Positions 1-64,000 of a DNA stretch of 64,000 nt are shown here, piece by piece. The position numbers and the translations under genes were made by a program. Position 1 is the first letter of the stretch. Each line of letters begins with the position of its first letter. The notes beneath the pieces were generated by a model, which made no database searches, had not been told where the DNA came from, and saw only the letters and a list, made by a program, of their open reading frames with translations. The stretch is from Mytilus californianus (Eukaryota): contig NW_026262615.1 of assembly GCF_021869535.1 (NCBI RefSeq), positions 11,718,001-11,782,000 on the forward strand, written 5' to 3'.

Positions 1-523
1 TAAACAAAATGACAATAATACATAAATAACAACAGACTACTAGCAGTTAACTGACATGCCAGCTCCAGACTTCAATTAAACTGATTGAAAGATTATGTCT
101 TCATCATATGAATATCAGGCACAATCCTTCCCGTTAGGGGTTTAGTATCATACCATCATAACATATATGAGAAGAACATAACCCGTGTCATGCCAACAAC
201 TGGTTTTTAAATAAATGTGTTTAGTGCGGATGCAAAGACCCTATAAGTGAATCAATATTAACGCCAAAATATGCAATCTTTAATGACCTGACAACAGTAT
301 CGTAACTATATCCCTTCTTAATAAGTCTATTTAAAGGTTTTGTTAGCTTCAGAGGTGAATACTGACATTTTTGTGCTTTATAAAGAATATTTCCATAAAA
401 AATTGGATGTGAAATACCTGAACGTATAAGAAGTCTGCATAGGCTATATTATTTGACATTATTTTTTTTTTGTATATTACAGATATATCAAGGTAAACGA
501 GCAAAACGAACACATCTAATAAA

Positions 524-687
524 ATGTTGATGTCAGTTGCAGTTATGTTGTTTATAAGCCTGTTGAAAGGGGATTTAGTTAATGGATGTCCTTCATCTTG
601 TTCATGTACTGGTACACTAATTGATTGTTCCGGAAGGAGTTTTGATGAAATACCGTATACAGATATTTCTTCAACCACAACAATTTT
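524..687 (+). CDS. Exon 1: signal peptide + LRRNT (MLMSVAVMLFISLLKGDLVNGCPSSCSCTGTLIDCSGRSFDEIPYTDISSTTTIL)
   Basis: ATG at 524, hydrophobic N-terminus, CPxxCxCxxxxxxCxxxxxxxIP motif, phase-2 donor TT|GTAAGT at 688. Confidence 0.92.
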
Positions 688-3600
688 GTAAGTACTATTC
701 ATTACATATGATAAATCAAATCGTGACTTTGCATGGAAAATATAGTTGTCCGACCAGGTTTGGATTTTAAATGAACTTGCTGGTTTTCGGAAATTCTCGA
801 TTTAATTTTCCTGCTTTAATTAGACAATCAGGTTTTCGTTTGGGAACAGTTTTGTGTATATCGCAGGAAAATTTTAAGAAATGGACGTGGTAAAGGATAT
901 TATCTATGATATATCAAACGCGTTAAGTTATCGACCTGCCAATATTCCACGGGCACTTATTACTATTATCATGCCACTATCGTATACATGATCTTCATCA
1001 ATGATGATGATTTATATCTATACCTATAAGCTTTTTATGTACCTCATTCACGACTAAAAATATATCCCAAAATTTAACGAACTACCAATACTTTGCATCT
1101 AAATACTAATTGTTGTTAACTGTCAGGCGTTTTCTTTCACTTTTTCAAAATGGTTCTAATTGTGTAAAATATCAGCAAACTGTCTTGACTTAACAATTAA
1201 ATGATAGTCTATCATAATATTGTCTACTCTATAGACTTCGTATTTTCATTTCATACATTCAAATGTAGTTCATGCAATCGTTGGTCTATCCTTTTACTGG
1301 TCCACACCAAATGATTCATTAAATTATGATTAAATTTCACTAAAGCTTCATTCCTTATTCACAACTTTTTTTTTAAGATTTACCAAATTTATTGTGTAGA
1401 TGCTTTAGAATGTTTTGACCTGCGGAATGTTAAAGAGATGTAGGTTATATATATCAGAATATGGAATATCGTTCTTATATCATGTATATTGAACGAAGTC
1501 CTATGATCATTTATTTTTCATTCTTTCAGAAATCTTCGTAGAAATAACTTAACAACATTAAGAACAAATGCGCTTTCTGGTTTAACATCCCTTATAATCT
1601 TGTAAGTATTGATACACGGGCAATGAAGTAGGTTTTTACCGTAATGATAATGCAGTAAGAAATTACTTTAAAAAGTGATAATAGACAGATTTTAAATAAC
1701 TACACTTTCATGTAAGTAGTTATCATATTTACAATGTCCGTTGTCTCCAGTTTGTTGTTCGTGACTTATGAGCTCTCTTTCATCGAGGAATTCGCTTTTG
1801 CCTATTTAAATGCATAATCATTGCAAGAATATAAGACAGTTGTTTTCAATTCTTTTCGTCGGTTGATAGTGTTGAGCGTTGGATTTTTGTCAGGTTTAAT
1901 TAATTTTCCCCTTTTTAAATTTACCGTGTTATAAATGGGAAACTTACTTTACATTTCAGGTCGTCAAAAATCATCCCCCCTGTTTTGGGATTTGTTTTAT
2001 TATACTCTTAGATATCTGTGATCATTTGTGTTTTTCTCGTGTTTTCTTTTTGCCATGGTGTTTTCTGTTTATCTTCAATTTACGTCTTGATTAATTTTGT
2101 TGTTATTTTTGTCGGAATATTTCTAGTAGAGACAAGATGAACAATTAAATACTTTTTATTCTGTTTAACAATATTCAAACTGCAATAAATAAGGATCATT
2201 ATGTCATATGAATTATTGAATGAATATTGCTATATTAGGACAATCCAATAATCGGAAATGAGATGAGATTTTACTTGCATTGTTCATGTCAGGTGAGATT
2301 ATTTTCCTGACGTTCCGTTAGTTGACATAGTAGTCAGATCGCTTGAACATGTCATGTTGCATAAACTTGCCCTTGTTGTCGAGCCTGCGACATTTTGTGC
2401 GAAACTGAAACATAGCGATCCTCGATTCCGTCATTGGCGTCGGCGTCAGCATTTAGGTTAAGTCTGTGGTTAATGTTTTTTAGACATCAATAACATGAAT
2501 AACTTTGTCAAACCTTAATGGAATTTTAGGAATTGAAAAGAAGCTTCTTTATGACCAAAATAAAGTATCCAGAGCAAAATTTTTAAAATATTTTCGTATT
2601 TTACTGATAAATAGAAGTATTTTTTTACAGTTTACTTTCAAATTTAGTCTGAAGTGAAAGTTTTTCAGTCATCAATAAGTTTTTCAAACCTTATTGAATT
2701 TTAAGAAATGTGGACAGAAGCTTGTTTATGACCAAAGGACAGTATCCAGGGCAAAATTTTGAATATGTTTATTTTCATTTTTCCGTATTTTACGGATAAA
2801 ATCAACTTATTTTTTAGCTCACCTGGTCGAAGGGCCAAGTAAGCTTGTCTCATCACTTGGGGTTTACTGTCCGTCTTCGTCATTTTCGTCTGTCATCGTC
2901 GTCGTCCATCTTCGTTAACTTTTAAAAAATCTTGTCCTCTGAAACTACTTGGCCAAATTTAACCAAAATTAGCCACAATCATTATTAGGGTATGTAGTTT
3001 AAAACTTCGTCCGATGACCCTACCAGCCGACCAAGATGTCTGACATGGCTAAAAAAAGAACATAGGGGTCAAATGCAAGTTTTGCCTATTATAAGAAAAA
3101 CCGCTATAAATAGAGAAAATCTGACATGAGCAAAAATGTTCAGAATGTTGAGCTCTAACTATTGGTCATTCACGTCAAAACTGTCAAACAATTTCTTATA
3201 GGAGTTATTGCCCTTAAAGGATGAATTTACCATTTTAGAATTGTTTTACCTATTATCTCGATTTATAATAGTTATATAGACAGAAACTTTAAATAACACA
3301 AAATGATCAGATAGACAAGATCCACAAATAAGCCAAAACATGGCAGAAATCTGCAGTCGACTCGTTATTGGACTTATTGCCCTTTGATGATAATGTTTAA
3401 CATGTTTTAGTATTTTTTGCCTATTATCTTGAAAACTATAATAGATAAATAGAAACTTTATAAAGAAAAATTACCAGTAGGATAAGATCTACAAATACGT
3501 CAACATGACTGAAAATTTTTAGTTATCTCTGAATAGAGTTATTCCCCTTTAATGATGTTTATTACTAAAAAATGGCTATTACTGAAGATGCAGACGAGCC

Positions 3601-6600
3601 TCTAGTTTTACAGTTAACAAGTAATTACCGTCAGTCATCAATGACTTTGTGAAAGCTTCATGGATTTGTGGGAAATTTGGACAGAAGCTTTGTTATGACC
3701 AAAATACAGTATTCAAAGCAAAATGTTGAAAATATTTATTTCTTCTTTTCCGTATTAATCTGAAAAATGGACATATTTTTTTTTCTTCTATTTTTGCCTA
3801 TTTTTCTCAACATTTTCGTCCGTCCTCCGTCGTCGTTAGCTTTTACAAAATACTTCTTCTCTGAAACTACTGATCCAAACTTAACCACACTTGGCCAAAT
3901 TCATTTTAAAGGGTATCTAGTTTAGAAAATGTTGCCAATGACGCTGCCTGTCAACCAAGATGGCCGACATGTCTAAAAAAAACATAGGTGTAAAATGCAA
4001 GTTTTGTTTATTATCTTGAAAACCACTATAAAAAGAGAAAATTTGACAAGGGCAGAAACATTTTGAATTGTGAAATTTACTTATTGTACATTTACTTCCA
4101 AAATGTCGATAACTTTTTAAATTTTTGCCCATTATCTTAAAATTATAATAGATAGAGAGAAACTTTATATAGCAAAAATGATCAGCAAGATTAGTTCTAC
4201 AAATGAATCAGCATGGTTTAGATCGTCTGATGGCCCCTTATTAGAGTTAATGCCCTTTAATGAAGATGTTTACGGTTTTTTTTATTTTTTTCGTTTAAAT
4301 ACTCCAACATTAAATTTGTATTAAATTCCTTGTACCACTCTGACATTTTTTTCCTAAGGAAACTGTCAGAACTGCCTAATGTTTTCTTGTCCGAAAACCA
4401 CCACACTATAGAAATGAGAAGGTGTGGTATGCTTTCCATCAGGGCAGCTATCAACCAAAATGGCGTGGATGTATTTGATCAACTGACCACTGAATGCATA
4501 TCTTTGTCTCTGAATTTCGTAAGATAATATTTTCCCTGTTCATCTCATATTCAACATCTAAAATTGGACTACTTTGGTACCATTACGTTTTAAATTCAAG
4601 ATCTTGAGGCAATCTCATATTCGTATTGACAATGCTGTCCTTGGAATTGCTTTTAAACAATATAAGATCTATATTTCATGCTAATTCAGTGTAATAGAAT
4701 ATATTCCCAAATCTAAAAACCGTATATTTCTGAAATTAAACGTTGATATTGACAGAGCTTGCTAAATAAAATTAGCAACCAATAAAGAAAAAAAAATACA
4801 ATTACGTGATCTGTTTTTAACTTTGACACTATGTATAGGCGAGTGACAATTTTCAAAAAGACGCTTAGTTAACGACTTTAATGCACCCACCTAACATACG
4901 GCTATATTACACATCATTCGAAAGCTTATTATCTGTACTTTCATTTTTGCCCGGTCGTCAATAATTCGTACGGTGCAATTTTCGTTAAACCAAGGTCAAA
5001 GGTCTAAACTGAGCATTCCAAATGTTTGCTATAATTACACAAAATGCCATTTTCAGGTACTTGTATGGCATTTTATTCCCTAAAATTGATCTAAACCTTA
5101 TAAAACAAATTACCATGATTTCAAATCAAGTGCAAACTTAAATGTTGATTGCGCTATATTAACAAAAAATGGCATTTCTTGAAAAAACTTCCAAAAATGA
5201 TAAAATTGCAATAAAATCTAAATGTTTTCTGAAATTTAAATATTTGTAAGTCAAAAATAGAATAGATTTATTGTTTATGGACCGAGGGAATTTTTTCGTC
5301 ATTTTAAACTGCAATTAATATGATGTAGGTCCAGATGCAGCCTTCTAATGAAGCTTTGGTAGTTGCCCCAAAAAACACCATCTGCAAATGGGGATCATCT
5401 AGCTTTTTTTTTCTAGATAATATTGCTAATATCGGCAGGTGATGATCAACCATATTTAAAAAAAGGTTATGGAAGAACTTTAAAGAATAAAAGAAGTATA
5501 TTTGGTAAAAATTAGTTTCCCGGTGTGAAAAGACATGTTACGAAGATTATGCTCGTTCAATGTTCGAAAGAAAACTGTCTGTACCATGCGATTTTCAATG
5601 TCAAATTCGGCGAATTCTTTTTAATGTTAACCCGTTATGATATACTTTGTTAGTTGTTTTATTAAATATGACTGAAAATTAATAATTCAGATTGATTAAG
5701 ATTAAATAACCTTCATGAACAACTGTAATCACCGTACTGGTTTATGTATTGTTCACACAATTCGGTATAGTGTTTTGAGAAGATTTGCTTGTCTGTCTTA
5801 CTTTTTCGCCATGGTCATGTTGTCGTCTGTTTTTCTTCGACCATGGTTTGAGACTGCCTTCATATTATTTTATCCCTTCTTTCAATTAAAGAAAAGAAAA
5901 CCATAAATCAAAGCTGAGCGAAAAAAGACAACAGAACTTAAAACTCAGATATTGATGCAAAAAATAAGTTAGTAAAATAACATGAATTACCGAGCTCCAA
6001 GTGAAATTTCAAAACAGAAAGTCTCTTATCACATATCAAAACCAACAGTTGAAACACATCAAACGATTGGAAAACAGTTGTGATAGACCTCGTAGTTCTC
6101 TCTCCATCTCTATCTATCTTTATATGATATAGCGGAAATGTAGGAATCATCTTGTCCTTATGTCCTTTTTTTCTTTTGTTCTTTCCATTCACATATCCAT
6201 ATGTTATTCTCAAAATTGTAATGAGCAATATTCCTTCGACATTGCTTGGCAGAATTATGGAAGTTCAAAGTGCACATATAGAGGTTATACGTGAAGGGAT
6301 TTGTTTCATAATAGACATATTCAAATAGCGCTAAGAACAGTAATCGCTTTAAATTTACCAGAACATACCTGCTTTCAAGCTATCTCATTAAGTTAACCCT
6401 AATCTTATTAAAATTTAGTTCTATGATTTTGTTTTTATCAGACGATATATGAGCAGGCGTGTCGTGATTGATCTAAATTTTAGTCAGATTGTTTAAACCC
6501 ATGTTTTAACACTGATACATAACATTTTGTAAGTTTGTTTTTCATGTCAACTTAAATCACTTATTATTGTTGTGAGATCTTCGCACTATTAGAAACTTGA

Positions 6601-9600
6601 ACTGAAAAATATGAAAATAAAGTGAGAAAATCGCAAAAAGTCGCTGTCAGATCAATAACAGAGGGCTCAGTGCACAATAAATATTCACGAACATAATTTA
6701 AGATCAGATTACATAAAACCGATTAAAAAACTGGATAAATTCAACCACAATTTTTTTCATTTTTCACAATTGTATAGATATTTTAGAATAAAATAACTTC
6801 ATTTTAACCATATGTATTTTTAATATACACGTACTATCTTTAATATGCCAATGATCAACCAATGCTTAATAGATTATCTACTTAAATAGTAGATCATGCT
6901 CTTTTTTTTTAAATGCCTAAAATGAAAATATTATGTGGCAAACCTACATTGAAATAGTAATACAAAATCATGGCCAATTAAATTTGAAATAAAAGAGGTT
7001 CAAATGCATTTATATTTTTGTTTCTATTAAGAAACTTTACTTGTAACATTTAGCTGAAGTAAACATCAACATTAACACTACTGTGTTTGGTTAGAGGTTG
7101 CCTACTTTTACAAAAGGTGATCAATGCTGATTGGTACATTTGTGTTGTGACACCTACACAGTAATTTCGTCCTTGATACTAATAGCTATAACTAATGTAT
7201 TGTTGATGGGGATTGGCAGTTTTCCTTCCGAAGGTTCCTTGGGCATTCCATGGGCTTAAACCATTGAAAACTGATCGCCTCAAAATACTTTAGAAGCCAA
7301 AAGTTCTAAACCGAAAATTGCGTCAAACACCAACAATCAATCAATCATCTTTATATTAAAATGTATTTATATGTAAACTATTCAGGGAGAAAATTTGATT
7401 AATGGAAATGTATGTATTGTTATTGCGAATTGCTATATTTCCCAATTCAAAAATTAATGTAAGTAAATATAATTGCGAAGGTCTCAATGTATTTACAAGA
7501 GATTACGTAGTTGGATAGGATTAAATATATTGGCCAGACATGAAGAACATTTCAGTGGCTAGCTTATAATAGTTTTCGCTTCCTCATTCAATGCAAGATG
7601 CAGTATAATTAACCAAGAAAACATACACATATTGAAATATTGAATTATCAAAGTTTCGCTCCCAAACTTTTCCTTCAAACACGAATTTTCTGAGTATTCC
7701 ATCCTTTAACATTTTTGCAGTTTTAAAATTTGTGTTTTTCAACATAATATCGACTACATACAAATTGTTATAACAAAGAACAGCTAAAGAAGCTATTTTC
7801 TTGCAGATGGCGATATTTGGGCAACTGCACGGTTGTTATAATTGGCTGTTTAATTAACAAGAAGCGTAATTGCAGTAATTTAATGATGTCAAAAACATCC
7901 TTAGCACTAAATGAAATATGTTATTTAGTTTTATGGTAAATAATAGTTGAATCACAGACATAAAATTTGATTTTCATGCATTTTTGTCATTTTCAATGGA
8001 ATTTCTGGAAAACAGCGCTATTTATTAAAAATCCGACATGAATTTTTCAAAGTGCTTTTGATAAGTTACTATTAACATCTGTTCTAACAGATTTCCATAT
8101 GTACATACAAAATATCATTATTCAGAAGACAGAATATGCAAAACATGCTGACTTCTTGTAACATTAGAAGTTGTCCGTACTTGACCTTTCGTTGCGATTT
8201 GACAGAAACTGCACCATACGAATTTTTGACGACCGGACAAAAAAGGTAGTGCAGATGATGTGCTTTCGAATGGTATATGATTTAGTCGTATGTTAAGTGG
8301 GTGCATTAAAAATAAAATTTTATGGTTAATGTCACTCCTCTAGTAATTCAAATGTTGTAAAAGTAGCTAATGAAAAAATACAAAAAAAAAGGACAACAGT
8401 CAATTGTGAAGCAAGGACACTAGTGAAATAACTCTTTTAGCAATTATTATGACAAAAATCAACTAATTTTAAGTTATTTTTGAACCACAATTAAACATTT
8501 TTTTGTTTATTATGCTTACAAAATTACTATAAATTTATCACAGAAACATGAGATAAAATGTCCAAACTTCAACAAAACCTACTTCTTTTTATCTTGGTTT
8601 TACTGCGCGTACTGCTGTGTTTTTGTTTATTCCACATTGTTAGAGGTATAGAGGGAGAGTTGAGATCTCGCGAAACATGTTTAACCCTTCCGTATTTTTG
8701 CGTTTGTCCAAAGTCAGGAAATTCTAGCCAATTGTTAGTGTTGTGTGTTTTTTTTTTTATAATTTTGGTTGATTTGAATGTTTTGGAATTTAGTGTGGCG
8801 TCCATTTTGCTGAACTAGTATACATTATTCTTTAGGGCCGACTAAAGCTCGCCTCCGGGTGCCATATTTTCTCGCTGCGATGAGGACCCAGTGGTGGCCT
8901 TGGGCTGGGTTCTGCTGTTGGTCGGGTTGTTTTCTCTTTGCCACGTTCCAGCTTTCCATTCTCTATTTTACCCTATTCACATTAAGAAATAACCAAGATT
9001 TGCAATTTAATTGTTTTTTTTTGTAATTTATTCCGAAAACAAAATACTTCACACAAAAATTATATTACTATTGTTATTGATAACTACAAGAATACATATA
9101 ATGTGTGGGTATCTAGATTGCACCTATTTTGACAGTTTTTTAACCTACGTTTATATATGATCCAGTCAAAAGTGTCCATTCTGTGTTTATTTTTAGGGCA
9201 TGTATTCTTATTTATTATATAGTTCCACCAATTTAGTTTTAAATTCATTTTTAATCATAAAAATGGTTTTGAACCAACCTCCAAACGATCCAGGATTATG
9301 TTCTGAGAAGTACCCAAATTGCATCCATGTTAAAATTCATATCATTCCGTAAAATCAAATAACTGGTTTTTAGTTTTATCTGGAACAATTTGAAAACATT
9401 CCTTGCTTACTATTAATTTTTTTAAGAAATGGATGCCTGTTACATAATTTAAATGACTCATTTTTGAAAATTGACTTTTTGTGGATGTCGCATGGCAAAG
9501 TTTCCGTAGAATAAGGTTTTCCAGTGGATGCTTCATCTGTTGATAATATACTGTGAAAGTGAACGTATTGTGTATATTTGAACATATTTAGCTATATTGA

Positions 9601-12600
9601 AAGATGTGCATAATGTCAAATCATAAATATACCAATTGCTTAATCTCTTAACAAAACATTGTAAGACTTCCGCTACTATTTTTGCTAATTAGGTGCAATT
9701 TGGGTACTCAGTGCAATTTGAGTACCGCGACGTTACATGTATAAACATAAGCTAATATTTTCTATCTTCTATTAAGATCATATTTCAAAACTTTCAACCA
9801 TGAATATCTTTTTCCTATTTTAATTTTTCTCTAAAAACCACATTTTACCCAAGAATTACCATTTTTAAATACTAATAACTACATTTCTTCATAATATAAA
9901 CAGAATATATAATATGTCGTATTTTCTATAAAGATCCCACATCAAAAGTTTTAACAACAATAACCGAGCTTTTTTTTTCAGTTTTCGAGGTTTTTCTCTC
10001 TAAAAACATATATTTCAGCCAAATTTACCCAAATATTAATATAAATAACTATTGGACTTCACATAATAAGCATAAAATAGTATGTTCTGTCTTTGAAGAT
10101 CACATTTCACACATTTTAACCATTAACACCTGAGATTTTCATCATTTTCAGTTTTCAGCGTTTTTTCTCTAAATCACACATTTCACCTCAAAATTACTTT
10201 AATACGAATAATTATAAATAAAGGGCTACATAATACACTAAAAAAATAAAGTGTCCTATCTTCTTCACCAAGCTATAAGTCTCAAAATGTAACCATAAAT
10301 AACTGTTTTTAATTTTTTCCAGTTTTCCGTATTTTTGTTCTCTAAAAACCATATATTTCACACCAAAATAACCTTTTCCTCAAAATATGATAATGTAGAT
10401 TTTTATTATATGTTTTTAGTACAAGTCTATGTTCTAATTTACACTTAAACAAATCTTGTGTTGCAATTAATTGCAGGTTGAGTAATATTAGAGCTAAATT
10501 GACTAGGCTATCACTTTTTATGTCATCATTACACTTTTAGACTGACAGCAGCAATCGCGAGACACAAGGTTCCTCGGAACATCTTATGAATTTTTGAATT
10601 TACATTGGAGTATGGTAGTTTTAATGAGGCATGTTTTAAACATTCCCTTTTTCAGATGTTGGACGGGATTTCGTTTTGTTTTACAGTTGACATGTAGTCC
10701 AGTCCATTATTATGTCGATCAATCTTATTATGGTGTTCAATCAAATGATTTTAATGTCTAATAAATTATGAGTATAGATGACAAATATATTTGATCCACT
10801 GAATAACTGAAGATAGACCTTTGAAATATTTGGTAATATGAATATAAGTAGGTTAATTAAGTATATTAAACACATTCTGGTATCCAAAGAACTTCCTTTG
10901 TGCATACTAATCTTACTTTAAATGCCGCTCACATTTAAAGGTGGCAGTAAAGCTTAAACAATTGCATCAACAATGTCAGTTTAAAGAAAAATTTATTTAT
11001 CTATTGAACACATGGAGTTCAAAATAGGTAATCTTTGGTAAGTTCAGTATCAGTGTTTTAGTGTTAAATGATCTATAATCAAGATATTTGATTTCCTTCC
11101 AGAAATTTATCGGATAACAAGTTAATAACTTTACCAGATGGTCTGTTTTCTAACAACACTAAACTTAAAACATTGTAAGTATGATGTATGCTCATCTCAG
11201 ACTTTTTCTTACATATTATATTATTTAAATTGTATATCTAATCACGTAGACACACATCTGCTGTTCTTACATATACTTGTGTGCCGATAACTCAGTACTT
11301 TTGTCATCATTCTATTTTAATTTCGTTAAATAATGTTGAATTTTAGAGCAATGAAAATAACATCATCAATATCAGGTTGATCACAATTACATTTGATCCA
11401 TTGAACAACTGAAGTTCAACCTTTGAAATGTTTGGTAATTTGAATATAAGTAGAATAATTAAGTATATTCATAATCATTAATTTTCTATTAGATATTTAC
11501 TTAATAACAAGTTAAAAAAATTCCCAAAAGGTCAGTTAAGATTGAACTTGTTGAACACAAATCTTCAATATGTCAGACTTAAACTTATTAAAAGATTATA
11601 TTAAATTATTGCAAATCATGTTCCTATATAAAGGGGTTTTAATATACTTGTATGCCAATAGCTCAGCAGGTTTATCACAATGATAAACTTATTGAATACA
11701 GGGAGATCAAATTGGTAATCTTTGGTAAGTTTAGTATCAGTGTTTTGATTTAACATGTTCTTACACAATCAAGATATTTGATTTTCTTCCAGATTTTTAA
11801 GGCATAACAAGTTAGTAACTTTACCAGAAGATTTGTTTCTGTTCAACATGAATCCTATATAATTTTAAGTGTAATTGATATTTATATCAGACCTAAACTT
11901 ATTTAATAGTGTGTGGAATTTTTAACCTCGTTCATATGTTTTCTAACAACACACAAATTAAAACATTGTATGTATGAATTGTGATCATCTTAGGACTTAA
12001 TTGTGTTACAGATTATATTGTATATTTAATCACGTACAAATATCTGATTTTCTTCAAAATACTTGTGTGTTGAGAACTCAACAGTTTTGCCATCATTCTT
12101 TTTTAATTAAGTTCATTTTGTATGTTAAATTTTAAAGCAATACAAAGTATATCTATCATATCAGGTGGACGACAAATATATTTGATCGATTGAATAACTT
12201 ACGATCAACCTTTAAAATGTATGGTAATGTAAATAAAAGAAGATAAATTAAGCATTTTCATCATCATTGATTTTCTATTAATTATTTAATGAGTAACAAG
12301 TTAGAAAATTTACCAGAAGGTCGTTTAACATTGAACATGTTAAACACCAATCTTCAATATGCCAGACTTCCTTTTTATATGCTAATTTAACTTTTAATGT
12401 TATTCAATATTTCAAAATTAATCTTAGAATTCCTTTTGGTAATTTGAATATAATTGTCTTGATTGAATATGTTCTTACATAATGAAGATGCTTGATTATA
12501 CTCCAAAATTGTAACTAAAGACAACAAGGAAAGTTTACCAGATAGTCTGTTATCATCAAACACCAAGTTACAAGAATTGTAATTGTGAATAATGTTTATC

Positions 12601-15600
12601 ACAGACTTTAATTTATGAAAGATTGTGTTGTTTATATAATCACGTACATATATAACTGATATTCCTCAATATACTTGTCTGTTGACAACTCAGAAGGTCT
12701 AACTTAATTTCATTTTATTGGCAAACTTCCTTTGTGCATACTAAATGTTACTTTCAATGTCACTCATTGATTAAAGATTGCAGTTGAAGCTTATAAAAAT
12801 GCATCAACAATGTCAGTTTGAAGAAAAATATATTTCATCTTTTCAATACACGGAGATCGAATTTGGTAATCTCTGGTAAATTCGGTATCGGTGTTTTAAT
12901 TTAACATGTTCTTACAAAATCAAGATATTTGACTTCCTTTCAGACATTTATACGAAAACAAGTTAGTAACTTTACCTGAAGGTCTGTTTTCTAGCAACAC
13001 AAAACTTGAAACAATGTAAGTATGATTTATGTTCATCTCAGACTTTTTCTTACATATTATATTATTTAAATTGTATATCTAATCACGTACACATACATCT
13101 GCTGTTCTTACATATACTTGTGTGCCGATAACTCAGTAGTTTTGTCATCATTCTATTTTAATTTCGTTAAATAATGTTGATTTTTAAAGCAATGAAAATC
13201 ACATCAACAATATCAGGTTGATGACACATATATTTGATCCATTGAATAACTGAAGATCAACCTTTGAAATGTTTGGTAATTTGAATATAAGTAGGTTAAT
13301 TAAGTAACTATGTTCATGATCATCAATTTTCGATTAGATATTTACTGAATAACAAGTTAGAAAAAATCCCAGAAGGTCAGTTAACATTGCACATGTTGAA
13401 CACCAATCTTCAATATGTCAGACTTAATCTTATTAAAAGGTTATATTAAATTATTGCAAATCATGTTCCTATATAAAAGGGTTTTTAATATACTTGTGTG
13501 CCAATAGCTCAGCAGGTTTATCACAATTATAAACTTATTGAATACAAGGAGATCAGATTGGTAATCTTTTGTAAGTTCAGAATTAGTGCTTTAATGTAAC
13601 ATGTTCTTATATTACCATGATAATTGATTTTCTTCCAGAGATTTAGAGAATAACGCGTTGGTAACTTTACCAGAAGGTCTGTTTTCTAACAACACTAAAC
13701 TTGAAAGATTGTAAGTATGATTTATGCTCATCTCAGACTTTTTCTTACATATTATATTATTTAAATTGTATATCTTATCACGTAGACACACATCTGCTCT
13801 TCTTACATATACTTGTGTGCCGATAACTCAGTAGTTTTGTCATCATTCTATTTTAATTTCGTTAAATAATGTTGAATTTTAGAGCAATGAAAATTACATC
13901 ATCAATATCAGGTTGATCACAATTACATTTGATCCATCGAACAACTGAAGTTCAACCTTTGAAATGTTTGGTAATTTGAATATAAGTAGGTTAATTAAGT
14001 ATATTCATGATCATTGATTTTCTATTAGATATTTACTTAATAACAAGTTAAAAAAATTCCCAAAAGGTCAGTTAAGATTGAACTTGTTGAACACAAATCT
14101 TCAATATGTCAGACTTAAACTTATTAAAAGATTATATTAAATTATTGCAAATCATGTTCCTATATAAAGGGGTTTTAATATATACTTGTGTGCCAATAGC
14201 TCAGCAGGTTTATCACTATGATAAACTTATTGAATACAGGGAGATCAAATTGGTAATCTTTGGTAAGTTTAGTATCAGTGTTTTGATTTAACATGTTCTT
14301 ACACAATCAAGATATTTGTTTTTCTTCCAGATTTTTAAGGCATAACAAGTTAGTAACTTTACCAGAAGATGTGTTTCTGTTCAACATGAATCCTATAGAA
14401 TTTTAAGTGTAATTGATATTTATATCAGACCTAAACTTATTTAATAGTGTGTGGAATTTTTAACCTCGTTCATATGTTTTCTAACAAAACAAAAATTAAA
14501 ACATTGTATGTATGAATTGTGATCATCTTAGGACTTAATTGTGTTATAGATTATATTGTATATTTAATCACGTACACATATCTGATTTTCTTCAAAATAC
14601 TTGTGTGTTGAGAATTCAACAGTTTTGCCATCATTCTTTTTTAATTAAGTTCATTTTTTTATGTTGAATTTTAAAGCAATACAAATTTTATCTATCATAT
14701 CAGGTGGACGACAAATATATTTGATCGATTGAATAACTTACGATCAACCTTTAAAATTTATGGTAATGTAAATATAAGAAGATAAATTAAGCATTTTCAT
14801 GATCATTGATTTTCTATTAATTATTTAATGAGTAACAAGTTAGAAAGTTTACCAGAAGGTCATTTAACATTGAACATGTTGAACACCAATCTTCAATATG
14901 TCAGACTTCCTTTTTATATGCTAATTTAACTTTTAATGTTATTCAATATTTCAAAATTAATCTTAGAATTCCTTTTGGTAATTTGAATATAATTGTCTTG
15001 ATTGAATATGTTCTTACATAATTAAGATGCTTGATTATACTCCAAAATTGTAACCAAAGACAACAAGGAAAGTTTACCAGATAGTCTGTTATCATCAAAC
15101 ACCAAGTTACAAGAATTGTAATTGTGAATAATGTTTATCACAGACTTTATTTTATGAAAGATTGTGTTGTTTATATAATCACTTACATATATAACTGATA
15201 TTCCTCAATATACTTGTCTGTTGACAACATAGAAGGTCTAAATTAATTTCATTTTATTGGCAAACTTCCTTTGTGCATACTAAATGTTACTTTCAATGTC
15301 ACTCATTGATTAAAGATTGCAGTTGAAGCTTATAAAAATGCATCAACAATGTCAGTTTGAAGAAAAATATATTTCATCTTTTCAATACACGGAGATCGAA
15401 TTTGGTAATCTCTGGTAAATTCGGTATCGGTGTTTTAATTTAACATGTTCTTACAAAATCAAGATAGTTGACTTCCTTTCAGACATTTAGGCCAGAACAA
15501 GTTAATAACTTTACCAGAAGATCTTTTTTCTAGCAACACAAAACTTGAAACATTGTAAGTATGATTTATGTTCATCTCAGACTTTAAGTTACATATTATA

Positions 15601-18600
15601 TTATTTGAACTGTATATCTAATCACGTAGACACACATCTGCTGTTCTTACATATACTTGTGTGCCGAGAACTCAGTAGTTTTGTCATTATTCTTTTTTAA
15701 TTTCGTTAAATAATGTTGATTTTTAAAGCAATGAAAATCACATCAACAATATCAGGTTGATGACACATATATTTGATCCATTGAATAACTGAAGATCAAC
15801 CTTTGAAAAGTTTGGTAATTTGAATATAAGTAGGTTAATTAAGTAACTATGTTCATGATCATCAATTTTCGATTAGATATTTACTGAATAACAAGTTAGA
15901 AAAAATCCCAGAAGGTCAGTTAACATTGCACATGTTGAACACCAATCTTCAATATGTCAGACTTAATCTTATTAAAAGGTTATATTAAATTATTGCAAAT
16001 CATGTTCCTATATAAAAGGGTTTTTAATATACTTGTGTGCCAATAGCTCAGCAGGTTTATCACAATTATAAACTTATTGAATACAAGGAGATCAGATTGG
16101 TAATCTTTTGTAGGTTCAGAATTAGTGCTTTAATGTAACATGTTCTTATATTACCATGATAATTGATTGTCTTCCAGAGATTTAGGGAATAACGCGTTGG
16201 TAACTTTACCAGAAGGTCTGTTTTCTAACAACACTAAACTTGAAACATTGTAAGTATGATTTATGCTCATCTCAGACTTTTTCTTACATATTATATTATT
16301 TAAATTGTATATCTTATCACGTAGACACACATCTGCTCTTCTTACATATACTTGTGTGCCGATAACTCAGTAGTTTTGTCATCATTCTATTTTAATTTCG
16401 TTAAATAATGTTGAATTTTAGAGCAATGAAAATTACATCATCAATATCAGGTTGATCACAATTACATTTGATCCATCGAACAACTGAAGTTCAACCTTTG
16501 AAATGTTTGGTAATTTGAATATAAGTAGGTTAATTAAGTATATTCATGATCATTGATTTTCTATTAGATATTTACTTAATAACAAGTTAAAAAAATTCCC
16601 AAAAGGTCAGTTAAGATTGAACTTGTTGAACACAAATCTTCAATATGTCAGACTTAAACTTATTAAAAGATTATATTAAATTATTGCAAATCATGTTCCT
16701 ATATAAAGGGGTTTTAATATATACTTGTATGCCAATAGCTCAGCAGGTTTATCACAATGATAAACTTATTGAATACAGGGAGATCAAATTGGTAATCTTT
16801 GGTAAGTTTAGTATCAGTGTTTTGATTTAACATGTTCTTACACAATCAAGATATTTGATTTTCTTCCAGATTTTTAAGGCATAACAAGTTAGTAACTTTA
16901 CCAGAAGATTTGTTTCTGTTCAACATGAATCCTATAGAATTTTAAGTGTAATTGATATTTATATCAGACCTAAACTTATTTAATAGTGTGTGGAATTTTT
17001 AACCTCGTTCATATGTTTTCTAACAAAACAAAAATTAAAACATTGTATGTATGAATTGTGATCATCTTAGGACTTAATTGTGTTATAGATTATATTGTAT
17101 ATTTAATCACGTACACATATCTGATTTTCTTCAAAATACTTGTGTGTTGAGAACTCAACAGTTTTGCCATCATTCTTTTTTAATTAAGTTCATTTTTTTA
17201 TGTTGAATTTTAAAGCAATACAAATTTTATCTATCATATCAGGTGGACGACAAATATATTTGATCGATTGAATAACTTACGATCAACCTTTAAAATGTAT
17301 GGTAATGTAAATATAAGAAGATAAATTAAGCATTTTCATGATCATTGATTTTCTATTAATTATTTAATGAGTAACAAGTTAGAAAGTTTACCAGAAGGTC
17401 ATTTAACATTGAACATGTTGAACACCAATCTTCAATATGTCAGACTTCCTTTTTATATGCTAATTTAACTTTTAATGTTATTCAATATTTCAAAATTAAT
17501 CTTATAATTCCTTTTGGTAATTTGAATATAATTGTCTTGATTGAATATGTTCTTACATAATTAAGATGCTTGATTATACTCCAAAATTGTAACCAAAGAC
17601 AACAAGGAAAATTTTCCAGATAGTCTGTTATCATCAAACACCAAGTTACAAGAATTGTAATTGTGAATAATGTTTATCACAGACTTTATTTTATGAAAGA
17701 TTGTGTTGTTTATATAATCACTTACATACATAACTGATATTCCTCAATATACTTGTCTGTTGACAACTCAGAAGGTCTAACTTAATTTCATTTTATTGGC
17801 AAACTTCCTTTGTGCATACTAAATGTTACTTTCAATGTCACTCATTGATTAAAGATTGCAGTTGAAGCTTATAAAAATGCATCAACAATGTCAGTTTGAA
17901 GAAAAATATATTTCATCTTTTCAATACACTGAGATCGAATTTGGTAATCTCTGGTAAATTCGGTATCGGTGTTTTAATTTAACATGTTCTTACAAAATCA
18001 AGATAGTTGACTTCCTTTCAGACATTTAGAGCAGAACAAGTTAATAACTTTACCAGAAGATCTTTTTTCTAGCAACACAAAACTTGAAACATTGTAAGTA
18101 TGATTTATGTTCATCTCAGATTTTAAGTTACATATTATATTATTTGAACTGTATATCTAATCACGTACACTCACATCTGCTGTTCTTACATATACTTGTG
18201 TGCCGAGAACTCAGTAGTTTGTCATTATTCTATTTTAATTTCGTTAAATAATGTTGATTTTTAAAGCAATGAAAATCACATCAACAATATCAGGTTGATG
18301 ACACATATATTTGATCCATTGAATAACTGAAGATCAAACTTTGAAATGTTTGGTAATTTGAATATAAGTAGGTTAATTAAGTAACTATGTTCATGATCAT
18401 CAATTTTCGATTAGATATTTACTGAATAACAAGTTAGAAAAAATCCCAGAAGGTCAGTTAACATTGCACATGTTGAACACCAATCTTCAATATGTCAGAC
18501 TTAATCTTATTAAAAGGTTATATTAAATTATTGCAAATCATGTTCCTATATAAAAGGGTTTTTAATATACTTGTGTGCCAATAGCTCAGCAGGTTTATCA

Positions 18601-21600
18601 CAATTATAAACTTATTGAATACAAGGAGATCAGATTGGTAATCTTTTGTAAGTTCAGAATTAGTGCTTTAATGTAACATGTTCTTACAAAATCAAGATAG
18701 TTGACTTCCTTTCAGACATTTAGGCCAGAACAAGTTAATAACTTTACCAGAAGATCTTTTTTCTGTTCAACATGAATCCTATAGAATTTTAAGTGTAATT
18801 GATATTTATATCAGACCTAAACTTATTTAATAGTGTGTGGAATTCTTAACCTCGTTCATATGTTTTCTAACAAAACAAAAATTAAAACATTGTATGTATG
18901 AATTGTGATCATCTTAGGACTTAATTGTGTTATAGATTATATTGTATATTTAATCACGTACACATATCTGATTTTCTTCAAAATACTTGTGTGTTGAGAA
19001 CTCAGCAGTTTTGCTATCATTCTTTTTAAATTTGGTTCATTTTTTTATGTTGAATTTTAAAGCAATACAAATTATATATCTATCATATCAGGTGGACGAC
19101 AAATATATTTGATCGATTGAATAACTTAAGATCAACCTTTAAAATGTATGGTAATGTAAATAAAAGAAGATAAATTAAGCATTTTCATGATCATTGATTT
19201 TCTATTAATTATTTAATGAGTAACAAGTTAGAAAGTTTACCAGAAGGTCATTTAACATTGAACATGTTGAACACCAATCTTCAATATGTCAGACTTCCTT
19301 TGTATATGCTAATTTAACTTTTAATGTTATTCAATATTTCAAAATTAATCTTAGAATTCCTTTTGGTAATTTGAATATAATTGTCTTGATTGAATATGTT
19401 CTTACATAATTAAGATGCTTGATTATACTCCAAAATTGTAACCAAAGACAACAAGGAAAGTTTACCAGATAGTCTGTTATCATCAAACACCAAGTTACAA
19501 GAATTGTAATTGTGAATAATGTTTATCACAGACTTTATTTTATGAAAGATTGTGTTGTTTATATAATCACGTACATATATAACTGATATTCCTCAATATA
19601 CTTGTCTGTTGACAACTCAGAAGGTCTACCTTAATTTCATTTTATTGGCAAACTTCCTTTGTGCATACTTAATGTTAGTTTCAATGTCACTCATTGTTTA
19701 AAGATTCCAGTTGAAGCTTATAAAAATGCATCATCAATGTCAGTTTGAAGAAAAATATATTTCATCTTTTCAATACACGGAGATCGAATTTGGTAATCTC
19801 TGGTAAATTCGGTATCGGCGTTTTAATTTAACATGTTCTTACAAAATCAAGATATTTGACTTCCTTTCAGATATTTATACGTAAACAAGTTAGTAACTTT
19901 ACCTGAAGGTCTGTTTTCTAGCAACACAAAACTTGAAACATTGTAAGTATGATTTATGTTCATCTCAGACTTTAAGTTACATATTATATTATTTGAACTG
20001 TATATCTAATCACGTAGACACACATCTGCTGTTCTTACATATACTTGTGTGCCGAGAACTCAGTAGTTTTGTCATTATTCTTTTTTAATTTCGTTAAATA
20101 ATGTTGATTTTTAAAGCAATGAAAATCACATCAACAATATCAGGTTGATGACACATATATTTGATCCATTGAATAACTGAAGATCAACCTTTGAAATGTT
20201 TGGTAATTTGAATATAAGTAGGTTAATTAAGTATATTCATATTTATTGATTTTCTATTAGATATTTACTTAATAACAAGTTAAAAAAATTCCCAAAAGGT
20301 CAGTTAAGATTGAACTTGTTGAACACAAATCTTCAATATGTCAGACTTAAACTTATTAAAAGATTATATTAAATTATTGCAAATCATGTTCCTATATAAA
20401 GGGGTTTTAATATACTTGTATGCCAATAGCTCAGCAGGTTTATCACAATGATAAACTTATTGAATACAGGGAGATCAAATTGGTAATCTTTGGTAAGTTT
20501 AGTATCAGTGTTTTGATTTAACATGTTCCTACACAATCAAGATATTTGATTTTCTTCCAGATTTTTAAGGCATAACAAGTTAGTAACTTTACCAGAAGAT
20601 TTGTTTCTGTTCAACATGAATCCTATAGAATTTTAAGTGTAATTGATATTTATATCAGACCTAAACTTATTTAATAGTGTGTGGAATTTTTAACCTCGTT
20701 CATATGTTTTCTAACAACACACAAACTAAAACATTGTATGTATGAATTTTGATCATCTTAGGACTTAATTGTGTTATAGATTATATTGTATATTTAATCA
20801 CGTACACATATCTGATTTTCTTCAAAATACTTGTGTGTTGAGAACTCAACAGTTTTGCCATGATTCTTTTTTAATTAAGTTCATTTTGTATGTTGAATTT
20901 TAAAGCAATACAAATTATATCTATCATATCAGGTGGACGACAAATATATTTGATCGATTGAATAACTTACGATCAACCTTTAAAATGTATGGTAATGTAA
21001 ATAAAAGAAGATAAATTAAGCATTTTCATGATCATTGATTTTCTATTAATTATTTAATGAGTAACAAGTTAGAAAATTTACCAGAAGGTCGTTTAACATT
21101 GAACATGTTAAACACGAATCTTCAATATGCCAGACTTCCTTTTTATATGCTAATTTAACTTTTAATGTTATTCCATATTTCAAAATTAATCTTAGAATTC
21201 CTTTTGATAATTTGAATATAATTGTCTTGATTGAATATGTTCTTACATAATTAAGATGCTTGATTATACTCCAAAATTGTAACCAAAGACAACAAGGAAA
21301 GTTTACCAGATAGTCTGTTATCATCAAACACCAAGTTACAAGAATTGTAATTGTGAATAATGTTTATCACAGACTTTATTTTATGAAAGATTGTGTTGTT
21401 TATATAATCACGTACATATATAACTGATATTCCTCAATATACTTGTCTGTTGACAACTCAGAAGGTCTAACTTAATTTCATTTTATTGACAAACTTCCTT
21501 TGTGCATACTAAATGTTACTTTCAATGTCACTCATTGATTAAAGATTGCAGTTGAAGCTTATAAAAATGCATCAACAATGTCAGTTTGAAGAAAAATGTA

Positions 21601-24600
21601 TTTCATCTTTTCAATACACTGAGATCGAATTTGGTAATCTCTGGTAAATTCGGTATCGGTGTTTTAATTTAACATGTTCTTACAAAATCAAGATAGTTGA
21701 CTTCCTTTCAGACATTTAGACCAGAACAAGTTAATAACTTTACCAGAAGATCTTTTTTCTAGCAACACAAAACTTGAAACATTGTAAGTATGATTTATGT
21801 TCATCTCAGACTTTAAGTTACATATTATATTATTTGAACTGTATATCTAATCACGTACACTCACATCTGCTGTTCTTACATATACTTGTGTGCCTAGAAC
21901 TCAGTAGTTTGTCATTATTCTATTTTAATTTCGTTAAATAATGTTGATTTTTAAAGCAATGAAAATCACATCAACAATATCAGGTTGATGACACATATAT
22001 TTGATCCATTGAATAACTGAAGATCAACCTTTGAAATGTTTGGTAATTTGAATATAAGTAGGTTAATTAAGTAACTATGTTCATGATCATCAATTTTCGA
22101 TTAGATATTTACTGAATAACAAGTTAGAAAAAATCCCAGAAGGTCAGTTAACATTGCACATGTTGAACACCAATCTTCAATATGTCAGACTTAATCTTAT
22201 TAAAAGGTTATATTAAATTATTGCAAATCATGTTCCTATATAAAAGGGTTTTTAATATACTTGTGTGCCAATAGCTCAGCAGGTTTATCACAATTATAAA
22301 CTTATTGAATACAAGGAGATCAGATTGGTAATCTTTTGTAAGTTCAGAATTAGTGCTTTAATGTAACATGTTCTTATATTACCATGATAATTGATTTTCT
22401 TCCAGAGATTTAGAGAATAACGCGTTGGTAACTTTACCAGAAGGTCTGTTTTCTAACAACACTAAACTTGAAAGATTGTAAGTATGATTTATGCTCATCT
22501 CAGACTTTTTCTTACATATTATATTATTTAAATTGTATATCTTATCACGTAGACACACATCTGCTCTTCTTACATATACTTGTGTGCCGATAACTCAGTA
22601 GTTTTGTCATCATTCTATTTTAATTTCGTTAAATAATGTTGAATTTTAGAGCAATGAAAATTACATCATCAATATCAGGTTGATCACAATTACATTTAAT
22701 CCATCGAACAACTGAAGTTCAACCTTTGAAATGTTTGGTAATTTGAATATAAGTAGGTTAATTAAGTATATTCATGATCATTGATTTTCTATTAGATATT
22801 TACTTAATAACAAGTTAAAAAAATTCCCAAAAGGTCAGTTAAGATTGAACTTGTTGAACACAAATCTTCAATATGTCAGACTTAAACTTATTAAAAGATT
22901 ATATCAAATTATTGCAAATCATGTTCCTATATAAAGGGGTTTTAATATATACTTGTGTGCCAATAGCTCAGCAGGTTTATCACTATGATAAACTTATTGA
23001 ATACAGGGAGATCAAATTGGTAATCTTTGGTAAGTTTAGTATCAGTGTTTTGATTTAACATGTTCTTACACAATCAAGATATTTGATTTTCTTCCAGATT
23101 TCTAAGGCATAACAAGTTAGTAACTTTACCAGAAGATGTGTTTCTGTTCAACATGAATCCTATAGAATTTTAAGTGTAATTGATATTTATATCAGACCTA
23201 AACTTATTTAATAGTGTGTGGAATTTTTAACCTCGTTCATATGTTTTCTAACAAAACAAAAATTAAAACATTGTATGTATGAATTGTGATCATCTTAGGA
23301 CTTAATTGTGTTATAGATTATATTGTATATTTAATCACGTACACATATCTGATTTTCTTCAAAATACTTGTGTGTTGAGAACTCAACAGTTTTGCCATCA
23401 TTCTTTTTTAATTAAGTTCATTTTTTTATGTTGAATTTTAAAGCAATACAAATTTTATCTATCATATCAGGTGGACGACAAATATATTTGATCGATTGAA
23501 TAACTTACGATCAACCTTTAAAATGTATGGTAATGTAAATATAAGAAGATAAATTAAGCATTTTCATGATCATTGATTTTCTATTAATTATTTAATGAGT
23601 AACAAGTTAGAAAGTTTACCAGAAGGTCATTTAACATTGAACATGTTGAACACCAATCTTCAATATGTCAGACTTCCTTTTTATATGCTAATTTAACTTT
23701 TAATGTTATTCAATATTTCAAAATTAATCTTAGAATTCCTTTTGGTAATTTGAATATAATTGTCTTGATTGAATATGTTCTTACATAATTAAGATGCTTG
23801 ATTATACTCCAAAATTGTAACCAAAGACAACAAGGAAAGTTTACCAGATAGTCTGTTATCATCAAACACCAAGTTACAAGAATTGTAATTGTGAATAATG
23901 TTTATCACAGACTTTATTTTATGAAAGATTGTGTTGTTTATATAATCACTTACATATATAACTGATATTCCTCAATATATTTGTCTGTTGACAACTCAGA
24001 AGGTCTAACTTAATTTCATTTTATTGGCAAACTTCCTTTGTGCATACTAAATGTTACTTTCAATGTCACTCATTGATTAAAGATTGCAGTTGAAGCTTAT
24101 AAAAATGCATCAACAATGTCAGTTTGAAGAAAAATATATTTCATCTTTTCAATACACTGAGATCGAATTTGGTAATCTCTAGTAAATTCGGTATCGGTGT
24201 TTTAATTTTACATGTTCTTACAAAATCAAGATAGTTGATTTCCTTTCAGATTTTTAGGCCAGAACAAGTTAATAACTTTACCAGAAGGTCTTTTTTCTAG
24301 CAACACAAAACTTGAAAGATTGTAAGTATGATTTATGCTCATCTCAGACTTTTTCATACATATTATATTATTTAAATTGTATATCTAATCACGTACACAT
24401 ACATCTGCTGTTCTTACATATACTTGTGTGCCGAGAACTCAGTAGTTTTGTCATCATTCTATTTTAATTTCGTTAAATAATGTTGATTTTTAAAGCAATG
24501 AAAAGCACATCAACAATATCAGGTTGATGACACATATATTTGATCCATTGAATAACTGAAGATCAACCTTTGAAATGTTTGGTAATTTGAATATAAGTAG

Positions 24601-27600
24601 GTTAATTAAGTAACTATGTTCATGATCATCAATTTTCTATTAGATTTTTACTGAATAACAAGTTCCAAAACTTCCCAGAAGGTTAGTTAACATTGATCAT
24701 GTTGAACACAAATCTTCAATATGTCAGACTTAATCTTATTAAAAGGTTATATTAAATTATTGCAAATCATGTTCCTATCCTATATAAAGGGGTTTTAATA
24801 TACTTGTGTGCCAATAGCTCAGCAGGTTTATCACAATTATAAACTTATTGAATACAAGGAGATCAAATTGGTATTCTTTGGTAAGTTTAGTATCAGTGTT
24901 TTGATTTAACATGTTCCTACACAATCAAGATATTTGATTTTCTTCCAGATTTTTAAGGCATAACAAGTTAGTAACTTTACCAGAAGATTTGTTTCTGTTC
25001 AACATGAATCCTATATAATTTTAAGTGTAATTGATATTTATATCAGACCTAAACTTATTTAATAGTGTGTGGAATTCTTAACCTCGTTCATATGTTTTCT
25101 AACAAAACAAAAATTAAAACATTGTATGTATGAATTGTGATCATCTTAGGACTTAATTGTGTTATAGATTATATTGTATATTTAATCACGTACACATATC
25201 TGATTTTCTTCAAAATACTTGTGTGTTGAGAACTCAGCAGTTTTGCTATCATTCTTTTTAAATTTGGTTCATTTTTTTATGTTGAATTTTTAAGCAATAC
25301 AAATTATATATCTATCATATCAGGTGGACGACAAATATATTTGATCGATTGAATAACTTAAGATCAACCTTTAAAATGTATGGTAATGTAAATAAAAGAA
25401 GATAAATTAAGCATTTTCATGATCATTGATTTTCTATTAATTATTTAATGAGTAACAAGTTAGAAAGTTTACCAGAAGGTCATTTAACATTGAACATGTT
25501 GAACACCAATCTTCAATATGTCAGACTTCCTTTGTATATGCTAATTTAACTTTTAATGTTATTCAATATTTCAAAATTAATCTTAGAATTCCTTTTGGTA
25601 ATTTGAATATAATTGTCTTGATTGAATATGTTCTTACATAATTAAGATGCTTGATTATACTCCAAAATTGTAACCAAAGACAACAAGGAAAGTTTACCAG
25701 ATAGTCTGTTATCATCAAACACCAAGTTACAAGAATTGTAATTGTGAATAATGTTTATCACAGACTTTATTTTATGAAAGATTGTGTTGTTTATATAATC
25801 ACGTACATATATAACTGATATTCCTCAATATACTTGTCTGTTGACAACTCAGAAGGTCTACCTTAATTTCATTTTATTGGCAAACTTCCTTTGTGCATAC
25901 TTAATGTTAGTTTCAATGTCACTCATTGTTTAAAGATTCCAGTTGAAGCTTATAAAAATGCATCATCAATGTCAGTTTGAAGAAAAATATATTTCATCTT
26001 TTCAATACACGGAGATCGAATTTGGTAATCTCTGGTAAATTCGGTATCGGTGTTTTAATTTAACATGTTCTTACAAAATCAAGATATTTGACTTCCTTTC
26101 AGATATTTATACTTTAACAAGTTAGTAACTTTACCTGAAGGTCTGTTTTCTAGCAACACAAAACTTGAAACATTGTAAGTATAATTTATGCTTATCTCAG
26201 ACTTTAAGTTACATATTATATTATTTGAACTGTATATCTAATCACGTACACACACATCTGCTGTTCTTACATATACTTGTGTGCCGAGAACTCAGTAGTT
26301 TTGTCATTATTCTATTTTAAATTTCGTTAAATAATGTTGATTTTTAAAGCAATGAAAATCACATCAACAATATCAGGTTGAAGACACATATATATGATCC
26401 ATTGAATAACTGAAGATCAACCTTTGAAATGTTTGGTAATTTGAATATAAGTAGGTTAATTAAGTAACTATGTTCATGATCATCAATTTTCTATTAGATA
26501 TTTACTGATTAACAAGTTAGAAAACATCCCAGAAGGTTAGTTAACATTGAACATGTTGAACACCAATCTTCAATATGTCAGACTTCCTTTTTATATGCTA
26601 ATTTAACTTTTAATGTTATTCAATATTTTAAAATTAATCTTAGAATTCCTTTTGGTAATTTGAATATAATTGCCTTGATTGAATATGTTCTTACATAATT
26701 AAGATGCTTGATTATACTCCAAAATTGTAACTAAAGACAACAAGGAAAGTTTACCAGATAGTCTGTTATCATCAAACACTAAGTTACAAGAATTGTAATG
26801 GTGAATAATGTTTATCACAGACTTTATTTTATGAAAGATTGTGTTGTTTATATAATCACGTACATATATAACTGATATTCCTCAATATACTTGTCTGTTG
26901 ACAACTCAGAAGGTCTACCTTAATTTCATTTTATTGGCAAACTTCCTTTGTGCATACTTAATGTTAGTTTCAATGTCACTCATTGTTTAAAGATTCCAGT
27001 TGAAGCTTATAAAAATGCATCATCAATGTCAGTTTGAAGAAAAATATATTTCATCTTTTCAATACACGGAGATCGAATTTGGTAATCTCTGGTAAATTCG
27101 GAATCGGTGTTTTAATTTAACATGTTCTTACAAAATCAAGATATTTGACTTCCTTTCAGATATTTATACGTAAACAAGTTAGTAACTTTACCTGAAGGTC
27201 TGTTTTCTAGCAACACAAAACTTGAAACATTGTAAGTATGATTTATGTTCATCTCAGACTTTAAGTTACATATTATATTATTTGAACTGTATATCTAATC
27301 ACGTACACACACATCTGCTGTTCTTACATATACTTGTGTGCCGAGAACTCAGTAGTTTTGTCATTATTCTTTTTTAATTTCGTTAAATAATGTTGATTTT
27401 TAAAGCAATGAAAATCACATCAACAATATCAGGTTGATGACACATATATTTGATCCATTGAATAACTGAAGATCAACCTTTGAAATGTTTGGTAATTTGA
27501 ATATAAGTAGGTTAATTAAGTAACTATGTTCATGATCATCAATTTTCTATTAGATATTTACTGAATAACAAGTTAGAAAACTTCCCAGAAGATCAGTTAA

Positions 27601-30600
27601 CATTGATCATGTTGAACACAAATCTTCAATATGTCAGACTTAAGGAGGCTCGAGGGTATAAAATTTAAATTACAGTTTTTCCTTATAATTTGTTGATTGA
27701 AACCTCTTAACATATGAATTAAAAAATGCAAAAAAAATAGGGGGTCACCGACCATCTAAGCAAGTTACAGACTGCTAAAAAAATAGGTTTTCCCCTCATA
27801 AATCGTACAATTTTTACAAAGACTAATAGGGAAAATTGCACCTGCGTTGCCTTCATCTTAACCTACTGAGAGAAGAAAATTACAGATTTCTATTATACTT
27901 TTCATTCTAAGAGAGTTGGTAGTGAAGTTCAGAAAAAGCAAAAAAAAAGTGGGGGTCACCGACCTTTTAAGAGAGTGTGAAACCATGGCAACCAAAAAAG
28001 GTAATTTCTGAAAAAAAATCAACTTTTTCTCCAGTATTTTGGCCTTAACTATATGAAATGAAAATCTGTTTATGGTTAACAGTACCCCTAAGTGATATGC
28101 AGGCCAACATTGAATTTTAGGTCATTTTGATAAATTCGTAAGGTCATAGGTTAAGGTTATGGTGTTCATGAACATGATAAATTTGTTATTTTTGAAAGTT
28201 TTGATGAAATTTTTATGAGATCATTCGCTAAGTTAAATCAAAATTACAGATTTATATTATACTTTCCATTCTAAGAGAGTTGGTAGTGAAGTTCAGAAAA
28301 AGCAAAAAAAAAAAGTGGGGGTCACCGACCTTTTAAGAGAGGTAGACCACCAAAAGTGTGAAACCATGGCAACCAAAAAAGGTTATTTTTGAAAAAAAAT
28401 CAACCTTTTCTCCAGTATTTTGGCCTAAACTATATGAAATGAAAATCTGTATACGGTAAACAGTACCCCTAAGTGATGTGCAGGCCAACATTGAATTTTA
28501 GGTCATTTGGTAAATTCGTAAGGTGAAAGGTTAAGGTCATGGTGTTCATGAAAATGATAAATTTATGCTATTTTTGAAAGTTTTGATGAAATTTTTATGA
28601 GATCATTCGCTAAGTTAAATCAAAATTTACATATTATTAACTGTCATACATAATGAAACAAAATGTAAAACAAAAATTTAAGTGGAAGGCGAACCTGAAT
28701 GATGAGGGTCTGGAAAGGGGGTCCTTCAACCTTCTGTTCTTTAAATCTTTATGTCATTATTCTCTATTCCTAAATTTTAGCACTCCTTTATATTCTATTT
28801 TTTTTTGGCGATTTTCTCTATTCTTTATATGTTTTGGCCTTAATTTAAATTGCACTTTTTATCCATTATTCTCTATGCTGTAGACCCCATCCAGATACTC
28901 AATGATTGTCGAATTCAGTTATCAAAGTCACTATTGTTAGAATAGTCAGACTTATATTGTAGGGAACATTCTAGATGATTTTGAAGGAAAAGTACCAAGA
29001 TTATATAGATTATAACGCACTGGGAAAAATATTCCTTTATAGATCTAACACTGGCGGATCCAGAAATTTTCATAAGTGTGGCCCACTGACTGCCTATATA
29101 ATCAACCAAATTTTTCCCAAAAAAGGGGGGATCTGGGGCCCCTGCCCCCCTTAAATCCGCCTCTGTCTAATGCCTATAGGGCATATTATGTAACAAAATG
29201 AACTAGTCAACTAGATAATTAGATACCTAAAAAATGATTCCTCCACTTGTCCTCCAAGTTTGACATTGGAAACCTCGAACATCATTATAGTTCCATCAAA
29301 AAATAAAATAGGTGCATAATGTATTTTGAATTATGTTTCCTTGAAGACTTCCGGACTTATATGTCACATTTGGTTGTTTCCTATTAAAGAGTTAATGGTT
29401 TAGATTAAGATGTAGTCTGTGTCTGTCCCACGTCAGGAGCCTGTAGTTCAGTATTTGTGGTTTGTTGCTGTATGTATCTTTCATTTTCATTTATTGTTCT
29501 GTACATAAACTAGGCCTCTGATGATATAAGAATGGATGGTCAAGGGTTAATCTATTTCATATCCCATCCACATTTGTGGTGGGGCATAACAAAATATAAT
29601 CTTTGTTTCTACATAAAATACAAATAACAACTTGCAGTATAGGTGATATAAGTATTTATTTATGGACATATTTATGGTCCCATACATTAACTGATCCATA
29701 TAACATTAAATCCAAAATCAATTAACCAATGAAATTGTTTAAACGCATGGTTTGATTTGTGGCACTTATTTCATTCATATAACAAGACATTTCACTGTGC
29801 AATAGGGAGTGTAATTATCCTGTTCTGCCAGGCATTTTATGCAAATACCACCTTTTTTTTTTACATTTCCTTCAGAATACTAATTCTTATATTGAAAGAT
29901 AAATTAAAGATTTAATTTATCCCTTAAAATACAACTAGGCAAAAGGTAAGATACTTCATTTGCCAAAGAAACATAATTGGATACAATTAGACTGTACCAG
30001 TAATGAGTGATATCATTTTGCAATGCATCTGGTAAAGATTATTTTTCTCATTGACAAAAATACTACAAGAAATACAACTTTAAATATCTCCCATTGGGTT
30101 TCTATCAATAAGCTTTTAACTTCACTGATGGCCATTTTGAATTTCTACAACAGTCCAAACACTTGTTTAGGACCTTGAATTAAATATATATCTACTTTTT
30201 TTCAATTCAATCTATAATGCTGTTATCATTGAAATGTGTACTGAACTGACCCTTTAAGCTCCTTCCTAGAACCAAAGCTAGTAGCTCGAACTGATCATCT
30301 TACAAAGTTTGTCACTTAATATTATTTGTAGTTAAAATATAAAGCAACATGTAAATTGACATTTAATCTTTGCTGGCTCTTATTTTTATTGTCAATAAGA
30401 TAACACCACTTGTTCAATACCTTGATCGGAAAATAAATAAATGTACTATGTTTTGTTTCAATCCCTACAGGATTTCTTGAGAATAAGGTTTCAATCAAGA
30501 TTAACCAATGACAATTTACATTCAGACAGGATGGCTATCTATCTTTACCAATTGTCACCTAATCTTCAACAATTAAAAAGGACATTAATTGATAGAAATA

Positions 30601-33600
30601 ATTTATCTGCAAAGTTTGATAAAATTCTGTTCACTATTCCTTAAGCATGAGATAAAAAATAATAATGTTTACAGACAATTGATGACTAGTGATGGCAATT
30701 GCCCACAAGGTTAGCTGAAAGGATATAATATATAATTCCAGTATAAAAACAAAGAATTATCAACTAGCTTTCAGGAGTAAGGAAGTCAAATATTTTTCGA
30801 ATGACCTTCATGCAATTTGTGACTCGAACATTTCCTCTGTCAGTTTTTTCAGACAATAAAGCTTTTAATCCTTCTAGTCCTATTCTCTCAACAGAAAGTT
30901 TAAGATGAGAGAGCTTTAAGTTTGATTTAGAAGCCTTCAAAGCAGTCGCTCGTGTAATTGCTTTACAAGCAATGGCTTCATTATAAGACTTAAGATTGTC
31001 TTTCTGGACTATACAATCATAAGGATGACTTGCAGGAAAAACAAATTAATCCAGATTGTTTAAGGCTTTTGAGATTAATAATTTAAACAATGCTCTAGTG
31101 TCATCAACTGCATTGTGTGCACAATAGTTTTCACCAAGAAGTTGTGACACCAATGAAGTTTGAGAATATGATGGTTATCCTGGAATTATTTTCTTGAATA
31201 ACTCCATGGTGTCTATGAATCCACATATGTGAGATGAAAACTCATTCCACAACTGATTTGCCTTTAAAGAATGGTACAAAACATGGCAATCAAAGCGTTT
31301 GATGTTGTGTCCTACAAGAACTGGCTTGGATGGATATTTGGAAAGAAATGTTATAAAATCAGTGAGAGCTTCATGTGGTAATTTGTACGAAACAGGTTGT
31401 AAATTATAAAACATCTGATTTGCAGAAACGGTAATTTTTGTAGTTTCGGAGGCCTGTATTGAGATAGGTTGGTTTGGAAAGATGTAACTGCTAAATTCAT
31501 TATTGTTTGAAGTTGCAGCAATCTGTATTACATCTGAGGTTCTATCTGGAAAAAACAATTAGTTTAGTTTTTCTTATTTCAATATTTCTCAATAAATACA
31601 AAATATGTTACCTGCTAATTCAATAGTTTTAGCAATGTATGGGTTAATCTTATCACCAAAATGAACCGAAAAGGAAAAGAAAAAAACTAATTATTTTTTT
31701 CATGATTTATTATTCTAATATTGTGTTTACAATATCTAATGTTCACTTTTCTTTTTTAGTTTTTCATGTGAGGGTCTGTTAAAGCCTCCTGTGTGATATA
31801 GGTTTATGATTTTCATTGTTGAAGTCGATCGGTATGATTGCCTATAATTGCCTACTTTCACTTCATTTGAACTTTTTTTTTTTTGGGGGGGGGGGGGGGG
31901 GGATACAGTCTCATTGGCAATCATACCACATCTCCATTTTTTATGTAGACAGTTTAAGAAATTTGAATGGGCAATTTTCCTGCTGTGATATACAATTATC
32001 TCTAACTTTAATATTTGAGTGATATATATATAATAGTATTACTTCAAAAAGAAGAATGAAAAGCTGGTTCCATGTGCAATAACCAATATACAATGTATAA
32101 AAGCATATAAAGTTTTCATATAATTTATTTTATCATATACTTAGCATTAATATGATAGCTTTTGCATATGTGTAATGAACGGAAGTACACAAGCCACAAT
32201 TTCCCACCCGGAATGTTAACCCATATCAGGGGCCTCTCGTTCAAGTTACTTCCGGTATTTCCACTATCGTCTGTTTAATTTTCCATTGTTGCGTCAGATA
32301 TTTTTTATTATGACGTCAAAATTTTACTGGAACTTTTGTGATGTCCAGTAATGGCGGACAAATAGCGATAAGGTGTATTGGATCCAGTGCACGGTAAATT
32401 CGTTTGTACAGAACCACCTGTTATTGAAAAAAAGATGTTAACATGGCTAAATCCAATGATATAGATTCTCAAAATGATGATAGTTAAGTACTTGCTAACA
32501 AATGCCATTGACAATTATATGAATCATCTCATAGTACAACATGTAGTAATAATGATCATAAAACTGTAAATACTTCTTTGCTTCCAAATTTTCAATGTTT
32601 CAAAATGCCTCTATAGGAAATGGTAACATAAATATATATGGAGGTAAGTGATGCTACTGTTGGACAATGATAGTGTATTTGTTGGATTCATAATTTAACT
32701 TCTTTATAAAGTTTTTGACTGTTTTAGTTATTTCATTTGTTTATTTGCCTTACATAAAACAATTGTCGGAAGTATATGATAAAGAGATTAATACATGGCC
32801 TTTTCCATATCGGCCCGGGTATCATCCCTCGACCCATATCAGCACATCGACTACGTCTCGGGCTGATATGGGGGTCTCGGGATGATACCCGGGCCGATAT
32901 GATAACAATTTTTCTATATATTTATATATTAACGACTTACATAGGCTTGTAGTTTCTAAATCAAAGACTACCAGTGGAGCTGTAGAAATATCTATCGGTA
33001 TACATAAAGATGCATTCATTGGAGCAGGGATTTCTTCATCTAACTTTTCATTGTTCATTCCTATAACACATCAAGTTTTGTAAAAACAAAATTGCAGATT
33101 TTAATTGTTATATATGGTGTAAAATGTGTTTGTACAAAAGTAAATGAAACATCAAATGTTTAAAGTATGTTCTATTTTATAACTTTGATAATCCTTATTG
33201 CATGTCTTGCATCAATCTTACAGACCAAAAAAGGGGCCCTCCGCTAATCAATTATAAGTACGAAAGACAGAAATAATTAAGAGTTTAAAAATCATACTTT
33301 GGTTAAATTTGCAATAAGTTAATTGAAGTCAAAGTTTAAATTCCAAGAAAATTTAAAAAGTTAAGGATGTACCTATTTCACTTTCATAAGTTCTTCCTTC
33401 TCTTATTTCAACACCGGTACTTTTTCCTGATCTTTCTTTTTTTAGATTGATTCTTCTTTTTTTGTGCTGCTTTGTTTTTGCTCTTTCAGATTTTTTATTC
33501 CTCTTTCTATTCAATCGTATAGCCCTCTTGATAGTCTCATTCCCAGGTGACAATCCAGCTGCTTCACTAACCTTAAAAAATAAATAAATAACAACATGTA

Positions 33601-36600
33601 TAAATTCAATATGAGGATGGTCTTAACAGTTATTTAAGAAATGACTGTTCCTTTTTGTTGCCAAGTTTTATTTTGATGTAAAAGCATTGATCAGAGCACA
33701 TTTTACATGAAGCACTTTAGGCTTTTATACCCTATAAAACTACAAAAATAATGAAGAAGGAACAAGGATGCGAGATTTTCTTGCTGTGTTGAAGACCCAT
33801 TAATGGACTTTGGCTGTTTTCTGCTTTGGTTAGGTTTGCTGTCTGTTTAACACATTCCCCATTTCAATTCTAAATTTTATTTCTTAAAATTACATTTCAC
33901 CTTTAAAATATACTTTTTATTGAAATAACAAATTTCCCTTATTTTGTTTTGAAACATTAGGGAGCAACCATTGAACTTCAAGGGTGGGGGGGGGGGGGGG
34001 GGTTATGGTCTGTTGTTTGAGTCATAAAATATTTTTCATGCAAAGCAATTTTATTTACTTTTTGACGCTAATAATCAAACTTTTTTTCTTCAAAACTTAA
34101 CACTATAAGGTAATGGGGAAATCTGGATTCAGAATATTTTTTTGTCATCTGCTTAAACAGAATATTTTTTTCATCAAACTTGGGATCAGAATATTTTTTT
34201 TTTGGAAAAAACCATAAAAGTATAATTTGCAAATATTACCTTTGACACATAACCATATCCCTCATTTTTTTGTAAGACTGCTGCACTGACACGATAATTT
34301 AAACTTGAGGAACCAGAATAATGCTTATTTTTTGCTGCTTTGGTTGAGACCGTATGGTTAAAGCTTTCATTTGCTTGGGAGCTAGCAAGTTTTGACAGTT
34401 TCTTTGATTGGCTTTCAATTTTTCCCAGAAACAATTTCTCTAGATCAGCTTTGAGGCTTTCAGATGTCAAGTCCTTTCCGAGGGGTAAGTTTGTGTGCCT
34501 GTATGATGTTCTGTCTTTTAGATAACCACACCATTTCATATCACAGGTTTGGTGTTTCCCATACATATGGTCAATCATCCCTCTGACTCCTTTTTCAATT
34601 TTTTCTGGACTGCCTTGGTTTTGTGCCAACATGTAGGAATAATTCTTGGTAATTGCATTTATTACCATTGGCGTCAACTCCTTTTGCTTTGGTTTTAGGC
34701 TGTACAGCTTTTTGGTGATATTTATGATTATATGATTCCTATCACTGGTTTTATCATTTTAGAATTTGGAAGAAGTTTCTTTGCCCTGTCAAACCCAACA
34801 GAATCATCATCACCTGCCAGTTCATTAATTTCAATATTTTGTTCATGTACATCCTTCACCAACTGTACTACCATGTCTGGTTCCATGCCCTTTGCTGTCC
34901 CTGACCAGTTTTTTTTTACAATTGTGTGGTATAGGTGGTCTTCCCTTCTTTTGTGCATTCCGACATATACGGCAGCTGGATATTCTGAGGGTGTGATGCA
35001 CAATTTTCCCTGTTTTTTCCCCTATCAGTGATGCCACACCTGAAAAGTTAAATGTACATGCTAATGCAAGTAAGTGTAAATATGGAGTAATCATGTTGCT
35101 ATACTAGTATTTCAAATTGATTGTGTAATAATTCTTAAATGATTTGCATATCTATAAATACTTGAATTGGATTGGTCAATTAGAATTTTTCTCTTGGTTT
35201 ACACTTAGATAAACCATGTTTCCGAAACTAATTTCATAATCTATTCATGCACGATACACATGCTTGCAGGGATCGCGTGATTTTCAGCATTTTGAGATTA
35301 AAAAACAAATTTGGCTTAAGAATTATAAGGATTAAACACATTTTTTCTAGAGGTTATTGATGTGTAAACCGGGGCTCTTACTCACAAACTCTAGAAAAAA
35401 TGTGTTTAATCCTGTAATAAAGGTGTCAACCTAATTTTGCCTAATTTTAGTAAAAGCCACTTTTTGTAGGAATAAAAGACAGAAACAATATATTTCGCTG
35501 AGTATTGCATTAGTCATAAGGTAAACTTACTTTGAGATAGTAAAATACACGATCTACAGCTGCAAAGTTTAGAATGGAATACAAAAAGGAGCCAAAAACA
35601 AGCATTTTTCTTGTTTCGGGACAATAACTTGTGTATAAGTGTAAGAATCTTTATGAAATTGTACCACATGGTTTCATACCTCAAAAGGAATGTTGGGATT
35701 TATTTTGTGGGAAATGGCCTAAACCATTTAGGAATAAGGGACCAAAAGGTGCAAACAAACTAGGATGTTCTGGTTGCCTGACAATTACTTGAGTATAAGT
35801 CTATGGATCTCTTTGAAATTATACCACAAGGATCCATACCAAACAAGAGGCTCTCAAGAGCCTGAATCGCTCACCTGTATTTCAGAGGAGAAGATTTTTA
35901 AATGTTAGCAAACTTGATGAACAAATTGGGTAAAATTGTCTTTAAAGGGCAATAACTCCTTAAGGGGTCAATTGACAATTATGGTCATATTAACTTTTTT
36001 GTAGATCTTACTTTGCTGAACATTATTGTTGCTTACAGTTTATATATATCTATAATAATATTCAAAATGATAACAAAAAACTGCAAAATTTTGTTAAAAC
36101 TACCAATTCGGTGGCAGCAACCCAACAATAGGTTGTTTGATTCGTCTGAAAATTTCAGAGCTGATAGATCTTGACCAATTGAACAATTTTACCCAATGTC
36201 AGATTTGCTCTTAAAGCTTTAGTTTTTGAGATATAAGCCAAAAACTGCATTTGACCCCTTTGTTCTATTTTTAGCCATGACGGCCATTTTTGTCGATGGT
36301 GATTCTCATATGTATACAGAATTTTTATCTTGGGGCCAGTTTTCAAATAAGTCCACATTAAGGTCCAAAGGGTCCAAACATAAACTTTGATTTCAACAAA
36401 TATTTAGTTCTTGATTTTTTGTGATATGCCTAATCTGTGTATTTTTAGATTTTATGATTTTTCTGCCCTGTTTTGTAATTGGTCCACATTAAGGTCCAAA
36501 GGGTCCAAAATAAAACATTGGTTGATTACAACAAATACAAATTTATGGGGTTCTATGATAAGCTGATTATTACCCTGTATTCATATTTTGGATTTTGTGC

Positions 36601-39600
36601 CCAGTTATAAAATTTGTCCGTATTTAGGTCCTAAAATACACTCAGTTTGAATTCATCCATTATTGAAATCTTTTGGTTCTTTCATTTGCTGAATCAAACC
36701 ATGTAGTTAGATCTTTTATATAAATGGACCATAATCATGATAATAGGTAAATGACTGACTATTTTCACTCTGTGTCAGAACCTATGCTATGTCAAGTATT
36801 TAATCACAATCCAGAATCAGAGCTGAATTGCACAATTAATAGAAATTTCATTTCAAGTAAATTCATATTTGATAATATAGATTAAAAGAAGGGAATTACC
36901 ACTTGAAAAGTCCAATTTAATTTTTTTCAGATCTTAGACCACATTCATTCTGTGTCAGAAACCTATGCTGAGTCAAATATTTAATCACAATCCAAGTTCA
37001 GAGCTGTACAAAGCTTGAATTTGGTATCCATACTTGCCCCAACTGTTAAGTTTTTGACATCTGCAGTCATACCAAGATTAGCATTTTATAACTAGTATGT
37101 TTTTTTTTTTAAATATTTGAATATTTGTACACTTGCCTTTAATGCATGTACATTTTGTTTGGTTTGTTTTTATTAGTGCACTATGATTTTATATGTACCT
37201 GACAAACTATTGTAAGCCCTTCCAGAACCTTTCTTCTGCCAACAAGTGTCTGTGGATGCATTAATACCTGCTTGTTCATTACCTTCTGTAAAAAAAGATT
37301 AAATTCATAATACAGTAACCGGAAAATATGTATTCAAAAACAGATTTCCAGCCCTAAAAACATGAACCAAAAGGTAAAACTTAACTAAAGTCACTTAAAG
37401 TGGCCCAAGTGTTGTTTAGCTTGATTGTCCTTTATACATGAGGACTGTAGCTGAGAATTATCATTGATTTATTATGTAATGTTTTCACAGAAATAAACCT
37501 AAACACAAAACTCAACCATGAAATTAAGGTGATAGTGACACTAAGATTTAGGTATATATAAATAGAGGCTCCAAGGAGCCTGTGTCGCTCACCTGATATT
37601 TTTGTTTTACAATTGATGCATGAAATAATGCAACCATTATACTTTTGCTTTAGTTTCAGAGTCAATAACTCCTTAAGGGGTCAATTGACAATTTTGGTCA
37701 AGTTGACTTATTTGTAGATCTTACTTTACTGAACATTTGCTGTTAACAGTTATCTCTATCAATAATGAATTTGGCCCAGCAGTTTCAGAGGAGAAGATTT
37801 TAGTAAAAGATTACAAAAATTTACAAAAATTGTGAAAAATTGACTTTAAAGGGCAATTACTCCTGAAGGGGTAAACTTATTTATTTGTAGAGCTTACTTT
37901 GCTGAACATTTTTGCTGTTTACAGTTTATCTCTATCTATTATAACATTCAAGATAATAACCAAAAACTGCAAAATTTCCTTAAAATTACCAATTCAGGGG
38001 CAGCAACCCAACAACAGGTTGACTGATGCGTCTGAAAATTTCAGCTCAGATAGATCTTCACCTGATGAACATTTTTACCTCATGTCAGATTTGCTCTAAA
38101 TGCTTTAGTTTCAGAGATATAAACCAAAAACTGCATTTCACCCCCCATGTTCTATTTTTAGCCATGGCGGCCATCTTGGTTGATGGGCAGGGTCATCGGA
38201 TACTTTTTTTAAACTAAATACCCTAAGGATGATTTAGGCCAAGTTTGGTTTTATTTGGCCCTGTAGTTTCAGAGGAGAAGATTTTTGTAAAAGTTAACGG
38301 ACGACGACGGACGCTAAGTGATGAGAAAACCTTACTTGGCCCTATTGGGCCAGGTGAGCTGAAAAGGTATAGAAATAGAAGTACTTTAATAATCTAATTA
38401 TGGAGCCTAGCAGATTTTAAATTTCATACCATTATTACAATGATTTTTCTTATGACAATGAAATAATATTGAAATAAATTACAACACAATAGAACAATGA
38501 ATAGTTGTTGCATGCACATAGAAGAGAAAAGTTAATAGGGGAGACAATTAAAAAATATTAAAGGATTATTTCCTTTTGAACTGTATCTAATAATCTTTGA
38601 AGATATGTTGCTCTGAGTTGGATAAAAAAGAAGCCCAAACTAACAAGATATAAGGGTAGGTTTCTCCCATGTACATGCAACAACCAATTACTAAACATCT
38701 ATGTATATGATATTTAAATTGCAAGAATTGGATTACCACCTTTACAAATTTGACTGCAGTTTAACACATATTTTAGGCATTAACATATACATGTCAATAT
38801 ATAAAATGACATTTGTAAAATATGTGTGCCATTGTATGTACAATGTACATGTATATGCAAATGACAGGATCAGGCCTATTTTTGTTATAAAATTATAATA
38901 TTTAATTTTCATTCAAACCTGCATCAATGGTCATTGACTGGAAAGCTTCGTCAAGTAAAAACTTCCTTTCTGAAGCATTTGCCTGACACTCTATTATGTC
39001 TCCAACTTCATTTTCTCTTGATTTTAGTGAATTATGATGAGGACAATGGACATTCATGGCAGCTAGCAAATTATTCAGCTGGGTTTCTCCTATGCCTGTA
39101 TGAATCATACCTGATAATATAAAAAACATACAGAAAAATAAATGAACAATAAATTTAAAACACTAGCAAAATTATTTAAAGTAGCTATAATTATATAGGT
39201 TGGGCCATATTTTCTGTGTACATGTACATGTAGGAAAATGAAGGCAAACAAAATTAATTTTGTGTCTCCTGTGGCAATGCAAAATAGGGAATTATGATGT
39301 CTGACCAGGATAAAATGGTATGTTTTAAATTATCACACTACTGGCAGCTGATTTTAGTTCTAGTTGGCTAGTAAGTCTTGCAAATCAAGAGGATTGTTCA
39401 TGTTGACAATTAAGATTGACATATGCTTAAAGATACTCATTATCGCAAAAAGTTTCATTCAGTTTCTAGTTGGCTAGAATTAAAAGCAGAGGACATTATC
39501 AAATTCACCACCTCCTCATTTACCCTATATATATTTACATGTATGTAATACATATACCCATTTTTTTTTATAATATTCTGAAGTCATTTCTTGTATGATA

Positions 39601-42600
39601 TCAAAAATATTTTGGTTATCAAATTAAATTTCCTCAATTTTGGAATAACATGTGATGACGTCATTATTCTACTTTTATGCATCATATAGCATTTTGAAAT
39701 TAAACAAAAAACATAAATCTACTCTTTCAATTTGAATCGTCAGAACTTTAGATAAAATATCCTTGATATTTAGGTACATGTATCAGCCCACTAAGCCAAT
39801 CTCGGAATTAAGTATTTTCTGCACTTTTCATAGTTTATTACATACATATATTTATAAATGTATAAATAACCTGCCACACCAAGTCTGTGTGTTCATTACT
39901 TGTTTTTCTGCTTTTTATTGATCTGATGAGTTATAATTAAACCCTTGTCAACTGATTTTTATATTTTGTTCATATATTGCTCTGTTACAACACTGTCCCA
40001 GGTTGGGCACCTGCATAATTTAACCTCTCCATATTCTGTATGTGCTTGTTCCAAGTCAGGTGCCTGTAATTTAGTGATTGAAGTTTAATGCTGTGTAACA
40101 TATTTGTTTTTTCATTCATTGTTAAGTACTAAAATTGTTGTTAGTTTTTTGTTTGAATTGTTTTACAATTATCATTTGGGGCATTTTATAGCTGACTATG
40201 TGGTATGGGTTTTGCTCATTGTTAAAGGTTGGACGGTGACCTAAAGCTGTTAACTCATATGTATTTGGTCTCTGTTGGAAAGTGGTCTTATTGGCAATCA
40301 TACCACATCTTCTTATTTTTATATGTAGTACAATTTTTTATATTGACCAAACTATATCATTATCGTAATTGAAAGAACATGTGTTTACCTGCAGCTAATT
40401 TTGTATTGACATCAAATGTACCAACTCCTTTTCTACTTCTATTTGCATGATGTGTCTTCCCTAATCTTATTCGGGCAATATCTCCACATTCTGTACATTA
40501 TATATACAAAATACCAGCAACACCATAAGGTTTAACTCCCAACTAATTATGTAATTGTAAAGGGACTTCACATTTGGAACATTGTTTCAACTGCTGAACA
40601 ATATAGTCTAGTTCGACAACATATCTACAGTGGTTTAAGGGAAGTAAATCAGTAGGTAATGGTAATAAGTCAAAATCAACATTTATATTATATTCATCAT
40701 CAACCACTACTTCATGATCTTGTTTATCAGGTACAGACTCAAAAGCAACATTACACAAATCAGATGTTTCAATGGTTTTCAGTTGGGCATATGAGTGGTC
40801 AGGTTCTAAGTTTTGACAATGGACTGAGTCAAATGATGGTATATCGTGGTGGTCAGGTTCTAAGTTTTGACAATGGACTGAGTCAAATAATGGTATATCG
40901 TGGTGGTCAGGTTCTAAGTTTTGACAATGGACTGAGTTAAATGATGGTATATTGTGGTGGTCTGATTGCAATCCACTCCTGTGAAAAACTAGCCCTTGGA
41001 TTCGTTGGTTTTTTTTTCTAAATTCTTCTTTTTGAAAATTTTCCTTGTTTGTTCCTTTGAGACATTGTTCAGCAGACGATACAATATCTTACGATTGTTG
41101 TGATTTTATAAACTTTTTCATCATTCAAGGATTTGCAATATTTCAATTCTGAACGTACTTTTTAGATACTCACCACGATATCTCTTTCTTTGGGTGGATC
41201 TACGTGTTGAAAATTAGTAAGACAGCTTAAAAATATACCGAAATGAATACAAATTATAACAAAAATTGATAGTCATTCTAGTATAAATATAAAAGCTGGT
41301 TACTTGTCAAAATATTGAAAGCAAGTTTCTTCCGAGATTCCAAAATGGCCAATCTCGATGTCAACAAACCGTAAAAAGGTCGACTTTGTAGTTTTAAATA
41401 CCGTCCTTAATTTAATTTCTGTGAATTATGAATCGAGAAAGCACTAACTTAGAACAAAAATGGCTAGTGTTTCTATATTGTTTTTAATCGAGAAGAAAGT
41501 AAATATTTTGCGACCTTCGACCGATTACCGTAATGGCTGCGCACCAATCGACGCAACGGGCGCGAAAATTTAAACCCGCGAGCCCCCTTAATCTTATTAA
41601 AAGGTTATATTAAATTATTGCAAATCATGTTCCTATCCTATATTAAGGGGTTTTAATATACTTTTGTGCCAATAGCTCAGCAGGTTTATCACAATTATAA
41701 ACTTATTGAATACAAGGAGATCAAATTGGTATTCTTTGGTAAGTTTAGTATCAGTGTTTTGATTTAACATGTTCTTACACAATCAAGATATTTGATTTTC
41801 TTCCAGATTTTTAAGGCATAACAAGTTAGTAACTTTACCAGAAGATTTGTTTCTGTTCAACATGAATCCTATATAATTTTAAGTGTAATTGATATTTATA
41901 TCAGACCTAAACTTATTTAATAGTGTGTGGAATTCTTAACCTCGTTCATATGTTTTCTAACAACACAAAAATTAAAACATTGTATGTATGAATTGTGATC
42001 ATCTTAGGACTTAATTGTGTTATAGATTATATTGTATATTTAATCACGTACACATATCTGATTTTCTTCAAAATACTTGTGTGTTGAGAACTCAGCAGTT
42101 TTGCCATCATTCTTTTTTAATTAAGTTCATTTTTTATGTTAAATTTTAAAGCAATACAAACTTTATCTATCATATCAGGTGGACGACAAATATATTTGAT
42201 CGATTGAATAACTTAAGATCAACCTTTAAAATGTATGGTAATGTAAATTTAAGAAGATAAATTAAGCATTTTCATGATCATTGATTTTCTATTAATTATT
42301 TAATGAGTAACAAGTTAGAAAGTTTACCAGAAGGTCATTTAACATTGAACATGTTGAACACCAATCTTCAATATGTCAGACTTCCTTTTTATATGCTAAT
42401 TTAACTTTTAATGTTTATTCAATATTTCAAAATTAATCTTAGAATTCCTTTTGGTAATTTGAATATAATTGTCTTGATTGAATATGTTCTTACATAATTA
42501 AGATGCTTGATTATACTCCAAAATTGTAACCAAAGACAACAAGGAAAGTTTACCAGATAGTCTGTTATTATCAAACACCAAGTTACAGGAATTGTAATTG

Positions 42601-45600
42601 TGAATAATGTTTATAACAGACTTTATTTTATGAAAGATTGTGTTGTTTATATAATCACGTACATATATAACTGATATTCCTCAATATACTTGTCTGTTGA
42701 CAACTCAGAAGGTCTAACTTAATTTCATTTTATTGGCAAACTTCCTTTGTGCATACTTAATGTTACTTTCAATGTCACTCATTGATTGCAGTTGAAGCTT
42801 ATAAAAATGCATCAACAATGTCAGTTTGAAGAAAAATATATTTCATCTTTTCAATACACTGAGATCGAATTTGGTAATCTCTGGTAAATTCGGTATCGGT
42901 GTTTTAATTTAACATGTTCTTACAAAATCAAGATATTTGACTTCCTTTCAGATATTTATACGAAAACAAGTTAGTAACTTTACCTGAAGGTCTGTTTTCT
43001 AGCAACACAATCTTCTATCAGACCTAAACTTATTTAATAGTGTGTGGAATTTTTAACCTCGTTCATATGTTTTCTAACAACACAAAAATTAAAACATTGT
43101 ATGTATGAATTGTGATCATCTTAGGACTTAATTGTGTTATAGATTATATTGTATATTTAATCACGTACACATATCTGATTTTCTTCAAAATACTTGTGTG
43201 TTGAGAACTCAGCAGTTTTGCCATCATTCTTTTTTAATTAAGTTCATTTTGTATGTTGAATGTTAAGGCAATACAAATTTTATCTATCATAGCAGGTGGA
43301 CGACAAATATATTTGATCGATTGAATAACTTACGATCAACCTTTAAAATGTATGGTAATGTAAATATAAGAAGATAAATTAAGCATTTTCATGATCATTG
43401 ATTTTCTTTTAATTATTTAATGAGTAACAAGTTAGAAAGTTTACCAGAAGGTCATTTAACATTGAACATGTTGAACACCAATCTTCAATATGTCAGACTT
43501 ACACTTATTATCAAAATATTATATTGGATTATTTTTTATGATGTTCCTATATGAAGGGGTTTAAATAATGTTTACGCACAATTCATTTGTACTTCTTTAT
43601 TTAACTTTTAATGTCGTTCAATAATCAAATATTGCTGTTCAAGCAATATCAGTTCTAAGAAAAATATATTTATCTTTTGAATACACGGAGAACGGCATTT
43701 GGAATTTTTGGTAATTTTAGCAACAGTGTCCTAATTCAGATTTAATTCATGACTATTGATTTTCTTATAGAACTTTTCAGGGTAACTTCTTAATAAATGT
43801 ACCAGAAGGTCTGTTCTCGAAAACAGAATTATAATTATAATAATTTGTGTTGTAAGCATTTGTTTTGTATAACAGTTGTTCCTCTTACGTAATAAAATGC
43901 CTTGCTTAATGTTTAATTAAAAGCTCTATCTTTTTTGATTTGATGATTTATATCTCTTTTTGCACATATCTGTAGAAACAACATGATACTTTGTCGTTGT
44001 TTCTATAATTCCATGTTGTTGCCGTATCTTATATATATTTCTTCCCCTCGAGATTTCAAATTGTTTCGCAATAGTGTGAAAAAGCAGAAGTCACATGGAT
44101 ATGTACATGACATAGAAATTAACCTTACATTAATTTAATATTTAAGGGATATGAGGAGAAACCAATTCATATGCTGCCTCATGATTAATTTTAAAGAATG
44201 GGCAAATCAAACAAACCTTTATTACCAAGGAACATGTACGGGTTTGAATACCACCATAGATATTCGCAATTTTAACATGACAGGCTGCATAATTCCAGGT
44301 AAGCAGTTAAAAACTTAATAAATGATGAAATTTACTCATATTTTATGTATATGCAATCTATTCATTTCCAATTTGACCTCTGTAGCAACTATCTGAAATA
44401 AAAATAAATATCTTAGACATGCTTCTATTTCTTTTTTCAGATTTGTTGTGAAAGTGCCTGAACATTTAACATTCTCGATACATACCTCATGTCCATTTTT
44501 TATTCCATGTCTGTATGTCATTAATTTTGTAAATTTGCTTGCTAAATTGGTTTTAGTTTTTTTTATTAAGTCACACTTGTGATGGTGAGAAAAACAGTAA
44601 GACACTAAGTTGGAGTTTTGACTAGAGCCTCATTCTCTTTACCGACAATTTTAATTGACCAAATTAAGTAACTTTTGACTTACATTTTTTAGCAGACACA
44701 ATCTTAAACAACTGAATAACACAGTTTGTTTTTTTCTATATAGTATACCTTACATGTTTGATATATAGGAAAGATAGGATTAGTTTTTTATACCTATAAG
44801 GTTACATTTACACTACATGAAATTAATGAAAATTGGATAACTACTGCTGATCATAATAAAAAGGTCAATTCCGGTAAATTCAAGTTATTCAAATTGGCGC
44901 TAACTGTCGATTTTGATTGATACCATGCAAAAACCTATTTCCAACTTACAAAACTTCATGTGGTGTGACTGTAGTCTGACTTTGAATGCTAGAAAAGAAA
45001 AGGTTAAACAAGGGAAGAAGCTTAAGACCAATATCATTCACAAATGAACTTAATAACTCCTAACAAGTTAAAGGTAAAATTATGAGTATGATGCATGCAT
45101 GAGTATTTAAATGAGGTCAAATGATTGTTTTGTGGGATTAACTTATGCAAAATTGAGGTTTTCAATTTATGATGACAAAATTAAACCAAACTGACTGCTA
45201 ATAGTGAAAAATTGTTCAATATTTTTGCAACAGTATAAGATTGATAACTTGTTGTTTTCATCTTTTTTAAATGAAGGATGGAGCCTTTGGTTCAACTCCT
45301 CATGTTCTGTTACTTGTGGAGATGGTGTGATAGTGAAAACCAGAACATGTGACAATCCCCCACCGTCTGACGATGGACTGAAATGTGTTGGTTCCAGAAC
45401 TGAAACATCACTTTGCAACTTAGGAAAATGTCCAGGTAAATTCTTTAAATACATCAGATTAAAATCAACATTACCTTATAATTTAATTGTTAACCAGAGC
45501 GGAATACTTCTTTTTAGAACTTATTTAAACCTGTTAAATCTATCATTATATTCTGTGAAGTCAGAATAAAAAAAAAACATTGAAGATGTAAGGCTTTTTC

Positions 45601-48600
45601 GCCATACGCGTGTTTCTTCTACGTGAGACTCATCTGTAGCGTTTGAATGAAATCAGTTTTGAGCTAAGATCAAATACATGGTAAAGGGAATAAAAAAGTC
45701 AAGTACCAAATATGGTTAAGGCAATCAAAAAACCTTAGTGTTTCCAAATATTTCAACATTTCAAAAACAATAAACAGTCAGGGCAATACTATTTCTTTAA
45801 ATCAATAATTCAAGTAACATTTCCTCCAGAAATGCTGCAAGTAAGAGTAGTCTTTCTTTAACAATCACCTATTTAAATAGTACATTTAAATCACTAGGCT
45901 AAGTAGCTTTACATATATAATATTCATGATCCTGGAATTAATTATGATGTTAAATTTATCAAAAACAACATCTGTGTTGATAGGATGATCTGTCATGTCA
46001 GATGATGACCCTGTACTGAAAATGGGATAATGACATGAAAATCACTCATATCATACCTGTGTTTTCTTAACTGTCCCCTGCCCCACTCACACACACACAC
46101 ACACACACACACACGGTATTTTCAACATCCCTGAACAGTTAATTTTGTATAGCGAACAGTAAAATTTTATTACATTATCTAAAAACCGAAACCTTGAATT
46201 TTACAGAAAAATACGCCAACTCATGGGAAAAATCTGTTTGGAAAGTATAAGATCATTATGTAAAGCCTTCATTGTAGCATTATTTTCAACAATTTTAGAA
46301 TTTACAGAAGAATGATTGCATAGAAGGCATAAACAATGCTACCTAACAGTATTTTTTATTCATTTTTTCAAATAATTAGATATAATCTCAACCTGTGTGT
46401 TTTTGGCAAATCACTTATTTCATTAAATCCCCTGAATCATGAATTGACAGAAAATGAACAAATTATTTATATATCATGTCAACATGAAAGTGCTGATAAC
46501 TGGCGTGGTGATACCCTTTGGTCATCGACCCGGTGGTAAACATCTTTATTTCAAAGCTGAAGCTGATTTTTGCTAACATGATAAATTGATACTGTTATTC
46601 TGAAAAGTATTTATAAATCTATTTTCCCAAACAAAAAACAAAAATAAACCAAAAAAGCTACAGGGTAAGATACACTCAGTCTTCCTTACTAGACAGGTAT
46701 CCATACAACATTTCACGCTTGCATTTATCATTCTAAGTTTGTTTAAGTTGTTAATAGATTTAATAGAATAATTCAAGGATATGCCATTACTATCCAAATA
46801 AGAAAAAAGTTTAATGTGACATTAGGTGTTTGTTGCTATTCTGTGGTTTGCATGTTGAAATGTACTATTAAATTATTTATTTACGTATTTCTCTGTCCTG
46901 AATGTTCTTGCATTTATTCGTATTGTGTTTCTGTAACGTAATGTTGTCATTTTAGCGGTATGTTTAACATTGCAATATACGCGGGAGGTTTGGCTAGCAA
47001 TAAAACCAGGTTCAACCCACAATTTTTTCTTAAAATGTCCTGTACCAAGTCAGGAATATGACAGTTGTTATCACATAGTCCGTTTCTATGTATGTTGGCG
47101 TTTGTTTTTGTAGCAGTCCAGTGTTTCTGTTGTTCCGTTTTGTTTCCTCTTATAGTTGATGTGTTTCCCTCAGTTTTGGTTTGTGACTCGGATTTGTTTC
47201 AGTTATTAAATAGATTGATGACTATTGAACAGCGGTATACTACTATTGCCTTTATTTATAAAACAATTACTGATAGTCAAGATGGGTCTATAAAAGTCTC
47301 ACTGTATTTAGCGAAATCTTGAGTCAATGAGGTTGTATATTGTTCATATCTTTTTACAGAATCATGCCGTCACTCAAACAAAGGATCCAACAACAAATCA
47401 GTAGACAATTTGGACAATAAATCAGGTAGATTTCCCCCATAATCTTTTCATTCATTATGACAACCAGAAGTTATGGTCGACATTAATACAATGTTAGCAT
47501 TGGCTACGGTTACCCGCAAAAAGTAACAATAAGAAATAATTATTGTTACTATTGATACTGCTTGCCGAGATATTTTACCAAGTGGGACCCGATTTCATAC
47601 GGAAATTGCAGGTAACAATAATATGATGTGTTATTGTTACCTGCAGTAATTATTACCCGCAAAATATATTCAGGTAGGCACTGGTCTAAAAAAAATGTTT
47701 GATTTGCGGACAATCTAGGAAATAAATTTAAACAATTAAATTATGATGTAACATTAAAAATGATTAAACTTCCAGATAAATTGACCAATATGACGTTTAT
47801 TATTGCCATAGGGTGGTCGATTAAAGCAGTTCACTATTCGTTACTCGAATGAGCAAACTGTCCAATTTGTGGTCAGTGAAAAGTTTATATCTTTTAAAAA
47901 TTTTAATGATAAACTTCAACAATTGCAAGATGCAAATTCTGTTCAATTATATAGAAGAAGTTGTGATCATAACCCCAGAGGAACAATTTCTTTCATTTTA
48001 GAAATTTCGTACGAAATTGCTCGACGAAAACATTAATCTCAATAGAATCATAGAATATTTTTCTAATGAGTCATGGAAAATGCAAAAAAAAAACCCAGAT
48101 ATAGCAGAGGAAGAACACAGCAGAGTGGAATTGTTTAGTGTGTGGTATTCACTTCCATATATATAAATCTATTGTTTGCAACAGGTATCAGGGTACCACC
48201 TAAGATGTGTTGGCCTCAAAGTGTCAACCTAAGGCTATATACTGGATGTGCCAGAAGAGCCACCAAAATAAATAGCTATAATACTTCTTATTATGTATAA
48301 ATGTATAAATGTTGCTGTGTTCATTAAATAATTTCTATTCAATTTTTTGTTTCAAATATGTTAACCAAAGAATACGGGGCAATGACAGGAAGACGTACAA
48401 AGTATCCAGATGCTACACAAAAAAAATGTAATTTGCAAATGTAAAATTTTGTGAGTAACTATAACTGCCGGTAACAATAAAAAAATATTTTATTGTTACC
48501 TGCAGATTCCGTATGAAATTGGATTCCTCTCCAGAAATAAATTTCAGGAATTAGTCTCAGAAGTAAAAATAACCATTTTTTATTGTTACTTTTCGCGGGT

Positions 48601-49487
48601 AACCGTAGCCAGTGCATACAATTTTTGTCTCGCCTGTGATAAAAGTCGCGGAAAGCGAAATATAGGGATTGCATTTCCGGCGACGGCAACGATGGCGTCA
48701 AAAATTGTTAAGTTTTCTGCCTAAGTTAGTTTGAAAGGAATTACTTGTGATAGATCATTGATATTTAATACAAACTTGCATTACTATCAGTACATATTAG
48801 TTTGACGGCCATTTTGAGGTCCTGCCCCTAGGTCATGGTTCTGCGACTTTGAATGAACTAACAATTTTAAATGTTAACTTTTCTACTTAACATAATTTGA
48901 TAGGATCTACTTGTGATAGATCAATTATATTTAATATAAGGTTGCATTACTATCAGTACATATCAGTTTGACGACTATTTTGAGGCCCTGGCCCTTATGT
49001 CGTGGTTCAGCGACTTTGAATTAATTATGAATTTTCAATGTTAAGTTTTCTGCTGAAGTTAGATTGCTAAGAACTGCTTACAATAGACAATGATATTGTC
49101 TATATAGTTACATTACTATCTGTACATCTAAGTTAGTGATCATTTAAAGGCCCTGCCCACAAGATCATGGTCAAATGACTTTGAAATAATAAGCAATGTT
49201 ACTGTCCATCAGATTGTCTATTTCTGACTTTTATGCCTACAGGCGAGACATATCTTTTTGTCATCAGTTTATTGTTGTGTCAATGCAGTTAATATTATTT
49301 TCCAATTTTGAATTTATTACGACATTGATATATCACCCACCCTGTTAAACCACACTAAGTCGAAATATCACACATGTAAGACAGTGCGGCTGGTCATTTA
49401 TTTATTCTTTTTCTTCCAGGAAAAAAACTGCATAAATTGAAAGCCATGAACCAAAAAAGAAGGGACAAGTTTGATTGGAAAAAATAA
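524..49487 (+). CDS. Spliced gene: secreted LRRNT-(LRR)13-LRRCT-TSP1 protein with basic tail. join(524..687,1530..1601,11103..11174,12944..13015,13639..13710,15483..15554,16178..16249,18022..18093,19871..19942,21712..21783,22406..22477,24250..24321,26103..26174,27160..27231,44147..44298,45277..45435,47360..47425,49420..49487), ~514 aa
   Basis: All listed exons have AG/GT boundaries and compatible phases; total 1545 nt = 514 codons + stop. LRRNT, LRR, LRRCT and TSP1 consensus motifs appear in the expected order. The last two exons and the TSP1 acceptor are less certain. Confidence 0.8.
1530..1601 (+). CDS. LRR exon (NLRRNNLTTLRTNALSGLTSLIIL)
   Basis: tttcag|A acceptor, 72 nt, TT|GTAAGT donor, LxLxxNxL motif. 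Confidence 0.9.
2811..3608 (+). mobile_element. Non-autonomous Helentron/HINE-like element (intron 2), with a partial copy at ~3820-4260
   Basis: Starts tttttagctcacctgg, has a cgt microsatellite-like tract, ends gagcctctagttt; same family lies inverted at 37561-38365. The class assignment is inference. Confidence 0.55.
9770..10390 (+). repeat. Degenerate ~170-bp tandem repeat (about 4 copies)
   Basis: tctctaaaa(a)c(c)a(c/t)at motif at ~9828, 9997, 10165 and 10338. Confidence 0.55.
11103..11174 (+). CDS. LRR cassette exon (NLSDNKLITLPDGLFSNNTKLKTL)
   Basis: ttccttccag acceptor, 72 nt open, GTAAGT donor. Confidence 0.88.
12944..13015 (+). CDS. LRR cassette exon, C type (HLYENKLVTLPEGLFSSNTKLETI)
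   Basis: cctttcag acceptor, 72 nt open, GTAAGT donor. Confidence 0.85.
13639..13710 (+). CDS. LRR cassette exon, D type (DLENNALVTLPEGLFSNNTKLERL)
   Basis: ttcttccag acceptor, 72 nt open, GTAAGT donor. Confidence 0.85.
15483..15554 (+). CDS. LRR cassette exon, C type (HLGQNKLITLPEDLFSSNTKLETL)
   Basis: Intact splice sites, 72 nt open. Confidence 0.85.
16178..16249 (+). CDS. LRR cassette exon, D type (DLGNNALVTLPEGLFSNNTKLETL)
   Basis: Intact splice sites, 72 nt open. Confidence 0.85.
18022..18093 (+). CDS. LRR cassette exon, C type (HLEQNKLITLPEDLFSSNTKLETL)
   Basis: Intact splice sites, 72 nt open. Confidence 0.85.
18716..18788 (+). pseudogene. Chimeric C/B pseudo-exon
   Basis: 5' part identical to the 15483 exon (cat tta ggc cag aac...gat ctt ttt tct), 3' part is B type (gttcaacatgaatcctatagaatt|ttaagt); frameshifted, no valid donor. 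Confidence 0.8.
19871..19942 (+). CDS. LRR cassette exon, C type (YLYVNKLVTLPEGLFSSNTKLETL)
   Basis: Intact splice sites, 72 nt open. Confidence 0.85.
21712..21783 (+). CDS. LRR cassette exon, C type (HLDQNKLITLPEDLFSSNTKLETL)
   Basis: Intact splice sites, 72 nt open. Confidence 0.85.
22406..22477 (+). CDS. LRR cassette exon, D type (DLENNALVTLPEGLFSNNTKLERL)
   Basis: Intact splice sites, 72 nt open. Confidence 0.85.
24250..24321 (+). CDS. LRR cassette exon, C type (FLGQNKLITLPEGLFSSNTKLERL)
   Basis: Intact splice sites, 72 nt open. Confidence 0.85.
26103..26174 (+). CDS. LRR cassette exon, C type (YLYFNKLVTLPEGLFSSNTKLETL)
   Basis: Intact splice sites, 72 nt open. Confidence 0.85.
27160..27231 (+). 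CDS. LRR cassette exon, C type (YLYVNKLVTLPEGLFSSNTKLETL)
   Basis: Intact splice sites, 72 nt open; last intact LRR exon before the transposon. Confidence 0.85.
27644..27666 (+). repeat. Left TIR GGAGGCTCGAGGGTATAAAATTT
   Basis: 19/23 match to the reverse complement of 41565-41587. Confidence 0.88.
27876..28626 (+). repeat. Subterminal ~365-385 bp tandem duplication near the transposon left end
   Basis: aaaattacagattt...ctaagagagttggtagtgaagttcagaaaaagc recurs at 27876 and 28240; the ggggtcaccgac motif occurs three times. Confidence 0.85.
30764..33060 (-). other. DEDDh (DnaQ/TREX1/PML-C-terminal-like) exonuclease-coding part of the transposon gene
   Basis: ExoI VVFDLETTSL|YRTSDVIQIAA spliced across 32941/31545, ExoII GHNIKRFD, ExoIII YCAHNAVDD, then a helical tail ending RVTNCMKVIRKIFDFLTPES*. 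Confidence 0.85.
32806..32901. repeat. GC-rich hairpin (MITE-like remnant) in a transposase intron
   Basis: Perfect 23-bp arms catatcggcccgggtatcatccc / gggatgatacccgggccgatatg plus an inner imperfect stem. Confidence 0.8.
35329..35412. repeat. Hairpin with perfect 24-bp arms in a transposase intron
   Basis: ggattaaacacattttttctagag ... ctctagaaaaaatgtgtttaatcc. Confidence 0.85.
37561..38365 (-). mobile_element. Non-autonomous Helentron/HINE-like element nested in a transposase intron
   Basis: agaggctccaaggagcctgtgtcgctcacctg ... gggccaggtgagctgaaaa; subterminal inverted gctcacctg/caggtgagc; homologous to 2811-3608. Confidence 0.6.
40795..40961 (-). repeat. 3 x 54-bp in-frame tandem repeat in transposase exon 1 (DHHDIPSFDSVHCQNLEP)
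   Basis: aggttctaagttttgacaatggactgagt at 40801, 40855 and 40909. Confidence 0.92.
41565..41587 (-). repeat. Right TIR (reverse complement GGGGGCTCGCGGGTTTAAATTTT)
   Basis: 19/23 match to the left end, immediately followed by TTAA. Confidence 0.88.
41807..41878 (+). pseudogene. B-type LRR pseudo-exon after the transposon
   Basis: Same dead TTAAGT donor plus an in-frame TAA. Confidence 0.8.
42952..43010 (+). pseudogene. 3'-truncated C-type LRR exon (YLYENKLVTLPEGLFSSNT)
   Basis: Acceptor intact; after agcaacacaa the sequence jumps via tcttc into B-intron sequence (tatcagacctaaac), so the donor is lost. Confidence 0.8.
43771..43851 (+). pseudogene. Degenerate last LRR exon (TFQGNFLINVPEGLFSKTEL*)
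   Basis: ttcttatag acceptor and LRR-like frame followed by TAA TTA TAA TAA; GTAAG at 43852. Confidence 0.7.
44147..44298 (+). CDS. LRRCT exon (DMRRNQFICCLMINFKEWANQTNLYYQGTCTGLNTTIDIRNFNMTGCIIP)
   Basis: Phase-2 acceptor tttaag|G, LxxxxN-x-F-x-C-C...W...C...C LRRCT pattern, phase-1 donor CCAG|GTAAGC. Confidence 0.85.
45277..45435 (+). CDS. Thrombospondin type-1 (TSP1) exon (GWSLWFNSSCSVTCGDGVIVKTRTCDNPPPSDDGLKCVGSRTETSLCNLGKCP)
   Basis: WSxW, CSVTCG, RxRxC and terminal CP motifs; donor CCAG|GTAAAT. The acceptor (aatgaag|GA) is inferred from phase and is atypical. Confidence 0.82.
46088..46114. repeat. (CA)n microsatellite
   Basis: Directly visible. Confidence 0.95.
47360..47425 (+). CDS. 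Probable linker exon (ESCRHSNKGSNNKSVDNLDNKS)
   Basis: ctttttacag acceptor, 66 nt phase 1/1 open, CAG|GTAGAT donor; no domain homology recognised. Confidence 0.55.
47497..48615. mobile_element. Internally deleted TIR DNA transposon with a PHD-finger-like coding remnant
   Basis: TIRs gcattggctacggttacccgcaaaaagtaacaataa / ttattgttacttttcgcgggtaaccgtagccagtgc; internal + strand remnant ...WNCLVCGIHFH..C...WMC with stops and frameshifts; no clear TSD. Confidence 0.7.
48621..49258 (+). mobile_element. HINE-like element with ~165-bp internal tandem repeats
   Basis: 12-bp inverted repeat tgtctcgcctgt (48626) / acaggcgagaca (49239); cattactatc recurs at ~48780, 48945 and 49111. Confidence 0.6.
49420..49487 (+). 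CDS. Probable terminal exon (GKKLHKLKAMNQKRRDKFDWKK*)
   Basis: Strong polypyrimidine acceptor ttctttttcttccag, phase-1 compatible, TAA overlapping an AATAAA. Confidence 0.45.
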
Positions 49488-49685
49488 AAACAAAGTGGAT
49501 CGATTTCATTCTTATATAAAACTGAGGGACAATTCTAACATGGTTTGAATTTTATCATCATCATTGTAGGTAAAGTCATTCTTTGCTTTCGTTTGAAATT
49601 TTAACTTTCGATATCTTAGATACAATCTGTGTGGTTTACTTTCTCTCGAGTGCAAACTTACTTAGTCTTACTTGTATGTTGTAAT

Positions 49686-50433
49686 CTTGAATTCAGATAT
49701 TAGGTTAGATGAGTTTTATTGGACCACCTATTATAGCATTGCATCTGTTTATTAATAATATGTATGACATGAAATTTGTAAAAGTGTGTGAGAATAAACG
49801 TTTTGTTATATCGTTTGAGGGTGTTTTGTGGGATATACATTAGCTACATGTTACATTTTTTTGGTGATATTTTGTGGGAATATTCATTGGTATTTTCAAC
49901 TTGTATTTGAATAATTGATATATGTGATTTTTTTCTCAATAAATGCGGGTATAAATTTAATAGTACATGTTTTCATCTTTTTTTTTTCCATATAAATATC
50001 AAATGATCAAGGCAAATGATTCATAATACCATATACATATAATTCACAACCAGGAGGTAAACTTGAATTCAGTTATTAGGTTAGATGAGTTTTATTGGAC
50101 CACCTATTATAGCATTGCATCTGTTTATTAATAATATGTATGACATTAAATTTGTAAAAGTGTGTGAGAATAAACGTTTTGTTATATCGTTTGATGATAT
50201 TTTGTGGGATATACAATAGCTACATGTTACATGTTTTTGGAAATATTTTGTGGGAATATTCATTGGTATTTTCAACTTGTATTTGAATAATTGATATATG
50301 TGATTTTTTTCTCAATAAATGCGGGTATAAATTTAATAGTACATGTTTTCATTTTTTTTTGCCATATAAATATCGAATGATCAAGGCAAATGATTCATCA
50401 TACCAAATACATATAATTCACAACCAGGAGGTA
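49686..50433 (+). repeat. Two-copy 376-bp tandem duplication
   Basis: ggaccacctattatagcattgcatctg at 49721 and 50097; both copies end cacaaccaggaggta. Confidence 0.9.
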
Positions 50434-51011
50434 TACTTATTTTCAACTTTCAGTAACTCCAAGTTACTGATGGGTGTAGTTGATGGTAAAATGAGACCCA
50501 AGTGAACCAAAACTATACACTTTATCTGAATAGATCAGAGCTATTCAGTCGTGCATTCAGAAGGGGATTCAAACTCTACGAATAAAATGAGCACATGGGT
50601 TTTTAATCCTTTCAAAAAATCCATTGTGCATGCTGTATCCTCTCTTCACGCCAAATGTGTTGATGTTACAGCCAACACAGTCATTTACTGTTGTTTTTAT
50701 ATGGTAACATCATTATTTTGAGTGTATAATAGAGGCAAAAGATACCAAAAGGATAGCCGAACACATAAGTCGGAAAACAAAGTGACAATGCCATTGCAAA
50801 AAGCAAAAAAAGGATGGATAAGCAGGTAATCATCCACATGTTGCTCTCGTCTAACTAATGTATGCAATATCATCATTCACGAAGGGGAATATTTCATTAA
50901 ATGAAAAACGTGACCTTCTCTCCTTTAGTATTAACATTAAAAGGACTATAAAAAGCTCAGTCCAAATATTTGGTAAAAAACTTCCAAAAAACCTTTAAAA
51001 ACTGCATATGG

Positions 51012-53053
51012 CCGGTGTCATAAGGTATTTTGAACCCCCTGAAAAGTGAACTCGGGGTAAAATACCATATGGAAAATTGACTCCGGGGTCATTATACCGC
51101 ATGGTATTTTGACCCCCGGGGTCATTTTTCCCATATAGTATTTTGAACCCCAACTTGAAAAATTGAACCCTCCTGTTTTAGTCAAAAGCATTGCAGATTT
51201 TTAAATGTACAATATGTTGGCTATGTTTTTTTTTAATTGGAGGTGTATAGTAAGGGGTTTAATATACCATGGCAGGGGGGTCGAAATACTATGGTTAAGT
51301 AAAATTTTCCAAACATATTTATAGCCATGTTTAATACATACCAATTACTAATTGGAGTATAATTACTATTAAGAGGGGTTAAATTAGCTATAATATTTGA
51401 AATTGGAGGTGTATAGTAGGGGGTTCAATATACCATGGCAGGGGGGTCAAAATACTATGGCTAAGTAAAATTTTTCAAACATCTTTTCCAGCATGTTTAA
51501 TACATACCAATTACTGATTGGAGTATTATTACTATGTAAAGGAGTTAAAATAGCTATAATATTTGAAATTGAAGGTGCATAGTAGGGGGTTCAATATACT
51601 ATGGCAGGGGGGTCGAAATACTATGGCTAAGTAAAATTTTTCAAACATCTTTTCCAGCATGTTTAATATATACCAACTACTTATTAGAGTATTTTTTTTT
51701 TATGTAAAGGAGTTAGAATAGCTATAATTCTTGAAAATGGAGGTGTATAGGAGTGGGTTCAATATACCATGGCAGGGGGGTCAAAATACCATGACTAAGT
51801 AAAATTTTCAAACATCTTTATAAGCATGTTTATTACATACCAACAACTTATTGGAGTATTATAACTATGAAATGGAGTTAAAAAGCTATATTTTTTTAAT
51901 TGGAGGTGTATAGGAGGGGGTTCAATATACCACGGCTGGGAGGTCAAAAAACCATGGCTAAGTAAAATTTTATAAACATCTTTATAAGCATGTTTAATAC
52001 ATACCAACTACTTATTGGAGTATTATTACTATGTTAGGGAGTTAGAAAAGCTATATACCTCCATTTGCAAGAATAATAGCTATTCTAACTTTTTTACATA
52101 TAGTACTAATAAGTAGTTGGTGTGTATTAAACATGCTTATAAAGATGTTTTAAGATGTGTACTTAGTCATGGTATTTTGGCCCCTCTGCCATAGTATATT
52201 GAACCCCCTACATACATGTAGTAATAATACTCCAATAAGTACTTGGTATCTATTAAACCTGCTTGAATAGACGTTTCAAAATTTTAACTTATCCATAGTA
52301 TTTTGACCCCCCTGCCATGGTATATTGAACCCCGTCCTATACACCTTAAATTTCAAAAAAATCATATCTATTCAAACTATATTACATAGTTATAATGCTG
52401 TGACTAGTATTTGGTATATATGAAACATGTTGGAAAAGATTTTTTTAACAATTTTACGTAGCCATGGTATTTTGACCCCCTGCCATGGCAAATTGAACCC
52501 CCTTGTCTATACATCTCCAATATCAACAATCAAATCATTTAAACTTCTTTTCAAAGTTTTAATACTCTAATAAATATATGGTATATATAAAACATGTTGA
52601 AAAAGATGGTTTGACTATTCTACTGAGCCATGGAAACTTGACCCCCTCCCCCTTGTTTACCATGGAAAATCTAACTTCCTTTATATGTTAGGATTTCAAA
52701 TAATCAAAGCATTTAAGCTACATAGTCTAGTTATGATGCTTCAATATTATTTTGATTGACATTATGTTGGTAAAGACTTCAGAGCACTTATACCAAGCCA
52801 TGTGGTTTTTTTTTTTTTACCTACCATGGAAAATTGACCTCCCTTTTTTGTATGTCTGATTTTCAATCTACAATAAGCTTTAAAATAATGTATCATGTTC
52901 TAATAATTATTTAGAATGGAAAAACTAACATGGGGGTCAATTTACCATTGGGGGGGCATCAATTTTTCATACAGAGGGGATTCAATTTACCATAGCGGTA
53001 TTTTGAGCCCGGGGTCAATTTTCAATGGGATTCAAAATACCATATGACACCGG
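51012..53053. mobile_element. Foldback-like element with inverted arms built of ~166-bp tandem subrepeats
   Basis: Ends ccggtgtcataaggtattttgaaccc / gggattcaaaataccatatgacaccgg; forward units at 51239, 51405, 51571, 51739, 51902; orientation flips at ~52055; inverted, more diverged units follow. Confidence 0.8.
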
Positions 53054-56000
53054 GTCGTCAAGATGTTTAACTAAATTTCTTGCTAAAGTTCTTACTACCA
53101 TTTATTCAACAATAAAGAAAGGCATTCCGAAATTCATTTTTTCACAAAAAATATTACGATAAAAATTGATCGGAAGTTATACTGAAATGCTCTGTGACTT
53201 ACGAATATTTTTTCTTGTAAGATTTTTTTGTGATATGAGCAGCCATCTTTCATATAGATCTTAAAATAAATCTTACTCTTACTTATCAAACATAATGAAT
53301 AGGTCAAAACCGACAGAAAATGAAACTTAAAGTAACTGAAATTAAAAAATAAATTAATTTACACTAAAAACTTTAACCTATTAATCTAATGAAAACAATG
53401 CTGATATTTTCCTGGCCAAGTAAAATTATGGCATAAAGTACAAATAGGTTATTGAAATATCATCATTTATAACGAAGAATAATCTATATTAAAGGATAAG
53501 TGTTGTATCACCCTTGATTTGGGGGGGGGGGGGGGATTATCTCGCCCCCCCTCCCTATTTGTTAACAAAGAGAGGTATCAGGGTCTTGTCTTTTACTCTT
53601 TTTTAGCATTCAAATGAAATGACACGTAAAATAGTTTCTCCTGACTATATGTAGATATGTCAAATTTGTCAGATGGCTTCATTTAAAATAAACAAAACGA
53701 AAAACATGGGACTATTACACTAACATATATATTATGTCTCAGAAAAAAAAATATTAAACAAGGTCTGCAAAAAAATTTATTGTTTGACATATTTTGATAT
53801 TTCTAAGAAACTCACTGTTTGTGTGTGTTTATAGCAAGCTTGCACTATGTGTATATAACAGTCACACATCACCTCTAATCTTTAAGATCAACAATGCAAC
53901 ATAAGTGCAATACTGTTGACAAGATGCCCTAATTCTTATAACACTTGAATTTTTCGTGTTGCTCAGTCTCTAGTTTCTATGTTGTGCTTTGTGTACTATT
54001 GTTTGTTTGTCTTTTTCTTTTGAGCCATGGCGTTGTCAGTTTATGTTCGACTTATGAGTTTGAATGTCCCTCTGGTATCTTTCGCCTCTGTTTTAAAAAA
54101 AAAATACTAGTTATGCATCCCTTAATAAAAGGTTTGTTTTCTTCAACATTTCAAAACTGTATATCACTGCTGAAAATAATCTTGAATAAAGTTAACAATA
54201 GTATACCGCTGTTCAATAGTCATGAATCGATTAAGCGAAAATAAATCCAGGTCACAAACCAACACCGAGGGACAATAACGGAACAACAGACAACACTGAA
54301 CTGCTACAAAAACAAACGGCAACATACATAAAAAAGTCAAATCCGGATTTCAATCAAATGTTACATTCATCTTCAAAACTTTTTTATTAGATAAAATTGA
54401 CCAACATGACCAGAAATTCTCGAATAAGCATTGATCACGCATGACATACTCTCTCTGAAGTATTAAACGTGCCGAGAAAAACTTATAAGTATTGCTTTGA
54501 TAATTTTTAAACAGAAAAATCAGTGTTAAGACGTTCGACGATGTAACTCTAATTTATTATAATTTTTATATTTAAAGTAATCAAAACGCTCTAATGAGGG
54601 TGTGGAAAGGGGGTGTTCTTCTTTTCTGTATTCTTTAATTTTTTATGTCATTTTTCTCTATTCTCATTTTCTCCCAATTATTCTCTATTCAGCCTATACG
54701 AGAAGTATAGCACGTGTCTATAAAAACACAAGTTTGTCTAAAAGGATAGCTGTGGAAAAAGCCACGCCTACGTTAAACTGATATCCAATCAACTGCCTTC
54801 GGAAACATAAATTACAAAAAATCAAACAAGGAAACAGAGATTTGGTTGCGCATTTAATATTTGAAAAGGTTTATATATAATTAAACGTCAAATAATGGGA
54901 AATTGGTGTGTACAACAATCAGCCCCCTCTTTTTTATACTATATTTAAACTAAGAAATACAAAATATATCCGTACTGCAATATTTGCGATTTTACAAGCA
55001 TTTTATACATCGATTTCCCGCAATTGTCATATCAGAGACATATATACACATGTGCTTTAATATATGTCTCTGGTCATATTTAAAATTTGACAGAGCTAGA
55101 TAATATAATGTCTACCTATCTAGTGCAGAACAAACCATCAAATTCAATAAAATTAACAAACTAGAACATTTTTTGGATTATACAATTATAGCCTTTGTAT
55201 GAGATCGATACGAGGTGATATCGACCTAAGAGAAGTATATTGACTAAGGACGAGGTCCGAGGTCGATAAGCTTCTCTAGATCGATATAACATCGTATGGA
55301 CTTCAACCAAAGGCTACAATTAACAACTATTGCATGAATAATGTTAAATTGGGGATTTTGCTGTAACATGCTGTATGCCCTGTTCAATATGCTGTTTTTG
55401 ACCTCAGCACAACAGTGTTTGTGTGTAAACTGAAAGGGCTCCAAGATGACTAGTGTCAAACAAATGTGCATACAAATGCAACTGGCTTAAATGTTTTAAC
55501 AGGCGCCAACCTTCACCCTAACAGGAAACAGTAGTGTAGCATTACAACTTAAAATGACACACTATAAAATATCAATTGAAATGATTTAAATCGATCAAAA
55601 AAGACATATAAACAAAAACAAGTAAACATACACTGAACGAGTACATTTGATCTATGACACAATATAAATACAATATTACTAAAAAAAGATGAATAACAAT
55701 GTCAAAAAGACAACTCTAACCTAGGACAAAATGGCGATAAATAAAATAACGTACACAGGTAAATTTAACTATAATAATTTTGTTGTTAAGAGTACGAAAT
55801 ATTTTTTACAAAATAGATACATTTGTTGTTAACAGTACGAGTACAGAAGTGAACATTTATCGTCATACTAAATACTTATCAAAGGTGGTACATTTTAAAA
55901 ATAGTGAGACGAAATATAACACAAACTAAGTAAACATTGAATAAAAAAAAAACGCATTACAAATTATGTCTACATGTCAAATTAACACGAAAGTACGATT

Positions 56001-56310
56001 TGAGAGTACTCGCAGTTACTGAAAGCTAGTTTAAAGCCAAACACTATTAATACTAAACAATCATGCATCAGAGACTAAAATCAATTAAAACACAACCAAT
56101 GGAGCTAGTGTTTTAACGCCATGGACAGTCAAAGAAGTCATGACTAGTGCAATGCTAAAATAAAAGTATCGACAGGCAGCAGGATAGTTAGGATATAACC
56201 TCATAATAAATTTGTATAATGTTATATATAGATAAAGTAATCTCTTAACATAAAAATGAACGTGGATGTGTATTTATACATAAAAAAAAACATTCGAATG
56301 GAATACAAAT

Positions 56311-56635
56311 TTAGTTATGTTTTAATTTGTTGATGACAAAATCGATGTCAGTGCCAATGTAAACAATATTCAAAGATCTTATTACAACATTTATAAGATA
56401 ACCTTTACTAATAAGTTTGTTTAAAGGTTCGATGAGTTTACATGGATTACATAGTGATTTTCGCGCTTTTAGTACAACATTACCGTAAAATTTAGGATGT
56501 GAAATACCGTTTGTAATAAGTTTTCTACAGGAACAGCCAATTTTACTAATCAAATCTTTGTATCTATGAAAGAATTTAGTGAATGTTTAAAGTAATTTAT
56601 GGTAACGAAATTCCTCACTTAATAACTTACCAGTA
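56311..56635 (-). pseudogene. 3' fragment of a second Penelope-like RT family
   Basis: GKLLSEEFRYHKLL*TFTKFFHRYKDLISK...GISHPKFYGNVV...KGY matches the PLE C-terminal pattern KLLxQGYRYHKL..F.KF...GISxPxFYG (recognised from memory). Confidence 0.6.
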
Positions 56636-56664
56636 TACCGCAAACATGAGGTGCACAAACTTGT

Positions 56665-56708
56665 ACACCATATCCGGATTTCGACAATTAATGTCTCTTC
56701 AGTGATGT
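56665..56708 (-). ncRNA. Minimal type I hammerhead ribozyme
   Basis: Minus strand: ACAUCA-CUGAAGA-GACA uuaau UGUC-GAAA-UCCGGA-UA/UGGUGU. Core CUGANGA and GAAA, 4-bp stem II, palindromic stem III, stem I ACAUCA:UGGUGU with one G-U pair. Confidence 0.88.
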
Positions 56709-57330
56709 TAGGGATCGAAACGGTATTTGGAAGGCCATATAATTTACATCAATTTTGGATAGACTCTTGAATTTTAAAGAGTAGCAATAGGATGAACGGG
56801 TCGTATAAACCCAAAGGAAAATATAATACAAGCCCAAACGAAAAATATAAACAAGTCTGAATTGAAAACAACGTTCAAACCTGTGATTGCGTTGGATAAA
56901 AACCGCAATTTTTATACGTGTGCATGCAAAACATATTTCTTGGTAGATTAGTCTAAATACAGCACAAACAACATTTTCCAAAACACCAAAAAAGTGGAAA
57001 AGTATATTTGAACAAAACGCATTTGACTAGCAGATCGAAAAGAGAGGTGAAAGATACCAGAGGGACAGTCAAACTCATCGATCGAAAAAAAAACTGACAA
57101 CGCCATGGCTAAAAAAAGAAAAAGATAAACAGACAAATAATAGTACACAAGACACAACATAGAAGACTAAAGTCTAAGCAACACGAACCTCTCCAAAAAC
57201 TGGGGGTGATCTCAGGTTCTCCGGAAGGGTAAGCAGATCCTGCTCCACATGTGGCAACCTTCGTAATGCTCATGTTATTACAAACCCGGTAAATAGTCTT
57301 ATTCGGTAGGTCGCATTTGTGAAAAGGGAA

Positions 57331-58990
57331 GGGGAACATATCCGATATCATCAGTGAAACGGTTATTCCATAACGGTCAACCAACTCGTGATGGCGTCCG
57401 TAAGATTTACGAAGGGATGATATCAACTTCGCCATTTGGAACTCTTGGTTTAATAGCTTCCTTGTAAGCAGCAACCCTCTTTCAAGGGAATCATGATAGG
57501 AAAAACAAGCCCGGGAATATCGTATCAATTAGGAGATATATATTCCGTATGTAGGCGCAGCCGGAATGTTGCTACATAGAAATGAAAAGTTCACAATTGG
57601 AAAGCTGATATCATCTCTTTTGTCGTAAAGTTTTGTTTTCAACCGACCCTCATTGTCAATTTCTAGATGGAAGTCAGGATATGAAACAGACTTTACTGTA
57701 TCTGTTGTATCCTTTAAATCTAGTTCGATGGGATAGATGCGTTCAACATAGTCACCAAATTTGAGTTATTTAGTTAGAGAACATCATATATATATAGCGG
57801 AAAGTAAAGTTTAAGGATATTGCTAACTTCTCTTTTTTCTTCCTCAGAAGTTCCTCTATGATGTCAGCCTCATAATGATAAAGGAACAAGTCGGCAAGAA
57901 GAGGGGCACAATTGTTTATCATTGGAATGCCGACAGTCTGTTGAAAAACTCTACCTCCAAACGTTACAAATATGTTGTCAATCAAGAAATCAAGCATCTT
58001 GATAATGTCAATTTCAGAGAATTTTTTGTTTGAATCACAGTGATTCTTTACAAAGTAGGATTTATCCCTCCCTAAGACAAGATACTTGTTTTTACTTTGG
58101 CCATTCCTTTTTATGAAACAAGGCAATACCAACTCTTTCAATTTGTATTTTAGTTTTGAATGGGGTATACTTGTGTAAAGTGTAGAAAGGTCAAATGTTT
58201 AATACTATTGTTATATGAAAGAATCTTAGATTGTATGTACTCTAAAAGATCTTTGGAATCTTTTAGTATCCACATCGGATTCACGCCACCTCTAGAATAG
58301 GCAGTTTCACAATAACTTTGAAGCCCGGCTTTGATTGTTGATAAAATAGATGTTAATAATTTAGAAAGAGGTTTCGTGGAGCACTTAGAAGACCCAGCAG
58401 TATACCGTTGTTTGTAAAGACTCTTATGTAGTTTAGGTATCCAATACAGTGATGGAAGATCCAGTTCTTCATCTTTGGTTGAAATTTCAAAGGAACATAG
58501 AACAGACCTATGATTAATCAGGATTTCCTCTTTGGTAAGTGTCGTGAGGGTATATGTTGAATTTCCAAGTTCCTAATTCATTTATCAAGCAGTTTATGTG
58601 GTGAGATTTACACACAAAAACGATGTTGTTTGGGGCTTTATCTGCGGGGACAAAAACATATTTTTCATGAAGGTAGGACAAGTGTTTTGCAACATCTGGG
58701 TCTTTAAAGATTGACGTAGCATAGGTATTGATAGACCTATTCAGTTTCTTAATTCCGATTTGTATCAACGACCACACAGCCTTAATCCATTCGAAAAGAG
58801 TGTCTATGTCTTCTTTCTCGCGTTTAGCCCATTGTCTGCCATAATCCTTTGACTGAATCCATCAGTATTTTTATGTTGTATTTCCAATTGATGGATTTAG
58901 ACTCACGATATTTCGGACATTTGGATAACACATTTCGCAAAGAAGTGTTAAAGACAATGTTGAGGTCACCGGTAATAACGTGGCTAGCCA
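57331..58990 (-). pseudogene. Penelope-like reverse transcriptase pseudogene
   Basis: HVITGDL..LRNVLSK.PKYRE; PADKAPNNIVFVCK; FLIDNIFVTFGGRVFQQTVGIPM.NCAPLLADLFLY.YEA; TFRY(IDD disrupted); IRYSRAC...RKLLNQ...RHHELVDRY; multiple frameshifts. Confidence 0.85.
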
Positions 58991-59138
58991 GTGGAATAAC
59001 GGATATTCTTAAACCCTACTGACTGCTATTTGCTATTTCCAAATAAACGAAATGGATCTTAACTATTGATTTAATACCAAACAGAATACAATAAACTTGC
59101 GGAAAAGATGGTACACCGCACACAAATGGTGAAAACAT

Positions 59139-59449
59139 TTGTACACCATATCCGGATTTCGACAATTAATGTTAGGAATCGAGACGGTATTTGGAAGGCC
59201 ATATAATTTACCTCAATTTAGGATAGACTCTTGAATTTTGAAGAGTCGAAATAGGATGAACGGATCATATAAACCCGAAGGCAAATGTAATACAAGCCCA
59301 AACGAAAAAAATATAAACAAGCCTTAATTGAAAACAACGTTCAAACCTATGATTGCGTTGGATAAAAACCGCAATTTTTATACGTGTGCATGCAAAACAA
59401 ATTTCTTGGTAGAGGGGTATAAATACAGCACAAACAAAATTTTCCAAAA
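59139..59449 (-). repeat. Second copy of the direct repeat with the hammerhead core deleted
   Basis: Matches 56661-56983 except for a 14-nt deletion (ctcttcagtgatgt) between ATGT microhomologies. Confidence 0.88.
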
Positions 59450-59465
59450 GTATATTTTAAATATA

Positions 59466-59475
59466 TGTGTGTGTG

Positions 59476-59523
<48 letters not shown>
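59466..59523. repeat. (TG)n microsatellite abutting the PLE repeat
   Basis: Directly visible. Confidence 0.95.
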
Positions 59524-60759
59524 ACCGACGCACACCCTGAACTGGGGACTTGCATAGGTTACACCAAAGGGCAAGTGAGGACTCTTACTCTAGTGGGGAC
59601 TTGACTCGGGTCCCCACTACAAAATCCTCTTTGTTGTCTTAAATATTGATCATATTTGGTCACAGAAAGACTTCCTGGGTCTAAAGCTCTTAAATATTGC
59701 CAAAAAGTAATGTTCCAGGGATTCACATTGCGTTTAATGCTCATTTTCACAGTATGTATTTAGTTCCCCATTCGCATGTGACGTTTGACACATATCTAAA
59801 CACAATTTGACATCAAAGTTACACGTTACCGATGAACGCACCTGCGTGATTTCCCGCAGAAATTAAATATTCAAACATTCTAGGAAATATGCAAGAAAAA
59901 ATGTTATCAAAAAGAAAAATTAAACTTCACAATACTTTGGCGTCTCATATTTAAACAGATTAAATAAACTTTATATTTTCTTGAGCATGCCTTTAGGTCA
60001 TGACCTCACAAGGAAACTGGCAGCTTACAGGTGCACACCATTTTTCTCGCTGGTTTCCTTCTTTTGTTTTTTATATTTTTCAGTTCAAACGAAACTGTAT
60101 TTGGAACAATTGGTAGGATGTTTTGCTATTGTTTCTTCTTAATGACATGATTTAATCCTATAGTATAAGTTTTCGTTCGGTTCACATGGTTCATATTGTT
60201 TGCTGTTTGCATGTTTGGATTCTGTTTGCATTCAACGGTGATTGGATATTTTTTTGTTTATATTAACAGTTATGGTTAGTATAAATAGAACGCCTTACCT
60301 GCTTACATGACGCCTGCTGTATCAATTTCTTATAGCCCGTTACAAGATGGTATTTGGACAGTAATAAATCTAGTGCGAATAATTTGGGGGGAGGGGTGGT
60401 TCTGTAGCGCACCAAATCATGGCAGTATAATCAGTTTGTTGATTGTGGCCATTATCTGGCAGAAGAATAAGCGATTCTGATATCTCAACATCTATAAGTG
60501 AGTGGTTTCTGGAAACAGAGCACCAAACTATCCTTTTACCCAAGTTGTATGGGTGTAGGATTTCATTGTAAACATGCACACATCAGATACCGAATGGTGG
60601 AGGGAGTAACAGCACTGTATATAGTAGTCCAAATACTTGGGCAAGATTGCCGTTTGGCTTTACTGTCAGGCGTCAAATGGTCATTTTTGGCAACAGTTAG
60701 CATCAATTGGTTAACAATTTACCGTGATTTGTCGAATTATCCTAATCATGATTTGTCAG

Positions 60760-60945
60760 AGTTAGTTCTCTCGTTTGAATTGTTTTACATTCTCTTTTCG
60801 GGGCCTTTTATAGCTGACTGTGCGGTATGGACTTTGCTCATTGTTGAAGGCTGTACTGTGACCTATAGTTGTTTAAAATTTCTGTGTTATTTGGTCTCTT
60901 GTGTGGAGTTGTCTCATTGGCAATCATACAACATCTTCTTTTTTA
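60760..60945 (+). repeat. Abundant mussel-type interspersed repeat (also ~40000-40320, ~31800-31940, ~4410-4460)
   Basis: Shared core ttttatagctgact..ggtatg...ctcattgttgaagg...gacctatagttg...ggcaatcata(c)cacatct in several copies in this window; class unknown. Confidence 0.6.
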
Positions 60946-63080
60946 TTCATTTGGAAATATGGTTCCTCTACAATGGGGGTTTTAAGATAAGTTAAATTAG
61001 ATTAGATTAAGTGAACCGTGAAAAAAAAACGTTGAATGCAAACGATATGAACCAAACGAAGACTTGTTTTATCTGTTTATCATGTTTACAGCACTTTCAC
61101 ACGATTCTGAGCATCACAACCACAAAGTGAAACAGACCTTTATCATGATTATTAGCTTCAACTGATATGTGATAACATTTTAACATGTTTAATCAATTGA
61201 ATTGACGGATGTCAAGTTGGTTCAATATTCAACATTCAATTTTTTTTATTTTTTTTTTGAGGGGGGTGGGGGGGGGTTGTTCCATTCATTTTCAACATAC
61301 AACATTCGATTTCATCATTCAACATTCAAAATTTGTTTTTTGTTAAACTTTTTTTTCAATTTTTTTTCATTTCTTTTCTTTTTTTTCAACTTTTGTTTGT
61401 ATTGTTTTTGAATTGTAGGTGTAGCTATAGGAATTAAGGATTATGTAGTTTTCTTGCGGCTTGGCTATATATAGCTATATATTGAGACATACATGATATA
61501 TTCCCCTGTTATTAGTGGCTATATATAGCTATATATTGAGACATACATGATACATTCCCCTGTTGTTAGTTGACCTGTTCACATTTGACCCTAACCTTTA
61601 ATTTCGAGATCCAACTTTATTTCAACTTTTCTGTATGGGTGTATATCAGTATATTATGACTTGTGTCTAACTAAAGGTTCCTCTAAAGTAAAATAATAGC
61701 AATGCTGCAGGGCTTAGAAATTGAACATGTTAAATGTTTGTCTACAAATTATCATGAAGGGTTTACCGTTACAATAAAAACAGAAATTATGCGTCTTAGA
61801 GACTGTTATTTCATGTAAAATGTAAAATGACTTTCGTGTACATCATTTGATCGTACTTATTTCAAACAAGCGAGGTCAAATTCATATCTTATTTTTTTAC
61901 GCCCGTTTACTTGACGTACTATGGTATACTGTTGTCTGTCTGTCCGTCCGTCCGTTAATTGTAACTACTTGGGCATTCTCACTCACTTACATTAACGTAA
62001 ATGTAAGTGTAGCCATAAGGTTGGAGAATCAGAACTTGGTCCCTGTTGGAATTTAAATCTTTTGTCCCTGGCTAAAATTTTGTATTCTGATAGACAATCG
62101 GCACCTGTTCATAGAATTTTCTTTTTCGTGTTTTTATAACACACAATATAGAAGAGGTATAAAAAGTACATCCCGTGCCAAAGAAGGTAGTTTATTTAAA
62201 TACTGAAAACAGAAACATATTCTGAGGAATATAGAAATGTCATCCATATTGACATGATTAATAATTCACTCGTGGAGTAATAACTCTGTGTGCAATGACA
62301 CTGGACATGAAATAACTATCCATCATCATGATCATGTGCATCATCCTGATCAAATATTTATAGTGACTGTTTTGCTGCTTACATGGAGAATATTTTGGTA
62401 ACATTTATGCATCATACACATGACAATGAATAAATTTTACCCAGAGTTTAAAAGTCATGATGAAAAAAAAAACAATACATTCAGGAATATTGGAGCGAAA
62501 ACCCCAATTCAATCTTTGCCTGAGGGATGAACTTAAACTGATGATTCAAAAGAAAAAACTATTTCACTCAATTGCCAAAAAAATGAGGAGTAAAAACTTA
62601 ATGAGCTCTGGCTAAGACATTATTTTTTTCTCTGAAAACCTGACTGATCCATATTAAATTAAAAATTTTAAGTTGGTTGTGCAGCTCTTTTTCCTGACCT
62701 TAACCATGTTAACCATGATATAAAATTATATAACAACATGTATACATAGAACTGAGGGATGGTACTTATTTTCATGATACCTGTAGCTTTCATATATATT
62801 TGGATTTTAATAAATTAACGCCTCGTTTTTGTGCATCAGAATTGATGTTAATACGTATACAAACATATATATTTAAAAATTAATCATACATTTGTAAATG
62901 CACTGTCTTTTTAAACTTCTGTAACCTTTGCACCTGGGTTGTATTGGTAAAACATACTAGTAAATAGGGACTTTGGTTGTATTGGTCACACACACTAGCA
63001 ACTGGAGACCTCAACTCAATTGGGGACTTGTTTCAGGTCCACACTAGATTTTCTCTCCTATTTCCTCTAAAGTTAATTTT

Positions 63081-63267
63081 GGTCAGTGTCTGAGTGGTCT
63101 ACACTACTGTGTCACTTGTCAACACTGAGGTTGTGAGTTCAAATCATGCATGTCTGTTTTCCTACTGAAGGTTGGGGCTTCCTCCACCAATAATGACTGA
63201 CTGCCACAAAATAGCACTATAGTGGTGAAACAGAAAGTGGCATTAAACACTAATCAAGCAATCAATC
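63081..63267 (+). mobile_element. tRNA-derived SINE (degenerate); a related 3' end lies at ~7130-7350
   Basis: A-box-like gagtggtcta, B-box-like gagttcaaatc, 3' end actgactgccac...aaagtggcattaaacac..aatcaatc. Confidence 0.55.
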
Positions 63268-64000
63268 TTATTTAAATTTGTATGCATTTCTACATGACTA
63301 GGCTTTATAAGATAGTGAATGTACATGTATCAGGGCCATAACTACTGATGAGGCAGACAAGGCAATTTGGTCGTCCAAATTTCTGGATAAACAAATTTAT
63401 TAAGAAACAAAAAGGAAAATTAAGAAAGCTAGGCATGGAGGCGTAAAAAACATCCTTGCATTTTCATATCAAGAATTAAGTAATGCATACTTTGAAATTA
63501 GTAATTAATGTTGACGTGCACTCTCTGTCTGACATTAAGTATCAACGTTTCTGTCTGATTAACATCGACAGTCAGTAAAGCGGCTTTTGGTTCTGCAATT
63601 ATTTACATGTACATGTACATCTTTTATTTTATATACCATGAATTGATGGTCTTGAAAACACTTCATCAGACTCCTGAATTCCTGCACAAGTTGACAACAG
63701 AAAAGAATTTTCAGTTGTGCTACAGCAAAGTATTGCACAATACATGCAATAGCAAGAAATTTTCAATTGACCAGTAATGCACAATAGCACATTACTGCAC
63801 ACAACAGCACAGTATTGTGCAATAACAAAAAATCCTCAATCATTTGTCAATTGAAAATAAATACGAATCTCATGAATCTGTTAACCAATTTCAATGGGAT
63901 TAATTTTAAATCTTTTGGTTGTCTTTTAAGCTCACCTCCCCCAAATATAACTTTTTATACGACCGCACAAAATTTTGCGGTCGTATATTGGTATCACGAC

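What the first reader, a model, noticed from the sequence alone, without database searches (positions are those of the whole stretch)
11103..27231. VLR-like LRR cassette array with substitutions focused on the ligand-binding face
Seen: twelve 72-nt exons each encode one 24-aa LRR, and their flanking introns are almost identical between copies. Exon differences among close copies are nonsynonymous and fall at the x positions of LxxLxLxxNxL. Exons 15483, 18022 and 21712 differ only at x7 (GGC/GAG/GAC = G/E/D). Exons 19871 and 26103 differ only at x8 (GTA/TTT = V/F). D-type exons 13639 and 16178 differ only at x7 (E/G) and x3 (R/T). Across copies x5 is N/H/D/Y/F and x8 is D/E/N/Q/V/F, while the LPE(G/D)LFS convex side is nearly fixed. 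Known: these positions form the concave antigen-binding surface of lamprey VLRs, which share the SP-LRRNT-LRRV-LRRCT layout. Inference: a bivalve recognition protein diversified by exon-unit duplication plus positive selection, convergent on VLR logic. I do not know of this locus being described.
Basis: partly seen in the sequence, partly recalled or inferred. Interest (0 to 1): 0.85.

Follow-up and report, generated by a model that had tools for sequence, protein, structure and literature searches.

The report
Mussel LRR-TSP1 gene, fast-evolving exon array
A mussel (Mytilus) gene for a secreted binding protein has recently multiplied its one-repeat exons, and the intact copies differ almost only at the residues that would touch a ligand. 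It is an ordinary spliced gene, not a lamprey-style assembled receptor, and I found no evidence that it is expressed.

Summary

They belong to one + strand gene. Spliced, it reads 470 codons without a stop:
- signal peptide and LRRNT (524-687);
- one LRR (1530-1601);
- the 12 cassettes;
- an LRRCT-like exon (44147-44298);
- a TSP1 exon (45277-45435).

The array runs 10777-27643 and 41588-43825, split by a 14-kb TTAA transposon. It also holds 31 dead LRR exon copies.

Within each exon type, codons x3/x5/x7/x8 carry 11 changes on 36 sites. Flanking introns run at 3.1% and the rest of the exon at 1.1% (P=3e-8). At least 12.5 of the 13 changes alter the protein. Dead copies in the same repeat units are almost invariant at these codons, which argues against a mutation hotspot. 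Short gene-conversion tracts and one intra-exon recombinant also shuffle variants.

The family is found only in Mytilus in these searches and carries only automatic names. The mechanism is germline duplication plus diversifying selection. Brown-alga LRR-ROCO genes are the closest precedent, not VLR.

One RNA run gave no reads, which the tool itself calls no test.

This scan already followed up a paralogous array about 5 Mb away (s1-340015).

The parts
524..687 (+). Exon 1 coding part: start codon, signal peptide and LRRNT (CPSSCSC...IDC). It ends with 2 nt of a split Leu codon.
   Evidence: Sequence read. Pfam LRRNT, 27.2 bits against a cut-off of 25.8. The N-terminus resembles P0002 of M. edulis.
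1530..1601 (+). First LRR exon (NLRRNNLTTLRTNALSGLTSLII), 72 nt, phase 1
   Evidence: It corresponds to the first LRR of paralogues.
10777..27643 (+). Main part of the exon-plus-intron tandem array. It contains three 2539-bp super-units (12944, 15483, 21712; 98.5-98.7% identical) and several units of about 1845 bp.
11103..11174 (+). Intact cassette 1 (N-type: NLSDNKLITLPDGLFSNNTKLKT)
12944..13015 (+). Intact cassette 2 (Y-type core, HLYE). It sits in a conversion tract of about 200 bp within super-unit 1.
13639..13710 (+). Intact cassette 3 (D-type, DLEN), identical to the exon at 22406
15483..15554 (+). Intact cassette 4 (H-type, HLGQ)
16178..16249 (+). Intact cassette 5 (D-type, DLGN)
18022..18093 (+). 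Intact cassette 6 (H-type, HLEQ)
18716..18787 (+). Dead hybrid exon: the 5' 48 nt are identical to H-type exon 15483, the 3' part is of the psiF type, and there is no GT donor. It is the footprint of a crossover inside an exon.
19871..19942 (+). Intact cassette 7 (Y-type, YLYV), identical to the exon at 27160
21712..21783 (+). Intact cassette 8 (H-type, HLDQ)
22406..22477 (+). Intact cassette 9 (D-type, DLEN)
24250..24321 (+). Intact cassette 10 (FLGQ). Its x5 codon TTT and the T at -11 are shared with the dead psiF copies.
26103..26174 (+). Intact cassette 11 (Y-type, YLYF)
27160..27231 (+). Intact cassette 12 (Y-type, YLYV)
11793..11864 (+). First of 7 psiF dead exons (also 14331, 16870, 20561, 23098, 24949, 41807). 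The acceptor is kept, the donor has changed from GT to TT, and the 3' half has decayed.
12282..12353 (+). First of 9 Z dead exons (also 14821, 17360, 19209, 21050, 23588, 25441, 42296, 43413). The acceptor has changed from AG to AA.
11493..11571 (+). First of 12 X relics (also 13338, 14029, 15877, 16568, 18415, 20261, 22105, 22796, 24644, 26498, 27554). Each runs 79 nt to a weak GTCAGA, so inclusion would shift the frame. Two carry stop codons.
27644..41587 (.). 13,944-bp TTAA-flanked transposon inserted in one array unit. The TTAA target duplication lies at 27640-27643 and 41588-41591. Array sequence resumes seamlessly after it.
41588..43825 (+). Tail of the array. It holds only dead copies: 41807, 42296, the truncated exon 42952, 43413, and 43771, which has an in-frame stop.
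44147..44298 (+). LRRCT-like exon (DMRRNQFICC...TGCIIP, four Cys), phase 1 to phase 1
   Evidence: It has no Pfam hit. It is 67-71% identical to the equivalent part of Mytilus LRR-TSP1 proteins.
45277..45435 (+). Thrombospondin type 1 repeat exon
   Evidence: Pfam TSP_1, 5e-12. The frame stays open across all 16 exons.
46451..46539 (+). Tentative last coding exon (ENEQIIYISCQHESADN...stop)
   Evidence: It resembles the C-terminus of P0002. The acceptor is inferred and there is no RNA support.

Best explanation
This is a germline-complete, conventionally spliced gene of a secreted LRR-TSP1 family found only in Mytilus in these searches. The layout is SP, LRRNT, 13 LRRs, LRRCT, TSP1. Each LRR is one 72-nt phase-1 exon, so exons can be gained, lost or skipped without breaking the frame.

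The LRR domain expanded recently by unequal crossing-over of exon-plus-intron units. Most older copies decayed into intron sequence. Short-tract gene conversion and crossovers inside exons move variants between units.

Diversifying selection has driven repeated amino-acid replacement at the solvent-exposed positions x3, x5, x7 and x8 of LxxLxLxxNxL, while the scaffold residues are conserved. The product is most likely an extracellular binding or recognition protein with a concave face made of different repeats.

Shown here: the anatomy, the duplication history, and the excess of protein-changing substitutions at the x positions relative to introns and to dead copies.

Inferred: selection as the cause, the binding function, any immune role, and expression.
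For: 1. Twelve intact exons have canonical splice sites. All 16 exons join in one frame, giving 470 codons and no stop.
2. The repeat structure is clear. Three 2539-bp super-units are 98.5-98.7% identical, further units are 93-97% identical, and there are 43 LRR-coding segments of which 31 are dead.
3. Among 7 A-type units the exon has 14/72 variable sites, against 59/1110 upstream and 22/286 downstream (p=1e-4). No intron window of 72 nt reaches the exon's count. Codons x5/x7/x8 vary at 8/9 nucleotides. The rest of the exon varies at 6/63, which is intron level.
4. Within exon types there are 13 minimal steps. Eleven fall in x3/x5/x7/x8 (36 sites; expected 1.1 at the intron rate; P=3e-8). The rest of the exon has 2 steps on 180 sites (1.1%), against 3.1% in introns. 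At least 12.5 of the 13 steps change the protein.
5. Over all 12 exons there are 18 nonsynonymous steps on 9.8 sites at the hypervariable codons, against 4 synonymous steps on 15 sites. The ratio is 6.9 (p=6e-5). For the other codons the ratio is 0.6.
6. Internal control: the psiF (7 copies) and Z (9 copies) dead exons in the same units have 0/9 variable nucleotides at the homologous codons.
7. Several codon states occur in no other array segment, so they are not conversions from within the array: GAC, GGG and TCG at x7, and GTA, TTT, GAA and GAT at x8.
8. Conversion and recombination are visible directly. Nineteen of the 38 differences between super-units 1 and 2 lie in the first 212 bp. Exon 18716 is a hybrid.
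9. The family exists in several species. Thirteen clusters match the LRRCT exon. Named homologues with the same architecture come from M. edulis, M. coruscus, M. californianus, M. trossulus and M. galloprovincialis. An M. edulis paralogue locus, L001, has the same 72-nt exons and dead relics.
10. In a model of paralogue P0002 (LRR part pLDDT >90) the DSSP strands fall every 24 residues on x3-L4-x5.
Against: - No expression evidence. RNA run X21 laid 0 reads on 11001-17000, and the tool itself calls this no test.
- No annotated protein at least 90% identical to the spliced model was returned. The best match is 78%.
- A 14-kb transposon sits in the intron before the LRRCT exon, and several dead exons keep good acceptors. 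Both could disturb splicing.
- Part of the exon-versus-intron contrast reflects mosaic ancestry. The tract around exon 12944 also has 7% divergence over 140 nt of intron.
- Some 'steps' may be conversion or recombination products rather than new mutations. Examples are x5 CAT in 12944, x5 TTT in 24250 and x7 GAG in 18022.
- The numbers are small: 72-nt exons and about 15 synonymous sites.
- No likelihood codon model was run.
- The array order was not checked with long reads.
Confidence: 0.65

Rival explanations
1. Neutral mosaic. The exon types are simply older lineages. Gene conversion and unequal crossing-over homogenised the introns and, by chance, left the exons and their near flanks unconverted. 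There is no selection on the x positions.
For: The units are clearly mosaics. The differences between super-units 1 and 2 cluster in a tract of about 200 bp that includes 140 nt of intron at 7% divergence. Diversity stays raised for about 150 nt downstream of the exon.
Against: Inside the exon the excess is confined to three or four codons, while the Leu codon between them (TTA) never varies. Within-type changes are at least 12.5/13 protein-changing, and 11/13 fall in x3/x5/x7/x8. Dead copies in the same units are monomorphic at those codons. A peak of divergence centred on selected sites is what selection acting against homogenisation predicts.
Confidence: 0.12
2. Decaying or silent gene. The array is an unexpressed, recently amplified pseudogene and the variation is relaxed constraint.
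For: Zero RNA reads. A 14-kb transposon lies in the gene. There are 31 dead exons, and the tail of the array holds only dead copies. No matching annotated protein was found.
Against: All 12 exons keep their frame and both splice sites, whereas every relic class has lost one of these. Non-hypervariable exon sites change less than introns, 1.1% against 3.1%. Relaxed constraint cannot raise the x positions ten-fold above the intron rate.
Confidence: 0.1
3. Assembly artefact. The copy number or order of near-identical units was mis-assembled, or two haplotypes were concatenated.
For: The units are 93-98.7% identical. No long reads were available. One contig of X5 shows a joint that skips 2547 bp (11053 to 13601).
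Against: The copies differ in structured ways: the hybrid exon, units of about 1057, 1845 and 2539 bp, and one transposon with a clean TTAA duplication. Differences confined to codons are not an error pattern. Contigs from independent studies and sister species hold pieces of the array at 95-100% identity.
Confidence: 0.05
4. VLR-like somatic assembly. Cassettes are copied somatically into an incomplete gene.
For: The protein has a capped LRR layout, there are many unused cassettes nearby, and variation lies on the concave face.
Against: The germline reading frame is complete by ordinary splicing. All 43 segments lie on the + strand inside the gene's own introns. The intact ones have AG/GT and the unused ones are degenerate. 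There is no stalk or GPI region; the C-terminus is a TSP1 domain.
Confidence: 0.02

Closest known systems
Ectocarpus (brown alga) LRR-ROCO genes, 'highly dynamic exon shuffling' (Zambounis et al. 2012, PMC3341825)
   Same: Each LRR is one 72-nt (24-aa) exon. Introns hold inactivated LRR exon copies. Exons have been duplicated and shuffled recently. Positively selected sites lie on the concave face. The authors drew the same analogy to VLR.
   Different: The Ectocarpus proteins are intracellular ROC-COR GTPases of a brown alga, and some of their relics lie on the opposite strand. Here the protein is a secreted animal LRRNT-LRR-LRRCT-TSP1 protein, all relics are co-oriented, and the array is a regular higher-order tandem repeat.
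Mytilus LRR-TSP1 proteins with automatic names only (e.g. CAG2235010.1 M. edulis 'LRRNT domain-containing protein'; XP_071141731.1 'platelet glycoprotein V-like'; M. californianus 'carboxypeptidase N subunit 2-like', P0016)
   Same: The same SP-LRRNT-LRR(n)-LRRCT(CC motif)-TSP1 architecture, at 50-78% identity to the spliced model. The M. edulis paralogue locus has the same 72-nt phase-1 exons with dead relics.
   Different: These proteins have 3-9 motif-matching LRRs, against 13 here, mostly without the very recent amplification. Some members carry 2-5 TSP1 repeats or a transmembrane tail. No protein from this exact locus was found.
Lamprey and hagfish variable lymphocyte receptors
   Same: A capped LRR fold. 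The model of paralogue P0002 matches hagfish VLR A29 at target-normalised TM-score 0.83 and rmsd 1.7 Å. Variability is concentrated on concave-face positions.
   Different: VLR genes are incomplete in the germline and are finished by somatic copying from flanking cassettes. Here the gene is complete and spliced, diversity is germline and evolutionary, and the C-terminus is TSP1. Nogo receptor, GPIb-alpha and LRRTM2 match the fold equally well.
Plant LRR resistance proteins (Cf-9/Cf-4, NLR LRR domains): hypervariable solvent-exposed xxLxLxx residues. This comparison rests on my own knowledge and was not checked in a paper here.
   Same: Diversifying selection on the x positions of the beta-strand motif, change in repeat number by unequal crossing-over, and sequence exchange between repeats.
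   Different: In plants the variation is mostly between paralogous genes or alleles within large exons. It is not between one-repeat exons in a single gene with intron-borne relics.

Membership tests
VLR (jawless-vertebrate variable lymphocyte receptor) system | Capped ectodomain: SP, LRRNT, LRRs, LRRCT | tested here: met
   Pfam LRRNT on exon 1. The LRRCT-like exon has four Cys and is homologous to the family's LRRCT. The paralogue model matches VLR, Nogo receptor and GPIb-alpha folds.
VLR (jawless-vertebrate variable lymphocyte receptor) system | Germline gene is incomplete, with a non-coding spacer in place of the diversity region, and is completed by somatic cassette copying | tested here: not met
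   Sixteen exons with canonical AG/GT sites join into 470 codons without a stop.
VLR (jawless-vertebrate variable lymphocyte receptor) system | Donor cassettes lie outside the gene, in both orientations, without splice signals | tested here: not met
   All 43 LRR segments are on the + strand inside the gene's introns. Unused ones are degenerate exons. The minus-strand scan found none.
VLR (jawless-vertebrate variable lymphocyte receptor) system | C-terminal stalk with GPI or transmembrane anchor, and AID/APOBEC-like deaminase dependence | not testable with these tools
   The C-terminus here is a TSP1 repeat. Deaminase involvement cannot be assessed from one window.
Mytilus secreted LRR-TSP1 family (unnamed) | SP-LRRNT-LRR(n)-LRRCT with an N.F/L-I-CC-L motif, followed directly by a TSP1 repeat | tested here: met
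   blastp of the spliced model gives 78% identity to P0016, 62% to P0014 and 60% to P0002 across LRR, LRRCT and TSP1.
Mytilus secreted LRR-TSP1 family (unnamed) | One LRR per 72-nt phase-1 exon, with decayed copies in the introns | tested here: met
   The window and the M. edulis paralogue locus L001, with 6 intact and 5 dead segments.
Ectocarpus-type LRR exon-shuffling receptors (LRR-ROCO) | Single 72-nt LRR exons, inactivated intronic LRR copies, positive selection on the concave face | tested here: met
   compared with the description in PMC3341825.
Ectocarpus-type LRR exon-shuffling receptors (LRR-ROCO) | ROC-COR GTPase signalling module; intracellular protein | tested here: not met
   The protein has a signal peptide, LRRNT and TSP1. 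Pfam found no ROC or COR on the four window segments scanned (exon 1, LRRCT exon, TSP1 exon) or on the five homologues scanned.
Toll-like receptors | Transmembrane helix and cytoplasmic TIR domain after the LRR ectodomain | tested here: not met
   The LRRCT is followed by TSP1 and a short tail. The closest homologues end after TSP1 without a TIR domain.
Cassette-exon alternative splicing systems (Dscam-like diversification) | Symmetric exons, with transcripts that use different subsets of them | tested here: inconclusive
   All cassettes are phase 1 to phase 1. Two RefSeq isoform pairs in paralogues differ by exactly one 24-aa LRR. There are no RNA reads for this locus.

The most novel reading that the evidence does not exclude
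The Mytilus LRR-TSP1 genes could be a germline 'cassette library' recognition system. Exon arrays would turn over fast enough by unequal crossing-over, and by short-tract conversion that sometimes uses dead cassettes as donors, for individuals to carry different repeat sets. Skipping of the symmetric 72-nt exons would add combinations at the RNA level. This would be an animal counterpart of the brown-alga exon-shuffling receptors, working as an individualised secreted pattern-recognition repertoire.
Probability: 0.12. Interest if true: 0.8.

Novelty: new variant of a known kind. Interest (0 to 1): 0.5.

Why it matters
Mussels tolerate infection well, and their known immune diversity lies mostly in effector peptides and in gene presence/absence variation. 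A secreted LRR-TSP1 family restricted to mussels would be a new candidate class of diversified recognition molecules in a protostome. Its ligand-facing residues change about ten times faster than neighbouring introns, and its repeat number changes through exon arrays.

It would also be an animal example of the exon-per-repeat 'shuffling' architecture so far described in brown algae. The dead exon copies in the same units act as a built-in neutral control, which makes the selection signal unusually clean for such short sequences.

The limits are real. Function and expression are unknown. The general principle, hypervariable concave LRR faces with repeat duplication, is long established.

Tried and rejected
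- Tandem Repeats Finder saw nothing. Its longest period is 500, and the units here are about 1.8-2.5 kb. The repeat finder and blastn resolved the array.
- I considered the 79-nt X relics as a second class of real exons. I rejected this because the distance to the only nearby GT (GTCAGA) would shift the frame, and two copies carry stops.
- I considered a mutational hotspot or sequencing error at the x codons. I rejected this because 16 dead copies (psiF and Z) in the same units show 0/9 variable nucleotides there.
- I considered conversion from other array segments as the only source of variants. I rejected this because seven codon states are unique in the array.
- RNA support: read laying on 11001-17000 gave 0 reads from the one true RNA run. 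X15 and X20, labelled 'RNA?', hold more of the sampled words than the exons alone can supply, so they probably contain DNA or unspliced sequence (my own estimate).
- The look-up of encoding contigs for the closest homologue P0016 returned no DNA because the annotated gene range is 178 kb.
- I did not fold or database-search the window's own spliced protein. It has no contiguous reference and I did not type long sequences. A paralogue (P0002, with a family alignment) was folded instead.
- Three literature searches for a description of this mussel family found none.
- No 'ESC.HSKK' basic tail exon like that of most paralogues was found in 45437-52000.

Full report
**1. What is there**

A scan for AG + 72 nt + GT with an open phase-1 frame and an LRR motif finds exactly twelve such exons in the flagged interval. 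They start at 11103, 12944, 13639, 15483, 16178, 18022, 19871, 21712, 22406, 24250, 26103 and 27160. All have a ...cag| acceptor and a |gtaagt donor. A further exon of this kind lies at 1530-1601.

Each exon contributes 1 nt, then 23 codons, then 2 nt. The split codon is the Leu at motif position 4 (TT+A or TT+G; Ile where exon 12944 ends in AT). One exon therefore gives x5-L6-x7-x8-N9-...-L1-x2-x3 of LxxLxLxxNxL.

**2. The gene**

- Upstream, 524-687 encodes a start codon, a signal peptide and an LRRNT (Pfam 27.2 bits).
- Downstream of the array, 44147-44298 is an LRRCT-like exon with four Cys.
- 45277-45435 is a thrombospondin type 1 repeat (Pfam 5e-12).

All junctions are phase 1. Joining the 16 exons gives 470 codons with no stop. 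A last short exon at 46451-46539 is tentative.

A 13,944-bp element with a TTAA target duplication (27640-27643 and 41588-41591) interrupts one array unit.

**3. The array**

The array spans 10777-27643 and 41588-43825. Three 2539-bp super-units start at 12944, 15483 and 21712 and are 98.5-98.7% identical. Each has an A-type exon, a D-type exon and relics. Other units are about 1845 bp, and one spacing is 1057 bp.

A fuzzy search for the LRR core finds 43 LRR-coding segments, all on the + strand:

| Class | Copies | State |
|---|---|---|
| Intact | 12 | Open frame, AG and GT kept |
| psiF | 7 | Donor GT changed to TT, 3' half decayed |
| Z | 9 | Acceptor AG changed to AA |
| X | 12 | 79 nt to a weak GTCAGA, would shift the frame; two carry stops |
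| Hybrid (18716) | 1 | H-type 5' half joined to a psiF 3' half, no donor |
| Truncated (42952) | 1 | 3' end lost |
| Last (43771) | 1 | In-frame stop |

The introns are therefore largely made of decayed exon units. The Z and X relics resemble the 'LESLPEGLLTFNTNLQYL' repeat type, which is still functional in paralogues P0005 and P0015.

**4. Exon against intron**

Among A-type units, flanking introns are mostly 1-5% divergent (downstream up to about 12% for 26103 and 27160). Exons differ by up to 12.5-14%.

For seven A-type units:
- The exon has 14/72 variable sites.
- The upstream intron has 59/1110 and the downstream intron 22/286 (Fisher p=1e-4).
- None of 1273 intron windows of 72 nt reaches the exon's count.
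- The excess is entirely in codons x5, x7 and x8, where 8 of 9 nucleotides vary. The L6 codon TTA between them never varies.
- The remaining 63 nt vary at 9.5%, which is intron level.

Mosaicism complicates this. Nineteen of the 38 differences between super-units 1 and 2 lie in the first 212 bp, and that tract includes 140 nt of intron at 7% divergence. Exon 12944 therefore sits in a conversion tract.

I then restricted the analysis to comparisons within exon types (H, Y and D):
- There are 13 minimal steps in 216 exon sites, against 55 in 1766 flanking intron sites.
- Eleven of the 13 fall in x3/x5/x7/x8. That is 36 sites, with 1.1 steps expected at the intron rate (P=3e-8).
- The rest of the exon has 2 steps in 180 sites (1.1%), below the intron rate of 3.1%.
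- At least 12.5 of the 13 steps change the protein.

Over all 12 exons, minimal-step counts give 18 nonsynonymous steps on 9.8 sites at the hypervariable codons. This compares with 4 synonymous steps on 15 sites, a ratio of 6.9 (p=6e-5). The other codons give a ratio of 0.6. Pairwise Nei-Gojobori pN/pS is 0.81 overall, 2.0 at the hypervariable codons and 0.40 elsewhere.

**5. Internal control**

Dead copies travel in the same duplicated units. At the homologous x5/x7/x8 codons, psiF (7 copies) and Z (9 copies) show 0/9 variable nucleotides. They show 3-4/63 elsewhere. The two recent X subtypes are invariant.

The twelve intact exons carry 5, 6 and 6 codon states at x5, x7 and x8. Several of these occur in no other array segment: GAC, GGG and TCG at x7, and GTA, TTT, GAA and GAT at x8.

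This argues against a mutational hotspot, against sequencing error, and against within-array conversion as the only source of variants.

Some states probably did arise by conversion or by a crossover inside an exon:
- x5 CAT in 12944.
- x5 TTT with a T at -11 in 24250, shared with psiF.
- The hybrid exon at 18716 shows that such crossovers do occur.

**6. Family and fold**

The LRRCT exon finds 13 clusters among 1.84 billion representative proteins. The eleven homologues whose source names I saw are all from Mytilus.

A search with the full-length paralogue P0002 finds LRR-TSP1 proteins only in M. edulis, M. coruscus, M. californianus, M. trossulus and M. galloprovincialis. They carry automatic names such as 'platelet glycoprotein V-like', 'protein slit-like' and 'carboxypeptidase N subunit 2-like'. 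The next hits are generic LRR proteins.

The spliced model is 78% identical to P0016 and about 60% identical to P0002 and P0014. No product of this exact locus was returned.

The M. edulis paralogue locus L001 has the same 72-nt phase-1 exons and dead relics.

Two RefSeq isoform pairs differ by exactly one 24-residue repeat cut at the exon boundaries: P0019/P0020 and P0021/P0023. Single-cassette skipping is therefore annotated in this family.

By sequence and by predicted fold, the ectodomain belongs to the general capped extracellular LRR class. SHOC2, ALS, LRRC15, VLR-A and LGR4/5 match by sequence. LRRTM2, Nogo receptor, VLR and GPIb-alpha match by fold.

In the P0002 model (LRR part pLDDT >90) the strands recur every 24 residues on x3-L4-x5. 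This places x3 and x5 on the concave sheet, with x7 and x8 just after the strand. That last placement follows from general knowledge of LRR structure.

**7. Other DNA and RNA**

Array words occur in runs of nine studies and five organism labels, with shares up to 0.45. Contigs from an independent study and from sister taxa cover pieces of the array at 95-100% identity.

The differences seen inside exon 12944 in those runs are 12945 C>T (x5, H to Y), 13012 C>G (x3, T to R) and 13014 A>T. All three change the protein. Cross-mapping of paralogous copies cannot be excluded.

The only true RNA run gave 0 reads on 11001-17000. The tool rates that as no test.

**8. Reading**

This is an ordinary, germline-complete, spliced gene. 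It grows and shrinks by unequal crossing-over of exon units. It shuffles variants by short conversion tracts. It shows a strong signature of diversifying selection at ligand-facing positions.

It is not VLR-like in mechanism. The nearest described analogue is Ectocarpus LRR-ROCO: one 72-nt exon per LRR, inactivated intronic LRRs, and positive selection on the concave face (PMC3341825).

This scan had already followed up a paralogous LRR-TSP1 exon array about 5 Mb upstream in the same genome and reached the same reading (s1-340015). My tests here are independent of that note and were done on different DNA.

Noticed in passing
window 27644-41587: A 13,944-bp element flanked by a TTAA duplication (27640-27643 and 41588-41591) is inserted in a single array unit. 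It is therefore younger than that unit's duplication. Inside it, an ORF at 40656-40937 contains a tandem peptide repeat (GGQVLSFDNGLSQ.MVYR).
   Followed up: partly
window 18716-18787: A hybrid dead exon. Its first 48 nt are identical to exon 15483, its 3' part is psiF-type with a 1-nt shift, and it has no GT donor but keeps a perfect acceptor. It marks an unequal crossover inside an exon and could act as a splicing decoy.
   Followed up: partly
P0019/P0020 (M. californianus) and P0021/P0023 (M. galloprovincialis LOC143064089): Annotated isoform pairs differ by exactly one 24-residue LRR cut at the exon boundaries. Single-cassette skipping is thus annotated in this family. P0021-P0023 also carry a transmembrane tail after the TSP1 repeat.
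   Followed up: partly
P0005 (M. edulis XP_071141731.1): Another family member contains three identical copies, and one copy differing by a single residue, of NLRGNKLESLPEGLLTFNTNLEYL. Recent exon amplification is therefore not unique to this locus.
   Followed up: no
window 11001-17000 in run X5: The word depth of the array contigs is 500-2000 in one DNA run, and a contig shows a joint that skips 2547 bp (11053 to 13601). This hints at copy-number variants or at further copies of these units elsewhere in the genome.
   Followed up: no
window 12945, 13012, 13014: In contigs from other individuals or sister species, exon 12944 reads T, G and T at these places (x5 H to Y, x3 T to R, and the split codon). 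These may be allelic differences at the same hypervariable codons, or cross-mapped paralogous copies.
   Followed up: no
window 45436-45566: If the TSP1 exon is not spliced at 45435, the frame stays open to a TAA at 45564-45566, next to an AATAAA-like run. This could be an alternative 3' end.
   Followed up: no
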